Origin: Burkholderiales bacterium
Lineage (GTDB): Bacteria > Pseudomonadota > Gammaproteobacteria > Burkholderiales > SG8-41
Direction of reading: 5' to 3'
DNA: 64,000 nt
Assembly (NCBI GenBank): GCA_050741255.1
Contig: JBOIEQ010000001.1
Coordinates: forward strand, 9,473-73,472
Shown here: one piece after another, positions 1 to 64,000 of the stretch
How the letters are laid out: each line of letters opens with the position of its first letter
How positions within the stretch are numbered: the stretch's first letter is position 1
Made by a program: the position numbers and the translations under genes
The notes under the pieces: model-generated
What the model was told of the DNA's origin: nothing
The model's input: the letters and a program-made list of their open reading frames with translations, nothing else
The model's database searches: none

Positions 1-905
1 ATCAGGAAACGGCGCTCGATGTTTTCCTTCGAGAAGCGGTTCATCGGCAGCGTCGCGTGTTCCTGGATGAAGCGCTTCGCGTCCGCCTTGGAATAGCCGT
101 CGGCGGCAATCGCTTTAGCATGCTCCGGGCCCATCACGATCAGCGGCTGCGCTTCGTAGTAGATGTCGTTGGAGCCCGTGCTGATCAGCGTGCCGGCGAT
201 GGTGGTGAGCAGGCCTAGACCCGTCAGGCTTTCGTGGTCGTTGACGTTGTGCGGGCACTCGGCGCCGATCACGGTCACCGCGCTGGCCTCCTTCGGCAGG
301 CCGCGCTCGACATGCAGCGGCTCCCAGGGATTGCCCGCCTCGTTCTCCGCGACGAAATAGCTGTACTTGGACGGCGCGCCGAAGGTCGACATGTCGCCCA
401 GCGCCGGAATCGCGCCGCCGATGTTGAGCAGCGTCAGCCGGATCGCGCGCCCGATCGTGGCGTTGGCCGGCCAGCCCGGGCCGAAAGCGTTGTGCCCGCA
501 GTTGATGTCGAGTTCCTGCACCACCGGCCCGTTGACGATCACGAGCGGCGCACACAAATGGGTGGTGGCCTGGACGCCGTAGAGGTTGAACGGCTCCTCG
601 CACATCGCCTCGACCGCCAACATGAACAGCGGGAAGTACTGGGGCTTGCAGCCCGCCATCACGGCATTGGCGGCCAGGCGCAGCGGCGTCGCCTCGCCAT
701 AGCGCGGCGCGACCTTGGCGATCGGTTCGTTTACCGGGCGATCGCAGTAGGCGAGCATTTTCTCGACGCGCTCGACCGTCGGCGGGATGACGGGCAGGCC
801 GTCCCCCCAGCCGCGCTTCATCACCAGCTCGTTGACGGCGTCGAAGTCGTCGTCGGCCTCGAGGCTGGCGTCGGGCGCCTTCAGGAAGTCCGCGAGATCG
901 CTCAC
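1..905 (-). CDS. conserved hypothetical Cys-rich protein, translationally coupled to the UGSC selenoprotein gene (3' end runs off the window)
   Basis: Own minus-strand translation: open frame from GTG 905..903 down to position 3 with no stop (VSDLADFLKAPDASLEADDDFDAVNELVMKRGWGDGLPVIPPTVERVEKMLAYCDRP...MAGCKPQYFP...TTHLCAPL...INCGHNAFGPG...GAECPHNVNDHES...RFSKENIERRFL). GC3-rich codons like the neighbours. The GTG overlaps the upstream TGA (GTGA, 905..902). Absent from the ORF track because no stop lies inside the window. Family not recognised. Confidence 0.6.
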   Translation of the reverse strand, partial: MSDLADFLKAPDASLEADDDFDAVNELVMKRGWGDGLPVIPPTVERVEKMLAYCDRPVNEPIAKVAPRYGEATPLRLAANAVMAGCKPQYFPLFMLAVEAMCEEPFNLYGVQATTHLCAPLVIVNGPVVQELDINCGHNAFGPGWPANATIGRAIRLTLLNIGGAIPALGDMSTFGAPSKYSYFVAENEAGNPWEPLHVERGLPKEASAVTVIGAECPHNVNDHESLTGLGLLTTIAGTLISTGSNDIYYEAQPLIVMGPEHAKAIAADGYSKADAKRFIQEHATLPMNRFSKENIERRFL

Positions 906-1444
906 TTGATGTTTTCCTCGATCAGTTTCAGCACCTGCGGCGTCGCGATCAGCGAGCGCCCTTCCACCTGTTCCAGCGACAACCCGCCGAGCGGGTGCGG
1001 GATCTGCACCAGCGGCAGGTCGGGCACGCCAAAGACCTTGGCCTGCGTCCTGCCGAGTTTCATGAACGGATCGGAACAAACGACCGCGGTCACAAGGCCC
1101 CGCTTCCGGAGCTCTGACATGTCGTGGACACTCCACGACGTGCAGGACCCTCAGTCGGCCATTGCGCTGACGACGAAGTCAGCCTCCGCGGCCAGCTGGT
1201 CGAGGATGGGTCCCGGCGCCGGCAGGCTCACGCTGGCCTTGCGCAGCACGACGACCGAGGACACCGGGATCGCCGCCTTCACCGACTCGGCGATGAATTT
1301 CAGCAGGTGGTCGGCATTGCCCTTGCTGTTGTCGAGGATGCCGAGGCGGATGCCGCCCTTCTTGATCTCCCGCTGCGGCTTCAACGCTTCCGCCACGACG
1401 GGCGTCGGGGCTTCGGGGATGACTAGGGTGACTTTCTTGCTCAT
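902..1444 (-). CDS. UGSC-family selenoprotein (in-frame TGA at 1153..1151 read as selenocysteine; 180 aa)
   Basis: ORFs 1151..1444(-) and 902..1120(-) share one frame (1444-1120=324). Only TGA plus 10 sense codons separate them. Read-through gives ...FVVSAMAD-U-GSCTSWSVHD-MSELRKRG.... Strong SD GGAGGAG lies 5-6 nt before ATG 1444, and no SD precedes ATG 1120. A hairpin lies 11 nt 3' of the TGA. Confidence 0.75.
1121..1139 (-). promoter_or_regulatory. SECIS-like hairpin downstream of the UGA codon
   Basis: mRNA sequence GUCGUGGA-GUG-UCCACGAC: 8-bp perfect stem (or 7 bp with loop AGUGU), G/U-containing apical loop. It starts 11 nt after the UGA at 1153..1151, the spacing typical of bacterial SECIS elements. 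Confidence 0.55.
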
Positions 1445-1578
1445 GCGTTACTCCTCCATCATGGTGCGTCCGTGACCGGCGAAAGTGTAGCGCACCGGCA
1501 CTGGCATGGACCACTGTGAAGGGTGCGCGGGAAGTAAACGCGCGGTCCGGTGCCGGTGTGGTGATCGCATTTCGTTTT

Positions 1579-1588
1579 TGGTATACCA
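1579..1588. promoter_or_regulatory. perfect 10-bp palindrome TGGTATACCA, candidate GntR/FadR-type operator
   Basis: Perfect palindrome with a GT-N-AC core, located in the 176-bp divergent region between the UGSC operon and the hydantoinase operon, 33 nt upstream of ATG 1621. A GntR/FCD regulator is encoded in the same operon. Confidence 0.3.
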
Positions 1589-1620
1589 TGGCATTCCATC
1601 GCATTCATCCGGGATTGACC

Positions 1621-4600
1621 ATGTCCATAGCCATTGGCTGTGACATCGGCGGAACATTCACCGATTTCATCCTCATCGACGAAACCTCCGGCACGGTGCG
1701 TGTGGACAAGGTCCTGACCACCCCGGCGGACCCTTCCCTCGCGATCGAGCAGGGTCTGCGCAACCTGGAGGAGGCGCAGCCGGGATCGATACGCGAAACC
1801 GCGGCCTTGGTGCACGGCACGACGCTGGTGATCAACGCGGTCATCGAGCGCAAAGGCGCGCGCACCGGGCTCATCACCACTCGGGGTTTTCGCGATGTGC
1901 TCGAGATTGGCCGCGAGAAGCGGTACGACGGGAACGACCTCCAGATCCGCTTTCCCGAGCCGCTCGTGCCGCGCTCACTGCGCGTCGAGATCGATGAGCG
2001 CATACACGCTTCGGGCCGGGTGCTGCAGGCACTCGATATCGCCTCCGTCGAGCGCGCGGTGCAGGCCCTGACCGCACAGGGTGTCCAGTCGATCGCCATC
2101 TGCCTGCTGCATTCCTACGCGAATCCGGCGCACGAGGAACAGGCGGCCGGCATCGTCGCGCGCCTGGCGCCCGGAATACCGGTCACGCTTTCGTTCGAAG
2201 TGTTGCGAGAACTCAAGGAATACGAACGCTCCACCACCACCGCCGTCAACGCCTACGCCAAGCCCATCGTATCGCGCTATCTGAAAACACTCGAAGGCCG
2301 GCTGGATACGCTGGCCTTCAAGGGCGAACTGCTGCTGATGCAATCGAGCGGCGGCCTCAACTCCTCGCAGATGGCGCAACGATTCCCGGTGCAGATCATC
2401 GAATCGGGACCTGCCGCGGGCGCCATCAGCGCCGCGCACTACGCGCGGCTCGCCGGCCACGCCAAGATACTGGCCTTCGACATGGGTGGCACGACCGCGA
2501 AGATGTGCCTGGTCAAAGACGGCCGCGTGGTCAAGGTCAATCAACTCGAAGTCGACCGCGTGCAGCGCTTCAAGCGCGGCAGCGGCATCCCGGTGCGCGT
2601 GCCGGTCGTGGACCTGATGGAAATCGGCGCGGGTGGCGGCAGCATCGCCCGCGTCAGTCCCAAAGGCACGCTGGAAGTCGGCCCTGAAAGCGCATCCGCC
2701 GCCCCGGGGCCCGCCTGTTACGGCCTGGGCGGAACGCAACCTACCGTATCCGACGCCGACGTCGTGCTCGGCTACCTGAATCCCGCGTACTTCCTCGGCG
2801 GCCGCATGGCGCTCGACAAGACCAGCGCGCAAGCCGCCATCGAGACGGCGCTGGCGAAACCGCTGGGCCTGAGCGTGGAAGCGGCGGCTTGGGGCGTGCA
2901 CAGCGTCGTGAATGAGAATATGGCCGCCGCCGCAAAAGTCTATGTCGCCGAAAAGGGAGAAAGCCCCAGCAGTTGTGCGGTCGTCGCTTTCGGCGGCGCC
3001 GGTCCCGTGCATGCCTCCGATCTCGCGCGGCGCATCGGCGCACAGGTCGTCGTGATTCCGCCGCGCGCCGGCGTCGCCTCCGCGTTCGGCATGCTGATTG
3101 CGCCCGCCTCGTACGACACCGTCCGCACGCATCGCGTGCGCCTGATGCACGCCGACTTCGGCGCGATCGAATCCCAGTACGCCCAGATGGAACAGGCCGC
3201 GCGCGCCGGCCTGCCGCGCAGCGTGGACAGCGCCGCCGTCTGGTTCGAGCGCTCGGCCGATCTGCGCTATGTGGGACAAGGCTACGATCTCACGGTGACG
3301 CTCGCCGCGGAGCGCCAGACCGAAACCGGCATGCGCGCGGCCTTCAACGCCGCGTACCATCTGCTCTACGGCCGCGTGTTCGACGATCTTGAGCTGGAAC
3401 TCATGAACCTCCGCGTCACCGCGTACGCGCCAGGCAAGCACTTTGAAGAGACCGTGCATGCCGTCCCGGCCGGCAGCGCCGTCGCCTGCACCGAACGCGA
3501 TGCGTATTGCGCGATCTCGCGCCGCTTCATCCCGCACAAGGTGTATGCCCGCGCCAGTCTGCCGAAAGGGGCTGCACTCGATGGACCGGCGATCGTGGAG
3601 GAAGCCGAATCGACGACGATCATCGACCAGGATGCGAGCTTTACGGTCGATGATTTCGGCAGCGTCGTGATCTCGCTACGCACCCGCCTGCCGGTGGCGG
3701 TAACGCGCCGCAAAACCGCAAAGCTCGACCCGGTTGCGCTGGAGATGCTGTGGCGGCGGCTGGGCTCCACGGTTGACGAACTGGCGGCGGCGCTGGTCCG
3801 CACCTCGTTCTCGACGGTGGTGCGCGACGTCAACGACTATGCCTGCGCGATATTCGACCGCCAGGCGCGACTGCTCGCGCAATCCACCGACAGCACGCCG
3901 GGAATCTGCGGCGGCCTGGGACCGATGCTCCGTCACATGCTGGAGGTCTGCCCGCCCGCCAGCCTGCGCGAAGGCGACGTACTGATCGGCAACGACCCCT
4001 GGAACGGCAGCGGCCATCACAACGACATCTTTACCGTCACCCCGGCGTTTCACAAAGGCAAGCTGATCGGCTACGCCGCCTGCGCCGCGCACCATGTGGA
4101 CATCGGCGGACGACGCGCGACCACCGAAAGCCGCGACAACTACGAGGAAGGCCTGCGCATCCCGGTAAGCCGCATCATGCGCAGGGGCGAACCCAACCCC
4201 GATGTGTTCAATTTCATCGCCGCCAATGTACGCCTGCCCGACACCGTCCTGGGTGACCTGCGGGCGCAACTCGCCGCCAACCACGTCGGCTGCGAGCGGA
4301 TGCGGGAATTGTGCGCGGAACAGGGCTGGAAGGACCTGCAACTGCTGGCCGGAGAGATCCTGCAGCGCAGCGAGGAGATCGCGCGTTCGGAAATCAGCCG
4401 GATCCCGGACGGCGTGTTCACCCATGAAGCGCCAATCGATATCGTCGACGGCGAGCGCATCGTGCTGCGTGTGGCGGTGACAGTCGAGGGCGACGGGCTC
4501 ACGGTCGACTTCAGCGGGTCTTCGCCGCAGGTGCGCCCCGCCATCAACTGCACGCTCACCTACACCGCGGCGTACGCCCATTTCGCCGTCGGCGCCCTGC

Positions 4601-5397
4601 TCAACCTGCCGGTCGCGATCAACCAGGGCACGCTGGTGCCGGTCAAGGTCACGGCCCAGGCGGGAACCGTACTGAACGCGTCCTTTCCAGCGCCGGTGTT
4701 CGCGCGCACCAGTATCGGCAATTTCGTGCCGGAACTCATTTTCACCGCGCTGGCGTCGGCCCTGCCGGACCGGGTCGTTGCCGGTTCGGGCGCGACGCCG
4801 TTGTGGGCGCAATACCTATTCGGCAAACGCAAGGACGGCAGCCGTTTTGCACCGCTCAACTCGGCCAATGGCGGCCTCGGCGCACGCGCGAACCAGGACG
4901 GCGTGTCCTGCCTGACGTTCCCGGTCAACATCGGGAACACCCCGGTCGAGGTACTCGAAAGCGACATCCCGGTGCTCGTTCGCCAGCGCGCGCTGTGGCC
5001 CGATTCGGCAGGCGCGGGCCGCTTCCGTGGCGGCCTCGGACAGCATTTCGAGATGCAGGTGCTCGAAGACGACCTCGGGCCCGACGGCCCCCTGCTCGTC
5101 GGTTTTCGCGGCGGACGCTTTTATTTCCCGGTGCATGGGCTGCTCGGGGGCGGCGACGGTCCCAACGGCAAACTGACGATCAACGGCAAACCGGCCACCG
5201 GCGGCGGCGACGTATCGGTCCCGCCCGGCGGCACCATCGTGTGCCGCATTCCCGGTGGCGGCGGCCTGGGCTTGCCCGCGGAGCGCCATCCCGATCTCGT
5301 CCGGCGCGATCTCGAATACGGTTACATCACTCTGGAACACGCACAACAGCATTACCCGCATGCACTGGCGGCAGGACGGACCGCGGCCGCGAAGTAG
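1621..5397 (+). CDS. fused hydantoinase/oxoprolinase (HyuA-like N-half plus HyuB-like C-half; 5-oxoprolinase / N-methylhydantoinase family)
   Basis: 1293-aa ORF. The N-terminus MSIAIGCDIGGTFTDF is the hydantoinase-A signature start. The C-half (DPVALEMLWRRLGSTVDELAAALVRTSFSTVVRDVNDYACAIFD...) is hydantoinase B. It parallels the split pair at 27544..31328. Start chosen at the conserved MSIAIG; ATG 1588 is an alternative. Confidence 0.9.
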   Translation: MSIAIGCDIGGTFTDFILIDETSGTVRVDKVLTTPADPSLAIEQGLRNLEEAQPGSIRETAALVHGTTLVINAVIERKGARTGLITTRGFRDVLEIGREKRYDGNDLQIRFPEPLVPRSLRVEIDERIHASGRVLQALDIASVERAVQALTAQGVQSIAICLLHSYANPAHEEQAAGIVARLAPGIPVTLSFEVLRELKEYERSTTTAVNAYAKPIVSRYLKTLEGRLDTLAFKGELLLMQSSGGLNSSQMAQRFPVQIIESGPAAGAISAAHYARLAGHAKILAFDMGGTTAKMCLVKDGRVVKVNQLEVDRVQRFKRGSGIPVRVPVVDLMEIGAGGGSIARVSPKGTLEVGPESASAAPGPACYGLGGTQPTVSDADVVLGYLNPAYFLGGRMALDKTSAQAAIETALAKPLGLSVEAAAWGVHSVVNENMAAAAKVYVAEKGESPSSCAVVAFGGAGPVHASDLARRIGAQVVVIPPRAGVASAFGMLIAPASYDTVRTHRVRLMHADFGAIESQYAQMEQAARAGLPRSVDSAAVWFERSADLRYVGQGYDLTVTLAAERQTETGMRAAFNAAYHLLYGRVFDDLELELMNLRVTAYAPGKHFEETVHAVPAGSAVACTERDAYCAISRRFIPHKVYARASLPKGAALDGPAIVEEAESTTIIDQDASFTVDDFGSVVISLRTRLPVAVTRRKTAKLDPVALEMLWRRLGSTVDELAAALVRTSFSTVVRDVNDYACAIFDRQARLLAQSTDSTPGICGGLGPMLRHMLEVCPPASLREGDVLIGNDPWNGSGHHNDIFTVTPAFHKGKLIGYAACAAHHVDIGGRRATTESRDNYEEGLRIPVSRIMRRGEPNPDVFNFIAANVRLPDTVLGDLRAQLAANHVGCERMRELCAEQGWKDLQLLAGEILQRSEEIARSEISRIPDGVFTHEAPIDIVDGERIVLRVAVTVEGDGLTVDFSGSSPQVRPAINCTLTYTAAYAHFAVGALLNLPVAINQGTLVPVKVTAQAGTVLNASFPAPVFARTSIGNFVPELIFTALASALPDRVVAGSGATPLWAQYLFGKRKDGSRFAPLNSANGGLGARANQDGVSCLTFPVNIGNTPVEVLESDIPVLVRQRALWPDSAGAGRFRGGLGQHFEMQVLEDDLGPDGPLLVGFRGGRFYFPVHGLLGGGDGPNGKLTINGKPATGGGDVSVPPGGTIVCRIPGGGGLGLPAERHPDLVRRDLEYGYITLEHAQQHYPHALAAGRTAAAK

Positions 5398-5428
5398 GAA
5401 TATTCCGTAATTGGCAAAGGAGTTCGTG

Positions 5429-6415
5429 ATGAAGCGTTTCAAACGCAGCACAGTCATCCTTCACGCGGCGTTCACCACGGCCGCCGTCAGTCTGTCCTTC
5501 CCCGTCGCCGCGCAGACCTACCCCACCAAGTCGATCCGCCTCGTCGTGCCGTGGCCCGCGGGCGGCGTGACGGATGTGGTCGCGCGCATCGTCGGCGAGC
5601 GGCTCTCGCAGGGTCTGGGGCAATCCATCATCATCGACAACAAGGCGGGCGCGACCGGCTTCATCGGCACGGAATTCGTCGCCAAGGCCACCCCCGACGG
5701 CTACACGCTCCTGCTCATCACCGCGAGCACGCACGCCATCAGCCCGAACCTGTTCAAGAAGGTGCCCTACGACCCGATCAAGGATTTCGAAACGATCTCC
5801 CAGCTGACGACCGCCCCGACGATACTCGTCACCTACGCCGCGTTCCCCGCAGGCAGTGTTGCGGAACTCGTGAAACTCGCCAAAGCCAAACCCGGCGCGC
5901 TCAATTACGCCTCGTTCGGCAACGGCAGCTCGGCGCATCTCGCCGCCGAACTGTTCAAGCAGGCCACGGGCACCGACTTCGTGCACATCCCCTATAAGGG
6001 CGCCGCGCCGGCCATCGCCGATCTGATGGGGGGGCAGGTCACGATCTTCTTCGATTCCATTCCCTCCGCATTGCCGCATGTACGCTCGGGCAAACTCAAG
6101 GGACTGGCCGTCACCGGGCGCACGCGCACGACCGCGGCGCCCGACATCCCCACCGTGGCCGAAACCTATCCCGGCTTTGAAGTCACCGTATGGCAGGGGT
6201 TTGGCGCGCCCGCCGGCACCCCGCGCGCCGTCATCAACCGGCTCAACGCCGAGTTGGTCAAGGTGATGACGATGCCCGACGTCAGGGAACGCCTGGTGAA
6301 TCTGGGCGCCGATCCGTTGTCCACGACACCCCAGGAATTCGCCGCCCACATCGCACGCGAGAAAGACAAGTGGGCGAGCGTGGTCAAAACTTCCGGCATC
6401 ACGATCAGCGATTGA
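5429..6415 (+). CDS. Bug-family (TctC-like) tripartite tricarboxylate transporter substrate-binding protein
   Basis: Signal peptide followed by AQTYPTKSIRLVVPWPAGGVTD and a later YKG motif. AAGGAG SD lies 6 nt upstream of ATG 5429. Confidence 0.9.
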   Translation: MKRFKRSTVILHAAFTTAAVSLSFPVAAQTYPTKSIRLVVPWPAGGVTDVVARIVGERLSQGLGQSIIIDNKAGATGFIGTEFVAKATPDGYTLLLITASTHAISPNLFKKVPYDPIKDFETISQLTTAPTILVTYAAFPAGSVAELVKLAKAKPGALNYASFGNGSSAHLAAELFKQATGTDFVHIPYKGAAPAIADLMGGQVTIFFDSIPSALPHVRSGKLKGLAVTGRTRTTAAPDIPTVAETYPGFEVTVWQGFGAPAGTPRAVINRLNAELVKVMTMPDVRERLVNLGADPLSTTPQEFAAHIAREKDKWASVVKTSGITISD

Positions 6416-6452
6416 CGTGCGCGATGCAGCCCGTGAGGGGCGGATAGCACGC

Positions 6453-7169
6453 ATGCCCAAGCGCAGCGGCCCGGGCACCGGCAAGGGGGCGAATGTCGGC
6501 GTACGCCGCTTTCCGGAAGCGGAAGCCGGCGAGCCGCGGGGAGAGCATGTCTATGCCGCGCTGCGCGAAGCGATCAGGGTCGGCGAGCTCAAGCCGGGCC
6601 AGCGGCTCGTTGAACGGGAGGTGGCGGCGACGCTCGGGGTGAGCCGCACGCCGGTGCGCCAGGCCTTCAAGCTGCTGGAGGCGCAGGGCATCGCTTCGGT
6701 CGCGGGCGCCCGCGGGCTCGTCATTACCGCGCTGACCCCGGAGGAAGTACGCGAGCTCTACACCATCTGGGAAAGCCTTGAGGGCATCGTCGCACGCTAC
6801 GCCGCGCAGCACGCGACCGACCTCGATCTCAAGGCCCTGCGGCACATCGAGGAGCAATGGAAATCCGCCTCCGGGCCGCAGGTCTACGGCCAGCTCAACA
6901 AGCAGTTCCATGACGCGCTCTATCGCGCCGCGCACAACCGCTATCTCGTGCGCGCCCTCAACGCGATCGACGACGCGCTCGCCCTCCTCGGCGTGACGAC
7001 GTTCTCCATACCGGGGCGCCCCGCCGAGGCCGGTCGCGAGCATGCGGCCATCGTTGCGGCGATCGCACGCCGTGACGGCGCCGCCGCGCAACAGGCGGCC
7101 GAGGCGCACATCCATCGCGCGGGCGAACTCCGCATGACGCTCGTCATGGGACTGGAACTCCGCACGTGA
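6453..7169 (+). CDS. GntR-family transcriptional regulator (FadR/FCD subfamily)
   Basis: wHTH region HVYAALREAIRVGELKPGQRLVEREVAATLGVSRTPVRQAFKLLEAQGI plus a helical C-terminal FCD-like domain. The exact start is uncertain (6417 GTG or 6453 ATG). Confidence 0.85.
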   Translation: MPKRSGPGTGKGANVGVRRFPEAEAGEPRGEHVYAALREAIRVGELKPGQRLVEREVAATLGVSRTPVRQAFKLLEAQGIASVAGARGLVITALTPEEVRELYTIWESLEGIVARYAAQHATDLDLKALRHIEEQWKSASGPQVYGQLNKQFHDALYRAAHNRYLVRALNAIDDALALLGVTTFSIPGRPAEAGREHAAIVAAIARRDGAAAQQAAEAHIHRAGELRMTLVMGLELRT

Positions 7170-8470
7170 ACGCAGCGCCGGCGGCCGAGGCTCATCCAGA
7201 ATCCTATTGGGCCGCAACCGCGGGCCGCACGCGATTCGACCCGCTGACGGGCGACAGCGAAGCAGACGTTGCCGTCATCGGCGGCGGATTTACCGGTCTC
7301 GCCGCCGCTTACGAGCTCAACCGCCTGGGGCGTGACTGCGTCGTGCTTGAGGCGCACGACATCGGCTGGGGCGCGAGCGGACGCAATGGCGGCATGGTCG
7401 TGCCGCGCTACAAGCACACCTATCCCGCGCTCGCCGCCTGCTATGGCGAGGCCGTTGCGCTCGCGATGCATGCCGCGGCACACCGGGCCGTGGACACGGT
7501 GGAAAGCATCGTGGCGGAGTGCGCCATCGACTGCGGGTTCGCCCGTCACGGGCATCTCACGCCTATGGTCCACGCCAGCGACGAGGCGCGCTTCGCGGCG
7601 GATGCCGAATGGCTGGCGCGATATGCGGGCGACGCCGTACCCGCCATGCTGAGCAGGGCTGATACCGCCCGCCGGATCGGCACGGACTTCTATCGTGCCG
7701 CCTACTACGAACCGCGCGGCGCGGGCATCCACCCGTTTGCCTACTGTGCCGGCTTGGCGGTCGCGCTGGCCGCACGCGGCGTGCGCATCCACACGGCAAC
7801 GCCTGCCCTCGAATGGCACTCTGATGGCAACGCGGTAACGGTGAGCACCCCGCGCGGAACTGTCAGGGCGCACCACCTCGTGCTGGCGACCAATGGCTAC
7901 ACCGACCTGACGCAGGCGGGCGCGGCGCTCAAGCTGCGCATCGTGCCCATGGTGTCGTCATTGATTGCCACTGAACCGCTCCCCTCCGCCATTCGGGAAC
8001 GCCTGCTGCCGGCAGGTCACCTGGTCACGGACGCCAAGCGCCTGACCAATTATTTCCGGCTGATGCCTGATGGCGCACTCCTGTTCGGCGGGCGCGGCGG
8101 CGCTTCAAACCGGACGAGTACGGCGGTCTACCGCCGGCTCGCGCACGAGCTTGCGAACATCTTCCCGGCGCTGGCGGGCACGCCGCTCCGCTACCGCTGG
8201 TCGGGCCGTGTGGCCGTGACGCTCGACGGCTTGCCGCACATCGGCGCACTCGGCAAGAGCGTCTCCTACGCCCTCGGTTACAACGGCCGGGGCGTTGCAC
8301 TGTCGGCGCTGCTGGGTCGCATGCTTGCGCACCGCGCGTGCGGAGAACCGGTCGACGCGGGCCCCATGAGCAAAACCGGTTTCGGCGGCATCCCGCTACA
8401 CGCGCTGCGGGTTCCGGCCAAGCAGCTTGCCATTACCTATTACCGTCTGCTCGATGCGATCGGCGCGTGA
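7166..8470 (+). CDS. FAD-dependent oxidoreductase (DAO family, PuuB/sarcosine-oxidase-like)
   Basis: Dinucleotide fold DVAVIGGGFTGLAAAYEL and DIGWGASGRNGGM. Paralogous to 26202..27554. GTGA overlap with the gntR stop. Confidence 0.9.
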   Translation: MNAAPAAEAHPESYWAATAGRTRFDPLTGDSEADVAVIGGGFTGLAAAYELNRLGRDCVVLEAHDIGWGASGRNGGMVVPRYKHTYPALAACYGEAVALAMHAAAHRAVDTVESIVAECAIDCGFARHGHLTPMVHASDEARFAADAEWLARYAGDAVPAMLSRADTARRIGTDFYRAAYYEPRGAGIHPFAYCAGLAVALAARGVRIHTATPALEWHSDGNAVTVSTPRGTVRAHHLVLATNGYTDLTQAGAALKLRIVPMVSSLIATEPLPSAIRERLLPAGHLVTDAKRLTNYFRLMPDGALLFGGRGGASNRTSTAVYRRLAHELANIFPALAGTPLRYRWSGRVAVTLDGLPHIGALGKSVSYALGYNGRGVALSALLGRMLAHRACGEPVDAGPMSKTGFGGIPLHALRVPAKQLAITYYRLLDAIGA

Positions 8471-8514
8471 AATGACCACTTTTTTATCCGCATCGCGATA
8501 GCCTGGGCCGAGCG

Positions 8515-9741
8515 ATGCGTTTGGAATTTTCCGCTTTCCGGAGCCGCAACTACCGGTTGTTCCTCGCCGGCCAGAGTCTGTCGATGATCGGCCACGCGAT
8601 GCAACAGGTCGCGCTCGGCTGGATCGTCTTCAACTGGACCGGGTCGACCTACTGGCTGGGACTCGTCGCGTTCGCGGGCCAGGTGCCTTTCCTCGTCACA
8701 ACCCCACTTGCCGGAGTGCTCACCGATCGCTATGACAAGCGGCGCCTCCTGATGGGGGCGCAGACACTGGGTCTCGTCAGCGCGCTCACGCTGGTCATGC
8801 TCACCTTGTCCGGCAGCGGCAACGCCTGGGCTGTCACGCTGACCGCACTGGCCGCGGGTATCGCCGTCAGCATCGAAGTCCCCACCCGCCAGGCGCTGTT
8901 GGTCGACCTGATCCGGGACAAGGCGCATCTGCCGAACGCCATTGCCTTCTACTCGCTCATGTTCAATACCGGGCGCACGCTGGGACCGCTCGCCGCCGGC
9001 ATGTTGCTTGCCTCCACCGGCGCGTGGACGTGTTTCGCGGCTAATGCGGCCACCTACGCAGCCCTGCTCGCGGCCATGAGCATGATCGAGCGGCCGGCTG
9101 TTGTGCGGCCCGTCCACACGGCGGGTGTCGTGCGCAGCCTCGTGCACGCGTTCACCTATGTGCGCAGGCACGACCTGCTGTGGGCGCTGATCCTGCTCAC
9201 GGGCGTGGCCAGCTTTGCGCTCATGCCCTATGTGGCGCTGATGCCTGCGGTCGCCGGCACCGATTATGCCGCCGCACCGGAGACGCTCGGTTTGCTGCTA
9301 GGGTCGGCTGGTTTTGGTGCCATGCTGGGCAACCTGTCGCTCGCCACGGGTGGCGCCGTCCGCAATCTGCCGCGCAAGATCGCGCTGGCGACCTGCGCCT
9401 CCGGCGTCGCCCTGCTCGTCTTCAGCTTCGTGCCGGCGCTGGGTGCGCGGTTCCTGCTCATGGCCATACTGGGTTGGGGCTATACCGTTGCCATGTCGGC
9501 GTGCAACATCGCGCTGCAAGCCGTCGTACAGGAGGACCAGCGGGGGCGCGTGGCGGCTATTTACATCATGGCCCTGCTGGGCCTGCCCCCCCTCGGCGCA
9601 CTCGGCGCGGGCGTACTCGCGCAACACGTCGGCACGGCACTCACGCTGGCAACAGGCGGCCTTCTCTGCGCGCTGGCAGGCTTGCAACTGCTGTCCGGAA
9701 GCAAACGCTATGTGCGTGCCATCGATGCCGCAGCCGTATGA
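8515..9741 (+). CDS. MFS transporter (EntS/MFS_3-like)
   Basis: 408 aa, about 12 hydrophobic segments, motif GVLTDRYDKRRLL after TM2. Confidence 0.85.
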   Translation: MRLEFSAFRSRNYRLFLAGQSLSMIGHAMQQVALGWIVFNWTGSTYWLGLVAFAGQVPFLVTTPLAGVLTDRYDKRRLLMGAQTLGLVSALTLVMLTLSGSGNAWAVTLTALAAGIAVSIEVPTRQALLVDLIRDKAHLPNAIAFYSLMFNTGRTLGPLAAGMLLASTGAWTCFAANAATYAALLAAMSMIERPAVVRPVHTAGVVRSLVHAFTYVRRHDLLWALILLTGVASFALMPYVALMPAVAGTDYAAAPETLGLLLGSAGFGAMLGNLSLATGGAVRNLPRKIALATCASGVALLVFSFVPALGARFLLMAILGWGYTVAMSACNIALQAVVQEDQRGRVAAIYIMALLGLPPLGALGAGVLAQHVGTALTLATGGLLCALAGLQLLSGSKRYVRAIDAAAV

Positions 9742-9772
9742 GTTCACAGTCCCGTTTCACAGGAGAAAGCGC

Positions 9773-10780
9773 ATGAAACAGTCGTTCACGGTGTCGCCAG
9801 TGCGGACGTTCCGCCTGTCCCTCTCCGCACTGGCCATGCTGGCGGCATCGATGCCGGTCGCGCAGGCACAAGTCCCGGCGGGATGGCCGGCGAAACCCAT
9901 CCGCCTGATCAATCCGTTTGCGCCCGGTGGCGCCGTTGATGTGACTGCGCGCTCGCTCGGCACCGCGCTGGGCGAAGCACTCGGAACGCAGGTCGTCATT
10001 GAAAACCGCGGTGGCGCGGGCGGCATGCTCGGCGTGGACGCGGCGGCGAAGGCCGCGCCGGATGGCTATACCCTCGTTGTCGGCACGGTTGGCCCGATGG
10101 CCATCAGTCCGGCCCTCACCCGCAAGATGCCTTACGACCCCGTCAGGGATCTCGCGCCTATCTCGCGCGCCGCGGACACCATCAACCTGCTGGTCGTGCA
10201 CCCGTCCCTGCCCGTCCAATCGGTGAAGGAGCTGGTGGCGCTCGCCAAGGCACGTCCCAACGAGCTGCTCTACGCATCGGCCGGGGTTGGCGCCAACGAT
10301 CACCTTGCAGGCGAACTGTTCAACGCCCTGGCGGGTACCAAAATCACCCACGTGCCGTACAAGGGCGGCGCGCCCGCGATGCTCGACCTGATCGGCGGCC
10401 AGGTGCAGGTGTATTTCGCCAGCTACGCCACCGCGCGGCCACAGATGGATGCGAAAAAAGTACGGGCGCTCGGATTAACGAGACGACAGCGCTTCGAACT
10501 GCTGCCGGACCTGCCGACGATCGACGAGGCGGGCGTCAAGGGCTTCGAGGTCGCCAACTGGTACGGGATCTTCGCACCCGCGGGCATCCCGAAAGATATC
10601 CTGACACGCCTTAACCGTGAGATCGTCCGTGCACTGGCGCAACCGGACGTCAAGTCGCGGATGCTGCAGGGCGGCGTCGTCGCGGTGTCCTCCACCCCCG
10701 AAGAACTCGGACAGTTCCATCGCATGGAAATGGAGAAATGGGCGAAAGTCATCCGGGACGCCAAGGTCACGCCGGAGTAG
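9773..10780 (+). CDS. Bug-family substrate-binding protein
   Basis: MKQSF...signal...AQVPAGWPAKPIRLINPFAPGGAVD. The track ORF 9314..10780 is an N-terminal over-extension that overlaps the MFS gene. Confidence 0.9.
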   Translation: MKQSFTVSPVRTFRLSLSALAMLAASMPVAQAQVPAGWPAKPIRLINPFAPGGAVDVTARSLGTALGEALGTQVVIENRGGAGGMLGVDAAAKAAPDGYTLVVGTVGPMAISPALTRKMPYDPVRDLAPISRAADTINLLVVHPSLPVQSVKELVALAKARPNELLYASAGVGANDHLAGELFNALAGTKITHVPYKGGAPAMLDLIGGQVQVYFASYATARPQMDAKKVRALGLTRRQRFELLPDLPTIDEAGVKGFEVANWYGIFAPAGIPKDILTRLNREIVRALAQPDVKSRMLQGGVVAVSSTPEELGQFHRMEMEKWAKVIRDAKVTPE

Positions 10781-10808
10781 TCGTCCGGGCGAGCGGATAT
10801 TCCGCGCG

Positions 10809-11003
10809 CTACAAAGAGAGCTGCAGTTCGGCGTATTCGAGCGCCTCGGCCTCGTTGTCGAACACCAGGCTCCACGCCTTGCCCACGAACTCGGCGGGCG
10901 ACTTGCTGATGTCGAGCCGCACCGCGGCGGCCATGTAGATGTCTTCGTCGTCCTCCGCGTCCTCGATCTTCAGCGCGACCGCCTTGAATTTGCCTGCTGC
11001 CAT
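10809..11003 (-). CDS. small acidic hypothetical protein (64 aa)
   Basis: AAGGAG SD 5 nt upstream of the ATG and GC3-rich codons. No family recognised. Confidence 0.55.
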   Translation of the reverse strand: MAAGKFKAVALKIEDAEDDEDIYMAAAVRLDISKSPAEFVGKAWSLVFDNEAEALEYAELQLSL

Positions 11004-11289
11004 GCCTGCTCCTTGTTGTTGTCATCCCCGATACCCGGGACAGCCCATCCCTGTGCCAGCGCCGTCCTCCGCCAATACCGTTTGGCGGGCGAAAGCCTAG
11101 CATGATCACGACAGCCGGCCTCAGACCGATGCCAGAACGAGGCTCTGCCCTGCGGGAAGTCCAGCGGGACTTGCGGGCTGGCGGTCGCGGCGTGGAATCT
11201 TGCGGCGCCTTCGGAAAATTCCGGGACCGCTTGAACCGCAAGGCAGCAACAGCGATAAGCTGGCGACCATGATGAACCGGGAGTTTACG

Positions 11290-11637
11290 ATGAAGCCGGT
11301 ACTCGGCCTGGCCGTGCTGTTGCTGGCGGCATGCGCGACCCCCTCCGACATCACCAAGCTCGGGATGTCGCGGTCCTTCACAACCACGATGAACGTGCCG
11401 AATACCGTTACCTGCGTAAAGCGGGTCGCGAGCGACTTTCGCGCGAAGGGGCCTGCGACAGAGCGGCCGTCCGACAAGCCGGGCGGCGTCGAGATTCATC
11501 TCAACGGCGACATGGGAACGATCATGGTTGCCGTCGTCACTCCGGCTCCGCCCGGTTCGAACGTCACGGTGTTCTATGAGAGCGACCGGGTACGAAGCCT
11601 CAACGGCAACGACATGGTTCGCGGATGCTCGAAGTAA
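11290..11637 (+). CDS. hypothetical lipoprotein
   Basis: MKPVLGLAVLLLAAC has a lipobox (LLAAC). GGGAG SD lies 7 nt upstream. No family recognised. Confidence 0.6.
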   Translation: MKPVLGLAVLLLAACATPSDITKLGMSRSFTTTMNVPNTVTCVKRVASDFRAKGPATERPSDKPGGVEIHLNGDMGTIMVAVVTPAPPGSNVTVFYESDRVRSLNGNDMVRGCSK

Positions 11638-11897
11638 GCTCACCCCGCCACCTCGATTGCACGGGAGGCCATTGGGCCCTGTCCGCAGGAGCCAAAGCTT
11701 GAGCAAGCCGGGTGGCCTGTGGGCAGATCCGGATCCCAGGCCTTCCGCGTGCCGTGTGTTTCGGAGGGCCAATGGGCCTGGCCCACGAGCACCCTACCCC
11801 TATGCCCAGTCGCACCGCATTGGTGCGTGCCATCCATGTATTGCCGCTTTGCGGCTGACGGAATAAAGTTCGTGGTCGTCGCTGATGGGTACCGCTT

Positions 11898-12188
11898 ATG
11901 TCTTCGTCATGGATTGATCTCGCGCGGGGCTGCGAGTTCGTCAACGCCGCGCTGGCCGACGAACTGCACAAAGCCGGCGTAAAAGTCAGAGAAATCGCAT
12001 TCTCCGAGCCCTACACCATTCAATCGACCAGTACGCAGACCCTTAACGCCACGTTGGCCAGCGGCGAAGTTCGCGGCATCGAGTTCAGCACGCGCGAACT
12101 GATACTGGCTGGAAGCACGGCGGAGAACGCGGGTGTCGAAGTGCTCGTCCGCATTCGCGAGTTTGTAGCGAGCCTCGTCCGGCAATAG
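11898..12188 (+). CDS. hypothetical protein (96 aa), weakly supported
   Basis: Protein-like composition, but no SD and noticeably more A/T-ending codons than the neighbours. Confidence 0.3.
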   Translation: MSSSWIDLARGCEFVNAALADELHKAGVKVREIAFSEPYTIQSTSTQTLNATLASGEVRGIEFSTRELILAGSTAENAGVEVLVRIREFVASLVRQ

Positions 12189-12282
12189 GGATCGTTCGGC
12201 GGTGCTGTTTCGCGTCCTCACGGGGATAGTGCCCGGCTCGCCTCGGGGGTGGTGTCCCGGTGGAGATGTGAACTCCGGTTAG

Positions 12283-12306
12283 CGCCCTTTCACGGCGGTA
12301 ACCGGG
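12283..12306 (+). other. tRNA-Glu(UUC) anticodon-arm fragment (24/24 nt identical to the gene at 16277..16352, opposite orientation)
   Basis: CGCCCTTTCACGGCGGTAACCGGG matches the tRNA-Glu anticodon stem-loop, variable loop and first T-stem bases. It forms a hairpin at 12275..12305 with loop CUUUCAC. Confidence 0.7.
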
Positions 12307-12408
12307 CAGCGGTGGCGCGGGAATTGTCGCGCCCGCGCCCCTGTTGTGGAAACCACTGGGCGCCTTACCAACAAGCTTACTCACCACCCCGTTGCACAAG
12401 GACCACTC

Positions 12409-14250
12409 ATGCCACGCACGACCAGACGAATGCTGTTGAAACAGGCTGCCGCCATCAGCCTGCTCCCCTTCGTCCCGTTGCCTCTGACGGGAGTGGCTCA
12501 TGGCGCAGCCAACGCGGCGGGCAGCGCGTTTCGTCGCAGCCGTCCCGGCGATCGGACCTGGCCGTCGGCTGCTGAGTGGGATCGTTTAAACCAGGCGGTC
12601 GGCGGTCAGCTTTCCCGGGTGGAATCTCCCCTCATGACGTGCGCCACAGCGCCCGGCGGGACCGCTTGCAACGAGCTGTTCCGGAACATGAAGAACCCGT
12701 ACTTCATCGGCGACAGCCCGGCGCTCACGCAAACGGTGGGCTGGGTGGACGGCTGGAGTTCCGCACCGAGCGTCTATGCGCTCGCCGCCAGGACAACCGC
12801 GGACGTGGTCGCCGCCGTCAACTTTGCGCGGGAGCACCGCCTGCGGCTGGTCATCAAAGGCGGCGGGCACAGCTATCAGGGCACGTCCAACGGGCCGGAC
12901 TCGCTGCTGGTTTGGACGCGGCCGATGAACGCCATCACCCTCCACGACGCCTTCATCGGAGCAGGCTGCGCGGGCAAGGTGCCACCGCAACCCGCGGTGT
13001 CCGTCGGCGCGGGCGCCATCTGGCTCAACACTTACCACGCGGTCACGAGTGCCGGCCGCTACGTGCAGGGCGGCGGCTGCGCGACGGTCGGCGTCGCCGG
13101 GCTTGTCCAGAGCGGCGGTTTCGGCAGCTTCTCCAAGTACTACGGCATGGCGGCCGCAGGCCTGCTGGAGGCCGAGATCGTCACCGCCGATGGCGTCGCG
13201 CGCATCGTCAACGCCTGCATGCATCCGGATCTCTACCGGGGACTCAAGGGGGGCGGCGGGGGCAGCCTCGGCGTCGTCACGCGCCTCACCCTCCGCACGC
13301 GCGAGCTGCCGGCGTTTCTCGGTGGCGCACAGGCGTCCATCAAGGCCGCCTCAGATGCCGCATACCGCCGCCTGATCGCCCGTTTCGTCGTGTTCTATGC
13401 CGACAGTCTCCTCAATCCGCGATGGGGTGAGATGGCCAAATTCCGGCCGGGTAACGTGCTTGAGATCGCAATGGTGTTCCACGGCCTGAGCCAACCGGAA
13501 GCGGCCGCCATCTGGCGTCCGTTCTTCGAGTGGATCGCGGCCTCGCCGCAGGATTACAGCCTGGCGTCGCCGCTACAGGTGATCGCCGTGCCCGCCCGCA
13601 ACTTCTGGGATCCGGAATACCTGCGCCGGAACCTGCCGCAGACGGTGGTCGCCGACAGCCGGCCGGGCGCCCCGGCCCACAACCTGTTCTGGGCCGGCAA
13701 CCTTGGCGAGGCGGGGCAGTATCTGCACGGCTACGACTCGACGTGGCTGCCGGTTTCTCTGCTGAAGAAAGACCAGCAGAAGCGGCTGGTAGACGCCCTT
13801 TTCGCGAGCTCGCGCCACTGGCAGACAAGCCTGCACTTCAACAAAGGCATGGCCGGCGCGCCTGCCGAAGCCGTTGCCTCGGCCCGGCAGACGGTGACCC
13901 ATCCGGCCGTGGCGGATGCATTTGCGCTGGCGATCTGTGCGGGCGGCGGACCGCCCGCCTTCGCGTCGGTACCCGGTCACGAACCGGACTTGGCCAGGGC
14001 GCGCGCGGATGCAAAATTGATTGGCCTTGCGATGCGCGAACTGGTCAAGGTGGCACCGAACGGCGGCTCGTACGTGTCCGAAGGCAACTACTTCAACCGC
14101 AACTGGCAGCAGGCATACTGGGGTTCCAACTACCAGCGGCTGCTGGCGGTGAAACGGAAATATGATCCGGACGGGCTGTTCTTCGTCCATCACGGTGTCG
14201 GCAGCGAGGACTGGAGCGCCGACGGCTTTACCAGGATTGCCGGTCGCTGA
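12409..14250 (+). CDS. Tat-secreted FAD-binding oxidoreductase with C-terminal berberine-bridge (BBE) domain
   Basis: Twin-arginine signal MPRTTRRMLLKQAAAISLL...AHGAANA. FAD_binding_4-like region RLVIKGGGHSYQG. BBE-type C-terminus YWGSNYQRLLAVKRKYDPDGLFFVHHGVGSE. AAGGA SD before the ATG. Confidence 0.85.
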   Translation: MPRTTRRMLLKQAAAISLLPFVPLPLTGVAHGAANAAGSAFRRSRPGDRTWPSAAEWDRLNQAVGGQLSRVESPLMTCATAPGGTACNELFRNMKNPYFIGDSPALTQTVGWVDGWSSAPSVYALAARTTADVVAAVNFAREHRLRLVIKGGGHSYQGTSNGPDSLLVWTRPMNAITLHDAFIGAGCAGKVPPQPAVSVGAGAIWLNTYHAVTSAGRYVQGGGCATVGVAGLVQSGGFGSFSKYYGMAAAGLLEAEIVTADGVARIVNACMHPDLYRGLKGGGGGSLGVVTRLTLRTRELPAFLGGAQASIKAASDAAYRRLIARFVVFYADSLLNPRWGEMAKFRPGNVLEIAMVFHGLSQPEAAAIWRPFFEWIAASPQDYSLASPLQVIAVPARNFWDPEYLRRNLPQTVVADSRPGAPAHNLFWAGNLGEAGQYLHGYDSTWLPVSLLKKDQQKRLVDALFASSRHWQTSLHFNKGMAGAPAEAVASARQTVTHPAVADAFALAICAGGGPPAFASVPGHEPDLARARADAKLIGLAMRELVKVAPNGGSYVSEGNYFNRNWQQAYWGSNYQRLLAVKRKYDPDGLFFVHHGVGSEDWSADGFTRIAGR

Positions 14251-14289
14251 CACGAAGCGGTGTTCTCTCACATGGAAAGATCTGCCTCA

Positions 14290-15525
14290 ATGACTGACAT
14301 CTACAAGACCACGCAGGAGGGCTATCTCGAATTCAGCCCCGGCTTCTTTCAGCAGTGCATGCGCGATTACCTGGAGGACCCCGGCATCGTTGTGACGGCG
14401 GTGCGCTACGTTGGTGAAGTCGGGGTCACCGCCACCACGCGCATGAAATACACCGGTGAACGCGACAAGCTGCTGGGGCTATTCCGCTATGGGATCGACT
14501 ACACCCAGGGCGGGCGGCCGCGGAGCATCGAAATCCTCGTCAAATCAAAAACCCACTATCTTGAGCTCGTGCAGCGCCTCGGCGACGTGCTGATCAAAAG
14601 TGGCATCCAGGTGCCGGGGGTTGCCGGTCTGCTCGGCAAGACCGAACTGTTCAACACCCACATAAAAGAGATCAACGTCTTCCGCATGCAGAAAACGGAC
14701 CCGGCCTTCACGCGGGTGCTGCCCATCGTCTACGGGACGTACGCCAACGATGCGGTGCAGCAGTACGTAGTGCTGGAGGAGTTTCTTGCCAACGCCTACG
14801 TCATGAAGGACTACCGCGACATTTCCTTCTGGAGCCCTGCGCAGATCGAAACCGGCGTGCGCGATTTTTCCCGGATGCACGCAGCGCACTTCGGGAAGTA
14901 CGAGACACTGGTCGGGGAAGGCTGGCTCGGCAAAACGCTGGATGCCGGCGTGATGCGCGAACTCACGCCACTCTGGAGTGCCTATGCCGAAAAGCTCCGC
15001 CATTACATCGGCACGCTGTTCGATGCGGAGTACCTGGACACGCATCGTCAATGGATCGACACCATTCCCCAATGGTGGGGCGCGATCGACGCCCAGAAAA
15101 AGACCCTGATCTTCAACGACGCGCAAATCCGCAACCTGGCCGTCCGCGACCCGTACCGCGATCCGCGGCTCGTCCTGTTCGACTGGGAGTGCGCGAGCAT
15201 CCAGTTGCCGCAGCGCGATCTGGTCGAATTTCTGAGCTACGCGATCGGCGAAGGCACGACCGATGCCGAAATTGCCGGATATCTTGAAGCGGCGCGGCAC
15301 CAGCTCGCCGAAAGCGCGCAGGTGACCATCGATCCGCGGGAATGGCTGACCGGCTGCCGTTATTCGATCCGAGATCTTCACGTCAACCGCATGGCCTGCC
15401 AACTGGTGCTGCACATCACGCTCAACCGACCCGACATCGAGCGGGTGTTTCGCGCGTCTCTACGCATACTGGCTTGTGTGGAGCGCAGCTTGACGGCTTT
15501 GGGCGTCGCGCTCGAGCAACACTAG
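14290..15525 (+). CDS. atypical protein-kinase-fold phosphotransferase (APH/CHK/EcKL-like)
   Basis: Kinase-fold landmarks: EILVKSK (beta3 Lys), VVLEEF hinge, catalytic loop LIFNDAQIRNLAV (D..N spacing as in HGDxxxxN, but His replaced by Phe), metal-binding LVLFDWECAS, then PQRDLVEFL. Start at 14272 or 14290. Confidence 0.7.
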   Translation: MTDIYKTTQEGYLEFSPGFFQQCMRDYLEDPGIVVTAVRYVGEVGVTATTRMKYTGERDKLLGLFRYGIDYTQGGRPRSIEILVKSKTHYLELVQRLGDVLIKSGIQVPGVAGLLGKTELFNTHIKEINVFRMQKTDPAFTRVLPIVYGTYANDAVQQYVVLEEFLANAYVMKDYRDISFWSPAQIETGVRDFSRMHAAHFGKYETLVGEGWLGKTLDAGVMRELTPLWSAYAEKLRHYIGTLFDAEYLDTHRQWIDTIPQWWGAIDAQKKTLIFNDAQIRNLAVRDPYRDPRLVLFDWECASIQLPQRDLVEFLSYAIGEGTTDAEIAGYLEAARHQLAESAQVTIDPREWLTGCRYSIRDLHVNRMACQLVLHITLNRPDIERVFRASLRILACVERSLTALGVALEQH

Positions 15526-15557
15526 CGTTACTATCACCGTAGATAGAAAGTGCCCCC

Positions 15558-16043
15558 TTAACCGCGGCGCGCCGTCTCGATTGCAGCGATGTCGATCTTT
15601 CTCATCTCCATCATCGCATCGAACGCGCGTTTGGCTGCAACGGGGTCGGGATCGGTAATCGCGTCCGTCAGGGCAATCGGCGTAATCTGCCAGGACAAAC
15701 CCCATTTGTCCTTGCACCAGCCGCATGCGCTCTCCTGGCCGCCGTTGCCGACAATCGCGTTCCAGTAGCGATCCGTTTCGGCTTGGTCAGCGGTGGCTAC
15801 CTGGAACGAAAACGATTCGCTGTGCTTGAACGCCGGTCCGCCGTTGAGTCCGAGGCAAGGAATACCCATCACGGTAAATTCGACGGTCAGCACGTCCCCC
15901 TTTTTCCCCGACGGAAAGTCTCCCGGCGCGTGGTACACCGCGCCGACGGACGAATCGGGAAAGGTCCTGGCGTAAAACCGCGCCGCGTCCTCGGCGTCGC
16001 CATCGTACCAAAGACAAATCGTGTTCTTCGCCGATTTCAGCAT
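15558..16043 (-). CDS. VOC-family protein (PhnB / 3-demethylubiquinone-9 3-methyltransferase-domain type)
   Basis: ICLWYDGDAEDAARFYARTFPDS...GWCKDKWGLSWQI is typical of this family. Confidence 0.85.
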   Translation of the reverse strand: MLKSAKNTICLWYDGDAEDAARFYARTFPDSSVGAVYHAPGDFPSGKKGDVLTVEFTVMGIPCLGLNGGPAFKHSESFSFQVATADQAETDRYWNAIVGNGGQESACGWCKDKWGLSWQITPIALTDAITDPDPVAAKRAFDAMMEMRKIDIAAIETARRG

Positions 16044-16168
16044 GCCACTTCTCCATTGAGATGAGAGTCCTACTGCACGGGGATTGTGCCCCGCTCGCCC
16101 TGGGGTGATCCGGGCATCCCTCGTCCACTACGTGGCGAGGGACCGCCGCGCACCAGCGGCGCGGCGTC

Positions 16169-16197
16169 CAAAGCAATGTCCCCCGGACATTGCTTTG
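16169..16197. repeat. perfect 13-bp inverted repeat CAAAGCAATGTCC-CCC-GGACATTGCTTTG within a cluster of hairpins
   Basis: Read directly. Flanking hairpins at 16144..16166 (8 bp) and 16200..16216 (7 bp). About 126 nt upstream of the VOC gene start. Confidence 0.6.
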
Positions 16198-16234
16198 TAG
16201 AACCCCTGCGGGGTTCGCATCCCCGGGGAGCGTC

Positions 16235-16275
16235 AAAAAGCAAAAAGCCACCGCTTGGGTGGCTTTTTGCTTTTT
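16235..16275 (-). terminator. rho-independent (bidirectional-looking) terminator after the tRNA-Ala/tRNA-Glu operon
   Basis: AGCCACC-GCTTG-GGTGGCT stem (extendable with A-U pairs), flanked by an A-run and a T-run, immediately 3' of tRNA-Glu. Confidence 0.6.
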
Positions 16276-16276
16276 G

Positions 16277-16352
16277 TGGCGTCCCCACGGGGATTCGAAC
16301 CCCGGTTACCGCCGTGAAAGGGCGATGTCCTAGGCCTCTAGACGATAGGGAC
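16277..16352 (-). tRNA. tRNA-Glu (anticodon UUC)
   Basis: GTCCCTATCGTCTAGAGGCCTAGGACATCGCCCTTTCACGGCGGTAACCGGGGTTCGAATCCCCGTGGGGACGCCA. Cloverleaf, loop CUUUCAC, encoded CCA. Confidence 0.95.
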
Positions 16353-16411
16353 TTAAATCGGCCGACGTACTGACTAGCGAGACTTACAAAACTGCAATCC
16401 TGCGAAATCCG

Positions 16412-16487
<76 letters not shown>

Positions 16488-16499
16488 ACGAGGGCGCGA

Positions 16500-16528
16500 A
16501 TTATAACGAGCGCTTGCCAATTCGTAAA
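16500..16528 (-). promoter_or_regulatory. sigma70-type promoter of the tRNA-Ala/Glu operon
   Basis: Minus strand: TTTACG-N17-TATAAT, with the -10 ending 12 nt before the tRNA-Ala 5' end. AT-rich UP-like tract upstream. Confidence 0.45.
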
Positions 16529-16610
16529 GACTAAATAAATCCGTAGCTTAGGAACGCTCCGCAAATGCGCCGCTCCGGCGCAAGCCGGCATGCAGTAGCT
16601 TGAATTCAAT

Positions 16611-16634
16611 GGATTCCGGCTTCCGCCGGAATGA
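16611..16634. repeat. REP-type hairpin (ATTCCGGC-TTCC-GCCGGAAT, the widespread GGAATGACG / VIPAEAGI type)
   Basis: 8-bp stem. Three GAATTC(C) motifs lie nearby (about 16603, 16636, 16656). Located downstream of the DUF3617 gene. Confidence 0.5.
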
Positions 16635-16661
16635 CGAATTCCTGGATCGTGCGGAGAATTC

Positions 16662-17072
16662 CTAGCCTGCCTTGCACGCGCCCAGGCGCTTGCCCACTGT
16701 TTGCGAGCGCATCTCCATTTTCTGGCCTTTCATCGTCATCTCCGCCTCCATCGTGGTGGCGGTCTGCTTCACGGTGCCGGTGCCCTGCATGCCGGAGGAC
16801 GGGCAGCTCATCTCCCAGGAGTAGGTATCGCCCGATTTCTTGTTGGAGGTCATCTTGCAGTCGCTCTGCTTCTTGGCGTCGTTCATGTAGCGACTGGGGT
16901 CGCCCGCGTCTTCCTTCTTGATGCAGCGGGTGTTGGTCATGACCTGCGACTTGGGCATGTTGGGCGCGGACATCGTGGTGGTGAACTGCCACTCGCCGGG
17001 GTCCATGGCGCATACGACGGCGGGAACGGCGGCCAGCAGGGCCGCGGCAACAGCGATCAACGGTCGGAACAT
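16662..17072 (-). CDS. DUF3617-like secreted protein
   Basis: Signal peptide MFRPLIAVAAALLAAVPAVVCA, then PGEWQFTTTM... with paired Cys. GAGGAG SD 8 nt upstream of the ATG. Confidence 0.75.
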   Translation of the reverse strand: MFRPLIAVAAALLAAVPAVVCAMDPGEWQFTTTMSAPNMPKSQVMTNTRCIKKEDAGDPSRYMNDAKKQSDCKMTSNKKSGDTYSWEMSCPSSGMQGTGTVKQTATTMEAEMTMKGQKMEMRSQTVGKRLGACKAG

Positions 17073-17086
17073 GGGCAACTCTCCTC

Positions 17087-18496
17087 TCAGGTAAGGCCGG
17101 TGTGGCGGGACAGGCGTGCGAGCGTGCGTTCGCGCCCGAGCAATGCGAGTACGGCGGACAAATCAGGGGTCTGCGTGCGGCCGAATACGGCTACCCGCAG
17201 CGGGATCGCCAGCGCCGGCATCTTGATCTTGTGCAGCGCGAGGACTTCCTTGATGGCCGCGCCGAGCGGGGCCGCTGTCCACTCCGGCAGTGCCTCGAAT
17301 TTCGCGCCGAGTTCACGCAACACGGGGCGCGAGGCGTCGGTCACGTGCTCCACCAGCAATTCCGGCGCGGGTTCGGCGTCACCGTAGAACAGCATCGCTT
17401 CCGCCGCGAGCGTCTCCAGCGTGTCGCAGCGGGCTTTGAACAGGCCCACCACGGCCTCCAGCGGCGGACCTTCATCAAGCTTGCCGCCCAGCCGTTCGAG
17501 GCGCGGCAGCACCTCGGCGGCGAGCCGGTCGTCCATTGCGATCTTCATGTACTCCTGATTGAGCCAGGCCAGCTTCTCCGGATCGAAGCGCGCCGCCGCG
17601 TGACTCACGTGTTCGAGATCGAACCAGGACAGGAACTGCTCGCGCGAGAAGATCTCGGCGTCTCCGTGCGACCAGCCGAGCCGCGCGAAGTAGTTCAGCA
17701 CCGCCTCCGGCAGGTAGCCGCGGTCGCGGTATTCCAGCACGCCGACTGCGCCGTGGCGCTTGGACAAACGTTCGCCGTCGGTGCCGAGGATCATCGGCAC
17801 GTGCGCGAACAGGGGCGGCGTGGCGCCCAGCGCATGGTAAATGTTGATCTGGCGCGGCGTATTGTTGACGTGGTCGTCGCCGCGTATGCAGTGCGTGATG
17901 TGCATGTCGATGTCGTCGACCACCACGCCGAAGTTGTAGGTGGGCACCCCGTCACCGCGCAGGATGACCAGGTCGTCGAGTTCCGCGTTCGCGAACTCGA
18001 TCGGCCCTTTCACCAGGTCGCGCCAGGCGACGATGCCCTCGTTCGGGTTCCGGAAGCGCACCACCGGCTGCACGTCCGCGGGCGGTGTCTTGCCACGCGC
18101 GTTTTCGGGACGCCAGCGTCCGTCGTAGCGCGGCTTCTCGCCGCGCGCGCGCTGCTGCTCGCGCAGCGCCTCCAGCTCTTCCTTCGACGCATAGCAGTGG
18201 TAGGCCTTGCCTTCCTTCAGCAGCTGGGCCGCGGCTTCCTGATAGCGCGGCAGGCGCTGCATCTGGCGCGGCGGCGGCACCACGTCCCATTCGAGTTCGA
18301 GCCAGCGCATGCTTTCGTAGATCTTGTCCACCGCGGCCTCGGTCGAGCGCTCGACGTCGGTGTCCTCGATGCGCAGGATGAAGGCGCCGTCGTGCCGGCG
18401 CGCGTAGGCCCAGCAGAACAGCGCCGTGCGCGCGCCGCCGATGTGCAGGTAGCCGGTCGGGCTGGGGGCGAAACGGGTGATGACTTTGGCGGTCAT
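17087..18496 (-). CDS. gltX: glutamate--tRNA ligase
   Basis: [20 protein letters not shown] (HIGH motif) and the KMSKS-equivalent LSKRHG. 469 aa. Confidence 0.95.
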
Positions 18497-18500
18497 GCGC

Positions 18501-19409
18501 TCAGGCCAGGACCGGCTCGCGCCGCCGGAATTCCTCGACCGTCTCGTCCATCCGCTGGAACACGGCGCCGGCAGCCTTGAGCTTGCGGATCAGCTTCTCG
18601 AACATGAGCATGCGGTAGCCGCGGCCGATGATGAAGGGATGGCAGGTATAGGTCACCACGCCCCACTTCACGGTCTTCTTCAGTTGCAGGAATTCCTCGA
18701 CCCAGTTTTCCAGCACGAGGCCCGCGTTCATCAGGCCGGGCCGGATCGCGTTGCCCGAGCGCATGTATTCGAAATGCGGCGCGTCGTCGGTATGCCAGCT
18801 GATCGGCATTTCCACCAGCGACGAGGGCTTGCCGAAGCGCATCGGCTGTTCGAGTTCGACCACGTCGCCCTGCCGGGTGTAATACGGCAGGAAGTCGTGG
18901 CCCATCATGCTGCTGTCGTAGGTGAAACCGTGCTTCAGCATCAGCGCGATCGAATGCGGCGACAGGTCCCACGACGGCGAGCGGTAGCCGCGCGCATACG
19001 ATCCGGCGATGCGTTTGATCGCCTCGTTGCCGCGCACCAGTTCAGTTTCTTCATCGTCCCGTGACAGCGAAGCCGGCGGGATATGCCGCCAGCCGTGATG
19101 CCCGATTTCGTGCCCGGCGTCCGCCACGGCTTTCACGGCGTCTGGAAAGGTCTCGATGGTGTGGCCGGGCACATACCAGGAACTCGCGATCTTTTCCTTC
19201 TTGAGCAGGGCCAGCAGGCGCGGCGCGCCGACGCGCGGGCCGAATTCGCCCCGGGAAATCATCGTCGGCGTGGTCTGGCCGCGCGCGACGAAACCGGAGA
19301 TCGCGTCGAAGTCGAAGGTGAGACAGACGATGTGCTTGGCCACAACAGGAACGGTGCGTGTGTAGGCCGCATATATTAGCCGGTTCGGCGTGCGCGAATT
19401 CGCTATCAT
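18501..19409 (-). CDS. polysaccharide deacetylase family protein (PuuE/allantoinase-like fold)
   Basis: [12 protein letters not shown]...[13 protein letters not shown]...[11 protein letters not shown]. The Arg-rich 5' extension in the track is rejected. Start approximate. Confidence 0.8.
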
Positions 19410-19440
19410 CGGCACTTTTCTTGCTTCAGAAGAGGCACCC

Positions 19441-21024
19441 ATGGCCATCCCCTCCGAGCATCTCGTCCAGAACTGGCAGGTCCGCAAACCTCTGGCGCGC
19501 GCGCGCGGCGGCATCGTCGCCACGCAGAACCGCGTCGCCGGGTTTGCGGGCGCGGAAATCCTCGCCGCCGGTGGCAACGCCGTCGATGCGGCGGTTGCGA
19601 CGGGCCTCGCGCTGGCGGCGGTCGAACCGTGGAACAGCGGCATCGGCGGCATCGGCTTCATGCTGGTCTATCTGGCGCGCGAGAAAAAGGTGCATGTGGT
19701 CGACTTCGGCCCGATCTCACCGCACCGCCTGAACCCCGCCGATTACCCGCTGACGGGCGGCACCACCACCGACCTCTTCACGTGGCCCACGGTCAAGGAT
19801 GACCGCAACGTCCACGGTCCGATGTCGATCGCCGTGCCTGGCCACGTGGATGGCCTCGCCACGGCGCTGGCCCGCTTCGGCACCAAGCCCTTCGCGGAAC
19901 TCGCGCAGCCGGCAATCAAGCTCGCCGACCAGGGCATCGCGGTCGACTGGTTCCTGACCCTCAAGGTCGCCACCACCGCGAAAGAACTCAGCCGTTATCC
20001 GAGCACGCGCGCGGTGTGGCTCACCAAAGACGGCCTGCCGCCGGTCACACCCGCCGGCGCCTCGCTGGAACGGCTGAAACTCACCGGCCTTGCCGACACG
20101 CTGCGCACGCTGGCGAAGAACGGCCCGCGGGACTTCTACGAAGGCGAGATCGCGCGCGCACTGGTCAAGGACTTCGCCGCCGGCGGCAGCGTCATCGACG
20201 CGGAAGACCTCAAGAACTACCACGCCCGCGTTGTGGCGCCGCTGGAACTCGATTATCACGGCGTGAAACTCGCGCTGCCCGGCGGCCTGACGGCCGCGCC
20301 GACCTTTGCCAAAGTGCTGGCCGCGCTGAAGGGCAAGCGCTTTGGCCCCGGCGCGCCCGGCGCCGACACCTTCGTCGCCTACGCCCATGCCCTGCGTGAC
20401 GCATACACGGAACGCCTGGCCACGATGGGCGACCAGGAAACGATGCGCGAACCCACGTCCACCACGCACTTCAACGTGGTCGACAGGGAAGGCAACATGG
20501 TCGCGATGACGCAGACGCTGCTGTCGGTCTTCGGCAGCCGTTACGTGCTGCCCTCGACCGGCATCCTGATGAACAACGGCATCAACTGGTTTGATCCGCG
20601 CCCGGAATCGGCCAACTGCCTCGCCCCGTCCAAGCGCCCGCTGACGAACATGTGTCCCATGCTCGCACTCAACAAGGACGGCAAGGCGTGGTTCGCGATC
20701 GGGGCCTCGGGTGGGCGCAAGATCATGCCGGCCGTGTTCCAGCTCGCCTCCTTCATGATCGACCATGGCCTGTCGCTGGAAGACGCCTTCCACCAGCCGC
20801 GCATCGACGCGAGCGGCGGCGATGCCGTCGGCGCCGATCCGCGCCTGCCGGCCAACGTGCTGTCTGCGCTGCGCGCCAAATTCCCCGTCAACCTGACGGA
20901 ACTCGTCGTCTATCCCACCAACTTCGCCTGTCCGAGCTGCGTGATGCGCGACCCGGCCACGGGTGAGAACACCGGCATCACGGACGTCCTGTCGCCGTGG
21001 TCCGGTGCCGTCGCGGAGGTTTAG
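19441..21024 (+). CDS. gamma-glutamyltransferase family protein
   Basis: GGIVATQN...GGNAVDAAVATGLALAAVEPWNSGIGGIGFM and the autoprocessing-site region PTSTTHFNVVDREGNMV. Confidence 0.9.
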   Translation: MAIPSEHLVQNWQVRKPLARARGGIVATQNRVAGFAGAEILAAGGNAVDAAVATGLALAAVEPWNSGIGGIGFMLVYLAREKKVHVVDFGPISPHRLNPADYPLTGGTTTDLFTWPTVKDDRNVHGPMSIAVPGHVDGLATALARFGTKPFAELAQPAIKLADQGIAVDWFLTLKVATTAKELSRYPSTRAVWLTKDGLPPVTPAGASLERLKLTGLADTLRTLAKNGPRDFYEGEIARALVKDFAAGGSVIDAEDLKNYHARVVAPLELDYHGVKLALPGGLTAAPTFAKVLAALKGKRFGPGAPGADTFVAYAHALRDAYTERLATMGDQETMREPTSTTHFNVVDREGNMVAMTQTLLSVFGSRYVLPSTGILMNNGINWFDPRPESANCLAPSKRPLTNMCPMLALNKDGKAWFAIGASGGRKIMPAVFQLASFMIDHGLSLEDAFHQPRIDASGGDAVGADPRLPANVLSALRAKFPVNLTELVVYPTNFACPSCVMRDPATGENTGITDVLSPWSGAVAEV

Positions 21025-21028
21025 TTTT

Positions 21029-21985
21029 ATGCGAGTTGCCGTTCTCCTGGGTGCTGCCCTGCTCTCCACGTCCGTGTCCGCGCAGGACTACCCCAACCGC
21101 CCCATCCGCTACATCGTGCCGTTCGCTCCCGGCGGTCCGACCGACATCATGTCGCGCGCCTTCGCCGAAAAGATCGGCGCCGCGTGGGGACAGCAGGTCG
21201 TCGTCGACAACCGCGGCGGCGCGGGCGGCACCATCGGCGCGGAAGTGGTGGCCCGTTCGGCGCCGGACGGCTACACGGTCATGATCGGCCACGTCGGCAC
21301 GCATGCGATCAACGTCAGCCTCTACCAGAAGGTCGGCTACGACCCGGTGAAGGACTTCCAGCCGATCTCGCTGCTGGCCACGTTGCCGTTCGTGCTCGTC
21401 GTCAACGCCGGCTTCGCGCCGCGCTCGGTGAAGGAACTCCTCGCGCTGGCGAAGGCCAAGCCAGGCTCGATCAACTTTGCGTCTGCCGGCAGCGGCGGGC
21501 CCACCCACCTCGCCGGCGCCATGTTCAAGAGCGCCGCCGCCATCGACATCGTGCACGTGCCCTACAAGGGCAACGCCGCGGCGCTGACGGAACTGGCCGG
21601 CGGCCAGGTGCAGATGATGTTCAGCAACATGCTGACCGCGATGCCGCACGTGCGCACCGGCCGGCTGCGCGCGCTGGCGGTCTCGACGGCGAAACGGTCG
21701 CCGCAGGCGCCGGAACTACCGACCGTCGCGGAGTCGGGCGTGCCGGGATTCGACGTCACGCCTTGGTACGGCGTACTGGCCCCCGCGGGTCTGCCGGCGC
21801 CGCTGGTCGCGAAGTGGAACCGCGAGATCGTCCGCATCGTTCCCCTGCCGGACATGAAGGAGCGCTTCGTCTCGCAGGGCATCGATCTCGCATCGAGCAC
21901 ACCGGCCGAATTCGGTTCACTCATCAAGAGCGAGATCCCGAAGTGGCGCAAGGTCGTGAAGGACACCGGCGCGAAAGCGGACTAA
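21029..21985 (+). CDS. Bug-family substrate-binding protein
   Basis: MRVAVLLGAALLSTSVSAQDYPNRPIRYIVPFAPGGPTD. GGAGG SD upstream. Confidence 0.9.
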   Translation: MRVAVLLGAALLSTSVSAQDYPNRPIRYIVPFAPGGPTDIMSRAFAEKIGAAWGQQVVVDNRGGAGGTIGAEVVARSAPDGYTVMIGHVGTHAINVSLYQKVGYDPVKDFQPISLLATLPFVLVVNAGFAPRSVKELLALAKAKPGSINFASAGSGGPTHLAGAMFKSAAAIDIVHVPYKGNAAALTELAGGQVQMMFSNMLTAMPHVRTGRLRALAVSTAKRSPQAPELPTVAESGVPGFDVTPWYGVLAPAGLPAPLVAKWNREIVRIVPLPDMKERFVSQGIDLASSTPAEFGSLIKSEIPKWRKVVKDTGAKAD

Positions 21986-21999
21986 CGCGCGATCGCGCC

Positions 22000-22950
22000 T
22001 TACTGCGGCCGCAACCCCAGCCGCTCCACCGCCCGTCCTTCTTCTTCATACATGCGTCGCGCCCACTGCGCGAAGTCGTCGCTCGACTGGTAGTAGGCTT
22101 CCATGCCGGCCTGTTCCATCACCTTGCGAAACGCCGGATCGTCCAGCGCGCGCCGGAAGGCATCGTGCAGCGTGCGCACGATGCGCGGGTCCATGCCCTT
22201 CGGACCGACGACGCCCCACGGCGAGTTGGCGACGATGCCGTAGAGCTCCTTCAGCGTCGGCACGGCGGGCGCGCGCGGCGAGCGGTTCTCCGTCCACATC
22301 ACCAGCGTGCGCACCTGTCCGGCGTCCACCAGTTCCCACGGCGGCGAACCCGCCTGCGAGTTGGCCTCGCCGCTGCGAATGGCCGTGACGGCATCCGCGC
22401 TGCCCTTGTACGGGATGTGCAGCCACTGGATGCCCAGCCGCTGGCCGAGGTCCTCCATCGTGAGGTGCAGGCTGGTGCCGACGCCGGGACTCGCATAACT
22501 CACCTTGCCCGGATTCGCCTTCGAGTAGCGGAGGAACTCGTCCCAGGTCTTGTACGGCGCATCCGCGCGCACCGACACGCCGAACTGGTAGCCCGCGGCG
22601 CCGATGATCCAGGTCAGGTCCCGCACCGGGTCGAAACTCGTCTTCACCATGTGCGGCAGGCGGAACACGCCGAGCGGGGCCTGCGCCAGCGTGTAGCCGT
22701 CCGGTTTGGCGGCGGCCACCTGCTGCGCGCCGAGCGCGCCGCCCGCGCCCGGCTTGTTCTCGATGATGATGCGCTGGCCGAGTTGCCGCGCTGCCGCGTC
22801 GGCGAGGCCCCGCATCGCGATGTCCGTGGGCCCGCCGGGTGTCCACGGGCAGTAGAGGGTGATGGGCCGCTCGGGATAGGTCTGCGCGAGCGCCGGCAGC
22901 GCAAGCACGCATCCGGCGAGGGCGAGGCACAACCGTGCGAGTGTCTTCAT
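22000..22950 (-). CDS. Bug-family substrate-binding protein
   Basis: MKTLARLCLALAGCVLALPALAQTYPERPITLYCPWTPGGPTD. ATGA overlap with the upstream gene. Confidence 0.9.
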   Translation of the reverse strand: MKTLARLCLALAGCVLALPALAQTYPERPITLYCPWTPGGPTDIAMRGLADAAARQLGQRIIIENKPGAGGALGAQQVAAAKPDGYTLAQAPLGVFRLPHMVKTSFDPVRDLTWIIGAAGYQFGVSVRADAPYKTWDEFLRYSKANPGKVSYASPGVGTSLHLTMEDLGQRLGIQWLHIPYKGSADAVTAIRSGEANSQAGSPPWELVDAGQVRTLVMWTENRSPRAPAVPTLKELYGIVANSPWGVVGPKGMDPRIVRTLHDAFRRALDDPAFRKVMEQAGMEAYYQSSDDFAQWARRMYEEEGRAVERLGLRPQ

Positions 22951-23909
22951 TGTTTCAGCCCCAGCCGGTTGACGATCACCCGCTGCTCCTCGAAGGTGCG
23001 TTTCGCGTAGGCCGCGTAGTCCTCCGTCGACAGGTAGGCATCCTCCTGGTCGAGCCGCGCGATGGTCTTCTGGTAGGCCGGGTCTTCCATGCCTTTTTTG
23101 AACGCGTCGTGCAGGATCTTCACCACTTTCGGGTCCATGCCTTTCGGACCCGCGATGCCGTACGGCGAGTTGGAGACGATGCCGTAGCCCAGCTCTTTCA
23201 GCGTCGGCACCGTCGGCCAGCGCTTCGAACGCTCGGCGCTCCAGATCGTCAGCATGCGCAGCTTGCCGGCGTCGATCAGTTCGCCCCAGCCCGTGGAATC
23301 GGCGGACGCGCTCACGTGTCCGCCCAGCAGCGCAGCGGTGGCGTCCGCGTTGCCCTTGAACGGCACCTGCAGCCACTGCACGCCGTCCTTCGCGGCCAGT
23401 TCCTCCATGGTGATGTGCAGGCTGGTGCCATGGCCGGGCGTGGCGTAGGTGAACTTGCCGGGATTGGCCTTCGACCAGGCGATCAGTTCCTGCCACGTCT
23501 TCCACTGGCTGTCCGCCCGCACCACCACGCCGAAGGTGTAGCCGGTGACGCCGACGATCCAGGTGAAGTCGTTCAGCGCGTCGAACTCGACTTTCGTCAT
23601 GTGCGGCAGGCGGAACACGGTGATCGGAATCTGCGTCACGGTGTAGCCGTCGGGCCGGCTGTTCCTCGCCACGGAGGTCGGGCCGATGGTGCCGCTGGCG
23701 CCCGCCCGGTTCTCGATAATGATGCGCTGGCCCAGGTGCCTGCTGGCGGCGTCCGCCAGCGACCGCATCGCGACGTCGGTGCCGCCGCCGGCGGACCACG
23801 GCACGACCAGCGTGACCGGGCGATCGGGAAACGTCTGCGCCGCCGCCGTCAACGGCAGGCACACGCACAAGGCCGCCAGAACGGCGGATCTCCACCGGTG
23901 CAGATGCAT
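22947..23909 (-). CDS. Bug-family substrate-binding protein
   Basis: MHLHRWRSAVLAALCVCLPLTAAAQTFPDRPVTLVVPWSAGGGTD. Confidence 0.9.
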   Translation of the reverse strand: MHLHRWRSAVLAALCVCLPLTAAAQTFPDRPVTLVVPWSAGGGTDVAMRSLADAASRHLGQRIIIENRAGASGTIGPTSVARNSRPDGYTVTQIPITVFRLPHMTKVEFDALNDFTWIVGVTGYTFGVVVRADSQWKTWQELIAWSKANPGKFTYATPGHGTSLHITMEELAAKDGVQWLQVPFKGNADATAALLGGHVSASADSTGWGELIDAGKLRMLTIWSAERSKRWPTVPTLKELGYGIVSNSPYGIAGPKGMDPKVVKILHDAFKKGMEDPAYQKTIARLDQEDAYLSTEDYAAYAKRTFEEQRVIVNRLGLKQ

Positions 23910-24094
23910 GATGCCCCCTCCCTGGTGTCGGCCGATGGCGCCCTTGGCGGGCGGTTTCTTGGCTCATCGCGACGGCGGCTAGAATACACGCATCGGCAGT
24001 CCCGGATGGAGCGGCCCCGCGCCCGGACGGGTTGCGGGAACGATTATTGCTCACACTCGGAACTTTCGACCATCACACCAAGGAGATAACAACG

Positions 24095-25069
24095 ATGGCC
24101 CTGACTCGGCACCTACTCAGCCTTCTGCTGGTGCAGCTTCCGTTCGCCGCCGCCCACGCGCAGGACGTGAAGAACTTTCCGGACCGCCCGATGCGCATCA
24201 TCACCGGCTACCTGCCGGGCGGTGTCAGCGACACCATCGCGCGCACCATGGCGGAAAAGCTCGGCGAGCGCCTCGGCCAGCGCATCATCATCGACGGCCG
24301 GCCGGGCGCCGGCGGCACCCTCAGCATGGACATCTCCGCCAACGCCACGCCCGACGGCTACACCATCTTCATGGGCCAGCCCGTCATCACCATCAGCCCC
24401 ACGTTCAAGCGCAAGTTCGCGTACGACCCGCTGAAAGCCTTCGCGCCGATCTCGCTCGTCGGCCAGGGCGCGACCGTGCTGGTGGTGAATCCCGCGACGC
24501 CGGCGAACTCGGTGAAGGAACTGATCGCCTACGGCAAGTCCAAGCCGCCCGGTGAACTGCGCTACGGACATTCCGGACAGGGTTCGACCAATCACCTCGC
24601 CGGCGAGTTGTTCACCGTGATGAGCGGCGTGAAGCTCACCGAGATTCCCTACAAGGGCGCAGCGGCGAACATCCTGGCGGTGCTGCAGGGCGAGGTGCAG
24701 ATGGCCTTCCTGCCGGTGCTCGCAGCGGTGCCGCACATGAAGAGCGGCCGGCTCAAGGCCCTGGGCGTGACCAGCGCGAAACGTTCGCAAGGCGCGCCCG
24801 ACGTACCTCCCATCGGCGACACGCTCCCCGGCTACGAAGTGCCGGTGTGGTACGGCCTGGTGGTGCCGGCGAAAACGCCCACCGCCATCGTGCAGAAGCT
24901 CAACCAGGAAATGAAGGCCGTTCTGGCGCAGCCCGACGTGATCAAGCGCATGGCCGAACAGGGCATCGACGTGCAGTACACGACCACCGCCGAGTTCTCC
25001 AAGCTGATCGCCGAGGACGCCGTGCGCTGGGCCAAGCTCGTCAAGGAAGCGAACCTGGTGCTGGAATGA
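24095..25069 (+). CDS. Bug-family substrate-binding protein
   Basis: MALTRHLLSLLLVQLPFAAAHAQDVKNFPDRPMRIITGYLPGGVSD. AAGGAG SD upstream. Confidence 0.9.
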   Translation: MALTRHLLSLLLVQLPFAAAHAQDVKNFPDRPMRIITGYLPGGVSDTIARTMAEKLGERLGQRIIIDGRPGAGGTLSMDISANATPDGYTIFMGQPVITISPTFKRKFAYDPLKAFAPISLVGQGATVLVVNPATPANSVKELIAYGKSKPPGELRYGHSGQGSTNHLAGELFTVMSGVKLTEIPYKGAAANILAVLQGEVQMAFLPVLAAVPHMKSGRLKALGVTSAKRSQGAPDVPPIGDTLPGYEVPVWYGLVVPAKTPTAIVQKLNQEMKAVLAQPDVIKRMAEQGIDVQYTTTAEFSKLIAEDAVRWAKLVKEANLVLE

Positions 25070-26043
25070 CCGTCGCCCCTCTCGCTCTGGCCTTCGTCGC
25101 GGGCCTCGGCCTGACGTTGTCGACCATCGCCGCGTCCGCCGACACGCCCTACCCGACCCGGCCGATCCGCTTCGTCGTCGGCTTCCTGCCGGGCGGCCCC
25201 AGCGACACCATCGCCCGCGTCGTCGGCATCAAGCTCGGGGAGACGCTGGGCCAGCCGGTCATCATCGACAACCGCGCGGGTGCCGGCGGCAACATCAGCG
25301 CGGAAATCGTCGCGGACGCCCTGCCCGACGGCCACACACTGTTGCTCGGCACCGGCGCGCCGCTGGTCATGGCGCCCATCCTCGGCACCAAGGTCGGTTT
25401 CGTTCCCGAACGCGACTTCGCGGCGGTGAGCAACCTTGGCGGCTCGATGAGCATCCTCGCCGCCCATCCCTCGCTGCCGGCGAGCAATGTGAAGGAACTC
25501 ATCGCCTACGCCAAAACACGGCCCGGCGAGGTGAACTACGCATCGTCCGGCGTGGCGACGGCCAACCACCTCGCCGCGGAACTGCTGTGCTCGATGGCGG
25601 GCATCCAGATGACGCATGTGCCCTACAAAGGCAGCGGGGCCGCCCTGCCCGCCCTGATCGGCGGCCAGGTGAAGCTTGGCTTCGGGCCGCTTCTGCCCGC
25701 GATCCCGCACGTGAAGGCGGGTCGTCTCAAGGCAATCGGCGTCTCCGGGCTCAAGCGCTCGTCCGCCGTGCCCGATGTCCCCGCCATCGCGGAGACCCTG
25801 CCGGGATATCAGGTCGATTCCTGGTACGGCGTGTTCGTGCCCGCGAAAACGCCCAAGCCGGTGGTTGCGCGGCTCAATCAGACCCTGATCGCCATCCTCG
25901 CCCAGCCCGACGTCAGGGAACGTCTCGGCCGCGACGGCGTCGATGCCGCCGGCAGCACGCCGGAGGCGCTTAACGCCATCGTTCAGTCGGAAAAGAAGCT
26001 GTGGACCAGGGTCGTGCGCGACGCCAACATCAAGGTCGAATGA
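25066..26043 (+). CDS. Bug-family substrate-binding protein
   Basis: MTVAPLALAFVAGLGLTLSTIAASADTPYPTRPIRFVVGFLPGGPSD. ATGA overlap with the preceding gene. Confidence 0.9.
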   Translation: MTVAPLALAFVAGLGLTLSTIAASADTPYPTRPIRFVVGFLPGGPSDTIARVVGIKLGETLGQPVIIDNRAGAGGNISAEIVADALPDGHTLLLGTGAPLVMAPILGTKVGFVPERDFAAVSNLGGSMSILAAHPSLPASNVKELIAYAKTRPGEVNYASSGVATANHLAAELLCSMAGIQMTHVPYKGSGAALPALIGGQVKLGFGPLLPAIPHVKAGRLKAIGVSGLKRSSAVPDVPAIAETLPGYQVDSWYGVFVPAKTPKPVVARLNQTLIAILAQPDVRERLGRDGVDAAGSTPEALNAIVQSEKKLWTRVVRDANIKVE

Positions 26044-26075
26044 CTTTTGGCAGTTTGCTGAAAAATGCCTGAAAG

Positions 26076-26185
26076 TCCGTTCGTATTGAGCGCAGCGAAG
26101 CGAAGTCGAAATACAAGTGCTTTGCGATCAATGATTTGCTGTGCTTCGACTTCGCGCCTACGGCGCTGCGCTCAGCACGAACGGA
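26076..26185. repeat. long imperfect palindrome (about 110 nt) filling a convergent intergenic gap
   Basis: TCCGTTCGTATTGAGCGCAGCG / CGCTGCGCTCAGCACGAACGGA (22 bp, 1 mismatch plus 1 G-U) and GCGAAGTCGAA / TTCGACTTCGC (11 bp), separated by an internal loop. Apical loop 26111..26144. The region is AT-richer than its surroundings. Confidence 0.6.
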
Positions 26186-26201
26186 TAAATTCAACGCACA
26201 T

Positions 26202-27554
26202 TTAGACCTTGAGGGCATCAAGCACGCGGTAGTACCCGGCCACCGTTTTCATCGCCGGCACGCGCAGGGTGTGAAAGGGGATCGGTCCGAACGGGTTGGC
26301 GTTCATCGGCCCCGCGTCGACCACCTCCCCCCTGGCCAGCTTCGCCAGCAACTTGCCCAGCAGGTTGGTCAGCGCCACGCCGCGCCCGCCGTAGCCCATG
26401 GCGTAGGCGACGCGCGGGCTCACGCGGCCCAGGTGCGGGAAATCATCGAGCGTCACCGCCACCTTGCCGGACCAGCGGTGATCGATGGGCGTGCCGGCCA
26501 GCGCCGGAAAAGTCTCGCGCATTTTCTGCTCGAGACCCGCATACACCTCCGGCGATTCGCGCCCGGTCAGCGACCCGCGGCCGCCGTAGAGCAGCCGTCC
26601 GCCCGGCACGCGGCGGAAATAGTTGAGCAGGTGGCGCGTGTCGGACACCAGATGGCCCTGCGGCAGCAATGTGCGCCACGCTGACTCGGGCAGCGGCGCC
26701 GTTGTGACCACGGAAGTCGAGACCGGCACCACGCGCCGCCCGAGATCGGTGCCGAAGCCGTGCAGCGCGGTGTAGGCGTTGGTTCCGATCAATACCTGCT
26801 TCGCGCGGACGTTGCCGCCCGCCGTGTCCAGCGTCACGCTGCTGCTGTCTTCGGTCAGCGCCCGCACCGGCGTCGCGGCATACAGCGGCACGCCCTTGCG
26901 CCGCAGGCCAACGGCCAGGCCGCGCGCGTAATCGAGTGGATGGATGCCGGCGGCGCGCGGATCGAGGTAACCGCCGAGGTAATCCGCGGTGCCGCACAAG
27001 GCGGCCGTGTCCGCGGCGTCGAGCAGGCGCGGCGTGCGATCGCCTGCGACAGCGGCCAGCCACTGCGCATCGGCTGCCAGCATGTTCAGTGCCTTCCGGC
27101 CGTTGGCAGCCGTCAGGTGGCCGTAGCGCTTGAAGCCGCAGGCAATGCCGAGTTCGGCGACCGTCGCCTCCAGCGTGTCCACGGCTTCCAGCAACAACCC
27201 GTGCAGACGCAAGGCGGTGTCCTGGCCGTAGCGCGTACCCAGCGCAGCCCAGGGCTTCTTGTAGCGCAGCACCGCCATGCCGCCGTTGCGCCCGCTCGCG
27301 CCCCAGCCAATGTCGTTCGCTTCCAGCACGACGCAGGCCACGCCCGCGAGGGACAGGTGGTGGGCGGCGGCAAGTCCGGTGAAACCGCCGCCGATGATCG
27401 CAACCTCGGTCTGTACGTCGCTGGCGAGGCGGGGCAGTTCCAGCGGTGGTTGTTCCGCCGTGGTCAGCCAGACCGAATGCGGATGGGCTTGAGGGGCGTA
27501 AGTGTTCGCAGCGTTCGCGGAACCGGCCGCGCCTGCGACGGGCTCACGCCACAT
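26202..27554 (-). CDS. FAD-dependent oxidoreductase (DAO family), paralogue of 7166..8470
   Basis: EVAIIGGGFTGLAAAHHL...DIGWGASGRNGGMAVLRYK. Start chosen at MWREP (11-nt overlap with the hyuB stop); alternative starts exist upstream. Confidence 0.85.
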   Translation of the reverse strand: MWREPVAGAAGSANAANTYAPQAHPHSVWLTTAEQPPLELPRLASDVQTEVAIIGGGFTGLAAAHHLSLAGVACVVLEANDIGWGASGRNGGMAVLRYKKPWAALGTRYGQDTALRLHGLLLEAVDTLEATVAELGIACGFKRYGHLTAANGRKALNMLAADAQWLAAVAGDRTPRLLDAADTAALCGTADYLGGYLDPRAAGIHPLDYARGLAVGLRRKGVPLYAATPVRALTEDSSSVTLDTAGGNVRAKQVLIGTNAYTALHGFGTDLGRRVVPVSTSVVTTAPLPESAWRTLLPQGHLVSDTRHLLNYFRRVPGGRLLYGGRGSLTGRESPEVYAGLEQKMRETFPALAGTPIDHRWSGKVAVTLDDFPHLGRVSPRVAYAMGYGGRGVALTNLLGKLLAKLARGEVVDAGPMNANPFGPIPFHTLRVPAMKTVAGYYRVLDALKV

Positions 27555-29226
27555 CGTGACCGTATGCCTCGCGTGCCGCGCCGGCGCTGACTTTGCCGTC
27601 CGCCACGTCGTCCGCAACTCGCGTGCGGCGGCGCGGATCGCCATAACCACCGCCACCGGGCGTCTCCACGATCACGCGGTCGCCCTTGTTCAGCACCGTC
27701 AGCGCTTTCGACGGAATGATCTCTTCGCGGCCGTCGAAGCGACGGATCACCGATCGCGCGGATGCGCCCGGTTGGCCGCCGCCGAGCCCCTGCGCGGCGC
27801 TGAAATGACGCTCGCCACGGTGCGTGAAGGTCACGCCGTCGGCGAGGATTTCGTACTCGCGCACCACGCCCAGCCCGCCGCGGAACTCGCCCGCGCCGCC
27901 GGAATCCTTGCGCAATGCCACCCGGTGCAGCCGGATCGGCGCTTCCATCTCCAGCGCTTCCGCCGGCAGGTTCATGCAGTTGCTCGCATCCGTGTCGACC
28001 ACGTCCACGCCATCGTGCCCCGCCGCGGCACCACTGCCGCCGGCGATCAGTTCGCCGCAGATGTAGCGCTCACCGTTCGCGCGGAACCCGCCGAAGGCCA
28101 CGATCAGCAGCGTCCCCGCCGCCGGCGCCGCCACCCGGTCCGGCAGCACTTGCGCCAGCGCGCTCACCATCGAGGTGGCCACGCGCTTGATGGTCGAGGT
28201 ACGGGCGTTGACGGGCGCCGGCTCGATGGGGTTCACCAGCGATCCCGTGGGCAGATTCAGCGAGACCGGACGGAAGCAGCCCCCGTTGGTGGGAATCGTC
28301 GGGTCCGTCAGCACGCGCACGGCGTAATAGGCCGCTGCACGCGAGCCCGACGGCACGCAGTTCATCGGGCCCTTCACCTGCTTCGACGTACCCGTCAGGT
28401 CGAAGGCAATCGTGCCGTCCCGGATGGTGACGGCGACTTCGATGCGCAGCGGGGTGTCGAGGTCGATGCCGTCGTTGTCCATCACGTCGACGTAACGGTA
28501 CGTGCCGGCAGGGATTTTCCGCAACGCCTCGCGCGTCATGATTTCCGAGCGGTCGAGCAGTTCTTCAAATACCGCGGTCAGCAGTTCGCCACCGTAGCTG
28601 TCGGCCAGCGCCTGCAGCCGGCGCGCGCCGACGTTGCAGGCGGCAAGCTGCGCATTGAGGTCGCCCAGCAGCGTGTCCGGCAGGCGCGAGTTCTGGCGCA
28701 GGATCGCGACCATCGTTTCGTTGTATTCGCCCGCCTCGCGGAACTTCAACGGCGGGATGCGCAAGCCTTCCTGGAAGATCTCGGTCGAATTCGGCGGCAG
28801 CGAGCCGGGCGAATAGCCGCCGACGTCGCCGTGGTGCGTCATCGTCGCCGACATCGCGATGATGCGGCCGCGGTGGAAGATCGGCGTCATGATCGCGATG
28901 TCCGGCAGGTGCGTGCCGCCGCAATACGGGTCGTTGAGGATGAACGCGTCGCCCTCCTGCATTGTGTCCAGCGGGTACTTGCGCACCATCGCCTCGATGG
29001 TCGGAATCAGCGTCGCCAGGTGCACGGGAATCGCGCAGGCCTGGGCCAGGGTTTCGCCCTTGGCGGTAAAGAGGCTCGCGGACGTGTCCAACCCTTCCTT
29101 GACGATGGGCGAAAACGAGCTCTTCAGCAGCGTCAGCTCCATCTCGTTGGCGATGCCTTCCAGCTTGTTGCGGATGACCTCCGCGGTGATCGGGTCGACC
29201 ACCTCATTGCGTGCCGCGCGGTTCAT
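27544..29226 (-). CDS. hydantoinase B/oxoprolinase family protein
   Basis: MNRAARNEVVDPITAEVIRNKLEGIANEMELTLLKSSFSPIVKEGLDTSASLF. ATGA overlap with hyuA. Confidence 0.9.
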   Translation of the reverse strand: MNRAARNEVVDPITAEVIRNKLEGIANEMELTLLKSSFSPIVKEGLDTSASLFTAKGETLAQACAIPVHLATLIPTIEAMVRKYPLDTMQEGDAFILNDPYCGGTHLPDIAIMTPIFHRGRIIAMSATMTHHGDVGGYSPGSLPPNSTEIFQEGLRIPPLKFREAGEYNETMVAILRQNSRLPDTLLGDLNAQLAACNVGARRLQALADSYGGELLTAVFEELLDRSEIMTREALRKIPAGTYRYVDVMDNDGIDLDTPLRIEVAVTIRDGTIAFDLTGTSKQVKGPMNCVPSGSRAAAYYAVRVLTDPTIPTNGGCFRPVSLNLPTGSLVNPIEPAPVNARTSTIKRVATSMVSALAQVLPDRVAAPAAGTLLIVAFGGFRANGERYICGELIAGGSGAAAGHDGVDVVDTDASNCMNLPAEALEMEAPIRLHRVALRKDSGGAGEFRGGLGVVREYEILADGVTFTHRGERHFSAAQGLGGGQPGASARSVIRRFDGREEIIPSKALTVLNKGDRVIVETPGGGGYGDPRRRTRVADDVADGKVSAGAAREAYGHDVA

Positions 29227-31328
29227 GCCGGCTCCTTCTTGTCGAACGTCAGCATCAGCGTCCCGGCGGCATCCACGTCGCCCCGCCAGCCGGGTTCGAC
29301 GACCGTGGTGGTGTCGGCCTGCTCGACGATCGCCGGGCCGTGGAAGCGCGTGCCGGGCTGCAGGCGGTTGCGCTCGTAGACCGTCGCCAGCACGAATTCC
29401 GGCGACTGTTCGGTCAGGATGCGGCGATGTCCCTTGACCGGATCGCCCGGCGCCGGCACGTAGCGATCGTGCGCGCCCGCCGCGGACGGATCGGCGGCGG
29501 CCTGGTGCACCGTCCGCAGGTTCACGAACTTGACGGCGCCTTCGACGCTGTGTCCGTAGACCCGGTTGTGCGCGGCGTAGAAATCGCGCCGCAGTTGCGC
29601 GATGACATCGGCCGCCGTCAGCGCCACCGGCACTTCCAGGTGATAGGACTGGCCGACGTAGCAGACATCGGCCAGGTACTGGACGTCGACGGTGCCGGGT
29701 GCGACGCCCTCGATCTGCATCAGCTCGCGGCACTGCGCGTCGAGCTTCGCGTAATCGCGTACCAGGTCCTCGCGGGTCACGACATCGAGGGTGGCATGCA
29801 GCGCGGTGGCCGCTTCGTGCTCGACCGGCGCGGCCAGCAGCCCCGCCGCCGACAGGACGCCGGGATGCAAGGGCACGATGATCTGGCGCATGCCCAGCTC
29901 GCGAGCGAGCGCGCAGGCGTGCACCGGCCCGCCGCCGCCCAGCGGCACCAGTGCAAACTGGCGCGGATCAACCCCGCGCTTCACCGACACGAAGCGGATG
30001 CCCTCCGCCATGTTGGCGTTGACGACGCGGTGAATGCCCAGCGCGGCCTGCGCGACGGGCATGCCCAGCGGCCCGGCGATCACGCGTTCAACGGCCTCGT
30101 GCGCCAGCGCGGGCTGCAGCTTGAGCGAACCGGCCGCAAAGTACTCGGGGTCAAGATAGCCCAGCACGATCGACGCATCGGTCACCGTGGGTTCGCGCCC
30201 GCCCCGGCCGTAGCAGGCAGGCCCCGGCTCCGAGCCCGCCGATGCGGGCCCCACGCGCAACGACTTCGCGCCGTCGAGCCACGCGAGGCTGCCGCCGCCC
30301 GCGCCGATGGCGTTCACATCCACCATGGGCACGCGCACGGCGTAGCCGTCGAGGTTGCCTTCGTCGGCGATCAGCGGCTTGCCCGCCGAGACGAGCGCGA
30401 TGTCCGCGCTGGTGCCGCCGATGTCGATGGTGATGAGATCGTGCGCATCAGCCAGCGCGCCGGCCATGCGTCCGCCGATGACGCCGGCGGCGGGGCCGGA
30501 CAGGAACAAGCGTACCGGGCGCCGCCGCGCGATGCGCGAGGAGGCCACACCGCCGCGGGACTGCATGATCTGCAGGGCGGAGCCGACCTTCTGCGCGGCG
30601 AGATCGCCCTCCATGTTCTCGAGATAGCGGTCGATCACGGGTTTCACGTAGGCGTCGAAGGCGGTGATGCAGGTGCGTTCGTACTCGCGAAAGGCAGGAT
30701 CGACCTCGGACGACAGCGACACCATCAGCGCGGGGTGCCGCTCGCGGATGATCTCCGCCACGCGCCGCTCGTGCGCCGGGTTCAGGTAGGAAAACAGGAA
30801 CGACACCGCGATCGCCTTGATGTCCTGCGCGGCCAGTTCGTCGACCGCGCGGGCCACCGCGGCTTCGTCCAGCGGCGTCAACACCTCGCCGGCGGCCGAT
30901 ACGCGCTCCGGCACTTCGCGGCGCAGGCGGCCCGGAGCGAGAAACACCGGTGTTTCCGGTGCGAGGATGGCCCGATAGACCGCGTGCCGGTTCTGGCGGC
31001 CGATCTCGAGCAGATCCCTGAAGCCTTCCGTCGTGATCAGGCCGATGCGCGCGCCCTTGCGTTCGAGTACCGCGTTGGTCGCCACGGTGGTGCCGTGCAC
31101 GAAACGCTGGATGTGCTCCGGGGCCACGCCCCAGTGTTCCGCCATGTGCCGCACGGCATGCAGCACGCCCGCGCTCGGATTGGCGCGTGTCGTCGGAATC
31201 TTGACCAGTTTCAGTTCGCCACTGCTGTTGCGGCAGACGACGTCGGTAAACGTGCCGCCGATGTCGACGCCGACTGAGAAACGGGCGGCGGCGGCATCGA
31301 AGCGGGCGGAAGCAGGCGTGGCGCTCAT
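29223..31328 (-). CDS. hydantoinase/oxoprolinase family protein (A subunit)
   Basis: FSVGVDIGGTFTDVV...HGTTVATNAVLERKGARIGLITTEGFRDLLEIGRQ. Confidence 0.9.
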   Translation of the reverse strand: MSATPASARFDAAAARFSVGVDIGGTFTDVVCRNSSGELKLVKIPTTRANPSAGVLHAVRHMAEHWGVAPEHIQRFVHGTTVATNAVLERKGARIGLITTEGFRDLLEIGRQNRHAVYRAILAPETPVFLAPGRLRREVPERVSAAGEVLTPLDEAAVARAVDELAAQDIKAIAVSFLFSYLNPAHERRVAEIIRERHPALMVSLSSEVDPAFREYERTCITAFDAYVKPVIDRYLENMEGDLAAQKVGSALQIMQSRGGVASSRIARRRPVRLFLSGPAAGVIGGRMAGALADAHDLITIDIGGTSADIALVSAGKPLIADEGNLDGYAVRVPMVDVNAIGAGGGSLAWLDGAKSLRVGPASAGSEPGPACYGRGGREPTVTDASIVLGYLDPEYFAAGSLKLQPALAHEAVERVIAGPLGMPVAQAALGIHRVVNANMAEGIRFVSVKRGVDPRQFALVPLGGGGPVHACALARELGMRQIIVPLHPGVLSAAGLLAAPVEHEAATALHATLDVVTREDLVRDYAKLDAQCRELMQIEGVAPGTVDVQYLADVCYVGQSYHLEVPVALTAADVIAQLRRDFYAAHNRVYGHSVEGAVKFVNLRTVHQAAADPSAAGAHDRYVPAPGDPVKGHRRILTEQSPEFVLATVYERNRLQPGTRFHGPAIVEQADTTTVVEPGWRGDVDAAGTLMLTFDKKEPA

Positions 31329-31653
31329 GAAAACTCTGCGATTTGTGAAAGGTTGGCACTATAGGCAATCGGGCCGCCGGAAACAACGCACCGCGCGGTT
31401 CGGGTCCGGCGCGCCCCGCGCTGGCGCATCGCCGCCCGCGCACGCTCGCAAGCGGTGCGCGGGTTTGTAGGAGAAAAAAACCGCGCTGACCGGCGCACGG
31501 CGCCGGCCACCGCACTAAAATCGGGACTCGCTGAAATCATGCGCCGGTGATCGCGGCTAAAATCCCGGCAGGGTGCGCGTTCGCTGGTTTACCGCGCGCC
31601 TGGCCGCACCCGCGCCCCTTCACCACCATTTTCCTCCGGATAACCCATTCGCA

Positions 31654-32787
31654 ATGATCAACGCCGCCATCGTCGGACTCGGCCGCTGGGGCCAGAACCT
31701 CGTCAACAGCATCCAGGGCAAAAGCGACAAGATCCGCGTCGTGCTGGGCGTCGCCCGCACGCCCGCCAAGACCGAAGCCTACGCCCGAGACAAGGGTTTC
31801 CCTCTCGTGGACAGCCTGGAAAAGGCGCTGGCCGACCCGAACGTGCAGGCCGTCATCCTGGCCACCCCGCACAGCACGCACGCCGCACAGATCGTCGCCG
31901 CGGCGAAGGCCGGCAAACATGTGTTCACGGAAAAACCTTTCACCCTGACCGCGGCGTCCGCTACGGAAGCCGTGGCGGCATGCAAGAAAGCCGGCGTAAC
32001 GCTCGCTGTCGGCTTCAACTGGCGCTTCCAGCCCGCGCTGCAGGCGATGAAACGCATGCTCGATGACGGCACGCTCGGCACGCTGCTGCACGTGGAAGGC
32101 AACTTCAACGGACCGAGCGTCTACCGCGTGCCCAAGGACCACTGGCGGCAGAAACGGGATGAAGGCCCCGCAGGCGGCATGACCGGCCGCGGCGTGCACG
32201 TGGTCGACGCCTTCCAGTATCTCGCCGGGCCGGTCGCCACGGTGCACGCGCAGAGTTTTCGCCGCGCGCTGGATTACGGCACGGACGACACGACCTCGAT
32301 GCTGCTGCGCTTCGAGAGCGGCGCCACCGGCTACCTCAGCACGGTGATCGCCACCGCCGAAACCTGGCGCATGCAGATCCTCGGCACCAAGGGCTGGGCC
32401 GCCGTCGGCGATGTCGAACACCTGACGACCTGGCAACTGCAGGTATGCACCTACGACCCGGCGCATCCCTACGTGCACGTGAAACCGCAGACGGTGACCT
32501 TCCCGGACACCAGCACCGAGCGCGCGGAACTGGAGCACTTCGCCGACGCCGTCGCGGCGCGCAAGCCGCTCGCGGTGCCTGGCGGCGACGAAATCCACGG
32601 CGTGGCGATCCTCGAGGCCGTTCTGGCGTCGGCGAAGGCTGGCGCCACGGTGAAAGTCGGCGCAGGCGCACCCGCACGAACCAACACCGCGCACACTACC
32701 CGCCTTGCGGGCAGCGTGCGCGCAGCCGCGCCGAAACGGAAGATGCCTGCCAAAAAGACCGCCAAACGCCCCGTCAGTAAAAAGTAA
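31654..32787 (+). CDS. Gfo/Idh/MocA-family oxidoreductase with a basic Lys/Ala/Pro-rich C-terminal tail
   Basis: MINAAIVGLGRWGQ Rossmann start and ATPHSTHAAQIVAAAKAGKHVFTEKP. About 40 extra C-terminal residues ...AAAPKRKMPAKKTAKRPVSKK. Confidence 0.85.
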   Translation: MINAAIVGLGRWGQNLVNSIQGKSDKIRVVLGVARTPAKTEAYARDKGFPLVDSLEKALADPNVQAVILATPHSTHAAQIVAAAKAGKHVFTEKPFTLTAASATEAVAACKKAGVTLAVGFNWRFQPALQAMKRMLDDGTLGTLLHVEGNFNGPSVYRVPKDHWRQKRDEGPAGGMTGRGVHVVDAFQYLAGPVATVHAQSFRRALDYGTDDTTSMLLRFESGATGYLSTVIATAETWRMQILGTKGWAAVGDVEHLTTWQLQVCTYDPAHPYVHVKPQTVTFPDTSTERAELEHFADAVAARKPLAVPGGDEIHGVAILEAVLASAKAGATVKVGAGAPARTNTAHTTRLAGSVRAAAPKRKMPAKKTAKRPVSKK

Positions 32788-32799
32788 CCGGGAGACCCC

Positions 32800-33765
32800 A
32801 TGTCCCTGCTTCGACTCGCCACCGCCGTTCTCGCCTGCGCCGCCAGCACGACCGCCGCGGCCCAAAGCTACCCCGCCAAACCGGTCCGCATGATCGTCCC
32901 CTTCCCCGCGGGCGGCGCCACCGACATCATCGGCCGCATCGCGGCGCAGAAACTCGCCGAGGCGATGGGCCAGCAATTCGTGGTGGACAACCGGGGCGGC
33001 GCCGGCGGAACCATCGGCACCGAGATCGCGGCCAGGGCGGTGCCTGACGGCTACGTCCTCATCACCGGCACCAGCAGCACGCACTCGATTGCGCCGGGCC
33101 TGTATCCCAAGCTCCCGTACGACCCGGTGAAGGACTTCGCGCCCATTTCGCTGTTGTGCACGGCGACCATCCTGCTCGCGGCGCATCCGTCGGTACCCGC
33201 GAAGAACGTCCGGGAACTGATCGCGTTGGCCAAGGCGCGCCCGGACCAGCTCTCCTTCGCCTCCACCGGCAACGGCGGCATTTCGCATCTCGTGGGCGAA
33301 CAGTTCAAATCCATGACCGGCGTGCAGCTCGTGCACGTGCCCTACAAGGGCGACGCGCCCGCGCTGATCGACCTCGCCGCCGGGCAGGTGTCGATCATGT
33401 TCGGCACCGCGGTCGCCTTCATCCCCTACGTGAAGTCCGGCAAGCTGAAGGCGCTGGCGGTAACCAATCCCGAGCGCTCCCCCATCGTGCCGGACGTGCC
33501 CACCGTCAGCGAATCCGGTCTGAAGGGCTTCGAGGCGGTGCAGTGGTTCGGCCTCTTCGCGCCGGCCGGTACGCCGAAGGACATCGTCACGCGCCTGCAT
33601 GCCGAGACGGTGAAATTCCTGCGTCAGCCGGACGTGCGTGAAAAGATGACCGGGCTCGGCACCGATATTGTCGGCAACACTCCGGAGGCCTTCGCGGCAT
33701 TCCAGAAGGCGGAGATCGCCAAGTGGGCGAAAATCATCCAGCAATCGGGCGCACGGATCGAATAA
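32800..33765 (+). CDS. Bug-family substrate-binding protein
   Basis: MSLLRLATAVLACAASTTAAAQSYPAKPVRMIVPFPAGGATD. GGGAG SD upstream. Confidence 0.9.
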   Translation: MSLLRLATAVLACAASTTAAAQSYPAKPVRMIVPFPAGGATDIIGRIAAQKLAEAMGQQFVVDNRGGAGGTIGTEIAARAVPDGYVLITGTSSTHSIAPGLYPKLPYDPVKDFAPISLLCTATILLAAHPSVPAKNVRELIALAKARPDQLSFASTGNGGISHLVGEQFKSMTGVQLVHVPYKGDAPALIDLAAGQVSIMFGTAVAFIPYVKSGKLKALAVTNPERSPIVPDVPTVSESGLKGFEAVQWFGLFAPAGTPKDIVTRLHAETVKFLRQPDVREKMTGLGTDIVGNTPEAFAAFQKAEIAKWAKIIQQSGARIE

Positions 33766-33791
33766 AGAACACTGAACACGGAACACGCAAC

Positions 33792-34142
33792 ATGAACGCG
33801 GAAAAAGCATCACCCCGCCCCAAGCCCGCTGCGTCGAAACGCGCACGCGCAACCCCGCAACCGACCGAGAGCCGTTTTCTCGCGCAGTGGCAAAACGAGA
33901 AAAAGACGGTGGAGATCTACCTGATCAACGGCGTCCGGATCGAGGGACGGATCGTGTCCTTCGACCCGCAGGTCGTGCTGGTCGAGAGCGGGACCACCGA
34001 CAAGGTCTACAAGACCGCCATCTCGACCATCCAGGAAGCAAAAAAACGCACTGCCCCCCGTGTCGCCAAGCCGGCGGCAGGCGCGCCTGCGCGCACACCG
34101 ACCGTTGTCGTCAAGCGGGTCCGGCGCGCCCCGCCGCGGTAA
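33792..34142 (+). CDS. Hfq-like (Sm-fold) RNA-binding protein paralogue with basic N- and C-terminal extensions
   Basis: Core FLAQWQNEKKTVEIYLINGVRIEGRIVSFDPQVVLVESGTTDKVYKTAISTI aligns with E. coli Hfq [52 protein letters not shown] (Sm1 and Sm2 motifs; His57 replaced by Thr). 27 nt downstream of the Bug gene. Confidence 0.75.
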   Translation: MNAEKASPRPKPAASKRARATPQPTESRFLAQWQNEKKTVEIYLINGVRIEGRIVSFDPQVVLVESGTTDKVYKTAISTIQEAKKRTAPRVAKPAAGAPARTPTVVVKRVRRAPPR

Positions 34143-34179
34143 CGTCCCTGCCTGCCGGACATTCCGTCCCGGCCATCCC

Positions 34180-35652
34180 TTACTTCTTGCCCGGCGCCAA
34201 CTGCTCCCGCGCCTTTTTCTGCGCGACCTGCGCGTCCAGCAACAGCCGATACGAGACGTAGTATTTGTAGATGTTGCGCACGTAGGTCGTGGTCTCGATG
34301 CCGACCTTCTCGGCGGTGACGATCTCGACGTTGTTGAACCACTTGTCCGGATCCAGGCCGCGCTTCGCGGCTTCCTTGCGCATCTGGGAAATGCGCCCCG
34401 GCCCGGCGTTGTAGGACGCGAAGGCGAACAGCGAGCGGTTCGCCTCGCTGAATTTCGCGTCGGGAAAGTACCGGGTCATGAGCTGGTCCATGTACTTCGT
34501 GCCGGCGTGGATATTCGACTCCGTCGTCTTGATGTCGCCGACCTTAAGCTCCGCGCCGGTCGCGGGCATGACCTGCATGACGCCGATCGCGCCCACGTGA
34601 CTCTTGGCGTTCTGGTCGAGCCCCGACTCCTGGAAGCCCTGCGCGGCCAGCATCAGCGGATCGAAGTTGTACTTGGCGCCATACTTCTCGAACAGTCCCA
34701 GCGTGTCCTGGAAGCGCTTCGCGTCGGCAGAACCGGTCGGGTCCTTCATCTGCTTCACGCGCTTGTGGTATTGCGCGAACCGGCTGGCGATGAGGTTCTG
34801 CTTCTTCACGAACTCGGTGTAGAAATCCTGCACCGCCGCTTCGAGCTTGACGCTGCCCTTGCGCATCGCCCAGCCCGTGTTTCCGCCCGCGCGCACGACG
34901 GCGCCCTCGTTGACCTTGATCCCGGGCAGCACCTGCGCCCACATTTTGGCCTTCCAGTCGTCGACGACGATGGTCTCCAGCAGCCCGGCATTCAGCATCT
35001 CCATCATGTCCTCGTCCTCGAGCGCATCGGGCACCAGGACAATCCTGATCTCCGGCTTGCCGGCCTTCTTGAGCCGCGCGCTCAGCGCGACGACGCTGTC
35101 GTGGTAGCTGGACGACTTGCGCACGTGGACGGTCTTGCCGGCCAGGTCGTCCACGGTGTTGATCGCCGGGGACTTGGGGCCCGTCACCACAACTTCGGCC
35201 ATGTCGCGCTGGTTCGGCGCCACCCAGAAGTCCACCAGCTTCCTGCGTTCCTCGGTGACCGTGAGGTTGCCGGCGGCGAGGTCGCCCCTGCCTTCGGCGA
35301 CGTTCTTCAGCAATTGGTCGCGCGTGGTGGGAATGATGTAGATGGTGATCGGCCGCTTGCCCAGTTCCTTGGCGTACTTCTTGTTGAGATAGCGCTCGAA
35401 GTCGCGTACGAAATCGGCGGTGATGCCGCGCTCGCGCCCCTTTTCGGTGAAGTACAGCGAGCGGCTGTAGGGCACCAGCACCCGGATCATCCGGCGCTTG
35501 AGCATGCCGTCGAAATCGCCCTTCCACTCTCCGGCGGTGGTTGGGAGCGCGCGCACTTTCCGGCCCTCGTCGGGTTTCTCCGCCCCGAAGGCGTGGCTTG
35601 CGGCACACAGCAGCATGACGGCGGCGACAATGCGGGCAGACAGTGTGAGCAT
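34180..35652 (-). CDS. MltF-like lytic transglycosylase (periplasmic solute-binding domain plus SLT domain)
   Basis: Signal peptide, SBP_bac_3-like N-half (RVLVPYSRSLYF...), and SLT catalytic region QESGLDQNAKSHVGAIGVMQVMPATG. Confidence 0.85.
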   Translation of the reverse strand: MLTLSARIVAAVMLLCAASHAFGAEKPDEGRKVRALPTTAGEWKGDFDGMLKRRMIRVLVPYSRSLYFTEKGRERGITADFVRDFERYLNKKYAKELGKRPITIYIIPTTRDQLLKNVAEGRGDLAAGNLTVTEERRKLVDFWVAPNQRDMAEVVVTGPKSPAINTVDDLAGKTVHVRKSSSYHDSVVALSARLKKAGKPEIRIVLVPDALEDEDMMEMLNAGLLETIVVDDWKAKMWAQVLPGIKVNEGAVVRAGGNTGWAMRKGSVKLEAAVQDFYTEFVKKQNLIASRFAQYHKRVKQMKDPTGSADAKRFQDTLGLFEKYGAKYNFDPLMLAAQGFQESGLDQNAKSHVGAIGVMQVMPATGAELKVGDIKTTESNIHAGTKYMDQLMTRYFPDAKFSEANRSLFAFASYNAGPGRISQMRKEAAKRGLDPDKWFNNVEIVTAEKVGIETTTYVRNIYKYYVSYRLLLDAQVAQKKAREQLAPGKK

Positions 35653-35808
35653 GGCCGGTTCCTCCGAGTGAGACTGCGCCGACTCCGTACGGCTGCGGAG
35701 GCGGCAGTTGGCGCAGGCATTTTACCCAGCATCGTTACCGGCATGACCCTGATTTTCATCCTGCAGGCATGACCAGGCCGCCGGCTGGCACTCTGCGATA
35801 ATTTGGGC

Positions 35809-37002
35809 ATGACCGACAACACCACCCCCCTGTTCCCGCGCGAGGCCGCCCCCGGCCTGGTGCTGATGGCCGCCACCGCCCTCGCGATGCTGTGCAGCAA
35901 CTCGGGTCTGGCGATCTGGTACGAGGGCGTGCTCGACCTGCCCATCGAGATCCGGATCGGTGCGTTCCGCATCGCCAAGCCTTTGTTGCTGTGGGTGAAC
36001 GACGGACTGATGGCGGTCTTTTTCTTCCTGGTCGGACTGGAACTCAAGCGCGAGATCCTCGAAGGCGAACTCTCCTCGCCGGCGCAGCTGATGCTGCCGG
36101 CGGTGGCGGCGCTGGGCGGCATGGCCGTGCCGGCGGCGATCTACGCCGCGCTGAACCACGCCGATCCGGTGGCGCTCAACGGGTGGGCCATCCCGGCCGC
36201 GACGGACATCGCGTTCGCGCTGGGCGTCCTGATCCTGCTGGGCAACCGCGTGCCGGTGAGCCTGAAAGTCTTCCTGACGGCGGTGGCGATCGTCGATGAC
36301 CTGGGCGCGGTGGTCATCATCGCCCTGTTCTATACGGACGGCCTGTCGGCCACGATGCTGGCGGCCGCCGCGGTCGGTGTGGCCGTGCTCGTCACACTCA
36401 ACCTGGCCGGCGTGCGCAAGCTGGCCCCCTACGCGCTGGTCGGCGTGGCGGTCTGGGTCTGCCTGCTGAAGTCCGGCGTGCATGCCACGCTGGCGGGAGT
36501 GATCGCCGCACTCTGCGTGCCGATGGGTGGACGCGGCGGCGACGACCGTCACTCGCCGTTGAAATCGGCCGAGCACGCCCTGCACGGCTGGGTGGCCTAC
36601 GGCGTGATCCCGGTCTTCGCCTTCGCCAACGCCGGTGTGAGCCTGTACGGATTGACGCTGGCCACCTTCGGCCATTCCGTGCCGCTCGGCATCGCAATGG
36701 GGCTGTTCGCCGGCAAAGTGATCGGCATTTTCGGTGCGTGCGCGCTCGCCATCCGCCTGTTCGGCGCCGCCCTGCCCGGCGGAGCCTCCTGGCTGCAGTT
36801 GCTGGGGATATCAACGCTCGGCGGCATTGGCTTCACGATGAGCCTGTTCATCGGCTCGCTCGCCTTCGAGAACGCCGCCGCGGAATACATGAAGCTGGTC
36901 AAGCTGGGCGTGCTGGCGGGTTCCTGCGTCTCGGCCGTCGTCGGCGTGGGCATCCTGCTCGCCGCGGCGCGCAACCCTGGCCGCGCCCGGACCACCGGTT
37001 GA
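35809..37002 (+). CDS. nhaA: Na+/H+ antiporter NhaA
   Basis: WVNDGLMAVFFFLVGLELKREI, IPAATDIAFALGVL and AIVDDLGAVVIIALFY are NhaA hallmarks. Confidence 0.9.
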   Translation: MTDNTTPLFPREAAPGLVLMAATALAMLCSNSGLAIWYEGVLDLPIEIRIGAFRIAKPLLLWVNDGLMAVFFFLVGLELKREILEGELSSPAQLMLPAVAALGGMAVPAAIYAALNHADPVALNGWAIPAATDIAFALGVLILLGNRVPVSLKVFLTAVAIVDDLGAVVIIALFYTDGLSATMLAAAAVGVAVLVTLNLAGVRKLAPYALVGVAVWVCLLKSGVHATLAGVIAALCVPMGGRGGDDRHSPLKSAEHALHGWVAYGVIPVFAFANAGVSLYGLTLATFGHSVPLGIAMGLFAGKVIGIFGACALAIRLFGAALPGGASWLQLLGISTLGGIGFTMSLFIGSLAFENAAAEYMKLVKLGVLAGSCVSAVVGVGILLAAARNPGRARTTG

Positions 37003-37014
37003 ATCAAAACCGGT
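36994..37014. terminator. small hairpin whose loop carries both convergent stop codons (nhaA TGA and the oxidoreductase TGA)
   Basis: ACCGGTT-GAATCAA-AACCGGT, 7-bp stem. No U-tract, so terminator function is doubtful. Confidence 0.25.
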
Positions 37015-38239
37015 CGGGCCGATAGGGCGCGATGTCGATATTGGTCGGCCGGCCGCCGATGATCTCGGCGACGAGGCCCGCGGTCGGCGCCGCGCTGCAC
37101 AGCCCGACGTGGCCGTGGCCGAACGCGTAGACGACGTTTTTGAATTTCGTCGCGCGGCCGATGACCGGCAGCGAATCCGGCATGCAGGGCCGGTGCCCCA
37201 TCCACTTCGACACGTGCTGCGCGGACAGTTCGGGAATGATTTTTTCCACCTGCGCCTGCAGCACGTCCGCGCGCGCGTAGTTCGGCGGCGGCTCGAGGCC
37301 GGCCAGTTCGACGGAGCCGGCGACCCGCAGCCCCATCTCCATCGGCGTGACGAAGAACTTGCGTTCGGCAACGCTGATCGGGCGCGTCAGCGTGACCGTC
37401 GGCGCTTCGAACGTCGCGTGATAGCCGCGCTGCGTCTCCAGCGGCAGCTTGTCGCCCAGCTTGCGCGTGAATTCGTTCGAGTGGGCACCCGCGCAGATAA
37501 CCAGCGTTTCGACCGGCAGGCGGCCCTGATCGGTGAGCAGCGCCGTGGGCCCGTCCGCGCCGGTTTCGATGTCGAGCACCTTCTGCTGCAGGAGCCGACC
37601 GCCGTCGCGCTGGAACTGCGCGGCGAGCGCCTGCGTGAGCCGCAGCGGGTTGCGCACGTGCCCCTGCTCCGGCAGGAAGTAGCCCTTGATGTAGAGGTCG
37701 CGCAGGTTGGGTTCCATGCGCCGGATGTCTTCGCGGGACAATGGTTCGCAGACGACGCCGTGGTCGCGCCGCAACTGCATGCCCAGCGCGTCGGCCTGAT
37801 AGCCCGCTTCCGTTTCATACAGGATCAGGTAGCCGTCCTGGCGCACCAGGTCCTGCACCCCCGCCCATTGCGCGAGCGGCCGCCAGGTATCGAGCGTCTG
37901 CTTGAGCAGCGGGCGCAGCGACGCGGCGATCTTCTGCACCCGCGAAAGTTCGGACGCGGCAATGAAGCGCGCGAGCCACGGCAGGAGTTTCGGCAGGCAG
38001 GTCCAGTCGATGGCGAGCGGCCCCATCGGGTCCATCAGGTAGCCGGGCACCTTCTTCAGGATGCCGGGCATGGCCACCGGCACGATCGACCCGGGGGACA
38101 GGATGCCCGTGTTGCCGAACGAGCAGTATTCGCCCGGCGGGCGCATGTCCACGACGGTCACGTCGTGGCCTTCGCGCCGAAGCGTGCTGGCCGTGGCCAT
38201 GCCGACGACGCCGGCGCCGATGATGGTGATGCGCTGCAT
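37004..38239 (-). CDS. FAD-dependent oxidoreductase (D-amino-acid dehydrogenase-like)
   Basis: MQRITIIGAGVVGMATASTLRREGHDVTVVD...GHGHVGL. Confidence 0.85.
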   Translation of the reverse strand: MQRITIIGAGVVGMATASTLRREGHDVTVVDMRPPGEYCSFGNTGILSPGSIVPVAMPGILKKVPGYLMDPMGPLAIDWTCLPKLLPWLARFIAASELSRVQKIAASLRPLLKQTLDTWRPLAQWAGVQDLVRQDGYLILYETEAGYQADALGMQLRRDHGVVCEPLSREDIRRMEPNLRDLYIKGYFLPEQGHVRNPLRLTQALAAQFQRDGGRLLQQKVLDIETGADGPTALLTDQGRLPVETLVICAGAHSNEFTRKLGDKLPLETQRGYHATFEAPTVTLTRPISVAERKFFVTPMEMGLRVAGSVELAGLEPPPNYARADVLQAQVEKIIPELSAQHVSKWMGHRPCMPDSLPVIGRATKFKNVVYAFGHGHVGLCSAAPTAGLVAEIIGGRPTNIDIAPYRPDRF

Positions 38240-38331
38240 GGGGAAATTCCGGAAGAGGTTCGGCCGATTATAACGAGGCCGTTTGGCCCGCCCTGCGCTG
38301 CAATGCTAAAATGCCCGCGCTGAATCCGGAT

Positions 38332-38406
38332 GGGCGGTTAACTCAGCGGTAGAGTGCCACCTTCACACGGTGGAAGCCACTGGTTCGATCCCAGTACCGC
38401 CCACCA
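38332..38406 (+). tRNA. tRNA-Val (anticodon CAC)
   Basis: GGGCGGTTAACTCAGCGGTAGAGTGCCACCTTCACACGGTGGAAGCCACTGGTTCGATCCCAGTACCGCCCACCA. Full cloverleaf checked by hand. Confidence 0.9.
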
Positions 38407-38438
38407 TCCCCTCCACGCCCCTCGCGGCCAGTGGCGCC

Positions 38439-39275
38439 ATGGCTGAAGAATACGAATACGTCCCGCTGATCGCGCCACCGGCCGCCGTCGATGAACCCTG
38501 CCTGTGGTTCGCCTTCAAGGGCGCGGAACTGCTGATCGAAACGGGCGAGGACGGCCCCGGCATCCTGCAGTGCCGGTCGCTCGAAGAATTTGCGCTGAAG
38601 CCGGTCCGCACGCAGTACCTGGGAACACTCGGCGGTCGCCATTGCTACGCAACGGAACTGCCGGAGGACGCAAGCGCACCCGAGGGCCGCACCTTTTCCG
38701 GCCTTCGCCCCCTGTTCGGGACATTGGACGACACCTTGGTGGCGCTTGCCGGACGCGCCTTCCAGATCAAGGAATGGGACCGCAACCACCAGTTCTGCGG
38801 CCGCTGCGGCACGCCGACCGAGCAGCGGATGGACGAACGCTCACGCGCCTGCCCCGCCTGCCGCCACCGCAGCTATCCGCCGGTATCGCCCGCGGTGATG
38901 ATGCTGATCACCGATGGTCAGCGCCTTCTGCTGGCGCGCAAACCGGAATGGCCGGATCATCGCTACAGCGCGCTCGCCGGCTTCGTCGAGCCCGGCGAAT
39001 CGCTGGAAGACACCGTGCGGCGCGAGGCCATGGAGGAAGTCGGCGTGAAAGTGGGCGCGCTGCGCTATTTCGGCAGTCAGCCGTGGCCCTTCCCGCATTC
39101 GCTGATGGTGGCCTTTGTCGGCGAATACGCCGGTGGCGAGATCACGCCGGATGGCGTGGAAATCGCGGAGGCCCGGTGGTTCGAACCGGACGAGTTGCCG
39201 CGGCTGCCGCCGAGCATCTCGATTTCCCGCAAGCTGATCGATGCGACGGCGCGGGAGCTGCTGGCGGGACGGTAA
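38439..39275 (+). CDS. nudC: NAD(+) diphosphatase (NADH pyrophosphatase)
   Basis: Zn ribbon CGRCGTPT...CPAC and Nudix box GFVEPGESLEDTVRREAMEEVGV followed by SQPWPFPHSLM. The track start 38370 overlaps the tRNA and is rejected. Confidence 0.85.
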   Translation: MAEEYEYVPLIAPPAAVDEPCLWFAFKGAELLIETGEDGPGILQCRSLEEFALKPVRTQYLGTLGGRHCYATELPEDASAPEGRTFSGLRPLFGTLDDTLVALAGRAFQIKEWDRNHQFCGRCGTPTEQRMDERSRACPACRHRSYPPVSPAVMMLITDGQRLLLARKPEWPDHRYSALAGFVEPGESLEDTVRREAMEEVGVKVGALRYFGSQPWPFPHSLMVAFVGEYAGGEITPDGVEIAEARWFEPDELPRLPPSISISRKLIDATARELLAGR

Positions 39276-39291
39276 TTCTTGAAGCGGTTTC

Positions 39292-39357
39292 GCCGCCAAG
39301 ACGCCGAGTGACTTCCCGTTTTGTTGCTTTTCCTTGGCGTCTTGGCGTCTTGGCGGC
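39292..39357. repeat. REP family A copy (CCAAGACG-repeat palindrome; left arm degenerate)
   Basis: GCCGCCAAGACGCCGAG ... CCTTGGCGTCTTGGCGTCTTGGCGGC. The right arm is identical to the one at 61379..61404. Lies between convergent nudC and dnaQ. Confidence 0.6.
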
Positions 39358-39366
39358 AAATACGCT

Positions 39367-40068
39367 TTAGGCTTTTTCCAGCTTCAGCCACACGCACTTG
39401 CCCTTGCTCGCCTTGTCGAGCTCGGCCAGGTATTGCGCGTGCGCCGCGAGTTCTTCCGCATCGGCCGCCAGCGCCAGCACTTCCGCCATGCCGCCCGCCA
39501 CTGCCGCGAGCCCGTCCGCCGCGGTGGGCGCCACGTCCATGATCAGGCTGTTCTGGCCGCGCGTCATCGCCAGGTAGACCTCGGCGAGCAGCTCGGCGTC
39601 GAGCAGCGCCCCGTGGAGCGTCCGCGACGAATGGTCGATCTGGTAGCGCTCGCACAGCGCGTCGAGCGAGTTGCGCTTGCCGGGATGCAGATCGCGCGCC
39701 ATGCGCAGCGTGTCGATCACGACCGGGCAATGGTGCGCGAGCGGTTTGCGCTTCAACAGCGCGAACTCGCGGTCGAGGAAGCCCACGTCGAAGGGCGCGT
39801 TGTGGATGATGAGCTCGGCGCCCGTGATGAAGGCCAGCAGTTCGTCCGCGATGTCCTTGAACTTCGGCTTGTCGGCGAGCATCTCGTCGGTCAGCCCGTG
39901 CACCTGCTGCGCGCCGGCGTCGATCGCCCGCTCCGGATTGACGTAGCGCTGGAAGGTGTTGCCCGTCAGCCGGCGGTCGGCGAGTTCCAGCGCGGCGACC
40001 TCGATCACGCGGTGGCCGAGCGCCGGATCGAGGCCGGTGGTTTCGGTGTCGAGAATGATCTGCCGCAT
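39367..40068 (-). CDS. dnaQ: DNA polymerase III subunit epsilon
   Basis: MRQIILDTETTGL (ExoI), HNAPFDVGFL (ExoII), HGALLDAELLAEVY (ExoIII). Confidence 0.9.
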   Translation of the reverse strand: MRQIILDTETTGLDPALGHRVIEVAALELADRRLTGNTFQRYVNPERAIDAGAQQVHGLTDEMLADKPKFKDIADELLAFITGAELIIHNAPFDVGFLDREFALLKRKPLAHHCPVVIDTLRMARDLHPGKRNSLDALCERYQIDHSSRTLHGALLDAELLAEVYLAMTRGQNSLIMDVAPTAADGLAAVAGGMAEVLALAADAEELAAHAQYLAELDKASKGKCVWLKLEKA

Positions 40069-40074
40069 TTTTCC

Positions 40075-40154
40075 GTGAGGGGAGAGGGGTGAGGAGTGAG
40101 GGGGGAACCCCGCACTCCGCATTTACCCCTCTCCCCTCACCCCTTTCCCCTCAC
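40075..40154. repeat. REP family B copy (GTGAGGG/GAGAGGG heptad palindrome) between dnaQ and rnhA, overlapping the rnhA 3' end
   Basis: GTGAGGGGAGAGGGGTGAGGAGTGAGG (40075..40101) faces CCCCTCTCCCCTCAC-CCCTTTCCCCTCAC (40126..40154). The left arm is the exact reverse complement of 44798..44824. Confidence 0.6.
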
Positions 40155-40593
40155 TGGCCATCAAGGCCACGCCACGATTGGCCAATTCATCCGCCCGCTC
40201 GTTTTCGGGGTGTCCGTCGTGCCCCCGGACCCACAGCCATTCCACGCTGTGCTGCGCGGCGAGTTCGTCGAGCCGCCGCCACAGGTCCTCGTTCTTGACC
40301 GGCTTCTTGTCGGCGGTCTTCCAGCCGCGGCGCTTCCAGGCGTGGATCCACTCGCTGATGCCGAGTTGGACGTACTGCGAGTCGGTGTAGAGCCGCACCT
40401 GCGAGCGCGCCGTCAGCGCCGTCAGCGCCTCGATCACGGCGGTCAGCTCCATGCGGTTGTTCGTGGTGTGCGCTTCGCCGCCGAACAATTCGCGCTCGCG
40501 CGCGCCGCACCTCAGCAGCACGCCCCAACCGCCGATACCCGGGTTCCCCTTGCAGGCCCCGTCGGTATAGGCCTCCACGAGCGGCTCGCTCAT
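40123..40593 (-). CDS. rnhA: ribonuclease HI
   Basis: [22 protein letters not shown]...[15 protein letters not shown]...YTDSQYV...[18 protein letters not shown]. The last 11 residues ([11 protein letters not shown]) are encoded by the REP-B element. Confidence 0.9.
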
Positions 40594-41378
40594 GCGCTGC
40601 GGTCGCTTTCGCGTGCCACCATCGGCTCACGGACTTTTTCCGGCACCGGCGCCGCGAGCGGTTTCTTGGCAGCCACGCGGTCGCTCCACTGCGGCATGAT
40701 GAGCCGCAGCCCGCGCACGCGCTTGACCGCCTGCAGGAAATAAACGCCGCCGGCGATCGGCCACCAGCGGTCGCCCGCGGATTCCATGAACGCGAAGCGA
40801 TCGCGCCACCGGTCCTCGCGGGAAGGCGGCGCATAGCAGGCCATCTGGCCGGCCACGATTTCCAGCCCGAGCAGCGCGAGCCAGTCCTTGATGCGCGGCA
40901 GATTGATGAAACGGCCGTTCCACGGTGCCTGCGTACGGCCGCCGAATGCGCGGCGCAGGCCCCACAGGCTCCACGGATTGAATGCAGCGATCACGACGTG
41001 CCCTTCCGGCATCAGCGCGCGTGCGACCTCGCGCAGGATCTGGTGCGGATGCGGGTCGAATTCAAGCACGTGCGGCAGCAGGATGAGGTCGGCGCTGGCG
41101 GTCGCGAGCGGGAGTTCGCGCGCATCTGCGCGCACCTGCACGCCGGGTTCGACTCCCAGGGTGCAGCGATGGGAAATCCGGCTGGCGCGCAGGTAATCGA
41201 GACGCGGCAGTCCCACCTGGATCGCGTTGTAGCCAAAGACATCGGCCACCGCGCGGTCGAAATAGTCCTGTTCGCGCGCCTGGACGTAATGCCCGAGCGG
41301 CGTCTCGAACCACTCGCTGAGCGTGGCGGCGGCGGGCACGGGGGGCACCGGCGTCGCGGCGGGCGCATCGATTGACAT
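40590..41378 (-). CDS. class I SAM-dependent methyltransferase (YafS-like, conserved gloB/rnhA neighbour)
   Basis: [46 protein letters not shown] overlap with rnhA. Synteny as in E. coli yafS-rnhA. Confidence 0.85.
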
Positions 41379-41450
41379 GCGGCGAGTTTAATTCAAAGAT
41401 ACCCGCGACGGCACCGTTGCCTCCGCATTCCGACTCCTGAATCCTGCCCT

Positions 41451-42227
41451 ATGCTTTCCGTCATCCCCGTTCCCGCCTTCACCGACAACTACATCTGGGT
41501 CATCCACGACGGCAAGCAGGCGGCCGTCGTCGATCCCGGCGAAGCACGCCCGGCACTCGAGTTTCTCGCGCGTGAAAAACTCAAGCTCTCGGCCGTCCTG
41601 CTCACGCATCACCACCCCGACCACATCGGCGGGCTGGCGGAACTGCTGGCGCACGCGCCGTCCGCGGCGCCGGTATCCGTGTTCGCACCGCACGACGAGC
41701 GCATCGCCCAGGTCACGCACCGGATGCGCGAGGGCGAGCGGGCGACGCTGCCTGCGCTCGGCGTCACGCTGGAGGTGCTGGAGGTTCCCGCCCACACCCG
41801 CACGCACATCGCCTTTCACGGCGCGGGCATGCTGTTTTGCGGCGACACCCTGTTCGCGTGCGGCTGCGGGCGGCTGTTCGAAGGCACGCCCGCGCAGATG
41901 CATGCGGCCCTGACCAAACTCGCGGCCCTGCCGGGCGACACCCGGGTCTACTGCGGGCACGAATACACGCTGGCGAACATCACGTTCGCACGGGCGGCGG
42001 AACCGGACAACCAGGACCTCCCGGCGCTGGAGGCGCGCTGCAAGGCTCTGCGCGCCAAGAACCAGCCGACCCTGCCGTCCACCATCGCCCAGGAACGGGC
42101 CATGAACCCCTTTGTGCGGGTGACCGCGCCCGGCGTCGTGGCCTCGGCCAGCCGCCAGTCTGGCCGGCCGCTGACCGATCCGGTGGCCGTACTTGGGGCC
42201 ATCCGCGAATGGAAAAACAACTTCTGA
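41451..42227 (+). CDS. gloB: hydroxyacylglutathione hydrolase (glyoxalase II)
   Basis: FTDNYIWVIHD...LLTHHHPDHIGG...TRTHIAF...CGHEYT. Confidence 0.9.
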   Translation: MLSVIPVPAFTDNYIWVIHDGKQAAVVDPGEARPALEFLAREKLKLSAVLLTHHHPDHIGGLAELLAHAPSAAPVSVFAPHDERIAQVTHRMREGERATLPALGVTLEVLEVPAHTRTHIAFHGAGMLFCGDTLFACGCGRLFEGTPAQMHAALTKLAALPGDTRVYCGHEYTLANITFARAAEPDNQDLPALEARCKALRAKNQPTLPSTIAQERAMNPFVRVTAPGVVASASRQSGRPLTDPVAVLGAIREWKNNF

Positions 42228-42305
42228 TCGCAGACGCAGACCACATCCTTCCCGATTGATTTTGTTCGGTTTTTTCTCTTGACCCTGGCATGGTCGCGGG
42301 TTAGC

Positions 42306-43721
42306 ATGCCCACGTTTTTTGTCCAGACCATGCCGACACCGACTGCCCTTCTCCGTACCATCCTTGCCGCCCTGACCTTCGGCAGCGCGCTCGCGCTGAG
42401 CCCGCTGGCCAGCGCTCAGGCAGTGGATGACGAGATAGAGGCTGCCCTGCCGGCCGATGCCCAGCCCCAGACCCCGCCGGCCATCCCGGCCGTGGCAGCA
42501 CCTGCCGGCGATCCGCCGGCCGCGGCGGAAGTGGTGGCGCCTAAAAGCCTGTGGACCCGCGTCCGCGCCGGCTTCCGCATCGATGACATCGAAACACCGT
42601 TGGTGCAGTCGCAGGAAGAGTGGTTAGCGGCCCGCCCGGAATACCTCCGCCGGGTCGTCGAGCGCAGCCGCCGCTACCTCTACTTCATCGTCCAATCGAT
42701 CGAGAGCCGGGGCATGCCGACGGAGATCGCGTTGCTGCCGATCATCGAAAGCGCTTACAACCCGGTCGCTTATTCCCGCGCCCACGCCTCCGGCATCTGG
42801 CAGTTCATCCCGTCCACCGGCAAGCACTACGGCCTGAGCCAGGATTTCTGGTACGACGGTCGCCGCGACGTGCTCGCCGCTACCGACGCCGCACTCGATT
42901 ACCTGGAAAAACTCTATGCGCAGTTCGGCAGTTGGGAACTGGCGCTGGCCGCCTACAACTGGGGCGAGGGCGCCGTCGAGCGGGCCATCGCGAAGAACAC
43001 GGCCAAGGGGCTGCCGACGAATTACCTGAGCCTCACCATGCCGAACGAGACGCGCTGGTACGTGCCCAAGCTGCAGGCCGTGAAAAACATTATCGCCAAT
43101 CCTGAGCGCTACGGCCTCACGCTGCCCGAAGTCGCCAACGAGCCTTACTTCGCGGTGGTGACGACGACGCGGCCGATGGACGTGAAGCTCGCCGCCAAGC
43201 TTGCCGAAGTGCCGATGGAAGAGTTTCTGTCGCTGAACGCCGGCCACATGCGGCCGGTGATCCGGGCGAACGGCAGTCAGTCATTGCTGGTGCCGGTGGA
43301 CAAGGTCGACCGCTTCCAGGCGAACCTCGCGAGCCACGACCAGCCCTTCCTGTCGTGGCAGGTGCATACCGTGCAAAAGGGCGAGCAGCCCGACGGCATC
43401 GCCAGGCGCTACGGGACGTCGCTGTCGGCGCTGAAGGAAATCAACGGCAACCGCAAGTTCACGCCGGGCGCCGCCGTGCTGGTGCCCGCCAGGGCCGGTG
43501 CAACGGCGTCGCATCTGCCCGATCTGCCGGCCCTGCCGGTGGCGAAGATGGCGAAGGCTCCGCCCCCGCGCAAAGGCACCAAGCTCGCGCAGGCCGGCAA
43601 GGGGCGCACCGTGAAGGTTGCCGGCACTCCGGCGACACGCAAAACCGCCAAGCCCGCCGCCGTCCGCGGCAAACCCGCGCCCCAGAAGAAGATCGTCGTC
43701 GCCGACAGCGCGAAACGTTAA
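42306..43721 (+). CDS. mltD: MltD-like lytic murein transglycosylase with LysM domain and Lys/Ala/Pro-rich tail
   Basis: LPIIESAYNPVAYSRAHASGIWQFIPSTGKHYGL (SLT) and LysM-like HTVQKGEQPDGIARRYGTSLSALKEINGN. gloB-mltD synteny. Start 42306 or 42330. Confidence 0.8.
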   Translation: MPTFFVQTMPTPTALLRTILAALTFGSALALSPLASAQAVDDEIEAALPADAQPQTPPAIPAVAAPAGDPPAAAEVVAPKSLWTRVRAGFRIDDIETPLVQSQEEWLAARPEYLRRVVERSRRYLYFIVQSIESRGMPTEIALLPIIESAYNPVAYSRAHASGIWQFIPSTGKHYGLSQDFWYDGRRDVLAATDAALDYLEKLYAQFGSWELALAAYNWGEGAVERAIAKNTAKGLPTNYLSLTMPNETRWYVPKLQAVKNIIANPERYGLTLPEVANEPYFAVVTTTRPMDVKLAAKLAEVPMEEFLSLNAGHMRPVIRANGSQSLLVPVDKVDRFQANLASHDQPFLSWQVHTVQKGEQPDGIARRYGTSLSALKEINGNRKFTPGAAVLVPARAGATASHLPDLPALPVAKMAKAPPPRKGTKLAQAGKGRTVKVAGTPATRKTAKPAAVRGKPAPQKKIVVADSAKR

Positions 43722-43751
43722 CGACGTGCCGCGGCCCTCGCGGTCCCCCGC

Positions 43752-45800
43752 TCAGTCCTGCAGGTACAGATGGCAATCGGCGCGATGCGTCGCGCTGAAC
43801 GGCGCCGTCCGCGGCCAGCGCTCCGCGCATTGCGGCAGCGCCTGCGGACAGCGCGGATGGAAATGACAGCCCGCCGGCGGATGAACCGGTGACGGCAGGT
43901 CCCCCGGCAGCCTGATCACCGGCCGCCGCGCCGCGCCCTCCGCCGGCAGTTGCGGCACCGCCGACAACAGCGCCTGGGTATAGGGGTGGCGCGGCCGTCC
44001 CAGCACCTCCTCCGCACTGCCGGACTCGACGATACGGCCGAGGTACATCACCGCCACGTCGTGCGCGAGATACTCCACCACCGCCAGGTTGTGCGTGATG
44101 AAGAGGTAGGCGAGTCCGCGGCGCTCCTGCAGGCCTTTCAGCAGGTTCAGTATCTGCGCCTGCACCGAGACGTCGAGCGCGCTGGTCGGCTCGTCGCACA
44201 CCAGCAACTGCGGCTCGACGGCGAGCGCGCGCGCGATGGCGATGCGCTGCCGCTGGCCACCCGAGAATTCGTGCGGGTAGCGGTACTTGGTGTCCGCGCC
44301 GAGGCCCACTTCCTCGAGCAAGCGGTCGACACGCGCCTGGCGATCGGCGTCCGAGCTCCCCACGCCCAGCGCCCGCATGCCTTCGGCGATGATCTCCGCC
44401 ACGCGCATGCGCGGATTCAGCGACGCGTACGGATCCTGAAACACGATCTGCGCTGCCCGCCGCCGCCCGCGCAGTTGGCGCAGCGAGAGCCGTGTCCAGT
44501 CCTCGCCCGCCAGCAGCACCCGCCCGCCGGTCGGCTCGACCAGTCGCAGCAGTCCCTTGCCCACGGTCGTCTTCCCGCAACCCGATTCGCCGACCAGCGC
44601 GAGCGTGCGTCCCGCGGCCAGCGTGAGCGAGATGCCGTCCACCGCGCGCACGTGCGCAACCGCGCGTCGCAACAGGCCTTTGCGGATGGGGAAATGGACT
44701 TGCAGGTCTTCGACCGTGAGGAGTGAGGAGTGAGGGGTGAGGGGAAAAGCCGGCGAAGACGCGGCGGCATCGGTCGTGGCAGGAGCCACGGTTTCCACCT
44801 CACTCCTCACCCCTCTCCCCTCACCGTGTTCGCCACTGGCGAACAGATGACACCTTGCCTCGCTGCCGGCCGGGGTTGCGTACATCGGTGGCGCTTCCGT
44901 CCGGCAGCGCGCCCACGCAAAATCACAGCGGTCGGCGAACCGACAGCCGGTGAAGGCATGCGTCAGCGGCGGCACGCTGCCGCGGATAACCTGGAGGGGC
45001 GCGCCCCGGCGTACGCCCGCCGGCAGCGAGGCAAAGAGCTTGCGCGAGTAGGGGTGCGAAGGCGAGCGGAAGAACGCGTCGCGTGCGGCGACCTCCACCA
45101 GTTCCCCGGCGTACATCACGCCGACCCGGTGCGCGGTTTCGGCCACCACTGCGAGGTCGTGCGTGATCAGCAGCATTGCGAGCCCGCGCGCGCGCTGCAG
45201 TTCGCGCAGCAGTTCGAGGATCTGCGCCTGGATCGTGACATCGAGTGCGGTCGTCGGCTCGTCCGCGACCAGCAGCGCCGGGTCGCAGGCGAGCGCGATG
45301 GCGATCATCACGCGCTGCTTGAGACCGCCGGAGAGCTCGAAAGGATAGGCGCCGAGCCGCCGGCGCGCCTCCGGAATGCGCACCGCGTCCAGCAGCTCCA
45401 GCACGCGGGCGTCGAGCGCGGAACCGGCAAGCGCCGTGTGCCTCGCCAGCACTTCGGCGATCTGCGCGCCGACGGTCATGACCGGGTTCAGGCTCGCGGC
45501 GGGCTCCTGAAAGATCATCGCCACCTGGCGGCCACGCACGGTGCGCATCGCCGCTTCCGGCAGCGCCAGCAGGTCCGTGCCGTCGAATTCAATGCGCCCC
45601 GCGGCGACGTGCGCCGCGTCCGGCAGCAGCCGCAGGATGGACAGCGCCGTCATCGATTTCCCGCAACCCGATTCCCCGAGCAGCGCGAAAGTTTCCCCGC
45701 GCGCGATCTCGAAGGAGATGCCGTCCACGGCCGTCACCAGCGCTTCGCCGGTGTCGATGCACGTGGTGAGACCCGATACCCGGAGCAGCGGCGCGCTCAT
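43752..45800 (-). CDS. fused double-ATPase ABC transporter protein (YejF-like, DppD/DppF-type halves)
   Basis: Two Walker A sites ([16 protein letters not shown]), two LSGG signatures ([16 protein letters not shown]) and two C-terminal oligopeptide-type Cys motifs. The Arg-rich 164-aa track extension is rejected. ATGA overlap with the permease gene. Confidence 0.9.
44716..44824. repeat. REP family B copy located inside the ABC ATPase coding sequence (inter-domain linker)
   Basis: GTGAGGAGTGAGGAGTGAGGGGTGAGGGG (44716..44744) and CCTCACTCCTCACCCCTCTCCCCTCAC (44798..44824) form an inverted repeat. Translated on the minus strand as [13 protein letters not shown]...[12 protein letters not shown]. 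Confidence 0.6.
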
Positions 45801-47284
45801 GCGGCCTGCCCGCGGCCGCGCCGCCGCGCGAGGGTGGCCAGATACGCGGCCACGCGCGCCGGCGTGAGGCGGCGCGGGCGGATGCGCGGGTCCAGCGCGT
45901 CGCGCACGGCATCGGCGAAAAGGTTCGCCGCCAGCACCAGCACCAGCATGAAGCAGAAGGCCGAGGCCAGCGCCCACCACACCACGGGCTCCCGACCCAT
46001 CTCCAGGCGCGCGCTGTTGATCATCGTGCCGAAGCTGTTCATCGACGGATCCACGCCAACGCCCACGTAGGACAGCACCGCTTCCGCGAGTACCAGGCTG
46101 CTGAAGTCCATGACCAGCGCGATCAGCACTATGTGCAGCACGTTCGGCAGCAGGTGGCGGGTGATGATCGTCCAGTCGGATACCCCGAAGGCGTGCGCGG
46201 CCTGGACGAATTCCACTTCCCGCAGCTTCAGGGTCTCGCCGCGCAGCAGGCGCGCGAGGCCCGTCCAGCTCGTGATGCCGAGAATCGCGCACAGGATCGC
46301 CAGCCGCCAGTCCGCGCGCTTGACCACCGTGTCGAACATCGCCCAGTCGCTGTGGGTGTCGATGAAGACCTGCATCATCACCACGCAGGCCGCGATCAGC
46401 AGCACGCCGGGAATCGACGACAGCGTGGTGTACACATACTGCACCAGGTCATCCACCCAGCCCCGAAAGTAGCCCGCCGCGATGCCGGCGAAGACCGCCA
46501 GCGGCAGCATGATCAATGTCGCCAGTGTGCCGATCACGAGGCCGGTGCGGATGCTCTTCAGCGACAGGTACAGCACATCCTGCCCCGTTTTGTCCGTGCC
46601 CAGCACGTGGTAGCCCGTGGCCAGCGCGGCCACCACGCCCGCCAACACGCACAACGCGCCCGCGACGGCGAGCATCACGTCCCACGGCGCATCCGTCTCC
46701 CCCGCCCATACGCGCTGCCACGCGTCTTTGAGACCATCTTCCCGGCGCCGCGCGAGCACCGCGCAGATGGCCAGCACGAGGATGCACCAGACCAGCCCGC
46801 CACCGAGCAGGCCGGCCAGCGTGCGCTTCGCCACGTCGCCGGCCCAGTCGGCGGCGGGATCCTTCAGGTGAGCGCCACCAAAGCGCAGGCGCGGATACTC
46901 ACGGACTTGCGTGCCATCCGGCAGCTCCACCGTTTCCTTGGAATAAAGATGGGTGGCGAGCGGCGCGGAGTAGGTCTTCTCGCGCTCCGCGCGCAGCCTC
47001 CCCAGCAATGCGTCGAGCGCGGAGCGCGTTTCCGTCGAAAATGCGCGCTTGCCATCCTGTGCCGGCAGGAGCGGGTTGTAGTGAAGGCTGTCGAGCAGCC
47101 CGATCACGACGAACACGGTCAGCACGACCGCGGCGCCCATGCCCCGGCGACTGCGCGCGACGCGTCGCCACGGCGCGCGGAGGTGCTCGTGACGACGGAG
47201 GTACCACGCGAGCAGCGCGCTCATCGCCAGCAACAGAAACACCAACGCATCCGTGACGAGGAGGACCGGCTGGAACGGCAGCAT
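45797..47284 (-). CDS. ABC transporter permease (YejE-like)
   Basis: Multiple TM segments, long periplasmic N-terminal region, and BPD_transp_1 EAA-type loop (AAHAFGVSDWTIITRHLLPN). Confidence 0.85.
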   Translation of the reverse strand: MLPFQPVLLVTDALVFLLLAMSALLAWYLRRHEHLRAPWRRVARSRRGMGAAVVLTVFVVIGLLDSLHYNPLLPAQDGKRAFSTETRSALDALLGRLRAEREKTYSAPLATHLYSKETVELPDGTQVREYPRLRFGGAHLKDPAADWAGDVAKRTLAGLLGGGLVWCILVLAICAVLARRREDGLKDAWQRVWAGETDAPWDVMLAVAGALCVLAGVVAALATGYHVLGTDKTGQDVLYLSLKSIRTGLVIGTLATLIMLPLAVFAGIAAGYFRGWVDDLVQYVYTTLSSIPGVLLIAACVVMMQVFIDTHSDWAMFDTVVKRADWRLAILCAILGITSWTGLARLLRGETLKLREVEFVQAAHAFGVSDWTIITRHLLPNVLHIVLIALVMDFSSLVLAEAVLSYVGVGVDPSMNSFGTMINSARLEMGREPVVWWALASAFCFMLVLVLAANLFADAVRDALDPRIRPRRLTPARVAAYLATLARRRGRGQAA

Positions 47285-47296
47285 GGCGGTGTCCGC

Positions 47297-48277
47297 CTAC
47301 GTCAGCCGCACGCGGGGGTCCACCCACGTGTAGGAAAGGTCGGTGAGGATCAGGCCGGCGATGTACAGCACCGATCCCAGGAACACGATCGCGCGCAAGG
47401 CCGCGAAATCCTGTCCCTGGATGGCGTCGATGGTGTAGCTGCCAAGCCCGGGAATCGAAAAGAAGGCCTCGGTCAGCAGGCTGCCGATGAACAGCAGCGG
47501 AATCGCCACCACGACGCCGGTCAGGATGGGAATCATCGCGTTCTGCAGGACATGACGGAACAGCACGCGGCGCTCCGACAGCCCCTTGGCGCGCGCGGTG
47601 CGCACGTAATCGCGGTTCATCTCCTCGAGGAAGATCGTGCGGTACCAGCGCGCGCTTGCCCCGATCCCGCCGATCACGCCGATGGCAACCGGCAGCACGA
47701 GAAAACGCCAGGCCTCGATGCCCCCGCCATAGCCGGAAATCGGCACCAGGCTCAGCAACTTGCCGATCAGGTACTGCCCGCCGATGATGTAGAACAGGCC
47801 GGAGATCGACATCAGCACCACGCAGACCACCACGCCGGTGGTGTCGAACGCGGTGGCGCGGAACAACGCGAGCAGCAGGGCGAAGGTGACGTAGACCGCC
47901 AGTCCGATGAGGAACACCGGCAGCGCGATGGCGAGGCTCGCCCACATACGCGTGCGGATATCGAAGCCGATGTCCCGCCCCTGGTCGGAGGTGCCGAACT
48001 GGAAAGCGAAGAGCCGTACCGACTTGTCGAAGAAGATGGTGTCGGTCGCCTTCGCCCGGAGTCCTTCCGCCGCCCCGTTCCACAGCAGCGGACGGTTGTA
48101 GCCGTGCTCCTGCTTCCACTTGGCAACGGCCTCCGGCGTCACGCGCTTGCCGCCCAGCTGCGCGCGCGCCATGTCCTCCGGCGAGTTGACGAAGAAGAAC
48201 AGCGCGAAGGTCAGCAGGTTGACGCCGACCAGGATCAGTCCCGCGTACGCGAGCCGGCGGACGAACCAGGCGATCAT
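47297..48277 (-). CDS. ABC transporter permease (YejB-like)
   Basis: [28 protein letters not shown]...YVRTARAKGLSERRVLFRHVLQNA. Confidence 0.85.
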   Translation of the reverse strand: MIAWFVRRLAYAGLILVGVNLLTFALFFFVNSPEDMARAQLGGKRVTPEAVAKWKQEHGYNRPLLWNGAAEGLRAKATDTIFFDKSVRLFAFQFGTSDQGRDIGFDIRTRMWASLAIALPVFLIGLAVYVTFALLLALFRATAFDTTGVVVCVVLMSISGLFYIIGGQYLIGKLLSLVPISGYGGGIEAWRFLVLPVAIGVIGGIGASARWYRTIFLEEMNRDYVRTARAKGLSERRVLFRHVLQNAMIPILTGVVVAIPLLFIGSLLTEAFFSIPGLGSYTIDAIQGQDFAALRAIVFLGSVLYIAGLILTDLSYTWVDPRVRLT

Positions 48278-50454
48278 CGCGCCGCCCTCCCCGCCAGCGT
48301 GCCGGCGGCGTTCTCGCGCCGGCGGTAGGCCCGCCAGCCGGCCATGCCGACGGCCAGCAGCGCCAGCAGCGCCAGCGCCAGCGGCCACCAGCGCGGCTGG
48401 TTCCATTCGTTGCGCTGGCGTTCGCGCATCGCCGGGTCGAGGCGCTGGTACTTGAGCCCGTTGTTCGCCATCTGGTTGGGTTTGCGGTTGAACAGCCAGG
48501 CGTGGTTCAGGGTGTAGTCCTTGGGGAAAAAACTCCACACCCACGGCGCATCGTGGCGGGCAATGTCCACCATGCGGTCGATCAACTGCTGCCGCTCGGG
48601 GCCATTCGGCATTGCGCGCATCGGGCCAAACAGGCGATCGAACTCCGGATTGACGTAATTGGAGGCGTTCTCGCCCTGCGTCTTCGCGCGGGCCTGCGGG
48701 CCGTGCAGCAGGAAGAGGAAATTCTCCGGGTCGGGATAGTCCGCGTTCCAGCCCAGAAAGTAGAGCTGCTGGGTGCCCTTGCGCAGCTTGTCCTGGAAAC
48801 GGTTGTAGTCGGACGCCCGCACCTGCAGTTGCACACCGATCTTGTCGAACTGCCGGATGTACCAGTCCAGCCGGGACTTGTCGTCTGGACCCCTGCTCGT
48901 GGTATCCAGATTCAACAGCAGTGGCAGTCCGGTCTTCGCGTCGCGCCCATTCGGATAACCCGCTTCGGCGAGCAGCTTGCGTGCGGTCTCGATGGACTTG
49001 CGTTCCGGCCGACCACCCACCCAGTCGTATACGTAGGGGTTCAACCCCTCCCGGCCTTCGCGATAACCGAAGATGCCGGGCGGGATGGGCCCCTGTGCGG
49101 GGATGCCGCGCCCGTTGCGGAAAATGGCGATCATTTCCTCCTGGTCCACCGCGATCGAGATCGCCAGCCGCAGCTTGCGCGCGCGTTCGCCGGCGGCGCT
49201 GCCCACCACCGGATCGAGCATGTTGAAGCCGAGGTAGAACACGCTCGTGGCCACCGCAGTCTGCAACTGGATGCCGCGCGCCTGCATCTCCGCGGTGAGT
49301 GTGACGTCGCCCTGTCCGCCGAACTGCACGGCCTGGTCGAAGGTGTCCGAGCTGATGCCCGAGGCATCGAAATAGCCCTGCAGGAACTTGTTCCAGTAGG
49401 GAATCTGTTCCTTCTCCAGGCTGTATACAGCCTTGTCGATGAAGGGCAGCGGCTTGCCCGCATCGGCCAGCCAGCCGCGCTCGCGGTCGCCCGGCTCGCC
49501 TTCCGTGGGATAAGTCTCCCCCTCGAAGTATGGATTGCGCTCCAGCACCATCTGGCGGTTCGGGTTGTTCACGGTCAGCCGGTAGGGACCGGTGCCCACC
49601 GGGTACCAGTCCAGCGTCAGGTTGCGCTCGGCAAAGCCGGGCTGCGCGTAAAAGCGATCGGCCTCCGGCGGCACCGGCGCAAAAAAGGGCATGGCAAGCC
49701 AGTAGATGAACTGCGGGTACAGCCCCTTCAGCGTGATCGCGTAGGTGTAGCGGTCGATCACCCGCGCGCCTTCCAGTGCGTGCTGCTCCAGATTGATCCA
49801 GCCACGGCCGCGTTCCGCGCGATCGGCCTCCTGCAGCTTTGTTGAGAGATCCTTCAGGCCGACGATGTATTCGCCCATCAGCCCCAGCACCGGCGAATGC
49901 AGGTGTGGATGCGCGAGTCGCTTGATCTGGTGGACGTAGTCGGCGGCAACCAGTTCGCGGGTGCCGGTCTCCGCGAAGTCGCGCAGCTCGTTGATGCCCC
50001 GCAGATCGCGCTCGGTCAGCCCCAGGTAGCGCGGCTTGCCCTCCGCATCCGTGGCGAACGCAGGATGCGGGGCATAGCGGATGCCTGGTCGGATGCGGAT
50101 CGTGTAGCGGGTATGCGCCACCTCACCCGGCGCTCTGCGCACCCGGTCCGCCGACAGCGGGCGTCCGCGCGCATCGAGGTATGCGGGCTGGGGAACGGCT
50201 TGCGCGCCGAAGGGCACCAGCGTGTACGGGCGCTTGAGGTAATGGTATTGCAGCGGCGGCTGGTAGATGTTGGCGATGAACGCGTACTCGTTCTCGCTGT
50301 ACGACTGCACCGGGTCGAGATGCTTGGGGCGCTCGTTGAACGAGGCGTAGAACACGTTGCGGGCCGCGTCGCCCGCCGGATAGGGGTCGTTCCACGGCGC
50401 GCCGCACGCGCAGAGCAGGACGGCCGGCAGGAGAAAAAGCGTACGCGCACGCAC
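48274..50454 (-). CDS. family-5 peptide/opine-type ABC substrate-binding lipoprotein (YejA-like) with an extra C-terminal hydrophobic segment
   Basis: Lipobox-like [10 protein letters not shown] and SBP_bac_5-type body. C-terminus [30 protein letters not shown]. Confidence 0.85.
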
Positions 50455-50531
50455 GCTGCGAGTGTAGCAAACGCCCCGGCCGCCGCAGGGCGGGCGGTTA
50501 TAATTCAGGGCCTATCCAACCCGGAGCCGCC

Positions 50532-51314
50532 ATGGGCTTCCTCGACAACAAGAAAATCCTGATCTGCGGCCTGCTCTCCAACCGCTCCATTGCCTACGGC
50601 ATCGCCAAGGCCTGCCGGCGCGAAGGCGCGCAACTCGCCTTCACCTATCAGAACGAGCGCTTCGAGGAACGCGTCATGGCGATGGCGGCCGAATTCGGCT
50701 CCGAGGCGGTATTTCCCTGCGATGTGGCCTCCGATGCGGAGATTGCCGGCCTGTTCGAACGCCTGCGCGGGCGCTGGGACGGGCTGGACGGGCTGGTGCA
50801 TGCGCTGGCCTATGCCCCGCGCGAGGCCATTTCGGGCAGTTTCACCGAGGGGCTGACGCGCGAAGCCTTCCGCATCGCGCACGACGTGTCGAGCTACAGC
50901 TTTCCCGCGCTCGCCAAGGCGGCGCTGCCGATGATGGAGGGCCGCGACGGCGCGCTGCTGACGCTGTCCTACCTGGGGGCCCTGCGCGCGATTCCGAACT
51001 ACAACACGATGGGGCTGGCGAAAGCGAGCCTGGAAGCGGCGGTGCGCTACCTGGCGCTGGATCTCGGCGCGAAAGGCATCCGCGCGAACGCGATTTCCGC
51101 GGGACCGATCAAGACGCTCGCCGCCAGCGGCATCGCGGGCTTCGGCAAGATCCTGAAGCACGTCGAGGAACACGCGCCGCTCAAGCGCAACGTCACGCTG
51201 GAGAACATCGGCAACGCCGCGGCCTTCCTGCTGTCCGACCTCGCCGCCGGCATCACCGGCGAAATCACTTACGTCGACTGCGGCTACAACAGCATCGTGG
51301 CCGGCATGGCCTGA
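50532..51314 (+). CDS. fabI: enoyl-[acyl-carrier-protein] reductase (NADH)
   Basis: [27 protein letters not shown]...[13 protein letters not shown]... Confidence 0.95.
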
Positions 51315-51328
51315 GCGGCCACGTCGTC

Positions 51329-53230
51329 TTACTGCTTTTTGCTGTTGTCCATCAGCGCGCTGTTGACGTTGATGTCGGTGCGGCCGCGCAGGCTGCCGAT
51401 GACCGCCGCCAGTTCCTCCTGCCCGCGCAGCTGGGACAACTGCTGGGACACTGCCCGCTGTTTGTCGGCCGCCGGTGCCTCGGGCTGCTGGACCTTGCTC
51501 ACCCGCACCAGCACGAAGTTGCCGCTGCGCGCATCGTCCGCCCCCGCGTAGGCCGGCAGCTTGTCGGTATCGAGCTTGAACGCCTGCATCAGGGCCGGCA
51601 AGGGCAGGCCCTGCGCGTCCGCGCGCGAGGCCAGCTTGGGCGCGGACCACGTGAAGCCGGCGTCCTCGCCCGCCTTGAGTTTGGCGAGACGGGCGCGTCC
51701 GTCCTCGGCGGCGAGCTGCACGGCGCGTTCACGCGTCAGGCGGCGTGTGATGTCCGCGCTCACCTCGGCGAACGGCTTGGTACCCACCGGTTTGTGTTCC
51801 ACCACGCGGGCCGCCACGATCGCGCTGCCGACGTCGATCGCGTCGGTGTTGCGGCGGTCCTTCAGCGATTCCTCGCCGAACACGGCCTTCAGCAGCTTGG
51901 GATTGTCGAGCAGCTTGTCCGCGCCGCCGGCGCGCGTCAGCCAACCGCTGGTCTGCAACGGCAGCTTCAGCTTCTCGGCCGCCGGCTTGAGGCTGTCGGG
52001 CGTCTCGAAGGCGAGGCTCGACAACTGCTCACCCATTTCCGCGTAGCGCTTCTGCGCCTTGCGTTTGCGGATCTCCGCTTCGAGCTGGGCCTTGACCTCG
52101 TCGAAGCTGCGCGTTTTGACTTCCGCCACCCGCACCAGGTGCACGCCGAACCGCGTCGCGACCGGCCCACCCGTCGCGCCGGGCGCGAGGCTGAACGCGA
52201 GGTCTTCCAGCGCCGGCATGTCGTTCAGCGCGCCCCGCGGCAGCAGGCCCAGATCGCCGCCCTTGGCGGCGGAACCGGGATCCTGCGACTCCCGCTTGGC
52301 CACGGCCGCAAACGCGGCGGGACCGGCCTTCGCCTCGGCCAGCAGGCGGTCCGCCTTGAGGCGCGCCGCCTGCTTGTCGTCTTCGCTCGCTTTGGGATCA
52401 ACCGCAATCAGGATGTGCGAGATGCGGCGCTGCTCGGCCCGCGCGTAGAGGGCCTTGTTGGCTTCAAAGGCCTCCTTGAGTTCCTCGGCGCTCACCGTTT
52501 CCTTCGCCGCGAGCGCATCGAGCGAAACCGCCACGAACTCCACCCTGACCTGCTCGGGCGTCTGGAAGTCCGCCAAGTGGCTGTCGTAATACTTCTTCGC
52601 GGCCTCGGGCTCCAGTTTGACGGCGCCCAGGTAGGCATCCGGCGACAGCTGATGCACGCTGACCTCGCGCTGCTGTTCGCTCAGCGCGGCCAGCTTCCGC
52701 GCCACGGTTTGCGGCACGAAGCTGCTGTCGGCGTAGGCCTCCTCCAGCGTGCCGATGATGAGGTCGCGCCGGACGCCGGATTCAAAACTGACCGGTGTCT
52801 CGCCGCGCGCCCTGAGCAGTTCCTGATAGCGCGCCGGGGAAAATTTGCCGCTCTCGTCCCGGAAATACGGCACGGCGGTGAGATACTGCCGCAGCGCCGC
52901 GTCGGGCACCACGACCCGCTCGCGCACCGCCTCGCCCAGCAGCAGGCGCCGTTGCACCAGTTTTTCCAGCACGTCGTAACGCAGTTCCGGCGAGTCGAGC
53001 AACTGGGGATCGATCGCGCCGCCGGCCATCTGCCGCAACTGTTCCTGGCGCTCGCGCAAGGCACGGTCGAACTCCCGCGCGCTGATCGTGATGCCGCCTA
53101 CGGAAGCGGCGTTCTGCCCACCGATGTCGGATCGGAAGTAGGCATCGACGCCAAAAAATGCGAACGGCACGAGACACAGCGCGAGGAAAATCTGCATCAG
53201 CCGCTTGTGTCTTTCAACGAAATCGAACAT
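51329..53230 (-). CDS. ppiD: periplasmic chaperone / peptidyl-prolyl isomerase D
   Basis: N-terminal TM anchor MFDFVERHKRLMQIFLALCLVPFAFFG, SurA-N-like region and parvulin-like region (RISHILI...GGDLG). Conserved position after hupB and the tRNAs. Confidence 0.85.
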   Translation of the reverse strand: MFDFVERHKRLMQIFLALCLVPFAFFGVDAYFRSDIGGQNAASVGGITISAREFDRALRERQEQLRQMAGGAIDPQLLDSPELRYDVLEKLVQRRLLLGEAVRERVVVPDAALRQYLTAVPYFRDESGKFSPARYQELLRARGETPVSFESGVRRDLIIGTLEEAYADSSFVPQTVARKLAALSEQQREVSVHQLSPDAYLGAVKLEPEAAKKYYDSHLADFQTPEQVRVEFVAVSLDALAAKETVSAEELKEAFEANKALYARAEQRRISHILIAVDPKASEDDKQAARLKADRLLAEAKAGPAAFAAVAKRESQDPGSAAKGGDLGLLPRGALNDMPALEDLAFSLAPGATGGPVATRFGVHLVRVAEVKTRSFDEVKAQLEAEIRKRKAQKRYAEMGEQLSSLAFETPDSLKPAAEKLKLPLQTSGWLTRAGGADKLLDNPKLLKAVFGEESLKDRRNTDAIDVGSAIVAARVVEHKPVGTKPFAEVSADITRRLTRERAVQLAAEDGRARLAKLKAGEDAGFTWSAPKLASRADAQGLPLPALMQAFKLDTDKLPAYAGADDARSGNFVLVRVSKVQQPEAPAADKQRAVSQQLSQLRGQEELAAVIGSLRGRTDINVNSALMDNSKKQ

Positions 53231-53313
53231 GAGAATGCCCGTCCTGGGTCGTGATGGCCGTAGTGTTAACGGTGAACGGTGAACGCAGCGGGGCGCGACT
53301 TCGGCGTCCCAGC

Positions 53314-53339
53314 AAAAAGGGCGAACCGCGGTTCGCCCT
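53314..53339 (-). terminator. rho-independent terminator after tRNA-Asp
   Basis: AGGGCGAACC-GC-GGTTCGCCCT (10-bp stem), followed on the minus strand by UUUUU. Confidence 0.6.
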
Positions 53340-53368
53340 GCGCCTGCAACAAAACATTAAAACAAAGC

Positions 53369-53445
53369 TGGCGGAGTGGACGGGACTCGAACCCGCGACC
53401 CCCGGCGTGACAGGCCGGTATTCTAACCAACTGAACTACCACTCC
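53369..53445 (-). tRNA. tRNA-Asp (anticodon GUC)
   Basis: GGAGTGGTAGTTCAGTTGGTTAGAATACCGGCCTGTCACGCCGGGGGTCGCGGGTTCGAGTCCCGTCCACTCCGCCA. Confidence 0.95.
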
Positions 53446-53479
53446 CGAATGGCGATGCGACAATACGTGATGCGCTGAC

Positions 53480-53555
53480 TGGTGGGTGCTGACGGGCTCG
53501 AACCGCCGACATTCGCCTTGTAAGGGCGACGCTCTACCAACTGAGCTAAGCACCC
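53480..53555 (-). tRNA. tRNA-Val (anticodon UAC)
   Basis: GGGTGCTTAGCTCAGTTGGTAGAGCGTCGCCCTTACAAGGCGAATGTCGGCGGTTCGAGCCCGTCAGCACCCACCA. Confidence 0.95.
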
Positions 53556-53692
53556 GAATACCGGGGAACCGGGCTCATGCTGCTTTGCCCTGTGTCGGCG
53601 CCCAAAACAAATGGGGTGCCCGGAAACTTCAACTCCGCGGTCACCCCAAGCTTATTAACTCGCCTGACCTAGCCTGCCTGCAACGTAAGTGG

Positions 53693-53965
53693 TTAGTTTA
53701 ACGCATCTTTCAGCGCCTTGCCAGCGCTGAACTTGGGCACGTTCGCGGCGCTGATCTGGATTTCTTCCTTGGTGCGCGGATTGCGGCCCATGCGGGCGGC
53801 CCGCTTGCTCACCTTGAACGTGCCGAAGCCGACCAGAGTCACGGCGACACCGCTCTTGAGCGAGGCGGTGATCGCGTCGAGCGCCCCGTCAAGCGCCTTC
53901 TCCGCCGCCGCCTTGGAAATGTCGGCCGATTTGGCGACCGATTCGATGAGTTCTGACTTGTTCAC
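53693..53965 (-). CDS. hupB: DNA-binding protein HU-beta
   Basis: (GTG)[70 protein letters not shown]. 90 aa, GTG start with AAGGGGAAG SD. Confidence 0.9.
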
Positions 53966-54289
53966 TGTTGCTTCCCCTTGACTGAATTCGAGTGATGAAA
54001 AAATTGCCGCGTTGCCTGCCCGCAAAGGACAGGCGCGTATCGCGAAATTCGATTGCGAAATCCGGTACTTGCGGCGATTGGTTGACGAACGGACAAATGA
54101 CAGCGGATGAAGTACGGATCACCTGCGGACTACAGGACTGCACCTGGCTTCTGACCTCCGACCTGCACCTGCGTCGGAACCGCCTGAACCGCGCTTTGCT
54201 GATGTGAGGTTATAGCAAGTGCAAATTTTGAGTGTCAAGCCAACCCGTCACACTTCCACGCTTGACAAGCCAACGAGTCAAGAGCGCGC

Positions 54290-54319
54290 AAAAAAGGGCG
54301 TGCCGGGGCACACCCTTTT
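54290..54319 (-). terminator. rho-independent terminator of lon
   Basis: Minus strand AAAAGGGTGTG-CCCCGG-CACGCCCTTTTTT. 9-bp stem with one mismatch plus a U-run, about 20 nt after the lon stop. Confidence 0.6.
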
Positions 54320-54340
54320 CGCAAGCCACGCTGACCGGGA

Positions 54341-56752
54341 TCAGTGCTTGATCGCGGTCGTCACCGGTTGTTCGACCGGCGGCGGCGCCGCCACCTCCTC
54401 CTTGTCGGCCAGCGGCTCGGGCTTGCGCTCGAGCGCCATCTCCAGCACCTGCTCGATCCACTTCACGGGATGGATATCGAGGCGGTTCTTGACGTTCTCC
54501 GGGATCTCGGTCAGGTCCTTTACGTTCTCTTCCGGAATCAGCACGATCTTGATGCCGCCGCGGTGCGCCGCCAGCAGTTTCTCCTTGAGCCCGCCGATCG
54601 GCAGCACCTCGCCGCGCAGCGTGATCTCGCCGGTCATCGCCACATCCGCCCGCACCGGAATGCCGGTCAGCGCCGACACCATTGCGGTCGTCACGGCGAT
54701 ACCCGCGCTGGGGCCGTCCTTGGGCGTGGCGCCCTCGGGGAAGTGGATATGGATGTCCTTTTTCTCGAACGCCTCATCCTTGATGCCCAGCTTGTGGGAA
54801 CGGCTGCGCACGACGGTATGGGCGGCGGCGACCGATTCCTGCATGACGTCGCCCAGCTTGCCCGTGCGCTGCACCTTGCCCTTGCCGGGCATCAGCGCGG
54901 CTTCCACCGTCAGCAATTCGCCGCCGACTTCCGTCCACGCCAGACCGGTGACCTGGCCGATCTGGTTGTTCTTTTCCGCCATCCCGTAGGTGTAACGGCG
55001 CACGCCCAGGTACTTGTCCAGGTTGCGCGCGCTGACCGTGACCTTGCGGCTCGCATCGTCGCGCACCAGCGCCCGTACCACCTTGCGGCAGACCTTGGAA
55101 ATCTCGCGCTCCAGCGCGCGCACGCCGGCCTCCCGCGTGTAGTAGCGGATGATGTCGCGGATACCGCTTTCCGACACCGTCAGCTCCTCGGTCTTCAGGC
55201 CGTGCGTCTTCATCTGCTTGGCCAGCAGATGTTTCAGCGCGATGTTGACCTTCTCGTCTTCGGTATAACCGGAGAGGCGAATGACTTCCATCCGGTCGAG
55301 CAGCGCCGGCGGGATGTTGAGCGTGTTCGAGGTCGCGACGAACATCACGTCGGACAGGTCGTACTCGACCTCGACGTAATGATCGACGAAGGTCGCGTTC
55401 TGCTCCGGGTCGAGTACCTCCAGCAGGGCCGAGGCGGGGTCGCCGCGCCAGTCCATGCCCATCTTGTCGACTTCGTCCAGCAGGAACAGCGGATTGCGCA
55501 CGCCGACCTTGGACATGTTCTGCAGGATCTTGCCGGGCATCGAGCCGATGTAGGTACGGCGGTGGCCGCGGATCTCGGATTCGTCACGCACGCCGCCCAA
55601 CGACATGCGCACGAACTTGCGGTTGGTCGCACGCGCGATCGACTGGCCGAGCGAGGTCTTGCCCACGCCGGGCGCGCCGACCAGGCACAGAATCGGCCCC
55701 TTCAGTTTGTCCACGCGCTGCTGTACCGCGAGGTACTCGACGATCCGCTCCTTGACCTTGTCGAGGCCGTAATGGTCGTCGTCGAGCACCTTCTCGGCCG
55801 CCACGAGGTCGGTCGAGATTTTGCTCTTCTTGCGCCACGGCAGGCCGATCAGCTGGTCGAGATAATTGCGCACGACCGTCGCCTCCGCCGACATGGGCGA
55901 CATGAGGCGCAGTTTCTTCAGCTCGGCTTCGGCCTTCTTGCGCGCTTCCTTGGGCATGCGCGCGGCCTTGATCCGCTTGTCGATCTCCTCGAAGTCGGCG
56001 CCCTCTTCCAGTTCGCCGAGTTCCTTCTGGATCGCCTTCACCTGCTCGTTCAGGTAGTACTCGCGCTGGCTCTTCTCCATCTGCCGCTTGACGCGGCCGC
56101 GGATGCGCTTTTCGACCTGCAGGATGTCGAGTTCGCCTTCGACGAGCTTCAGCAGGTGTTCGAGGCGCTTTTCGACCTCGCCCATCTCGAGCACTTCCTG
56201 CTTCTGTTCGAGCTTGAGCGGCAGGTGCGCGGCAATGGTGTCGGCGAGACGGCCCGGCTCGTCGATGCCGGCGAGCGAGGTCAGGATTTCCGGCGGGATC
56301 TTCTTGTTCAGCTTCACGTACTGGTCGAATTCCGAGACCAGCGCGCGCCGCATGGCTTCCACCTCCGGACTCGGCGCGGCGGCATCCGCCGGGAGCAGGG
56401 TCGCTTCGGCGGCGAGGTGCGTCTGGACATCGGTAACCGCCTCGATGGTCGCGCGCTGCGCGCCCTCGACCAGCACCTTCACGGTGCCGTCCGGCAGCTT
56501 CAGCATCTGGAGGATGTTGGCGACGCTGCCGATGGCGTACAGATCCTCGGGACCCGGGTCGTCCTTGGCGGCCGATTTCTGGGCGACCAGCAGGATGCTC
56601 TTGCCGGCCTCCATGGCGGCTTCCAGCGCCTTGATCGATTTCGGGCGCCCCACGAACAGCGGAATGACCATGTGCGGGAACACCACCACGTCCCGCAAGG
56701 GAAGCAGCGGCAATTGCACGCGGCCGGAGGTCTGCACCGGGGTATCAGTCAT
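54341..56752 (-). CDS. lon: ATP-dependent protease Lon
   Basis: [23 protein letters not shown] (LON N-domain), GPPGVGKTS-type Walker A ([15 protein letters not shown]), catalytic [10 protein letters not shown]. Confidence 0.95.
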
Positions 56753-56783
56753 GTTGTTTTCCAAGGTTCCGAAGAGTCAGGGA

Positions 56784-56811
56784 TAAATGGGGCTGCGCCA
56801 GTGATTATCAA
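56784..56811 (-). promoter_or_regulatory. sigma32 (RpoH)-type heat-shock promoter upstream of lon
   Basis: Minus strand ATTGATAA-N12-CCCCATTTA versus consensus CTTGAAA / CCCCATnTA. The -10 ends about 32 nt before ATG 56752. Confidence 0.5.
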
Positions 56812-56882
56812 TCAAACGCCCGCGCAGGCGGAAAACCCTGCCGAACCAATCGGTTGCAGGGGGCCTGAGATAGGGGATGCAC

Positions 56883-58148
<1,266 letters not shown>

Positions 58149-58202
58149 CGGGGTCAGTGGGTTCTGGTTTTGGGTGTCTGGCGAATATGATACGTCAGTT
58201 GA

Positions 58203-58826
<624 letters not shown>

Positions 58827-58830
58827 CGGT

Positions 58831-60132
58831 TCAGTTCCGTCCCATCAGTTCGTCAAACGGCGTCGCCTTGTCTTCCACCTTCGCGGCGGACAGCACCCAT
58901 TGCACGACATTCTCCTCGACCACGCCGCCTTCCACTTCGCGCAGGCGGTCCGCAGACTGATAGTGCCACTTCACGACCTCCTGCGGATGTTCGTAGCTTT
59001 GCGCCAGTTCTTCGACCGCGGACTTCACTTGCTCTGGTTTCGCCTGCAGTCCGTTGACCCTGACGAGTTCAGCAAGAATCAAGCCAAGCCGCACCCGGCG
59101 CTCCGCCTGTGCGGTAAAGGCATCCGGGGGAATCGGCATGCTGTCGATCTTGACCCCGCGTGCGGCGAGGTCTTGCCGCATCGCCTGAGCCATGCGGTCG
59201 GCCTCCAGCTCGACGAGTGACTTCGGCACGTCGACCGGGGTGGTGTCGACCAGCAGCTGCATCACCTGTTCCTTGACCTTCTGTTTCACGCGCCCCACCA
59301 CCTCGCGTTCCAGGTTCGCCTTGACCTCGGCGCGCATCTTGGCGATATCGCCATCCTCCACGCCCAGGGTGCGGGCGAAATCCGCGTCCACCGGGGGCAG
59401 TTTGGGCTGGGCCACCGCGTTGACCTTGACTTCGAAATGCGCGTTCTTGCCGGCAACCGTCTGGCTGCCGTAGTCGTCCGGGAATTTGAGGTCGAAAGCG
59501 CGCGCATCGCCGGCGCCGGCCCCCAGCAGGTGCTTTTCGAAGTCCGGCAGCAGCCGGCCTTCGCCCAGCACGATGGGCTGCCCGGTGGCGGTGCCGCCGT
59601 CGAAAGGCACACCGTCGATCGTGCCCGCGAAATCGATGGTGGCCTGGTCGCCGGCCTGCGCGGCGCGCGCCACCGTCTCATAGGTCGCCCGCTGCTTGCG
59701 CATGATATCGAGCGTCTTGTCGACCTCCGTATCGGTCACCGTCACCTGCGGCCGCTGGATGCCGCTTTGCGCCAGCGTGCCGAGCCTGACATCGGGATAG
59801 ATTTCGAAGGTCGCGCTCGCCTGCACGGCATCGCCCGCCTCGTCGCGCGGCGGCTCGAAGCGCGGATAGCCGGCCACCTTGAGGTTCTGGGTCTGCACGG
59901 CCTCGGAAAAATTCTTCTGCAGCGCGTCGCCCAGCACTTCGCGCCGGACCTGGTCGCCATATTGCTGGGCGACGACCTTGAGCGGCACCTTGCCGGGCCG
60001 GAAGCCCGACAGGCGCACGTTGCGCGCGAGTTGTTTCAGGCGCGTTTCCACCTCGGAGTCGATCTCCGCCCGCGGCACGCTGATGGTGAGCCGCCGTTCG
60101 AGGCCGCCCAGGGTTTCTACGTTTGCTGCCAT
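58831..60132 (-). CDS. tig: trigger factor
   Basis: [11 protein letters not shown] ribosome-binding signature, FKBP-like middle domain, position upstream of clpP. Confidence 0.95.
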
Positions 60133-60191
60133 GTCCGTTTCGTCAGTCCTGTATCGTCAAAGCGTCCGTCGGTCAGTGCGCTGCGCCGGCC

Positions 60192-60277
<86 letters not shown>

Positions 60278-60479
60278 GCCACTACTACTAAAACCAAACT
60301 TGCTGCACTGGCTGGCGGCTGGTCTTGACGGGATTCTCCACCCGTCCGCCAACCGCTTTCGCAACTGCTTGATTGTAATATAATTCGTCCGCCTCAAATA
60401 GCACCGAAAACACACGGATGGCGCGCACCCGCGGCGTCTGCCGCACCGCATCGCCGACCACGCCGCACGCCGCCCTCCG

Positions 60480-61307
60480 ATGCCCACCACGGCCCCCCTG
60501 CCGGTCGACCACTACGAGAATTTCCCGGTCGCGTCCTGGCTGCTGCCGGCGCGGCTGCGGCATCCCGTCAGCGTCATCTACCGGTTCGCGAGGGCTGCGG
60601 ACGATTTCGCCGACGAGGGCGACCTGCCCGATGCGGAGCGATTGCGCCGGCTGGCCGCATTCGGCGCGGAACTCGACCGGATCGCGCGCGGGGCGACGCC
60701 CGAAACGGCGCTGTTCCGCGCCCTCGCCCCGCTCGTCGCCGAACACGGGCTGCCGCTCACCGCCTTCCATGACCTGCTGTCCGCCTTCAGTCAGGACGTC
60801 ACCAAAAAACGCTACCGCGATCACGCCGACGTGATGGACTACTGCCGGCGCTCCGCCGATCCGGTGGGCCGGCTGCTGCTCGCGCTGTATCGCGCCGCAA
60901 CGCCGGACAACCTGCGGCGGGCGGACGCCGTCTGCTCCGCGCTCCAGATCATCAACTTCCTGCAGGACATCGCCATCGACTGGCGCATCGGCCGCGTCTA
61001 CCTGCCGCAGGACGAAATGGCCGGCTACGGCATCACCGAGGCGCAGATCGCCGCCGGCGATACGGGCGGCCGCTGGCGGGAGTTCATGGCGGTGCAGGTC
61101 TCCCGCGCCCGCGCCATGCTGATGGCAGGGGCGCCGCTCGGCCGCGTGCTCCCCGGCCGCATCGGCCTGGAACTGCGCACCATCGTCGCCGGTGGCGCGC
61201 GCATCCTCGAAAAAATCGAAGCCGCGGACTACGATGTCTTCCGCCGCCGTCCCATGCTGCGGGCGTGGGACTGGCCGCTGCTGCTCGCCCGGGCTTTTTT
61301 CAAATGA
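60480..61307 (+). CDS. hpnC: squalene synthase HpnC (hydroxysqualene synthase; squalene/phytoene synthase family)
   Basis: DHYENFPVASWLLPARLRHPVSVIYRFARAADDFADEG...NFLQDIAIDWRIGRVYLPQDEM. Confidence 0.8.
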   Translation: MPTTAPLPVDHYENFPVASWLLPARLRHPVSVIYRFARAADDFADEGDLPDAERLRRLAAFGAELDRIARGATPETALFRALAPLVAEHGLPLTAFHDLLSAFSQDVTKKRYRDHADVMDYCRRSADPVGRLLLALYRAATPDNLRRADAVCSALQIINFLQDIAIDWRIGRVYLPQDEMAGYGITEAQIAAGDTGGRWREFMAVQVSRARAMLMAGAPLGRVLPGRIGLELRTIVAGGARILEKIEAADYDVFRRRPMLRAWDWPLLLARAFFK

Positions 61308-61310
61308 TTT

Positions 61311-61404
61311 GCCGCCAAGACGCCAAGACGCCAAGGTTCTCGTTGGCCCCGCCAGCCCTCCATTCGCACATCGCCTTTCCTTGGCGTCTTGGCGTCTTGG
61401 CGGC
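61311..61404. repeat. REP family A copy: perfect 26-bp inverted repeat with 42-nt spacer in the hpnC-hpnD gap
   Basis: GCCGCCAAGACGCCAAGACGCCAAGG (61311..61336) and CCTTGGCGTCTTGGCGTCTTGGCGGC (61379..61404) are exact reverse complements. The arms are tandem CCAAGACG units. Confidence 0.7.
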
Positions 61405-61425
61405 GATCCTGCTTTACCCCCGTCG

Positions 61426-62259
61426 ATGACCCCCGACCAATACTGCCAGGACAAGGCCGCGAAAAGCGGCTCCAGCTTCTACTACGCCTTCCTGTTCCTG
61501 CCGCCGCCGCGCCGCCGCGCCATCACGGCGCTGTACGCCTACTGCCGCGAGGTGGACGACGTGGTGGACGAATGCACCGACGCCGACATCGCGCACACTA
61601 AACTCGAATGGTGGCGCCATGAAGTGCGCGCGATTGCCACGGGCAAGGCACAACACCCGGTGACGCGCGCGCTCGCCGCGGTCGACCCTTCCATCCGGCT
61701 GGACGAGGCCCGGCTGCTCGAGATCATCGACGGCATGGAAATGGATCTCACCCATGCGCGCTACGCCGACTATGCAACGCTCGAACGCTACTGCCACCTG
61801 GTCGCGGGCGTGGTCGGCCTCCTGTCGGCGGAAATCTTCGGTTACACCGATCCGCGCACGCCGGAGTACGCGCATGAACTGGGCCTTGCCTTCCAGCTGA
61901 CCAACATCGTGCGCGACGTGGGCGAGGACGCCCGGCGCGGCCGCATTTACCTGCCGATGGAAGACCTCGCGCGCTTCAACGTGCCTGCCGGGGACATCCT
62001 GCAGGCGCGCGAGACGCCGGCCTTCATCGAACTCATGCGTTTTCAGGTGGCGCGGGCACAGGCAACTTATACGCGCGCATTCAGCCTGCTGCCGGCAACC
62101 GACCGCAAGGCGCAGCGGGCCGGACTCATGATGGCCGCGATCTACCGCGCGCTGCTCGACGAAATCGATGCCGACGGTTGCCGCGTGCTCAGTCACCGCA
62201 CGTCGCTGACACCCCTGCGCAAACTGTGGCTCGCGTGGACCACCTGGATCAAAGGCTAA
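61426..62259 (+). CDS. hpnD: presqualene diphosphate synthase HpnD
   Basis: SSFYYAFLFLPPPRRRAITALYAYCREVDDVVDE...QLTNIVRDVGEDARRGRIYLPMEDL. Confidence 0.8.
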   Translation: MTPDQYCQDKAAKSGSSFYYAFLFLPPPRRRAITALYAYCREVDDVVDECTDADIAHTKLEWWRHEVRAIATGKAQHPVTRALAAVDPSIRLDEARLLEIIDGMEMDLTHARYADYATLERYCHLVAGVVGLLSAEIFGYTDPRTPEYAHELGLAFQLTNIVRDVGEDARRGRIYLPMEDLARFNVPAGDILQARETPAFIELMRFQVARAQATYTRAFSLLPATDRKAQRAGLMMAAIYRALLDEIDADGCRVLSHRTSLTPLRKLWLAWTTWIKG

Positions 62260-62262
62260 GCA

Positions 62263-63018
62263 ATGGACCTGCAGCTGCAAGGCAAGACAGCACTCGTGAC
62301 GGGCGCGAGCATGGGAATTGGCCGCGCCATCGCCAAGGGACTCGCCGCCGAGGGCGTGCGGGTGTGCATCGCTGCCCGGCGCAAACCCTTGCTGGAAGCA
62401 TTGGCGGCGGAAATCGTCGCCGCGGGCGGTCCCGCCCCCGTCATCGTCGACATCGACGTCATGCCAGAAGGTGCGCCGCAACGGCTGGCCGATGCCGCGC
62501 GCCAGGCATTGGGCGGCATCGACATCCTGATCAACTCCGCGGGCGGCAGCCAGCCGGCCCTCGCGCTCGATGCGCCGGAATCGGACTGGGAAACGGCGAT
62601 GACGCTCAACTTCGTCCGCGTGCGGCAGATCACGCACGCGTTGCTGCCCGGCATGGTCGAGCGCCAGTGGGGGCGCATCATCAATATCACCGGCAAGTCC
62701 GAGCCGGAGCGGCTCATCGCGGCGACGCCGAGCAAGGCCGCCGTGCATGCCTGGTCCAAGGGCCTGTCGCGCGAAGTCGGCCCATCCGGCATCACGGTCA
62801 ACTGCATCCCGCCGGGCCGCATCATGAGCGAGCAGATCCGCCGCAAGTACACGCCGGAGTTTCGCGCCGAACAGTCCGCGAAGGAAATCCCCGTGGGCCG
62901 TTACGGCGAACCCGAGGAACTCGCGGCGCTGGCCGTGTTTCTCGCCTCGCCGGTCGCGCGCTACATCACCGGCGCCGTGCTGCCCGTCGACGGCGGGCTG
63001 CGCCGTTACGCGTTCTGA
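62263..63018 (+). CDS. SDR-family oxidoreductase
   Basis: GKTALVTGASMGIGRAIA, NSAG, and the region where the catalytic YxxxK normally lies (SKAAVHAWSKGLSRE). 251 aa. Confidence 0.85.
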   Translation: MDLQLQGKTALVTGASMGIGRAIAKGLAAEGVRVCIAARRKPLLEALAAEIVAAGGPAPVIVDIDVMPEGAPQRLADAARQALGGIDILINSAGGSQPALALDAPESDWETAMTLNFVRVRQITHALLPGMVERQWGRIINITGKSEPERLIAATPSKAAVHAWSKGLSREVGPSGITVNCIPPGRIMSEQIRRKYTPEFRAEQSAKEIPVGRYGEPEELAALAVFLASPVARYITGAVLPVDGGLRRYAF

Positions 63019-63067
63019 TCCCGGCCCCGAAGTTATAATCAAACGTCGAGTTACCACGAGAATCGGC

Positions 63068-64000
63068 ATGCAAACCAAAATTCCCTGCGTGATCATGCGC
63101 GGCGGCACGTCGCGCGGCCCATTCTTCAAGCTCGCCGACCTGCCCGCCGACACCGCCACGCGCGATGCGGTGCTGCTGTCGGTCATGGGTTCCCCGCATG
63201 AAATCCAGGTGGACGGCATCGGCGGCTCGCACACCGTCACCAGCAAGGTCGCGATGATCGGCAAGTCGAAGCGGCCGGACGCCGACGTGGACTACCTGTT
63301 CGCGCAGGTGGAGATCGAGGAGGCCCGCGTCGACACCAAGCCGAACTGCGGCAACATGCTGGTCGCGGTCGGCCCGTTCGCCATCGAGGCCGGAATCGTC
63401 CCGGCGAAGAACGGCGAAACCACCGTGCGCATCTACAACGTCAACACGCAGTCACTGGTCGAGGCGATCGTGCAGACGCCCGGCGGACAGGTCACGTATG
63501 AAGGCAATGCCTCCATCGACGGCGTGCGTGGCACGGCGGCCCCGGTGGGCATCAACTTCAAAAGCGCCATCGGCTCGGTCACAAAAAAAATGCTGCCGAC
63601 CGGCAAGCCCCTCGACGTGATCGACGGCGTCGAGGTGAGCTGCGTCGATGTGGCGATGCCGACGATCTTGATGCGCGCGGCGGACTTCGGCAAGACCGGC
63701 TATGAAACGCCCAATGAGCTCGACGCCGACCGCGCGCTGTTCCAGCGCATGGAAGCGATCCGCCTGCAGGCGGGCCGGCTGATGGGCATGGGCGACGTCT
63801 CAAAATCCGTCGTGCCCAAGATCGCCCTCCTCGCCCCGCCGCGCCAGGGCGGCACCATCACCTCGCGCTACTTCGTCCCGACGTCCTGCCACAAGGCGCA
63901 CGCCGTCACCGGCACCGTGTGCGTGGCCTCGGCCTGCGCAATTCCCGGCACGATCGCGGAAAAAATCGCCGGCCGCACGCAAGCGCCGCAGGGCGTGATC
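63068..64000 (+). CDS. PrpF-family isomerase (4-oxalomesaconate tautomerase / 2-methylaconitate isomerase-like), 3' end beyond the window
   Basis: Own translation: MQTKIPCVIMRGGTSRGPFFKLADLP...KPNCGNMLVAVGPFAIEAG...VSCVDVAMPTILMRAAD...TSCHKAHAVTGTVCVASA. Open to position 64000. Not in the ORF track because there is no stop in the window. Confidence 0.8.
   Translation, partial: MQTKIPCVIMRGGTSRGPFFKLADLPADTATRDAVLLSVMGSPHEIQVDGIGGSHTVTSKVAMIGKSKRPDADVDYLFAQVEIEEARVDTKPNCGNMLVAVGPFAIEAGIVPAKNGETTVRIYNVNTQSLVEAIVQTPGGQVTYEGNASIDGVRGTAAPVGINFKSAIGSVTKKMLPTGKPLDVIDGVEVSCVDVAMPTILMRAADFGKTGYETPNELDADRALFQRMEAIRLQAGRLMGMGDVSKSVVPKIALLAPPRQGGTITSRYFVPTSCHKAHAVTGTVCVASACAIPGTIAEKIAGRTQAPQGVI

What the first reader, a model, noticed from the sequence alone, without database searches (positions are those of the whole stretch)
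902..1444. In-frame UGA fuses two called ORFs into a UGSC-motif selenoprotein with a correctly spaced SECIS-like hairpin
What the sequence shows:
- ORFs 1151..1444(-) and 902..1120(-) are in the same frame. Only TGA (1153..1151) and ten sense codons separate them.
- Read-through yields one 180-aa protein with ...SAMAD-U-GSC-TSWSVHDMSELRK... at its centre.
- The first ATG has a strong GGAGGAG Shine-Dalgarno. The second ATG has none.
- An 8-bp hairpin, GUCGUGGA-GUG-UCCACGAC (1139..1121), begins 11 nt after the UGA, which is the classical bacterial SECIS geometry.

Established knowledge: a 'UGSC-containing' selenoprotein family was defined in microbial selenoproteome surveys, and its biochemical function is still unknown.

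Standard gene callers would split or truncate this gene.
Basis: partly seen in the sequence, partly recalled or inferred. Interest (0 to 1): 0.7.

Follow-up and report, generated by a model that had tools for sequence, protein, structure and literature searches.

The report
UGSC-family selenoprotein gene, split by callers
The two small ORFs are one gene for a known but functionally unstudied selenoprotein (UGSC family) whose internal UGA is read as selenocysteine with help from a strictly conserved RNA hairpin; it is an ordinary member of a catalogued family that gene callers routinely cut in two.

Summary
ORFs 1151..1444(-) and 902..1120(-) share a frame. Reading through TGA 1153..1151 gives a 180-aa protein with U98 in ...SAMAD-U-GSC-TSWSVHDM.

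With U replaced by C, the protein matches Pfam PF24696 (UGSC, 142.9 bits) and NCBIfam NF041046 "UGSC family (seleno)protein" (125.8 bits, cutoff 125).

All 80 related genomic loci retrieved, all Betaproteobacteria/Burkholderiales MAGs, carry an in-frame TGA at the same position. Full-length Cys forms carry CGSC there.

The hairpin 1139..1121 meets every constraint of the published bacterial SECIS model. Its codons are almost frozen at synonymous sites (0-0.26 bits, against 1.31 and 0.75 elsewhere in the gene). There is one compensatory G-C to A-U change.

Public gene calls split the gene into 97-aa and 72-aa pieces.

Selenocysteine machinery could not be checked for this genome. None lies in the window. 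One related locus has selB 4.3 kb upstream of its UGSC gene.

Beyond the finding:
- The gene is translationally coupled to a downstream gene of a large uncharacterised family. That gene is adjacent in 76/80 loci and fused to UGSC in some organisms.
- The predicted fold is flavodoxin-like, not thioredoxin-like.
- There is weak, consistent similarity to the Sec domain of GrdB/PrdB reductases.

Verdict: supported, already known in kind, modest interest.

The parts
902..1444 (-). Complete UGSC-family selenoprotein gene: 180 codons plus stop, with Sec at codon 98
   Evidence: PF24696 scores 142.9 bits. NF041046 scores 125.8 bits against a cutoff of 125.
1151..1153 (-). In-frame UGA read as selenocysteine (U98 of the U-G-S-C motif)
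   Evidence: TGA is at the same position in 80/80 related loci. CGSC is found there in Cys-form homologues.
1121..1139 (-). SECIS hairpin: 8-bp stem and GUG loop, starting 11 nt after the UGA (19 nt from the UGA to the loop)
   Evidence: dG is -11.1 kcal/mol. It meets the bSECIS model constraints. The hairpin sequence is identical to the window's in 74 of the 80 related loci. The variants keep pairing: 2 loci with G-C to A-U, 3 with G-C to G-U, and 1 that loses the terminal pair.
1451..1457 (-). Shine-Dalgarno GGAGGAG, 6 nt upstream of the ATG at 1444..1442
   Evidence: Read directly from the sequence.
1..905 (-). First 301 codons of the translationally coupled partner gene. Its GTG at 905..903 overlaps the UGSC stop at 904..902. 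The full length is 370 aa (= P0101); the gene is cut by the window edge.
   Evidence: It is adjacent in 76/80 loci. It has no Pfam, NCBIfam or PDB match. It is fused to UGSC in P0351, P0374, P0465 and P0478.

Best explanation
Window 902..1444(-) is a single gene for a UGSC-family selenoprotein.

Decoding. Translation starts at ATG 1444 behind a strong Shine-Dalgarno. At UGA 1153..1151 the ribosome meets the hairpin 1139..1121. In bacteria such a hairpin is bound by SelB carrying GTP and Sec-tRNA(Sec), so that selenocysteine is inserted instead of terminating (established mechanism; inferred here). Translation then continues to the true stop, also a UGA but without a hairpin, at 904..902. That stop overlaps the start of the next gene.

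The protein. The 180-aa product is predicted to be one flavodoxin-like alpha/beta domain built from both 'halves'. The model was made on the 60%-identical homologue P0001. Sec98 and Cys101 (U-G-S-C) sit at the N-terminus of the third helix. That geometry suits a redox-active selenenylsulfide pair (inferred).

Likely role. It most likely acts together with the co-transcribed, sometimes fused, 370-aa partner protein as the redox or nucleophilic subunit of a two-component enzyme. The substrate is unknown. The role may be analogous to the UxxC Sec domain of GrdB/PrdB reductases (inferred, weakly supported).
For: Family membership:
- Pfam and NCBIfam both match.

Conservation of the Sec codon:
- TGA is in frame in 80/80 loci.
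- Amino-acid conservation with free synonymous change continues downstream of the TGA.
- Nearly all database homologues are fragments ending at ...SAMAD, or 72-aa C-terminal pieces.

Cys/Sec pair:
- Full-length homologues carry CGSC at the aligned place.

SECIS:
- All four constraints of the published bacterial model are met.
- Synonymous entropy is 0-0.26 bits in hairpin codons +4..+10. Elsewhere it is 1.31 bits at 4- and 6-fold-degenerate codons and 0.75 bits at 2-fold codons.
- The Ser codon AGT, which supplies the loop G-U, is invariant in 81/81 sequences. It is used in only 4 of 55 Ser codons at position -5.
- There is a compensatory ACA...GAT change in L053 and L079, and a G-U change in L028, L049 and L078.

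Single domain:
- The AF2 model has pLDDT 86.7 and pTM 0.79, with one beta-sheet spanning both halves.

Partner linkage:
- The partner is adjacent in 76/80 loci, and it is the only conserved neighbour.
- Rosetta-stone fusions exist.

Sec machinery in this clade:
- selB lies 4.3 kb upstream of the UGSC gene in L028.

GrdB/PrdB link:
- 20/23 UGSC proteins weakly hit TIGR01917.
- hhalign gives P of 2e-4 to 7e-4 with Sec on Sec and Cys on Cys. The reversed control gives P = 0.19.
Against: - No tRNA-Sec, selA, selB or selD lies in the 64-kb window. The rest of this MAG could not be examined.
- No Rfam family matches the hairpin.
- The hairpin is nearly invariant, so true covariation rests on two, possibly related, sequences.
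- Nothing here is experimental.
- The functional part is weak. Pfam GRDB is not hit. hhalign probability is only 27-45%. Foldseek finds only generic Rossmann/flavodoxin-like folds with TM <= 0.50.
- The partner's structure model is poor, at pLDDT 54. Its Cys residues are not conserved in the fused forms.
Confidence: 0.92

Rival explanations
1. The UGA is a genuine stop. Either it is a nonsense mutation or pseudogene, or there are two separate small proteins, with the second made from ATG 1120.
For: Gene callers give 97-aa and 72-aa ORFs. An ATG follows the hairpin, and a GGAG lies 11 nt upstream of it.
Against: - The TGA is conserved in 80/80 diverged loci of 62-92% identity. That is incompatible with a random nonsense mutation.
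- The ten codons between the ORFs are invariant as protein.
- Cys-form homologues and fusions are continuous through this point.
- The predicted domain needs strands from both halves.
- The GGAG is sequestered in the stem.
Confidence: 0.03
2. The UGA is read through as Trp or another standard amino acid. This could be by an alternative genetic code or near-cognate suppression. On this view the hairpin merely stimulates read-through or serves another regulatory role.
For: One database homologue (P0001) is recorded with W at this position. Hairpins after stop codons can stimulate read-through.
Against: - The same gene ends at a UGA (904..902), and its orthologues end at a stop codon at the same place. 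UGA is therefore a normal stop in this organism.
- No homologue has a TGG codon at this place in the 80 loci.
- The alternative residue in full-length forms is Cys, the classical Sec/Cys pair.
- The hairpin fits the SelB-type SECIS geometry.
- The W in P0001 is most likely a translation-table artefact of the caller.
Confidence: 0.03
3. The strict nucleotide conservation of the 21-nt segment reflects something other than a SECIS. Candidates are a protein- or sRNA-binding site, or codon-level constraints of the TSWSVHD peptide.
For: The peptide TSWSVHD is also present in some Cys forms (P0371, P0374). Part of the conservation is therefore at the protein level.
Against: - Protein constraint cannot freeze third positions. 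ACG, TCG, AGT, GTC, CAC and GAC are each 96-100% invariant, while flanking conserved residues vary freely.
- The few changes preserve pairing.
- The position and loop sequence are those of the bSECIS model.
Confidence: 0.02

Closest known systems
UGSC family (seleno)protein (NCBIfam NF041046; Pfam PF24696; 'UGSC-containing protein' of Zhang, Gladyshev and co-workers)
   Same: - Full-length HMM matches above both curated thresholds.
- The U-G-S-C motif is at the aligned position.
- Sec forms heavily outnumber Cys forms, as reported for GOS: 255 Sec against 21 Cys.
- It is prevalent in non-marine and freshwater samples.
- Its function is unknown.
   Different: Nothing essential. The literature suggested a thioredoxin-like fold. 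The AF2 model here is a five-strand parallel flavodoxin/Rossmann-like sandwich, with the motif after strand 3.
Selenoprotein B of glycine/sarcosine/betaine/D-proline reductases (GrdB, GrdF, PrdB; TIGR01917, TIGR01918, PF07355)
   Same: - The UxxC motif follows a hydrophobic strand. It is then followed by a helix, a G-[IV]-x-T-V strand and a P-x-G motif.
- 20/23 UGSC proteins weakly hit TIGR01917 over GrdB positions 333-409.
- hhalign against GOS PrdB/GrdB-like reads puts Sec on Sec.
   Different: - Scores are far below family cutoffs: 15.9 bits against 602.
- The Pfam GRDB model is not hit.
- UGSC is 180 aa, against about 240-436 aa.
- No PrdA/GrdE-type pyruvoyl subunit or GrdA lies nearby.
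- The hosts are aerobic-type Burkholderiales, not amino-acid-fermenting anaerobes.
Bacterial SECIS elements (E. coli fdhF type; bSECISearch consensus)
   Same: - It lies immediately downstream of the UGA, within the coding sequence.
- It has a small apical loop starting with G-U, an 8-bp upper stem and 19 nt from the UGA to the loop.
- dG is at or below -7.5 kcal/mol.
   Different: - The loop has 3 nt, the minimum allowed.
- There is no bulged U as in fdhF.
- The predicted lower stem is not conserved.
- SelB binding has not been tested.

Membership tests
UGSC family (seleno)protein | Full-length match to the family HMMs above the curated cutoffs | tested here: met
   NF041046 scores 125.8 bits against a cutoff of 125 (with U scored as C). 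PF24696 scores 142.9 bits against a cutoff of 25. 23/23 related full-length sequences also match.
UGSC family (seleno)protein | U(or C)-G-S-C motif at the conserved position | tested here: met
   The window has SAMAD-U-GSC-TSW. Among the 80 loci, 73 have UGSC, 6 have UGAC and 1 has UGGC. Cys forms have CGSC.
Bacterial selenoprotein gene (any) | In-frame UGA conserved among orthologues, with coding conservation on both sides | tested here: met
   TGA is present in 80/80 loci. Downstream codons show conserved amino acids with free synonymous change. GC3 is 0.92 upstream and 0.84 downstream.
Bacterial selenoprotein gene (any) | Cys-containing homologues with Cys aligned to Sec | tested here: met
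   P0342, P0343, P0345, P0347, P0350 and others, as well as P0005, have C at the aligned position.
Bacterial selenoprotein gene (any) | [quoted passage not shown] | tested here: met
   The loop is GUG, the stem is 8 bp, the distance is 19 nt and the MFE is -11.1 kcal/mol. Synonymous sites are frozen and the changes are compensatory. SelB binding was not tested.
Bacterial selenoprotein gene (any) | selA, selB, selC and selD present in the same genome | not testable with these tools
   None lies in the 64-kb window. A related MAG locus (L028) carries selB 4.3 kb upstream of its UGSC gene.
Bacterial selenoprotein gene (any) | Selenium actually incorporated at the UGA | not testable with these tools
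   This needs 75Se labelling or mass spectrometry.
GrdB/PrdB selenoprotein B family | Match to TIGR01917, TIGR01918 or PF07355 above the cutoff | tested here: not met
   TIGR01917 scores 15.9 bits against a cutoff of 602.2. PF07355 is not hit. Only a remote similarity is seen, with hhalign P of 2e-4 to 7e-4.
Thioredoxin-fold UxxC selenoproteins | Thioredoxin fold with the redox motif after strand 1 | tested here: not met
   The AF2 model was built on the 60%-identical homologue P0001. It shows a (beta-alpha)x5 order of elements. The motif lies between strand 3 and helix 3. No thioredoxin-fold protein appears among the top 50 Foldseek PDB hits.

The most novel reading that the evidence does not exclude
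UGSC and its translationally coupled (elsewhere fused) 370-aa partner, a family with no Pfam, NCBIfam or PDB relative, may form a so-far undescribed two-component selenoenzyme. It would be widespread in freshwater and soil Burkholderiales. Its Sec domain would be a minimal, free-standing relative of the GrdB/PrdB reductase Sec domain, acting on an unknown substrate in aerobic-type bacteria.
Probability: 0.3. Interest if true: 0.55.

Novelty: already known. Interest (0 to 1): 0.3.

Why it matters
For annotation, this gene and hundreds of orthologues sit in public protein sets as two meaningless fragments of 97 aa and 72 aa. Merging them with a Sec at residue 98 is the correct call.

For biology, the UGSC family has been counted among the most abundant aquatic selenoproteins since the mid-2000s, yet it has no assigned function. 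Three points from this work give concrete starting points for experiments:
- The near-obligate pairing with one uncharacterised partner gene, and occasional fusion to it.
- The non-thioredoxin predicted fold.
- The faint GrdB/PrdB resemblance.

None of this changes the classification of the finding itself.

Tried and rejected
- Rfam at gathering threshold over the whole window, and at E <= 10 over 1050..1250, finds no SECIS or other relevant family.
- PDB sequence searches with the protein and with a profile find nothing.
The 60%-identical homologue P0001, which has W at the Sec position, was modelled instead.
- Foldseek of the UGSC model finds only generic alpha/beta sandwiches with TM <= 0.50. 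No specific family can be named.
- The first hhalign, against only three GOS 'GrdB' reads, gave a meaningless alignment with E = 0.25. A larger PrdB/GrdB-like set gave the weak positive result.
- For the partner protein:
  - Pfam and NCBIfam at E <= 5 on 30 members find nothing.
  - The AF2 model is poor, at pLDDT 54, because the usable alignment was shallow at 75-96% identity.
  - Its Foldseek hits are not significant; the best is a class I fumarate hydratase at E = 0.011 and TM 0.24. I do not use them.
- The divergently transcribed fused hydantoinase A/B, the TctC receptor, the GntR regulator and the DAO oxidase were considered as functional partners. They were rejected because they are not conserved next to UGSC in other loci: hydantoinase in 1/80, and TctC sporadic.
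- tRNA-Sec was sought in the window and in 13 long loci. None was found.
- An exact look-up of P0101 in the contig index failed.

Full report
**1. The observation**

On the minus strand the sequence reads GGAGGAG (1457..1451), then 6 nt, then ATG (1444..1442). There follow 96 further sense codons, TGA (1153..1151) and GGG TCC TGC ACG TCG TGG AGT GTC CAC GAC. Then come ATG (1120) plus 71 sense codons, and TGA (904..902).

Both listed ORFs are in one frame. Read-through gives 180 residues with the UGA at position 98...DFVVSAMAD-U-GSCTSWSVHDMSELRK....

The inverted repeat GUCGUGGA/UCCACGAC with loop GUG occupies 1139..1121, 11 nt after the UGA.

The hairpin alone has dG -11.1 kcal/mol. The 57-nt context folds at -24.8 kcal/mol with z = -2.3. 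That is suggestive but not decisive by itself.

A six-frame scan for TGA codons flanked on both sides by coding-like composition returns only this site in 64 kb.

**2. What the protein is**

With U scored as C, the product matches Pfam PF24696 'UGSC family' (142.9 bits; residues 16-175 against profile positions 11-170 of 172). It also matches NCBIfam NF041046 'UGSC family (seleno)protein' (125.8 bits, cutoff 125). Each half alone matches the corresponding half of the model.

The family was defined in metagenomic selenoproteome surveys:
- In the GOS data it was among the most abundant families, with 255 Sec forms against 21 Cys forms.
- It was more frequent in non-marine samples.
- It was said to have 'likely' a thioredoxin-like fold, and to occur fused to a domain called Unknown_1 (PMC2398784).
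- A 2026 review still lists its function as uncharacterised (PMC13188914).

**3. Comparative evidence for Sec decoding**

A database search returned almost only fragments. These are N-terminal pieces ending exactly at ...SAMAD and 825 C-terminal pieces, nearly all 72 aa.

A scan of one genome per species returned 415 loci encoding relatives. The best 80, at 62-92% identity, are all Betaproteobacteria/Burkholderiales MAGs.
- Every one of the 80 has an in-frame TGA at the same codon: 73 UGSC, 6 UGAC and 1 UGGC.
- Downstream of the TGA, amino acids stay conserved while synonymous sites vary freely. Examples are Leu+14 at 1.93 bits, Gly+18 at 1.64 bits and Lys+16 at 0.99 bits. The region is therefore translated.

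An exhaustive profile search of 1.84 billion representatives found 2,435 relatives. Many are continuous proteins of 175-215 aa whose aligned residue is Cys (...GDCGSCTSW......GDCGSC...). That is the classical Sec/Cys pair.

The gene's own terminator is also UGA, so an alternative genetic code is excluded.

**4. The hairpin is a SECIS by every computable criterion**

The published bacterial model requires:
- a 3-9 nt apical loop with G in one of its first two positions, usually followed by G or U;
- a 4-16 bp upper stem;
- 16-37 nt from the UGA to the loop;
- MFE <= -7.5 kcal/mol.

Here the loop is G-U-G, the stem is 8 bp, the distance is 19 nt and the energy is -11.1 kcal/mol.

More telling is the pattern across the 81 sequences. 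The seven codons forming the hairpin (ACG TCG TGG AGT GTC CAC GAC) have synonymous entropies of 0-0.26 bits. Conserved residues elsewhere in the gene have a mean of 1.31 bits at 4- and 6-fold-degenerate codons and 0.75 bits at 2-fold codons.

The Ser codon AGT provides the loop G-U. It is invariant in 81/81 sequences, although it is used in only 4 of 55 Ser codons at position -5.

The few variants keep the stem:
- ACA...GAT (G-C to A-U) in L053 and L079.
- CAC to CAT (G-C to G-U) in L028, L049 and L078.
- Only L037 loses the terminal pair.

The two compensatory cases may share ancestry, so this counts as one or two events.

**5. Annotation status**

Public gene calls on contigs carrying exactly this N-terminal ORF list two genes, of 97 aa and 72 aa. 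These contigs come from NCBI GCA_975255875.1 and two Logan assemblies. Both pieces hit PF24696.

**6. Sec machinery**

No tRNA-Sec lies in the window. No SelA, SelB or SelD homologue lies there either, by tblastn with the E. coli proteins.

This says little for a 64-kb piece of a genome. The rest of the MAG cannot be reached with these tools. The partner gene product is 100% identical to an NCBI protein of a 'Burkholderiales bacterium' MAG.

One related locus, L028, carries selB (646 aa, 36% identity to E. coli SelB, E = 1e-101) 4.3 kb upstream of its UGSC gene.

**7. Surroundings and likely mode of action**

The UGSC stop overlaps the GTG start of the next gene (GTGA, 905..902). That gene runs off the window. 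Its full length is 370 aa, as shown by P0101.
- It is adjacent to UGSC in 76 of 80 loci. An unbiased clustering of all ORFs within 7 kb shows it is the only conserved neighbour.
- In L004 the pair sits alone between recN and the next downstream genes.
- The fused hydantoinase A/B, TctC, GntR and DAO genes seen in the window are not conserved partners.
- The partner family is large, with at least 7,841 hits. It has no match in Pfam, NCBIfam or PDB sequences, even at permissive thresholds.
- Proteins of 533-560 aa exist in which a Cys-form UGSC domain is fused N-terminally to this partner (P0351, P0374, P0465, P0478). This is probably the 'UGSC/Unknown_1' fusion of the 2008 paper.

Operon coupling plus fusion argue that the two proteins act together.

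An AF2 model of the 60%-identical homologue P0001 (pLDDT 86.7, pTM 0.79) gives a single (beta-alpha)x5 domain. The Sec position lies between strand 3 and helix 3. Foldseek finds only generic flavodoxin/Rossmann-like sandwiches and no thioredoxin fold.

There is a recurrent weak sequence signal pointing to the Sec-bearing C-terminal part of GrdB/PrdB-type reductases:
- 20/23 UGSC proteins hit TIGR01917, with best E = 5e-5.
- 6/23 hit TIGR01918, and 3/23 hit GrdF.
- A profile-profile alignment with GOS PrdB/GrdB-like reads has P of 2e-4 to 7e-4. It superposes Sec on Sec, Cys on Cys, the following G-[IV]-x-T strand and the P-x-G motif. The reversed control gives P = 0.19.
- Pfam GRDB is not hit.

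I regard homology as plausible but unproven.

The mechanism I consider most likely has two parts. The decoding part is well supported. For function, U98 and C101 would cycle between selenol/thiol and selenenylsulfide at a helix N-terminus. They would serve the partner protein's reaction, as the UxxC pair does in PrdB and GrdB. The functional part is inferred.

**8. Verdict**

It lies squarely within a known kind.

Its residual interest has three sources: the function of the family remains unknown, the partner family is unannotated, and the gene is mis-called in public data.

Noticed in passing
window 1..905 (-): This is the partner gene of UGSC, with a GTGA start/stop overlap. It belongs to a very large protein family (at least 7,841 database hits) that has no Pfam, NCBIfam or PDB relative. 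It is adjacent to UGSC in 76/80 loci and is fused to a Cys-form UGSC domain in proteins of 533-560 aa. The motifs GVQATT, NATIGRA and AENE appear in the window protein and in most of the fused forms.
   Followed up: partly
L028:3377-5679: A related Burkholderiales MAG carries selB (3739..5679) 4.3 kb upstream of its UGSC gene. Just before selB there are only short SelA-like fragments: residues 31-99 and 414-461 of E. coli SelA, within 330 nt. This could be a selA remnant or an assembly collapse.
   Followed up: partly
L086:410-450 (protein P0084): A distant homologue has TTA (Leu) where the others have TGA. It still keeps the downstream hairpin, with one pair changed to a U-G wobble. TTA is one base away from TGA. 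This is either a sequencing error or a recent loss of the Sec codon.
   Followed up: partly
protein P0001 (JGI sample 3300075153; DNA not available): This is a full-length UGSC homologue recorded with Trp at the Sec position. The most likely cause is a gene caller translating UGA as Trp.
   Followed up: partly
L072, L074, L077, L080 (UGAC variants): Six loci have U-G-A-C instead of U-G-S-C. Four of them lack the partner gene in the DNA held. Some of those have a TctC-family receptor gene next to UGSC instead, and in L074 a LuxR-type regulator and a family III CoA-transferase flank it. This may be a subfamily with a different context.
   Followed up: partly
window 1516..5397 (+): This is a fused hydantoinase A + B / oxoprolinase-like gene (1293-aa ORF), transcribed divergently from UGSC. 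The Pfam domains begin at residue 40, so the real start is probably near 1621. It is followed by TctC (5411..6415), a GntR/FCD regulator (6417..7169), a DAO-family FAD oxidase (7166..8470) and an MFS transporter (8515..9741). This looks like a catabolic cluster unrelated to UGSC in other genomes.
   Followed up: partly
L001, L008, L016, L017; L012, L053, L074, L075, L078: Several MAG records carrying this Burkholderiales-type locus are titled 'uncultured Streptomycetaceae/Streptomyces'. Others, from lake samples, are titled 'Bordetella parapertussis'. The gene content and close identity to betaproteobacterial loci suggest wrong taxonomic labels or bin contamination.
   Followed up: no
protein P0048 (140 aa): This database protein joins the first 76 residues of the partner protein to the UGSC N-terminal half, at a shared ...RLG... 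tripeptide. It comes from a 682-nt contig and is probably an assembly chimera rather than a real fusion.
   Followed up: no

Follow-up and report, generated by a model that had tools for sequence, protein, structure and literature searches.

A 24-nt copy of tRNA-Glu upstream of an oxidase gene is a probable scar of recombination at the tRNA anticodon loop

We analysed a 64,000-nucleotide stretch of a Burkholderiales genome (this genome is called G000 and the whole stretch is called the window) and found that a 24-nt segment upstream of an exported oxidase gene, identical to part of the tRNA-Glu gene, is most probably a non-functional scar of recombination targeted to the anticodon loop by repeatedly inserting integrative elements. 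At least five tRNA-Glu-derived fragments lie downstream of the single tRNA-Glu gene, and the region that holds them is variable. The scar is part of the tRNA-Glu locus and is older than the split between G000 and G001, the only other species of the genus that was compared; both are fragmented metagenome-type assemblies. The genes between the scar and the tRNA-Glu gene are referred to as the islet.

Results

An exact tRNA-Glu core joined to a decayed arm

The tRNA-Glu(UUC) gene lies on the minus strand at 16277-16352, and it is both the source and the target of the fragments described here. It was called by ARAGORN and matched the Rfam family RF00005 at 56 bits. The initial annotation had raised the question of whether other tRNA-Glu genes exist; the results showed that this one is the sole tRNA-Glu gene in the 4.47-Mb assembly, in which ARAGORN called 44 tRNA genes. 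The 24-mer (CGCCCTTTCACGGCGGTAACCGGG, 12283-12306, plus strand) was identical at 24/24 positions to linear positions 29-52 of this tRNA, as first described, and it recurred in none of the dinucleotide-preserving shuffles (0/100). It contains the anticodon stem, the loop CTTTCAC, the 3' stem, the variable loop and the first four T-stem bases, and it is inverted relative to the gene. At its left edge, identity begins at tRNA position 29, at the anticodon stem. With up to two mismatches allowed, the assembly holds two copies, one at 12283-12306 and one within the tRNA-Glu gene. The 24-mer is also the longest exact tRNA-derived fragment outside the tRNA genes; for the other tRNAs among the 44 genes, none longer than 18 nt was found. 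A search of the genome itself and 60 relatives with the 220-nt leader returned only tRNA-Glu genes and a few fragments.

Two further observations were made during these searches. The ARAGORN calls on the whole G000 genome included a tRNA-SeC, consistent with the selenoprotein gene at the left end of the window, and one odd 'tRNA-Asp(atc)'. Elsewhere in the window, positions 41806-41823 (plus strand, ACATCGCC-TTTCACGGCG) matched tRNA-Glu positions 25-43 at 18/19 with one gap (E=0.74 in the window), which is probably a chance match.

The flanks of the 24-mer had been described as unlike the rest of the tRNA, and this description did not hold. Positions 12250-12286 matched the reverse complement of tRNA positions 76->40 at 28/37 without gaps, and blastn within the 64-kb window aligned 12250-12297 (minus strand) with tRNA positions 29-76 at 34/48 (E=3.6e-4). 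The local alignment score was 21, above the maximum of 12 obtained from 300 shuffles. We named this segment fragment b' (12250-12286, minus strand); it is a degenerate tRNA-Glu 3' half covering positions 40-76 with the CCA end, in direct orientation with the gene. Two other interpretations were rejected. Reading the 5' flank as a decayed tRNA 5' half gave 12/28 by hand count, versus 28/37 for the reverse-complement 3' half, and a minus-strand pseudo-tRNA (loop GTGAAAG, corresponding to anticodon GAA) has neither an acceptor 5' strand nor a D arm and was called by neither ARAGORN nor Rfam.

Fragment b' forms the long left arm of a head-to-head unit. Positions 12275-12305 are an imperfect palindrome, seen in the sequence and in the fold, with 12-bp arms, one G-G mismatch and a 7-nt spacer that is the anticodon loop. 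In the resulting 12-bp hairpin, two 3'-half arms are joined head to head at the anticodon loop. One arm is the long, decayed 3' half in reverse complement, and the other is a short forward piece that is exact (positions 40-52); the 24-mer consists of the loop, the short arm and 4 nt of the shared stem. Because the two arms are inverted repeats, RNA or single-stranded DNA of this segment would fold into the 12-bp hairpin as a by-product.

The two arms differ in their degree of decay. Compared with tRNA-Glu, the part of the 24-mer outside the shared stem carries 0/20 changes, and the adjoining arm carries 9/37. Under the assumption that both are of the same age, this difference has P ~0.004 (our calculation from tool counts), which indicates that the core is either younger or has stayed identical through gene conversion or some constraint. 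If only the divergence after the G000/G001 split is taken into account (~10% per lineage), the exactness of the 24-mer has P ~0.1 (our calculation). The exact core is younger than the decayed arm, and constraint is not required.

Further tRNA-Glu fragments near the scar and the gene

Next to fragment b' lies fragment a' (12206-12248, minus strand), a degenerate tRNA-Glu 3' end (about positions 49-76) together with the first native downstream bases. Within it, ATCCCCGTGAGGACGCGAAACA matched the tRNA end plus the downstream sequence of the G001 type at 20/22 and outscored all 300 of 300 shuffles. Fragment d' (16063-16105, minus strand) is a degenerate T-arm/acceptor-like segment and a direct repeat of 12206-12248, with 26/30 identities between 12219-12248 and 16076-16105. 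This repeat, shared by fragments a' and d', jointly flanks the scar and the three-gene block. When fragment d' was compared with the tRNA directly, the match was weak (p about 0.02). Fragment d' opens the segment that is conserved with G001, and it is followed by a GC-rich hairpin cluster (16106-16208) that is likewise conserved with G001. The cluster was considered as a dispersed REP-like repeat and rejected as such, as it is present in a single copy in G000. One perfect hairpin at 16169-16197 reads AAAGCAATGTCC/GGACATTGCTTT in the window and AACCCGATGT/ACATCGGGTT in G001, with three base pairs changed on both sides, indicating that this stem has been maintained.

Fragment e (16209-16235, plus strand) is an inverted copy of tRNA-Glu positions 49-76 with the T-loop TTCGCAT, and it faces the gene across the terminator. 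It matched the tRNA at 18/20 in blastn, with an alignment score of 23.5 against a null maximum of 13. The terminator is a bidirectional intrinsic-terminator hairpin (16236-16276), recognised from its sequence and common to the tRNA-Glu gene and fragment e. Its loop is the centre of a 99-nt imperfect palindrome (window 16209-16304, 83% identity). At the outer border of the variable region, at window position about 1464, no tRNA-like fragment was found.

The scar in a second species of the genus

We then compared the locus with that of G001, whose GluRS is 90-92% identical to that of G000. The G001 order is tRNA-Glu, terminator, ~190 nt resembling window 16076-16270, 44 nt, a 43-nt unit and toxin-antitoxin genes, and the same type of arrangement was found on single contigs in three metagenome contigs (L134, L136, L137). 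In blastn, window 16076-16329 was 80% identical to G001 over 255 nt, a span that includes the cluster, fragment e, the terminator and part of the tRNA. The 43-nt unit is the homologue of window 12260-12302 (84%) and lies 240 nt from tRNA-Glu. The search for other copies that had been proposed at the outset thus produced this homologue in G001, but no further copy of the 24-mer in G000.

In G001 and the three metagenome contigs, 44 nt stand in place of the ~3.77-kb three-gene block of G000, and the oxidase, kinase-fold and PhnB-like genes are absent at the G001 locus. This difference reflects either a gain in G000 or a loss in G001. The presence of a homologous scar in G001 without the oxidase indicates that the scar travels with the tRNA-Glu locus and not with the oxidase gene. 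On contig L137, the segment 7978-13488 was compared with window 1-16276; it has sequence 90% identical to window 1-1463, and the scar follows after only 3.5 kb of toxin-antitoxin genes. Since homology to window 1-1463 resumes only 3.5 kb past the scar, the whole of 1464-16276 is variable between the two species. A hydantoinase/Bug/GntR/DAO/MFS module (1464-12200) also lies inside this variable region downstream of tRNA-Glu. On the other side, gltX was located at 17087-18496, 5 kb from the 24-mer as originally stated, and the order gltX-tRNA-Ala-tRNA-Glu is kept in 10/10 of the relatives compared from across the order; downstream of tRNA-Glu, the gene content differs among them.

Genes of the islet

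The oxidase gene (12409-14250, plus strand) encodes a Tat-signal protein of the FAD/BBE type (Pfam PF01565 and PF08031). Its start, an AAGGA Shine-Dalgarno motif followed by ATG at 12409, was correctly placed by the initial annotation, and the Tat motif TRRMLLK and the FAD/BBE domains agree with its description as a Tat oxidase. The closest oxidase relatives are 53-63% identical and occur in Acidobacteriota, Chthoniobacterales, Dyella/Frateuria and Bradyrhizobium; no close relative was found in its own family or order. These distant best matches in other groups suggest, as far as sequence comparison goes, that the oxidase was horizontally acquired. The APH/kinase-fold gene (14260-15525, plus strand, PF01636) has a lower G+C content (about 60%) and was never adjacent to oxidase orthologues elsewhere. 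The third gene (15558-16043, minus strand, PF06983) is PhnB-like and belongs to the 3-demethylubiquinone-9 3-methyltransferase family (VOC fold); its orthologues are patchy in relatives and do not lie beside tRNA-Glu there. Over 14000-16500 the G+C content is about 60%, compared with about 66% in the surroundings. Just to the left of the scar lies a 96-aa ORF (11898-12188) that may not be a gene: it lacks a Pfam match, and six-frame searching of 40 relatives gave no homologue.

Recurrence of the unit and att-type fragments

Among 159 family and 401 order genomes, the head-to-head junction pattern was found only in G000, G001 and G155, with a different form in G451. The metagenome scan returned the three G001-type contigs and one independent unit on a soil contig (L135). 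The unit therefore occurs with the same build and loop orientation in four contexts: G000, G001, G155 and L135. The G155 unit has a 10-bp stem and the loop CTCTCAC and lies beside an addiction module; on its contig (L132, G155:C246) it occupies 4240-4330, between an outer-membrane protein gene and an HI1420-type antidote gene. The L135 unit, at about 100-190 on the minus strand, has a perfect 14-bp stem and a left arm that is exact for 25 nt. No tRNA-Glu gene was visible near either of these two units. The derived bases of fragment b' are common to the G001 and G155 copies, and the decayed arms of all three genomes share non-tRNA bases, e.g. GATG for GATT. The shared bases suggest that the arms come from one source and did not decay independently from host copies, and the recurrence of the loop orientation in four contexts hints at a systematic cause. 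No recombinase gene was found near the head-to-head unit in any context, and blastn searches of plasmid and phage collections and a viral-contig scan returned nothing for the palindrome.

Fragments of an att type were also detected. In five family genomes (G009, G076, G026, G030 and G016) we found tRNA-Glu 3' halves (CACCGCC-CTTTCAC-GGCGG...CCA) with no 5' half, all of which begin at tRNA position 28; no integrase was found near them on the same contigs. Three viral contigs (L138, L140 and L141) carry tRNA-Glu 3' halves starting at the same base, position 28, and in 2/3 of these contigs a PF00589 tyrosine integrase lies 0.1-1.1 kb from the fragment. In L141 the 3' half is at 12212-12270 and the integrase gene at 12384-13448; in L138 they are at 2823-2880 and 3951-5093. 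These two pairs are probable attP-int modules targeting tRNA-Glu. The left edge of the 24-mer falls within one base of this att edge (position 29 vs 28).

Origin of the scar

In the explanation that we prefer, integrative elements with tyrosine integrases and a crossover in the anticodon loop would have inserted at tRNA-Glu more than once. Every insertion would have restored the tRNA and shifted the older 3' half outward. The displaced 3' halves would be fragments a' and b' (12206-12286, minus strand), which are in direct orientation with the gene, and the 24-mer would be the core of the inner displaced 3' half, made up of the short arm, the 7-nt loop and 4 nt of stem. The short arm would represent an inverted repeat of the tRNA 3' anticodon-stem/variable region, and the 7-nt loop is the presumed crossover spacer. 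Repeated insertion is consistent with fragments a' and b' lying in tandem and in direct orientation. The initial annotation had offered two readings, one of which saw the segment as left behind by tRNA-targeted integration or inversion and as delimiting the islet; this reading gained support from the direct 3'-half repeat, the att-type edge and the 44 nt in G001 that face the 3.77-kb block. No PF00589 integrase was found in the islet ORFs or anywhere on the contig (C1), so mobility is deduced from the scars only, and the region is a remnant and not a mobile island. The G000 genome as a whole contains four tyrosine recombinases.

The inverted orientation of the 24-mer relative to the gene is not predicted by simple integration. 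Its loop CTTTCAC is read on the strand opposite to that of the tRNA, whereas a canonical attR would carry it on the tRNA's strand, and the short arm is a 12-bp mirror of the tRNA 3' stem and variable region. The loop could have been reversed if the 7-nt spacer flipped between the 12-14-bp inverted arms, if recombination was antiparallel, or if replication folded back or switched template. In all three cases, the 24-mer would still be a relic.

A replication error without any integrase is an unlikely alternative origin. Fold-back or template switching at the terminator and anticodon-stem hairpins would have produced a direct-inverted-direct triplication that was later broken up by deletions and insertions, and the 24-mer would be part of the inverted middle copy, still a functionless relic. 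The order on the tRNA strand agrees with such an event, as it runs from the gene (direct) through fragment e' (inverted, 76->49) and the 24-mer (inverted, 52->29) to b' (direct, 40->76). Both junctions lie at hairpins, namely the 99-nt terminator-centred palindrome and the anticodon palindrome, and fragment e and the 24-mer, which share only 4 nt (CGGG), would jointly complete an inverted 3' half. The inverted triplications of ODIRA also have junctions at short inverted repeats and later lose a palindrome arm (PMC4689423). However, the third copy does not continue into a terminator copy, and the hairpin cluster and the direct fragment d' interrupt the supposed middle copy in both species. Moreover, the integrase-borne fragments have their att edge where the 24-mer has its left edge, and in G155 and L135 the unit occurs with no tRNA-Glu gene visible nearby.

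We also considered whether the unit is a site still in use. It is improbable that the head-to-head unit is a stereotyped, possibly still usable site of an unrecognised class of cargo-swapping elements downstream of tRNA-Glu, although such a site would explain the ~43 nt conserved between changing flanks, the exact core beside a decayed arm and the recurrence in four contexts. We give very little credence to the proposal that the palindromic unit is an active or recently active lox-like site at which a trans-acting recombinase exchanges cassettes downstream of tRNA-Glu. Inverted arms of 12-14 bp around a 7-nt asymmetric spacer would suit such a site, as would the fact that only about 43 nt are common to G000 and G001 with different genes on both flanks, and the build and spacer orientation repeat in four contexts, two of them beside addiction modules. 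Against it, no context has a recombinase gene near the unit, the arms are degraded in G001, the 24-mer occurs only twice in the genome with one copy being the tRNA gene itself, and the plasmid and phage collections gave no match.

The hairpin in the oxidase leader

The initial annotation had placed the 24-mer in a structured 5' leader. The 12-bp hairpin at 12275-12305, with its one G-G mismatch and CUUUCAC loop, and a second hairpin (12314-12339, plus strand) with an 8-bp GC stem (12314-12321/12332-12339) are indeed present in the sequence, and both appear in the minimum-free-energy fold. As a whole, however, the 231-nt leader folded no better than shuffles (z = -1.11). By our inspection of the G001 spacer sequence, the second GC hairpin is not kept as a hairpin there. 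The Rfam 15 covariance models gave nothing at 12190-12408 even at E<=1, and over 10000-18000 the two tRNA genes alone passed. Positions 11800-12500 contained no consensus of a sigma-70-type promoter or of a terminator.

We next assessed whether the 12-bp stem is maintained. In G001 the stem has two C-A pairs and two outer mismatches, with 3-4 pairs broken, and it has a C-G pair at the site of the G-G mismatch in G000. The annotation had held that neutral decay in relatives without covariation would favour the relic reading; the results showed a decayed G001 stem and no compensating double change between the G000 and G001 stems. Over the four homologues (G000, G001, G155 and L135), 87.5% of cells were paired, compared with 82.8% in shuffles, and 62/500 shuffles reached 87.5%. 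Between G000 and G001, the decayed arm has diverged (6/27) just as much as the non-coding DNA beside it (about 20%). In the upstream regions of 56 oxidase orthologues, the 24-mer was not found, and the best match reached 17/24. The hairpin probably has no role in oxidase expression.

The other reading of the initial annotation was a cis-acting anticodon-arm mimic that might titrate a tRNA-Glu-binding factor; it gained no support. That the hairpin was co-opted as such a mimic in the oxidase leader, where it would bind GluRS or a tRNA-Glu-modifying enzyme or otherwise sense tRNA-Glu status, is hardly credible: the loop and 3' side are exactly those of tRNA-Glu, the 12-bp stem is stable and presents the CUUUCAC loop, the core has zero changes beside an arm 24% diverged, and gltX is 5 kb away, but G001 has the unit without the oxidase gene and with an uncompensated, degraded stem, the element is missing upstream of the oxidase orthologues, the oxidase is unconnected with glutamyl-tRNA metabolism, the hairpin is not preceded by a recognisable sigma-70-type promoter, and neither the whole-leader fold nor the Rfam families lend it support.

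Discussion

In this study, the 24-mer is best explained as a relic of events at the tRNA-Glu gene. Even an exact tRNA fragment that forms a good hairpin can arise purely from the symmetry of an att site, and the tempting story of a tRNA-Glu mimic regulating an exported oxidase near gltX is without support and was removed. Downstream of tRNA-Glu lies a recombination hot spot that contains the oxidase/kinase-fold/PhnB-like block, a location that helps in reading the three genes as acquired cargo. The sole mildly unusual point is the head-to-head build with its reversed loop, seen in four contexts; if the unit were a true functional site, it would represent a new att architecture.

Tyrosine-recombinase core sites, such as loxP, FRT, dif and att cores, consist of two 11-14-bp inverted arms around an asymmetric 6-8-bp spacer. 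As DNA, the palindrome at 12275-12305 has such a build. It differs in being a candidate site near which no recombinase gene was found, and its arms carry one mismatch in G000 and several in G001.

The thrS operator and other tRNA-mimicking leaders present an anticodon-arm-like hairpin upstream of a start codon, and an anticodon-arm-like hairpin is likewise found 5' of the oxidase start codon. In contrast to those leaders, the downstream gene here encodes an exported oxidase and no tRNA-related enzyme, no covariation was found in the element, which is not maintained alongside that gene, and its identity with the tRNA reflects literal copying of DNA and not convergent mimicry.

Tandem inversion duplications and inverted triplications have been described in bacteria and yeast. 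In ODIRA, inverted triplications have their junctions at short inverted repeats, and one arm of the palindrome is later lost (PMC4689423). The locus resembles these rearrangements in its direct-inverted-direct order, its junctions at hairpin-forming inverted repeats and the truncation of one palindrome arm. However, the copies here measure tens of bases and not kilobases, other material is interposed, and the third copy lacks the original downstream sequence.

The closest comparison is with genomic islands of the Islander type, in which a regenerated tDNA and its displaced fragment mark the island ends and attP sites centred on the anticodon are the commonest class (PMC4383910); the anticodon-loop 'A' sublocation is that of Williams 2002, as cited in PMC4383910. 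As in such islands, an intact tRNA-Glu gene lies at one end and a degenerate direct 3' half lies 4 kb away, the fragment edge is at the anticodon stem as in the integrase-bearing viral contigs, foreign cargo lies between the ends, the fragments are in tandem as in island arrays, and a relative has a near-empty site (the G001 type, with 44 nt vs about 3.77 kb). The locus differs from them in that no integrase remains in the islet or on the contig, the exact 24-mer is inverted with its loop opposite to the canonical attR, the left arm mirrors the right one over 12 bp in a head-to-head unit, and the scar is kept in a sister species with almost nothing between it and the tRNA. These comparisons indicate that the 24-mer unit largely qualifies as a decayed tDNA-fragment island scar, a well-known kind of element of which the head-to-head build is a minor variant.

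Follow-up and report, generated by a model that had tools for sequence, protein, structure and literature searches.

Within the window, that is, the whole 64-kb stretch of DNA that was analysed, an hfq-like gene closes a short run of same-strand genes, behind a gene for a Gfo/Idh/MocA oxidoreductase and one for a Bug/TctC-family periplasmic solute receptor (Table 1). Its open reading frame begins with an ATG, ends with the stop codon at 34140-34142 and encodes 116 aa. A longer alternative with a GTG start, from 33723, is also listed; the ATG at 33792 was taken as the start because the homologues all begin M-N/D/S/T-x-E/T at this point. The original prediction described an apparent Gfo/Idh/MocA - Bug - hfq-like operon with 27 nt between the last two genes. 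This arrangement is confirmed, with a gap of 26 nt. The spacer is A-rich, contains three GAACAC repeats and is predicted to be unstructured (fold energy -1.5 kcal/mol, z -0.3). The Gfo/Idh/MocA gene ends 12 nt before the Bug gene, and its product terminates in a Lys/Ala/Pro-rich tail (aa 337-377, nt 32662-32784). On the other side, a convergent MltF-like gene ends 37 nt past the hfq-like stop codon and marks the 3' boundary of the operon. The GC3 of the hfq-like gene is 0.79, compared with 0.85-0.91 for the neighbouring genes.

Table 1 Features of the hfq-like locus, in window positions
Feature	Position	Strand	Basis
hyuA(-)/Gfo(+) divergent intergenic region, putative promoter site	31329..31653	.	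Gene layout
Gfo/Idh/MocA oxidoreductase gene, 377 aa, first in the apparent operon	31654..32787	+	PF01408, PF22725, PF02894
Bug/TctC-family periplasmic solute receptor gene	32800..33765	+	PF03401, E 1.2e-79
Spacer from Bug stop to hfq-like ATG, 26 nt	33766..33791	+	Sequence, fold energy
hfq-like CDS	33792..34142	+	ORF/sequence, Pfam, AlphaFold2/Foldseek fold, purifying selection across six loci
N-terminal basic arm, aa 1-26	33792..33869	+	pLDDT ~50; charge count
Sm/Hfq core, aa 27-82, alpha1 and five beta strands	33870..34037	+	Residue table, pLDDT, dN/dS
Ala/Pro/Lys/Arg-rich variable linker of the C tail, aa 83-100	34038..34091	+	Homologue comparison; pLDDT ~50
C-terminal motif R-T-P-T-V-V-V-K-R-V-R-R-A-P-P-R, aa 101-116	34092..34139	+	Conservation; pLDDT ~65
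MltF-like gene (SBP_bac_3 + SLT), convergent	34180..35652	-	Pfam

The hfq-like gene appears to share a transcript with the Gfo/Idh/MocA and Bug genes. Scans of the Gfo-Bug-hfq-like junctions remained at background level and gave neither a promoter-like site nor a terminator-like site on the + strand. The hyuA-Gfo intergenic region contains no match to the sigma-70 consensus, so the operon promoter is assigned to this region only provisionally. The genes around the hfq-like gene (Gfo/Idh/MocA, Bug, MltF-like, NhaA and DAO) are not those of the canonical miaA/hflX-hflK-hflC neighbourhood. In agreement with the non-canonical context stated in the original prediction, neither miaA nor hflX lies within the 64-kb window, and a tblastn search of the same window found no second hfq.

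The 116-aa product is a genuine, divergent Hfq-fold protein, and its resemblance to Hfq lies far beyond chance. The Pfam Hfq model (PF17209) matches residues 28-85 with 56.2 bits (E 2.6e-15, cut-off 27), and phmmer matched 35 Hfq chains in the PDB with E values from 1e-6 to 8e-11. AlphaFold2 predicts the Sm fold, with helix alpha1 at residues 25-35 and strands at 39-44, 49-57, 61-66, 68-73 and 77-82; pLDDT is 87-93 in the core and 50-65 in the arms. In Foldseek comparison with E. coli Hfq, the target-normalised TM was 0.92 and the rmsd 1.1 A over 62 columns, and the best 50 matches were all Hfq, with TM up to 0.95. The Sm core that had been recognised from VEIYLINGVRIEGRIVSFD and YKTAISTI, with Thr in place of His57, is indeed present, and Pfam, AlphaFold2 and Foldseek agree on it. 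Identity of the core to canonical proteobacterial Hfq is 37-43%, and the residues shared with the canonical proteins (E. coli, P. aeruginosa, Herbaspirillum; PF17209/TIGR02383) include Y25, N28, G29, F39, D40, Y55, K56 and the A-I-S-T segment. Scores stay below the NCBIfam equivalog cut-offs, at 56.0 versus 61.7 for TIGR02383 and 52.5 versus 95 for NF001602. The tandem two-domain Hfq of Sphingomonadales (PF17209 + PF21979) is excluded, with a single Sm domain here and a PF21979 score of 20.5 bits, under the cut-off of 27.

The interface motif of beta4/beta5 (Y55-K56-x-A-I-S-T) is kept. Moskaleva and colleagues reportedly found in 2010 that His57 is important for hexamer organisation, and T57 might weaken the ring. 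The best PDB sequence match, 3inz (P. aeruginosa Hfq H57T, E 7.9e-11), carries the same Sm2 change and was deposited with six chains, which was counted as compatible with a ring. However, 3inz is a laboratory point mutant of an otherwise canonical Hfq, whereas T57 of the window protein is natural, invariant in its family and found alongside Q8E, Q41P and F42Q.

The core is flanked by two basic extensions. Both had been noted before, and the N-terminal arm of 26 aa stands as described; the C-terminal tail is 34 aa long, not 35. The N arm (aa 1-26) is predicted to be disordered and contains 6 K/R and 5 P, with a net charge of +4. Its basic cluster is KRARA in subclade A, to which the window sequence conforms, and RKPRRGKR in subclade B; thus the basic character is conserved in the family, yet dN is high. 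The C tail (aa 83-116) contains 11 K/R and no D/E, giving a net charge of +11, together with 8 Ala, 6 Pro and 1 Gly. The Sm core has a net charge of 0 and the arms add +15 per subunit. The pI of the whole protein is 11.2, and that of the core is 6.2, compared with 9.4 for the E. coli core. Canonical Hfq combines a basic core with a short or acidic C-terminal domain, whereas here basic arms at both ends surround a neutral core.

Within the C tail, the linker (aa 83-100) differs in sequence and length among homologues. The segment that follows, R-x-P-T-V-V-V-K-R-V-R-R, is nearly identical in all family members (dN 0.04-0.28), and P103 and R112 reach at least 90% conservation in a set of 72 basic-armed Hfq-like sequences. 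Monomer AlphaFold models built from 24 and 72 sequences assign this motif no secondary structure; its pLDDT is above that of the linker. The tail is not only basic, as first described, but ends in a conserved motif that is common to remote Hfq lineages; PVVVTRRRR, a motif of similar kind, is present in Acidobacteria-type Hfq proteins. Of 186 single-domain Hfq-like sequences, 86 have the basic C-terminal motif and 100 lack it; positions 33 and 52 of the core are both acidic in 65 of the former and in 3 of the latter, counts that are not corrected for shared ancestry.

Core substitutions are given in E. coli Hfq numbering and were compared in a residue table across the family members. The window core carries Q8E, R16Q, R17N, Q33E, Q41P, F42Q, K47E, Q52D and H57T. 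The exchange of His for Thr, which was the change originally reported, is thus one of a larger set of proximal, rim and distal replacements that extend across the family. In the distal A-R-N site, which we take to consist of Tyr25, Gly29, Ile30, Lys31, Gln33, Gln52 and Thr61 (E. coli poly(A) complex, PDB 3gib), Y25 (Y/F), G29, K31R and T61 are kept, I30 varies among V, T, S and A, and positions 33 and 52 have changed (Q33E, Q52D), both being acidic in every family member. The proximal pocket of Hfq is formed by Gln8, Phe42, Lys56 and His57, and the lateral pocket by Asn13, Arg16, Arg17, Ser38 and Phe39 (PMC5379935). In the window protein the proximal pocket, which holds uridine and the 3' end, reads E, Q, K and T, with Lys56 alone retained, and three of its four residues are replaced in every family member (Q8E, F42Q/H, H57T). 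The lateral positions Asn13, Arg16, Arg17, (Arg19), Ser38 and Phe39 read A, Q, N, (K), S and F, so that neither pocket has the canonical composition. At the rim, R16 and R17 are lost from all family members and K47 has become E or Q. As proximal, rim and distal residues have been replaced throughout the family, an sRNA 3'-end chaperone role of the standard type is doubtful. Some canonical binding of A-rich or U-rich RNA may persist, judging from the retained Y25, G29, K31(R) and K56.

A decaying or neutral copy without function could also have lost its canonical binding residues and could show a GC3 below that of the neighbouring genes, as this gene does. Such a fate is highly improbable for this gene: the ORF is intact at all loci, the replacement residues are themselves invariant, the C-terminal motif is conserved, and dN/dS of the core is about 0.03-0.25 (pairs with dS 0.2-2; six loci), at dS up to about 2. 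These substitution ratios indicate that the hfq-like gene is under purifying selection.

The published description of Burkholderia Hfq2 gives a protein of 175-216 aa, in which a well-conserved structured N-terminal region is followed by a C-terminal domain that is rich in Gly, mucin-like and repetitive; Hfq2 groups close to gammaproteobacterial Hfq, and disorder and the binding of several ligands have been proposed for its extension (PMC7074383). Hfq2 (B. cenocepacia BCAL1538 type), a second Hfq of a betaproteobacterium, is divergent and has a long extension, as the window protein does. However, the window protein, with 116 aa, Lys/Arg/Pro/Ala arms at both ends and degenerate pockets, is set apart by that description, and the distinction from Hfq2 made in the original prediction holds.

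Its nearest relatives are to be sought not in Burkholderia Hfq2 but among undescribed basic-armed Hfq-like proteins of uncultured proteobacteria, whose genes lie at loci other than hflX. The basic-armed group was defined here by a basic N arm, an A-x-x-R-F-L segment, acidic residues at 33 and 52, S-T-I-Q and a C-terminal P-T-[IV]-V-V-[KR]-x-x-R-R, and the window protein has every one of these features. It scores 87 bits on the basic-armed HMM versus 54 bits on the canonical one, and the cores of its family score 87-93 versus 48-57 bits on the basic-armed Hfq-like and canonical proteobacterial Hfq HMMs, respectively. In a tree of 60 columns the family is placed among the basic-armed Hfq-like proteins, with weak support (14% bootstrap). 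Such relatives (for example P0317, P0017, P0011 and P0299), 42-47% identical to the window protein, share with it the A-x-x-R-F-L helix start, E33, D52, S-T-I-Q after beta5, the basic N arm, the variable linker and a C-terminal P-T-I-V-V-R-x-K-R-R motif, and in them too the rim arginines are largely absent. Unlike the window family, they retain Q8, an aromatic residue or His at 42, and H57. Thr at position 57 recurs in a second lineage (P0016). Their loci differ, for example RdgC beside hfq-like - DUF1993 - thioredoxin - Hsp20 - Lon, and hflX adjoins none of the relatives examined.

The family itself is known from a few uncultured Burkholderiales-like bacteria; assemblies that carry the gene include GCA_975255875.1 and the CAZXNF01 MAG. 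It comprises nine 90% clusters among 5.8 billion proteins, all metagenomic, and one 50% cluster among 1.84 billion representatives. A look-up of identical proteins led to short contigs only; the Gfo orthologues were named from Betaproteobacteria and Burkholderiales MAGs.

At every family locus with upstream sequence, in both subclades and down to 59% protein identity, the same-strand order Gfo-[Bug]-hfq-like is found, with spacers of 9-61 nt. The Bug gene precedes it in L001, L002, L003, L004, L005 and L007, is absent from L006 and L009, and is confined to subclade A loci; the MltF-like neighbour recurs in L001, L002 and L005. L005, L006 and L009 are linked to the Sphagnum-peat project ERZ12298642 (PMC9584203). 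Strict conservation of the gene order with Gfo, together with the lack of transcription-factor genes at 26 to 38 kb of the window, would suit a protein that is devoted to post-transcriptional control of its own operon, or of the hydantoinase operon that diverges from it, and that binds A-rich or structured leaders of the neighbouring mRNAs without a global role. The GAACAC repeats of the window spacer, and a GC-rich hairpin located just upstream of the gene in subclade B, are in keeping with such a regulator. Nevertheless, neither the repeats nor the hairpin is conserved between the subclades, the hyuA-Gfo intergenic region shows no visible conservation between them, and the leader upstream of hyuA shows no conservation in L006. 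Rfam at gathering score returned tRNAs only, and a permissive search of 31.2-34.4 kb gave one match, at chance level. Moreover, orthologous operons function without an hfq-like gene, and little probability is attached to the regulator.

Orthologous Gfo loci without an hfq-like gene exist, one of them with the same hydantoinase/Gfo arrangement, which means that the Gfo enzyme does not need the hfq-like gene. The latter seems to have been added 3' of the Gfo gene in this lineage specifically, and the operon link may be merely where it landed. Coupling between the Lys-rich Gfo tail and the hfq-like gene was also considered and rejected: the tail occurs in orthologues whose loci have no hfq-like gene.

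If this gene were the only, primary Hfq of its organism, it would act as a normal sRNA-mRNA matchmaker in which the basic arms substitute for the arginine rim. Y25, G29, K56 and the Sm2 backbone are retained, the window holds no other hfq, and the Acidobacteria-type proteins with PVVVTRRRR apparently serve as standard Hfq in their organisms, which live in soil and peat. Because of this similar motif, the C-terminal motif alone does not mark a paralogue. Still, a primary Hfq is improbable here, with Q8, F42 and H57 all replaced, equivalog scores below cut-off, a locus other than miaA/hflX, an extremely rare family, and no such gene at the orthologous locus of related Burkholderiales MAGs. To our knowledge, canonical Hfq is universal across Burkholderiales. 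Within Burkholderia it is highly conserved, at >96% (PMC7074383). The cell likely also has a canonical hfq elsewhere, and the hfq-like gene would then be a paralogue; as 64 kb of the genome was examined for a canonical hfq, we infer this accessory status.

The explanation we prefer, with moderate confidence, is a functional accessory Hfq/Sm member of a small basic-armed clade that binds nucleic acid via its cationic arms and not via the canonical pockets. Non-standard binding of nucleic acid is probable in view of the altered pockets, the gain of two strongly positive tails and the restriction of the family to a few bacteria. Assembly of the ring would display about 12 cationic arms, roughly +90 per hexamer. 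RNA, and possibly DNA, would be bound mainly by these arms, perhaps with help from the retained distal aromatic Y25, and sRNAs that end in a terminator would not have their U-rich 3' ends captured in the proximal pore. Through co-transcription, the protein would be made under conditions that induce the Gfo/Idh/MocA and Bug genes.

In a ring free of nucleic acid, the acidic faces may offer a docking site to the basic C-terminal motif, a speculative step that would be the charge-reversed counterpart of the acidic-tip/basic-rim autoinhibition of enterobacterial Hfq. The E. coli and Caulobacter Hfq rings likewise bear a disordered C-terminal segment whose charged end is conserved; in the window protein the polarity is the opposite, with a basic tip and acidic or neutral ring faces. 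Published work shows that non-specific annealing of RNA is held in check by the C-terminal domain (PMC6561178). In its strongest form, which we regard as unlikely, the Sm ring would be a hexameric hub for twelve cationic arms, with the motif docked on the acidified faces until nucleic acid displaces it. Basic-armed Hfq would then form a functional class of its own among bacterial Sm proteins, the group being widespread in uncultured Betaproteobacteria and its C-terminal motif occurring also in Acidobacteria, and the window family would be its most extreme member, since recognition of sRNA 3' ends would have been lost altogether.

Histone-H1-like Ala/Pro/Lys-rich tails are common in Betaproteobacteria. 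The tails of the window protein are of similar composition, and with +15 per subunit, loss of the RNA-specific pocket including the 3'-OH-reading His57, and a co-transcribed Gfo enzyme that is Lys-rich-tailed as well, the protein might be mainly a DNA- or polyanion-binding architectural protein, either nucleoid-associated or a condensate/granule scaffold on an Sm ring, with RNA chaperoning secondary or absent. E. coli Hfq has in fact been crystallised with dsDNA (5uk7). However, RNA chaperones are equally typified by basic disordered tails, the conserved, sequence-specific C-terminal motif and the retained Y25 point beyond bulk charge, and the presence of the Gfo tail in lineages without the hfq-like gene shows that the two tails are not a coupled system. 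An architectural role is thus considered rather unlikely.

Textbooks present Hfq as the bacterial RNA matchmaker, with three RNA-binding surfaces that are regarded as almost universal. In the present family, selection appears to have kept the ring, replaced most of the residues that define these surfaces, and shifted the positive charge onto disordered, motif-ended arms. If the accessory, arm-binding explanation is true, the family can be read as a natural experiment that separates the roles of the parts of Hfq. Can a ring form without His57, can cationic arms take the place of an arginine rim in RNA annealing, and can tail-to-ring autoinhibition work with reversed charges? The practical stake is modest, as additional copies of Hfq have been described before and this one has no known phenotype. 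The family also points to a larger, unstudied basic-armed Hfq-like group, whose members, from uncultured bacteria of soil and peat, at present carry no annotation beyond 'RNA chaperone Hfq'.

A mobile-element origin was considered and rejected, with no family member in 72,556 plasmids, 50,697 phage records or IMG/VR, and no PADLOC matches. A metagenome scan with the pattern YK[THR]A[IV]STI, which proved too general, returned distant Hfq types and no new family members. One reference-genome relative, 84% identical, lies on a single MAG contig labelled Streptomycetaceae, a label that is probably a binning error.

The hfq-like gene is an intact open reading frame of 116 codons. ORF calling also offered a longer frame from a GTG at 33723 that begins within the last part of the preceding gene; the ATG at 33792 was taken as the start because Met occupies the same position in all homologues. 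The product matched the Pfam Hfq family PF17209 (56.2 bits, E 2.6e-15, cut-off 27) and 35 PDB Hfq chains (E 1e-6 to 8e-11). Two AlphaFold2 runs, with input alignments of 24 and 72 sequences, placed a helix at 25-35 ahead of five strands; pLDDT was 87-93 in the core, and residues 1-24 and 83-116 were low-confidence coil. The top Foldseek matches were exclusively Hfq (TM 0.92 and rmsd 1.1 A against E. coli Hfq). Profiles and models alike identify the product as an Hfq-fold protein. The original prediction of a divergent Hfq with basic extensions was correct overall, and only two counts are amended: the spacer before the gene is 26 nt, not 27, and the C-terminal tail 34 aa, not 35. The protein missed both NCBIfam equivalog cut-offs (56.0 vs 61.7; 52.5 vs 95) and, judged by its sequence, is a non-standard Hfq. 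GC3 of the gene is somewhat lower than in its neighbours (0.79 vs 0.85-0.91).

The family comprises nine 90% clusters at 59-100% identity, recovered from 5.8 billion proteins by a word-indexed search; each derives from metagenomes or MAGs and is named, if at all, 'host factor-I' or 'RNA chaperone Hfq'; three of them (P0002, P0008 and P0009) came from one Sphagnum peat-moss metagenome (PMC9584203). When 1.84 billion 50% representatives were searched exhaustively with HMMER, the query's own cluster was the sole match below E 1e-30, and the next was 47% identical (E 6.5e-18). The family is monophyletic (NJ bootstrap 94%), with two subclades (97% and 98%), termed A and B. Nei-Gojobori estimates from six family loci put core dN/dS at roughly 0.03-0.25 (dS 0.2-2) and gave a low dN (0.04-0.28) in the last 16 codons, while the N arm (aa 1-26) and the linker (aa 83-100) evolved faster than other parts. 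These low values show that the gene is functional and its C-terminal end constrained; the codon comparisons clearly indicate purifying selection, and that so intact a frame is a relic is scarcely credible. The single reference-genome match (84% identity; L004, contig CAZXNF010000047.1) belongs to a MAG that bears the label 'uncultured Streptomycetaceae bacterium'. Directly upstream of it in this contig lies a gene whose 3' end is near-identical to the Bug 3' ends of two family loci (L005, L007), and the contig's downstream ORF layout is similar to that of L007; the contig is probably misbinned.

An alignment of the hfq-like protein to E. coli Hfq plus a further 140 Hfq-like sequences underlies the table, which lists the changes at its binding surfaces. 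The proximal U-pocket of Hfq consists of Gln8, Phe42, Lys56 and His57, the last reading the free 3'-OH of sRNA U-tails, and the lateral pocket of Asn13, Arg16, Arg17, Ser38 and Phe39 (PMC5379935). One of the four proximal and two of the five lateral residues survive in the hfq-like protein, whose canonical pockets are, by this alignment, degenerate. Except at positions 42 (Q/H) and 47 (E/Q), the replacements at these surfaces are invariant throughout the family, which marks them as a selected state and not decay.

Genes, residues (E. coli numbering) and minor features; positions are in the window unless a locus is named
Feature	Position or residues	Remarks
DAO - hyuB - hyuA	26.2-31.3 kb	minus strand
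Gfo/Idh/MocA oxidoreductase gene (Gfo)	31654-32787	divergent from hyuA
Bug/TctC solute receptor gene (Bug)	32800-33765	upstream of hfq-like
hfq-like	33792-34142	plus strand
MltF-like gene, then NhaA and DAO		3' of hfq-like; MltF-like gene convergent
Proximal pocket	Q8E, Q41P, F42Q, H57T	residue alignment
Rim	R16Q, R17N, R19K, K47E	residue alignment
Distal face	Q33E, Q52D	residue alignment
Kept positions	Y25, N28, G29, K31(R), F39, D40, Y55, K56, A58-T61	residue alignment
Spacer before hfq-like	33766-33791	AGAACAC-TGAACAC-GGAACAC-GCAAC
Subclade B hairpin	L006 3472-3515; L009 993-1033	between Gfo stop and hfq-like start
Terminator-like hairpin	31470-31501	minus strand; GCCGTGCGCCGGTCAGCGCGGT then TTTTTTT
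Gfo C-terminal tail	32662-32784	about 40 aa, e.g. KPAAKKKAPARKPAQKARVKRAARKK
Fused A-B ORF	1516-5397	plus strand; 1293 aa
tRNA-Val(CAC)	38332-38406
NUDIX/NudC ORF, as called	38370-39275
RdgC-hfq-like-Lon cluster	L106 9002-14591	closest outgroup clade
P0016 gene	L012 6001-6483	between Hpt and His_Phos_1 genes

The C-terminal end (aa 101-116) reads R-x-P-T-V-V-V-K-R-V-R-R-A-P-x-R almost identically in all family members, and the alignments firmly support a conserved basic motif here (the C-motif). A related motif, P-T-[IV]-V-V-[KR]-x-[KR]-R-R, closes the C terminus of numerous remote Hfq-like proteins (34 of 162 in the first sample); in an alignment of 72 sequences, P103 and R112 reach at least 90% conservation. 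The closest relatives outside the family (P0317, P0017, P0011, P0299 and others, 42-47% identical to the hfq-like protein) share its whole architecture from basic N arm to C-motif, and are here called the basic-armed group. They also share the A-x-x-R-F-L helix start, E33, D52, S-T-I-Q after beta5 and a variable linker, but retain Q8 and H57. An HMM of this group, trained without the family, gave the family's cores 87-93 bits, versus 48-57 bits for one of canonical proteobacterial Hfq; in a 60-column tree the family falls within these relatives, though at only 14% support. Acidic residues at both 33 and 52 occurred in 65 of 86 sequences with a basic C-motif versus 3 of 100 without (186 single-domain sequences, raw counts that ignore kinship). 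Literature searches turned up no account of basic-armed Hfq proteins or the C-motif.

The Sm core of the hfq-like protein has net charge 0 and pI 6.2 (E. coli Hfq core, pI 9.4), whereas the N arm carries +4 and the C tail +11, giving pI 11.2 overall; positive charge has been relocated from the core to the disordered arms. We consider it somewhat better than an even chance that the protein is an accessory, non-canonical Sm-ring nucleic-acid binder. Ring assembly would be expected from the retained interface motif and from the engineered P. aeruginosa H57T Hfq, for which a structure with six chains was deposited; the title of that study, however, reportedly stresses the importance of His57 for hexamer organisation, and T57 might weaken the ring. 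Nucleic acids would be bound chiefly via the arms, and sRNA 3' U-tails would not be captured in the classical manner. A protein with such arms could also be mainly a DNA- or polyanion-binding scaffold, which appears unlikely. If it is instead the accessory Sm-ring binder, the C-motif may dock onto the acidified faces, in a charge-reversed form of the Hfq autoinhibition described in E. coli and Caulobacter (PMC6561178). Such docking, proposed by analogy, is much less certain than the general picture. Q8, F42, H57 and the rim arginines are consistently lost while a cationic C-motif is conserved, which makes for a clean, testable structure-function case.

Its genes (gltX, tig-clpP-clpX-lon, tRNAs, ppiD) place the window in the core chromosome. 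In every family locus with upstream sequence, hfq-like lies 3' of one and the same Gfo orthologue and in the same orientation, so that its order with the oxidoreductase gene is fixed. In subclade A, Bug lies between them, 9-26 nt before the hfq-like start in the window/L001, L005 and L007; it also directly precedes hfq-like in L002 and L003, as does a Bug 3' end in L004. In subclade B (L006, L009), Gfo is directly upstream, with a spacer of 54-61 nt. No promoter-like or plus-strand terminator-like site separates the three genes in the window, so co-transcription is likely. The Gfo orthogroup is large (> 5,500 matches); among its named members, the nearest belong to Betaproteobacteria and Burkholderiales MAGs (65-73% identity). 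Three such loci, one with the same DAO-hyuB-hyuA arrangement beside Gfo, have no hfq-like gene, implying that the gene was added 3' of Gfo in one sublineage and that the enzyme is independent of it. The fixed order might point to a regulator dedicated to this operon, a role we regard as distinctly improbable.

Indirect evidence favours a second hfq copy in the genome: the locus, the gene's absence at orthologous loci, its distance from betaproteobacterial Hfq, which is highly conserved, and the position of the related basic-armed genes, none of which adjoined hflX among those examined. Hfq exceeds 96% identity within Burkholderia (PMC7074383). That this divergent protein is the sole primary Hfq is a poor prospect. 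Extra Hfq copies are already familiar, so that to a specialist this one would be of interest but no great surprise.

Several known types were considered and rejected. Hfq2, described with a Gly-rich, mucin-like C-terminal domain, 175-216 aa and a conserved core, is set apart by that description (PMC7074383). Identity with the tandem Sphingomonadales Hfq or with plasmid or phage Hfq was likewise rejected; no relatives of the protein were found in plasmids, phages or viral contigs, and PADLOC gave no matches.

Among the basic-armed relatives, P0317 lies in the order RdgC (divergent), hfq-like, DUF1993, thioredoxin, Hsp20, Lon, with a TctC gene nearby. This cluster is conserved in the closest outgroup clade (L106; also L107, L108, L011 and L013-L015), which suggests a stress-related role for that branch. 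P0010 is located ahead of PEP carboxylase. P0016, with EAL response regulators nearby, represents with P0065 and P0126 a second Hfq-like lineage with FDPQ and YKT (P41, Q42, T57), like the window protein; it keeps Q8 and has a long Arg/Gly/Pro linker and the C-terminal end PRVPVVRYKRRLPDR. The 60-column tree is compatible with either a sister group or convergence. PVVVTRRRRL was also seen in long Hfq proteins of apparent Acidobacteria from soil and peat. A very uniform type in metagenome loci L018-L043, L048, L054, L064 and L067 has R, not H, at position 57, REPREP-like repeats, the motif PVVVTRRRR(L/P)F and a Gly/Asn/His-rich acidic end; it is probably acidobacterial, a guess based on several contigs from soil or peat, and suggests that a basic VVV-RRRR element is widespread outside Proteobacteria.

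The window spacer holds three GAACAC repeats spaced by 7 nt, and the Shine-Dalgarno match before the ATG is weak; the spacers of L005, L007 and L004 (9-14 nt) contain AGGA, with GAACAC occurring no more than once. The subclade B hairpin, which is absent in the window, is GC-rich without a U-run (L009, -29.8 kcal/mol, z -3.0; L006, z -0.9) and might serve in processing, stabilisation or attenuation. The terminator-like hairpin, some 150 nt ahead of the hyuA start in the divergent intergenic region, might terminate a short minus-strand transcript or serve as a leader attenuator; the number of terminator-like sites here is at shuffle level, and the region itself shows no visible conservation in L006. 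The Lys/Ala/Pro-rich Gfo tail recurs in L005, L006, L007, L009, P0259, P0260, P0242 and P0278; most Gfo orthologues (336 aa) lack it and several lineages (362-412 aa) have it. As it also occurs at loci without hfq-like, it is an independent, recurrent feature. The fused ORF matches caprolactamase/hydantoinase alpha (residues 40-720) and beta (737-1284) subunits within one chain; in the hyuA/hyuB pair (27.5-31.3 kb) the two are separate genes. Finally, tRNA-Val(CAC) overlaps the 5' end of the called NUDIX/NudC ORF, so the true start of that gene must be further downstream.

Follow-up and report, generated by a model that had tools for sequence, protein, structure and literature searches.

Many bacterial phyla contain heptamer repeats in large numbers, and these repeats form a known class. 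Dispersed palindromes of the REP, BIME and REPIN type are mobilized by RAYT (Y1) transposases, and a RAYT gene is flanked by its own REPs. For the heptamers, the described units are GGGAATC, or more generally (GGGANTN)n, in Xanthomonas, the STRR-type GGGGAYT in Nostoc, and GGGNATC for the two together; four units are preferred, 70-75 convergent inverted pairs occur, stop codons lie close by, 7-11% of the arrays are intragenic, and G-quadruplex formation has been proposed for the Xanthomonas GGGAATC unit (Rehm et al. 2015, PMC4692102). A further precedent is provided by the Rickettsia palindromic elements (RPEs), which, as summarized in PMC10969869, are palindromic repeats of ~100-150 bp that lie in frame in unrelated genes and are translated where the fold tolerates them; they are conserved over their full length, encode a family-specific peptide, and stand out as insertions relative to orthologues.

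The window analyzed here, a stretch of 64,000 nt from a 273-contig MAG (G000), includes a gene for a fused double ABC ATPase of the Dpp/Opp family (43752..45800, minus strand), whose translation (682 aa plus stop, starting MSAPLL) consists of a DppD-like half, a linker, and a DppF-like half. The protein matched NCBIfam NF008453 above its cut-off, and the YejF and GsiA models below their equivalog cut-offs. A palindromic element (44716-44824), made up of four GTGAGGN units, a 53-nt loop, and four NCCTCAC units, is read in frame as residues 326-362; its length, 109 nt, is not a multiple of 3. The preliminary description had placed this element in frame and exactly in the inter-domain linker, and both points held: the frame is intact, Pfam matches to two ABC_tran and two oligo_HPY domains flank the element on either side, and in an AlphaFold2 model (mean pLDDT 87, pTM 0.85) residues 324-356 are the sole segment with pLDDT <50. 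The linker holding the repeat is, accordingly to that model, predicted to be disordered.

On the plus strand, positions 44716-44743 read GTGAGGA GTGAGGA GTGAGGG GTGAGGG, and 44797-44824 comprise four NCCTCAC units. In the mRNA (minus strand) the order is therefore (i) a G-rich arm (44797..44824; GTGAGGG GAGAGGG GTGAGGA GTGAGGT; ~residues 326-335), (ii) a unique loop of 53 nt (44744..44796; ~residues 335-353), which, in line with the family consensus, opens with GGAAA and closes with TTTCC, and (iii) a C-rich arm of four NCCTCAC units (44716..44743; residues 353-362), whose outermost heptads encode two residues at which strand 1 of the second ATPase domain starts, Leu360 and Leu361, of which Leu361 is nearly invariant. 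The GAGAGGG variant is the one heptad of the G-rich arm whose TGA would fall in frame, and the arm is probably tolerated because this heptad is a TGA-less variant. Given the intact frame and the need for domain 2, we infer that the element is translated within the ATPase. The element folds at -75.2 kcal/mol, and the copy at rnhA-dnaQ at -63 kcal/mol, each with z ~ -6 relative to shuffles. Inspection of the ATPase hairpin showed a mix of G.U, A.A, A.C and U.C mismatches, and that of hairpins of the GAAGGCG/GAAGGAT type showed C.U and G.A.

The second copy in the window lies between rnhA and dnaQ (40075-40154). The rnhA gene (RNase HI; 40123..40593, minus strand) encodes 156 aa, its RNase_H Pfam match ends at residue 142, and its last 10-11 codons are provided by the G-rich arm of the element (40127..40154, minus strand), in which the in-frame heptad is a GAAAGGG variant. 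The 24-nt loop (40103..40126, minus strand) has near its beginning the rnhA stop codon TAA (40123-40125), followed immediately by an ATG in the dnaQ frame (TAAATG), and the second arm, C-rich in the mRNA (40075..40102, minus strand), stops 6 nt short of the conserved dnaQ start (MRQIILDTETTG, ATG 40066-40068). The dnaQ gene itself (DNA polymerase III epsilon; 39367..40068, minus strand) has an ORF that is open up to the ATG at 40122 within the loop. The rnhA-dnaQ junctions of ~10 relatives are compact (4-30 nt) and carry no repeat, and ~9 others have hairpins of other units. The earlier proposal that the element supplies the tail and stop of rnhA thus proved correct; relative to the compact junctions it is an insertion, and the rnhA copy, judged from these sequence comparisons, is a real lineage-specific extension.

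Family counts, which cover the whole assembly, revealed 123 GTGAGGN arms, compared with 1 in the reversed-sequence control; together with the sequence and folding of the two copies, this bears out that the palindrome is present at both loci and is repetitive. Nearly uniformly, the arms are exactly 28 nt long, equal to four units, and are followed by a degenerate fifth, giving the consensus (GTGAGGV)x4 then G(G/T)AAA. In all 41 paired elements the G-rich arm precedes the C-rich arm, with 0 in the opposite order, and their loops, of 13-87 nt, show by inspection no evident mutual similarity. Period-7 arrays number 224 in this genome, vs 5 each of periods 8 and 9; more than 90 arrays in the genome have the GTGAGGN unit in common, and ~77 are of the form GGGATTN, essentially the Xanthomonas/Nostoc unit. 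A search of Rfam 15 yielded only sub-threshold matches to eukaryotic miRNA-precursor models, which are generic hairpins, and none of the matches reached the gathering score.

The preliminary description had regarded the palindrome as a REP-type element. An REP/REPIN- or MITE-type mobile palindrome, inserted whole and adding ~36 codons that were later tolerated or exapted as a linker, would be consistent with the dispersed, multi-copy distribution and MITE-like size of the family, with the extra DNA at rnhA-dnaQ relative to the compact junctions of relatives, and with the near identity of the arms at the two loci. This similarity, first reported as 27/27 identity, is real: a repeat search aligned the ATPase and rnhA-dnaQ arms over 35 nt at 94%, and the 28-nt arms differ at one position. 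As a sign of specific kinship between the two loci, however, we rejected it, since ~3% of the genome's arm pairs differ by no more than one base and the dnaQ-side arm has five distance-1 neighbours. Rather, the arms resemble nearly independent draws of unit variants, with 106 distinct 28-mers among the 123. The two arms of an element usually have the same unit type, but they resemble each other no more than randomly chosen arms do (5.05 vs 4.88 mismatches), which counts against hairpin-templated correction.

Other marks of transposition were likewise sought. No flanking direct repeat was present at 35 of 39 elements, the same as in the shuffled control; the elements thus have the inverted ends of MITEs, but neither a target-site duplication nor a conserved interior. 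The genome does have one Y1_Tnp gene (PF01797; C102:13577-13903), the single one found, yet its contig carries no GTGAGGN arm, and neither a RAYT gene flanked by its own REPs nor sharing of a whole element, doublet spacer included, was found. In addition, the loops of the copies are unrelated, and a whole insertion of 109 nt would not be divisible by 3. Taken with the orthologue data described below, in which linkers of 58-72 aa do occur, as an insertion would give, but no empty site is seen and repeat-free linkers are equally long, these results lead us to consider a mobile palindrome unlikely, and the REP-type assignment was not sustained, the arms being tandem heptamers around unrelated loops.

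Genome-wide, the 123 arms are found mostly at gene 3' ends, and ~5 intragenic loci are in frame. Seventy-five genes converge on an arm, 43 of which end beyond its first base, 38 of these on a TGA of the repeat. The stop falls in heptad 1 for 25 of the 75 genes, in heptad 2 for 12, in heptad 3 for four, and at the start of the loop for one (rnhA), and one gene, that of the ATPase, reads through; in all, 61 of 75 stops lie inside the arm, at the loop start, or no more than 12 nt before the arm. In the frame used by the G-rich arm of the ATPase, 31 of the 123 family arms are stop-free, and the C-rich arm contains stops in no frame. Arms are also read in frame in Mfd, in a GlcF-like protein, and in a double UvrA, which has two of them, one where its halves join. 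Because 43 of 75 genes end beyond the first base of an arm, C-terminal tails and inter-domain linkers can be repeat-encoded and lineage-specific, and annotators should be aware that tails and linkers in this genome may derive from a repeat.

We measured the linker in 68 orthologues of the double ATPase, among which its length ranges from 29 to 72 aa. The median length is 37 aa for non-periodic linkers (n = 43), with a median fold z of -0.36, and 42 aa for heptad-periodic ones (n = 21), with a fold z of -3.3, both z values being relative to mononucleotide shuffles. The hairpin was rejected as an ancestral feature of the linker, the outgroup linkers being unstructured (the same median z of -0.36). 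There was no empty site among the 68 orthologues; none has a linker shorter than 29 aa, such that an insertion of the RPE kind is not seen at this locus. Taking out residues 326-362 would leave ~8 aa, a length seen in no orthologue, so that the repeat occupies or has overwritten an ancestral linker. The linker thus predates the repeat, which took over an existing tether and did not create one. The proposal that an insertion was exapted as the ATPase linker did not survive this comparison, as repeat-free orthologues have linkers of about equal length; the lineage-specific extension that had been expected at both loci applies to rnhA, but the ATPase linker is present in all 68 orthologues. An insertion may nonetheless have been offset by later loss of older linker sequence; linkers of 58-72 aa do exist.

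Heptad hairpins occupy the linker site in at least 10 genera, with units that differ even between sister species. These units include GTGAGGC (genomes G010 and G024), GATYGAG (G004 and G009), GAAGGCG/GAAGGAT (G003 and G018), GATGAGC (G017), and GAGGACT (in a same-genus sister), and the linker-site units are each abundant genome-wide in G000, G004, G018, G003 and G010. On a tree made without the linker, sister taxa carry different units, and three proteins only ~4% apart have linkers of 72, 45 and 58 aa. In genus g9 (L015-L017), a gap-free alignment of 108 nt shows the centre to be 70% identical, compared with 59-63% for the arms; this loop homology is only suggestive, at the level of sequence, of in-place conversion of the arms.

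The hairpin at the domain boundary could be under selection as an mRNA or DNA structure, serving either as a pause for folding of the first ATPase domain or as a processing or stability element. The strength of the fold (z ~ -6) and the recurrence of a hairpin at the same position in at least 10 genera despite the change of unit are in keeping with this idea, which would explain the persistence of the hairpin at this site; structural selection can look like this, with structure kept while sequence turns over. The outgroup linkers, however, do without structure, and within the family several lineages (L006, L008, L010, L003 and L022) combine decayed or mismatched arms with an intact gene. Moreover, we detected no arm-to-arm covariation inside elements among this genome's arms, and the same repeats stand at scores of unrelated gene ends. 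We therefore think selection for the hairpin quite improbable.

The strict preference for four units, as reported by Rehm et al. (2015, PMC4692102), raises the question of whether the arrays are functional G-quadruplex-forming repeats, with four units giving four G-tracts. The rnhA-side arm does have four G3+ tracts, but the canonical four-tract motif is present in only 14 of the 123 arms (11%), and in neither arm of the ATPase copy, and the G-quadruplex reading was rejected for most arms on this count. Units of relatives (GATYGAG, GAAGGCG, GATGAGC) lack G-tracts altogether, yet arrays of approximately four to five units recur. We regard a G-quadruplex function as very unlikely; G-quadruplex potential was proposed for the Xanthomonas unit, not for heptamer repeats in general.

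Nor does the in-frame element appear to be a product of assembly or binning. Some of the 273 contigs of this MAG end within arrays, several in number, so that a repeat-induced misjoin is conceivable; but the element is crossed without a break in frame, a single orthologous gene matches the sequence on both of its sides, relatives keep the synteny with rnhA, and the same architecture is found in more than 20 independent assemblies, mostly MAGs. On these sequence grounds an assembly error at the two loci is unlikely, and a misjoin as the source of the apparent in-frame element is hardly credible.

Overall, the observation in the preliminary description was confirmed and its interpretation partly supported. 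Both loci carry members of a genome-wide family of heptamer-armed hairpins, at a pre-existing linker and a gene end, respectively, and we judge it probable that they reflect local array dynamics and not a one-off transposition. In each element a unique loop separates two arrays of four GTGAGGN units that face each other, and such repeats would build up where sequence constraint is low: most copies lie directly at gene 3' ends, where many donate the stop codon, and a few in disordered loops or inter-domain linkers. In the double ATPase, the repeat fills an older linker of 30-45 aa and is probably simply translated, with the peptide serving only as a tether and the hairpin itself presumably neutral. 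The linker site would have held such repeats since before the genera of the family diverged, and its arms are replaced quickly: sister species differ in unit but retain length and frame. We postulate that this turnover proceeds by slippage, concerted evolution or conversion within the arrays, with selection on frame, on stops and on the length of the linker acting as a filter.

More than 90 GTGAGGN arrays in one genome exceed what pure local slippage would produce, and some spreading or homogenizing process is thus needed. It is possible, though we hold it to be doubtful, that the heptamer arms, far from being passive microsatellites, are actively written or replaced by a sequence-generating process. 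Each lineage would then rewrite permissive sites, such as this linker, with the unit of its own genome, under selection that preserves frame and length. Two candidates may be considered: (i) templated addition of G-rich 7-nt units to both 3' ends at a break or a stalled fork, from which exactly the order seen here, G-rich arm, filler and C-rich arm, would result, or (ii) conversion from a pool of units current in the genome. If active writing were true, the ATPase linker would naturally serve as a reporter of a DNA transaction of a kind new to bacteria. The locus offers a repeat in an ancestral linker that is under measurable constraints (intact frame, no stops, minimum length) and can be traced across dozens of orthologues. 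There the repeat persists at a single site, its unit differs from one sister species to the next, and its two arms behave independently, facts which together constrain models of origin and favour local turnover or conversion over transposition.

Compared with described systems, the GTGAGGN elements share two words, GGGAGAGGG and GGGTGAGGG, and a dispersed intergenic distribution with the E. coli intrastrand triplex motif, CCCTCTCCC...GGGAGAGGG...GGGTGAGGG (Holder et al. 2015, PMC4666352); that motif, in contrast, consists of three 9-nt blocks totalling ~35 nt, with neither four-unit arrays nor a long hairpin, and the resemblance, on sequence, is limited to these words. Like the RPEs, the ATPase copy is a palindromic repeat in frame inside a protein-coding gene; unlike them, it has a unique loop, shares no more than its heptamer arms with other copies, and has no empty-site counterpart among the ATPase orthologues. 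Like REP, BIME and REPIN sequences, the elements are short, dispersed extragenic palindromes, often just past stops and between co-directional or convergent genes, and possibly form stem-loops at mRNA 3' ends, but they have arms of tandem heptamers in place of one imperfect palindrome, no conserved whole-element sequence, and no arm on the Y1_Tnp contig.

The closest match is to the heptamers described from Xanthomonas and Nostoc (Rehm et al. 2015, PMC4692102), and the matching features place the GTGAGGN family in that class of long period-7 SSRs. Period 7, the preference for four units, convergent stem-loop pairs, and variation at defined positions of the unit are all found here, as is a dispersed, mostly intergenic distribution near the upstream gene's stop codon, with a minority of intragenic copies; G-quadruplex potential is the exception. 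The family differs from these relatives in its unit, GTGAGGV, and in that only 11% of its arms have canonical quadruplex potential. Its arms are almost uniformly of four units, whereas long arrays of 14-26 units are reported for the Xanthomonas and Nostoc class (PMC4692102). Finally, unlike in Xanthomonas and Nostoc, a complete inverted pair is here read as protein, and sister taxa have different units at the orthologous site.

The fused double ABC ATPase gene, on the minus strand, runs from 45800 (conserved start MSAPLL) to a stop at 43752; its 682-aa protein contains two ABC_tran and two oligo_HPY regions. Its product belongs to the Dpp/Opp subfamily and is a fused YejF/GsiA-like protein, although it scores under the YejF and GsiA equivalog cut-offs (NCBIfam); an Opp-type permease gene is directly upstream. 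Sequence inspection and a repeat search placed a hairpin at 44716-44824, where the plus strand carries two units of GTGAGGA, two of GTGAGGG, a 53-nt loop and four units of NCCTCAC. The element, of roughly 110 bp, sits in frame between the two ATPase domains, as the preliminary description held: the 682-aa frame is intact and residues 326-362 (37 aa) correspond to the hairpin. It folds at -75.2 kcal/mol (z about -6 relative to shuffled sequence) and is the sole complete hairpin within an ORF in the source genome (G000). In an AlphaFold2 model built from a 28-sequence alignment (mean pLDDT 87, pTM 0.85), pLDDT falls below 50 only across residues 324-356, and the second domain opens with its strand 1 at residue 359.

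The preliminary description took these residues for a lineage-specific insertion that had created a flexible linker. We drew ATPase orthologues from 20 related genomes and 80 named records, and could delimit the linker in 68, at lengths of 29-72 aa. Linkers without 7-nt periodicity (n=43) have a median length of 37 aa and a median fold z of -0.36, as against 42 aa and -3.3 for the heptad-periodic ones (n=21); the repeat-free linkers are equally long and non-homologous. No empty site was found among the 68 orthologues. Without residues 326-362 about 8 aa would separate the domains, an arrangement that none of the 68 orthologues shows, and the element's 109 nt are not divisible by three; the proposed test of insertion thus fails for the ATPase. 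Flexibility is borne out by the low-pLDDT segment; creation by insertion is not, given the length of the repeat-free linkers. The orthologous series instead indicates that the linker predates the repeat.

A heptad hairpin occupies this linker in at least 10 genera of the source organism's family, with a unit that varies: GTGAGGN in G000, GTGAGGC in G010 and G024, GATYGAG in G004 and G009, GAAGGCG in one arm and GAAGGAT in the other in G003 and G018, GATGAGC in G017, GGAAGGC with GTGACGG in G002, and GAGGACT in a same-genus sister (82% protein identity). On a tree of the ATPase protein minus its linker, sister taxa carry unlike units. Three ATPases about 4% diverged from one another have linkers of 72, 45 and 58 aa; in genus g9 the linkers of four species are each exactly 108 nt, align without gaps and hold units that differ, in one register, by 1-3 bases (GATGAGC, GAGGAGT/GAGGCGT, GAGGATY). 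Two orthologues (L003, L022) combine arms of unlike unit types, and three (L006, L008, L010) have decayed arms in an intact gene. That the hairpin is a selected mRNA structure is disfavoured by this decay of some arms, by the unstructured linkers of outgroups and by the absence of covariation. The 51-aa linker of L011 (from G015) presents another repeat type at the orthologous site, a near-perfect long non-heptamer palindrome (GGAAAAATGGGGTCAGAGTCGA...TCGACTCTGACCCCATTTTTCC) with a direct repeat of its end.

The units seen in the linkers are also abundant across the genomes that carry them: GTGAGGN has 112 matches in G000, GATYGAG 109 in G004 and GAAGGNN 106 in G018; these units have at most a handful of matches in the order's other families, barring GAAGGNN in G027 (29). 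GATGAGN has 17 matches in a congener, whose rnhA-dnaQ element uses the same unit. Low counts in genus g9 show that a linker's unit does not always coincide with the common unit of its genome.

At the rnhA-dnaQ junction (arms 40075-40102 and 40127-40154; -63 kcal/mol, z about -6 relative to shuffled sequence), rnhA enters one arm and terminates at a TAA at the loop start. The RNase_H domain match stops at residue 142 of 156, and the tail beyond ...LANRGV varies in all relatives compared. In about 10 relatives rnhA and dnaQ overlap or are separated by 4-30 nt, and no repeat is present; here the element is indeed additional sequence, and the stop of rnhA, together with its final 10-11 codons, is lineage-specific, as had been proposed. 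About nine relatives carry gap hairpins of other units, for instance GATGAGT (a congener), CACAGAG (G003, G007) or an octamer array (G027). In the last (L110), about six copies of the octamer GACACGAA stand in tandem in a gap of about 285 nt, together with a short inverted counterpart; this is an 8-nt array akin to the heptamer hairpins that the junction carries elsewhere. On the minus strand (40066-40125), the sequence TAAATG places an ATG at 40120-40122, abutting the rnhA stop and in the dnaQ frame; the ORF from it crosses the loop and C-rich arm (18 aa) and joins the conserved start of dnaQ, MRQIILDTETTG. The ATG of this conserved start lies 6 nt past the arm with only a weak GGAA upstream, and rnhA and dnaQ overlap (TGATG) in relatives. 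Taken together, these features suggest that the whole element may be translated, half as rnhA tail and half as dnaQ leader, which would keep stop-start coupling.

A genome-wide count with a heptad-array detector found 123 arms in G000 (4.47 Mb, 273 contigs, 66.8% G+C, with the window at C1:9473-73472; the related records are MAGs of uncultured Burkholderiales or Betaproteobacteria) and one in reversed-sequence controls. Arms are 28 nt, or four units, with the consensus (GTGAGGV)x4 and, after it, G(G/T)AAA; T is absent from position 7 of units 1-3 and from the base immediately before the arm, and occupies position 7 in 4 of 80 fourth units. Forty-one pairs lie within 200 nt, always G-rich then C-rich, with loops of 13-87 nt that by inspection share no evident similarity. 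Neither target-site duplications at these elements nor above-threshold Rfam matches (only generic hairpins, all sub-threshold) were found. The only Y1-transposase gene is on an arm-free contig; this sole Y1_Tnp (IS200/RAYT-type) match, C102:13577-13903, contains a TAA and may be broken. Arrays with a 7-nt period number 224, whereas periods 8 and 9 have five each. The GTGAGGN type accounts for about 93 of the 224 and GGGATT(C/G/T), essentially the Xanthomonas/Nostoc unit and probably the "family A" of the preliminary description, for about 77; a third type, ACCCATT/GGGATGA, has about 17. Many contigs start or end within arrays (C9:2-15, C85:1-20, C108:4-31, C125:12428-12448, C162:9282-9309, C226:7-20, C256:7-41), so the repeats break the assembly and true copy number exceeds that counted. 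The quadruplex idea (Rehm et al. 2015, PMC4692102) was set aside, as four G3 tracts occur in 14 of 123 arms and in neither arm of the ATPase copy.

The reported identity between ATPase and rnhA-dnaQ arms is real (35 nt at 94% in a repeat search), but the 27/27 match marks no special link: the 28-mers of the 123 arms fall into 106 distinct sequences, in 3% of arm pairs the difference is one base or none, and five other arms differ from the dnaQ-side arm by a single base. Arms within an element differ by a mean of 5.05 bases, against 4.88 for random arms, so arm-to-arm covariation is absent and nothing points to recent copy-and-paste bursts.

The C-rich arm is stop-free in all frames, and every single in-frame arm in other G000 genes is translated from this strand, with ...PLTPH... 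as the peptide. Two such arms lie in a 1929-aa double UvrA (C53:10784-16570), at aa 918-927 between ABC signature and Walker B and at aa 1031-1040 at the junction of the two halves; one lies just ahead of domain D3 in Mfd, and one just upstream of the second CCG domain in a GlcF-like protein. The UvrA frame fuses two complete UvrA-like proteins head to tail, with four ABC domains. The G-rich arm has one TGA per unit, its frame rotating from unit to unit. In the ATPase the unit at the in-frame TGA position is GAGAGGG (GTCAGGC, GTCGGTC or GCCAGGC in orthologues); as 31 of 123 arms would be stop-free in this frame, about one arm in four passes, which makes this a filter and not a special adaptation. 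The outermost two units of the C-rich-read arm are the GTGAGGA variant, encoding SSLLT where the commoner form gives PSPLT. The same two units provide Leu360 and Leu361, the latter almost invariant, where the second domain starts. The G010 orthologue has an identical 11-aa peptide there, with five synonymous differences.

Among 75 G000 arms facing a converging high-GC3 ORF, the stop falls in heptad 1 in 25, heptad 2 in 12, heptad 3 in four, at the loop start in one (rnhA), within 12 nt ahead of the arm in 19 and further upstream in 13, with one read-through (the ATPase). The unit's own TGA is the stop in 38 of 41 in-arm cases, and rnhA is the extreme of this general pattern. Equal thirds would be expected across units 1-3; the strong skew observed towards the first indicates that the usual starting point of an element is the stop codon itself (xxG TGA GG).

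The best-supported reading of these sequences is that heptamer-armed hairpins come to lie in DNA under little constraint and undergo local turnover, the ATPase copy being translated as a pre-existing tether. Turnover might proceed by slippage and concerted evolution inside the arrays, or by conversion from other copies; the single unit common to more than 90 arrays of a genome would call for some spreading or homogenising process beyond purely local slippage. The repeat class itself is already known. The ATPase locus contributes a well-sampled set of orthologues in which the site persists while units turn over under frame and length constraint; the stop-donation statistic is a further addition. 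Xanthomonas and Nostoc repeats are heptamers that prefer four units, lie near stop codons and form 70-75 convergent inverted pairs per genome, with 7-11% intragenic (Rehm et al. 2015, PMC4692102); the G000 family matches them in its 7-nt unit, four-unit arms, convergent pairs and proximity to stop codons.
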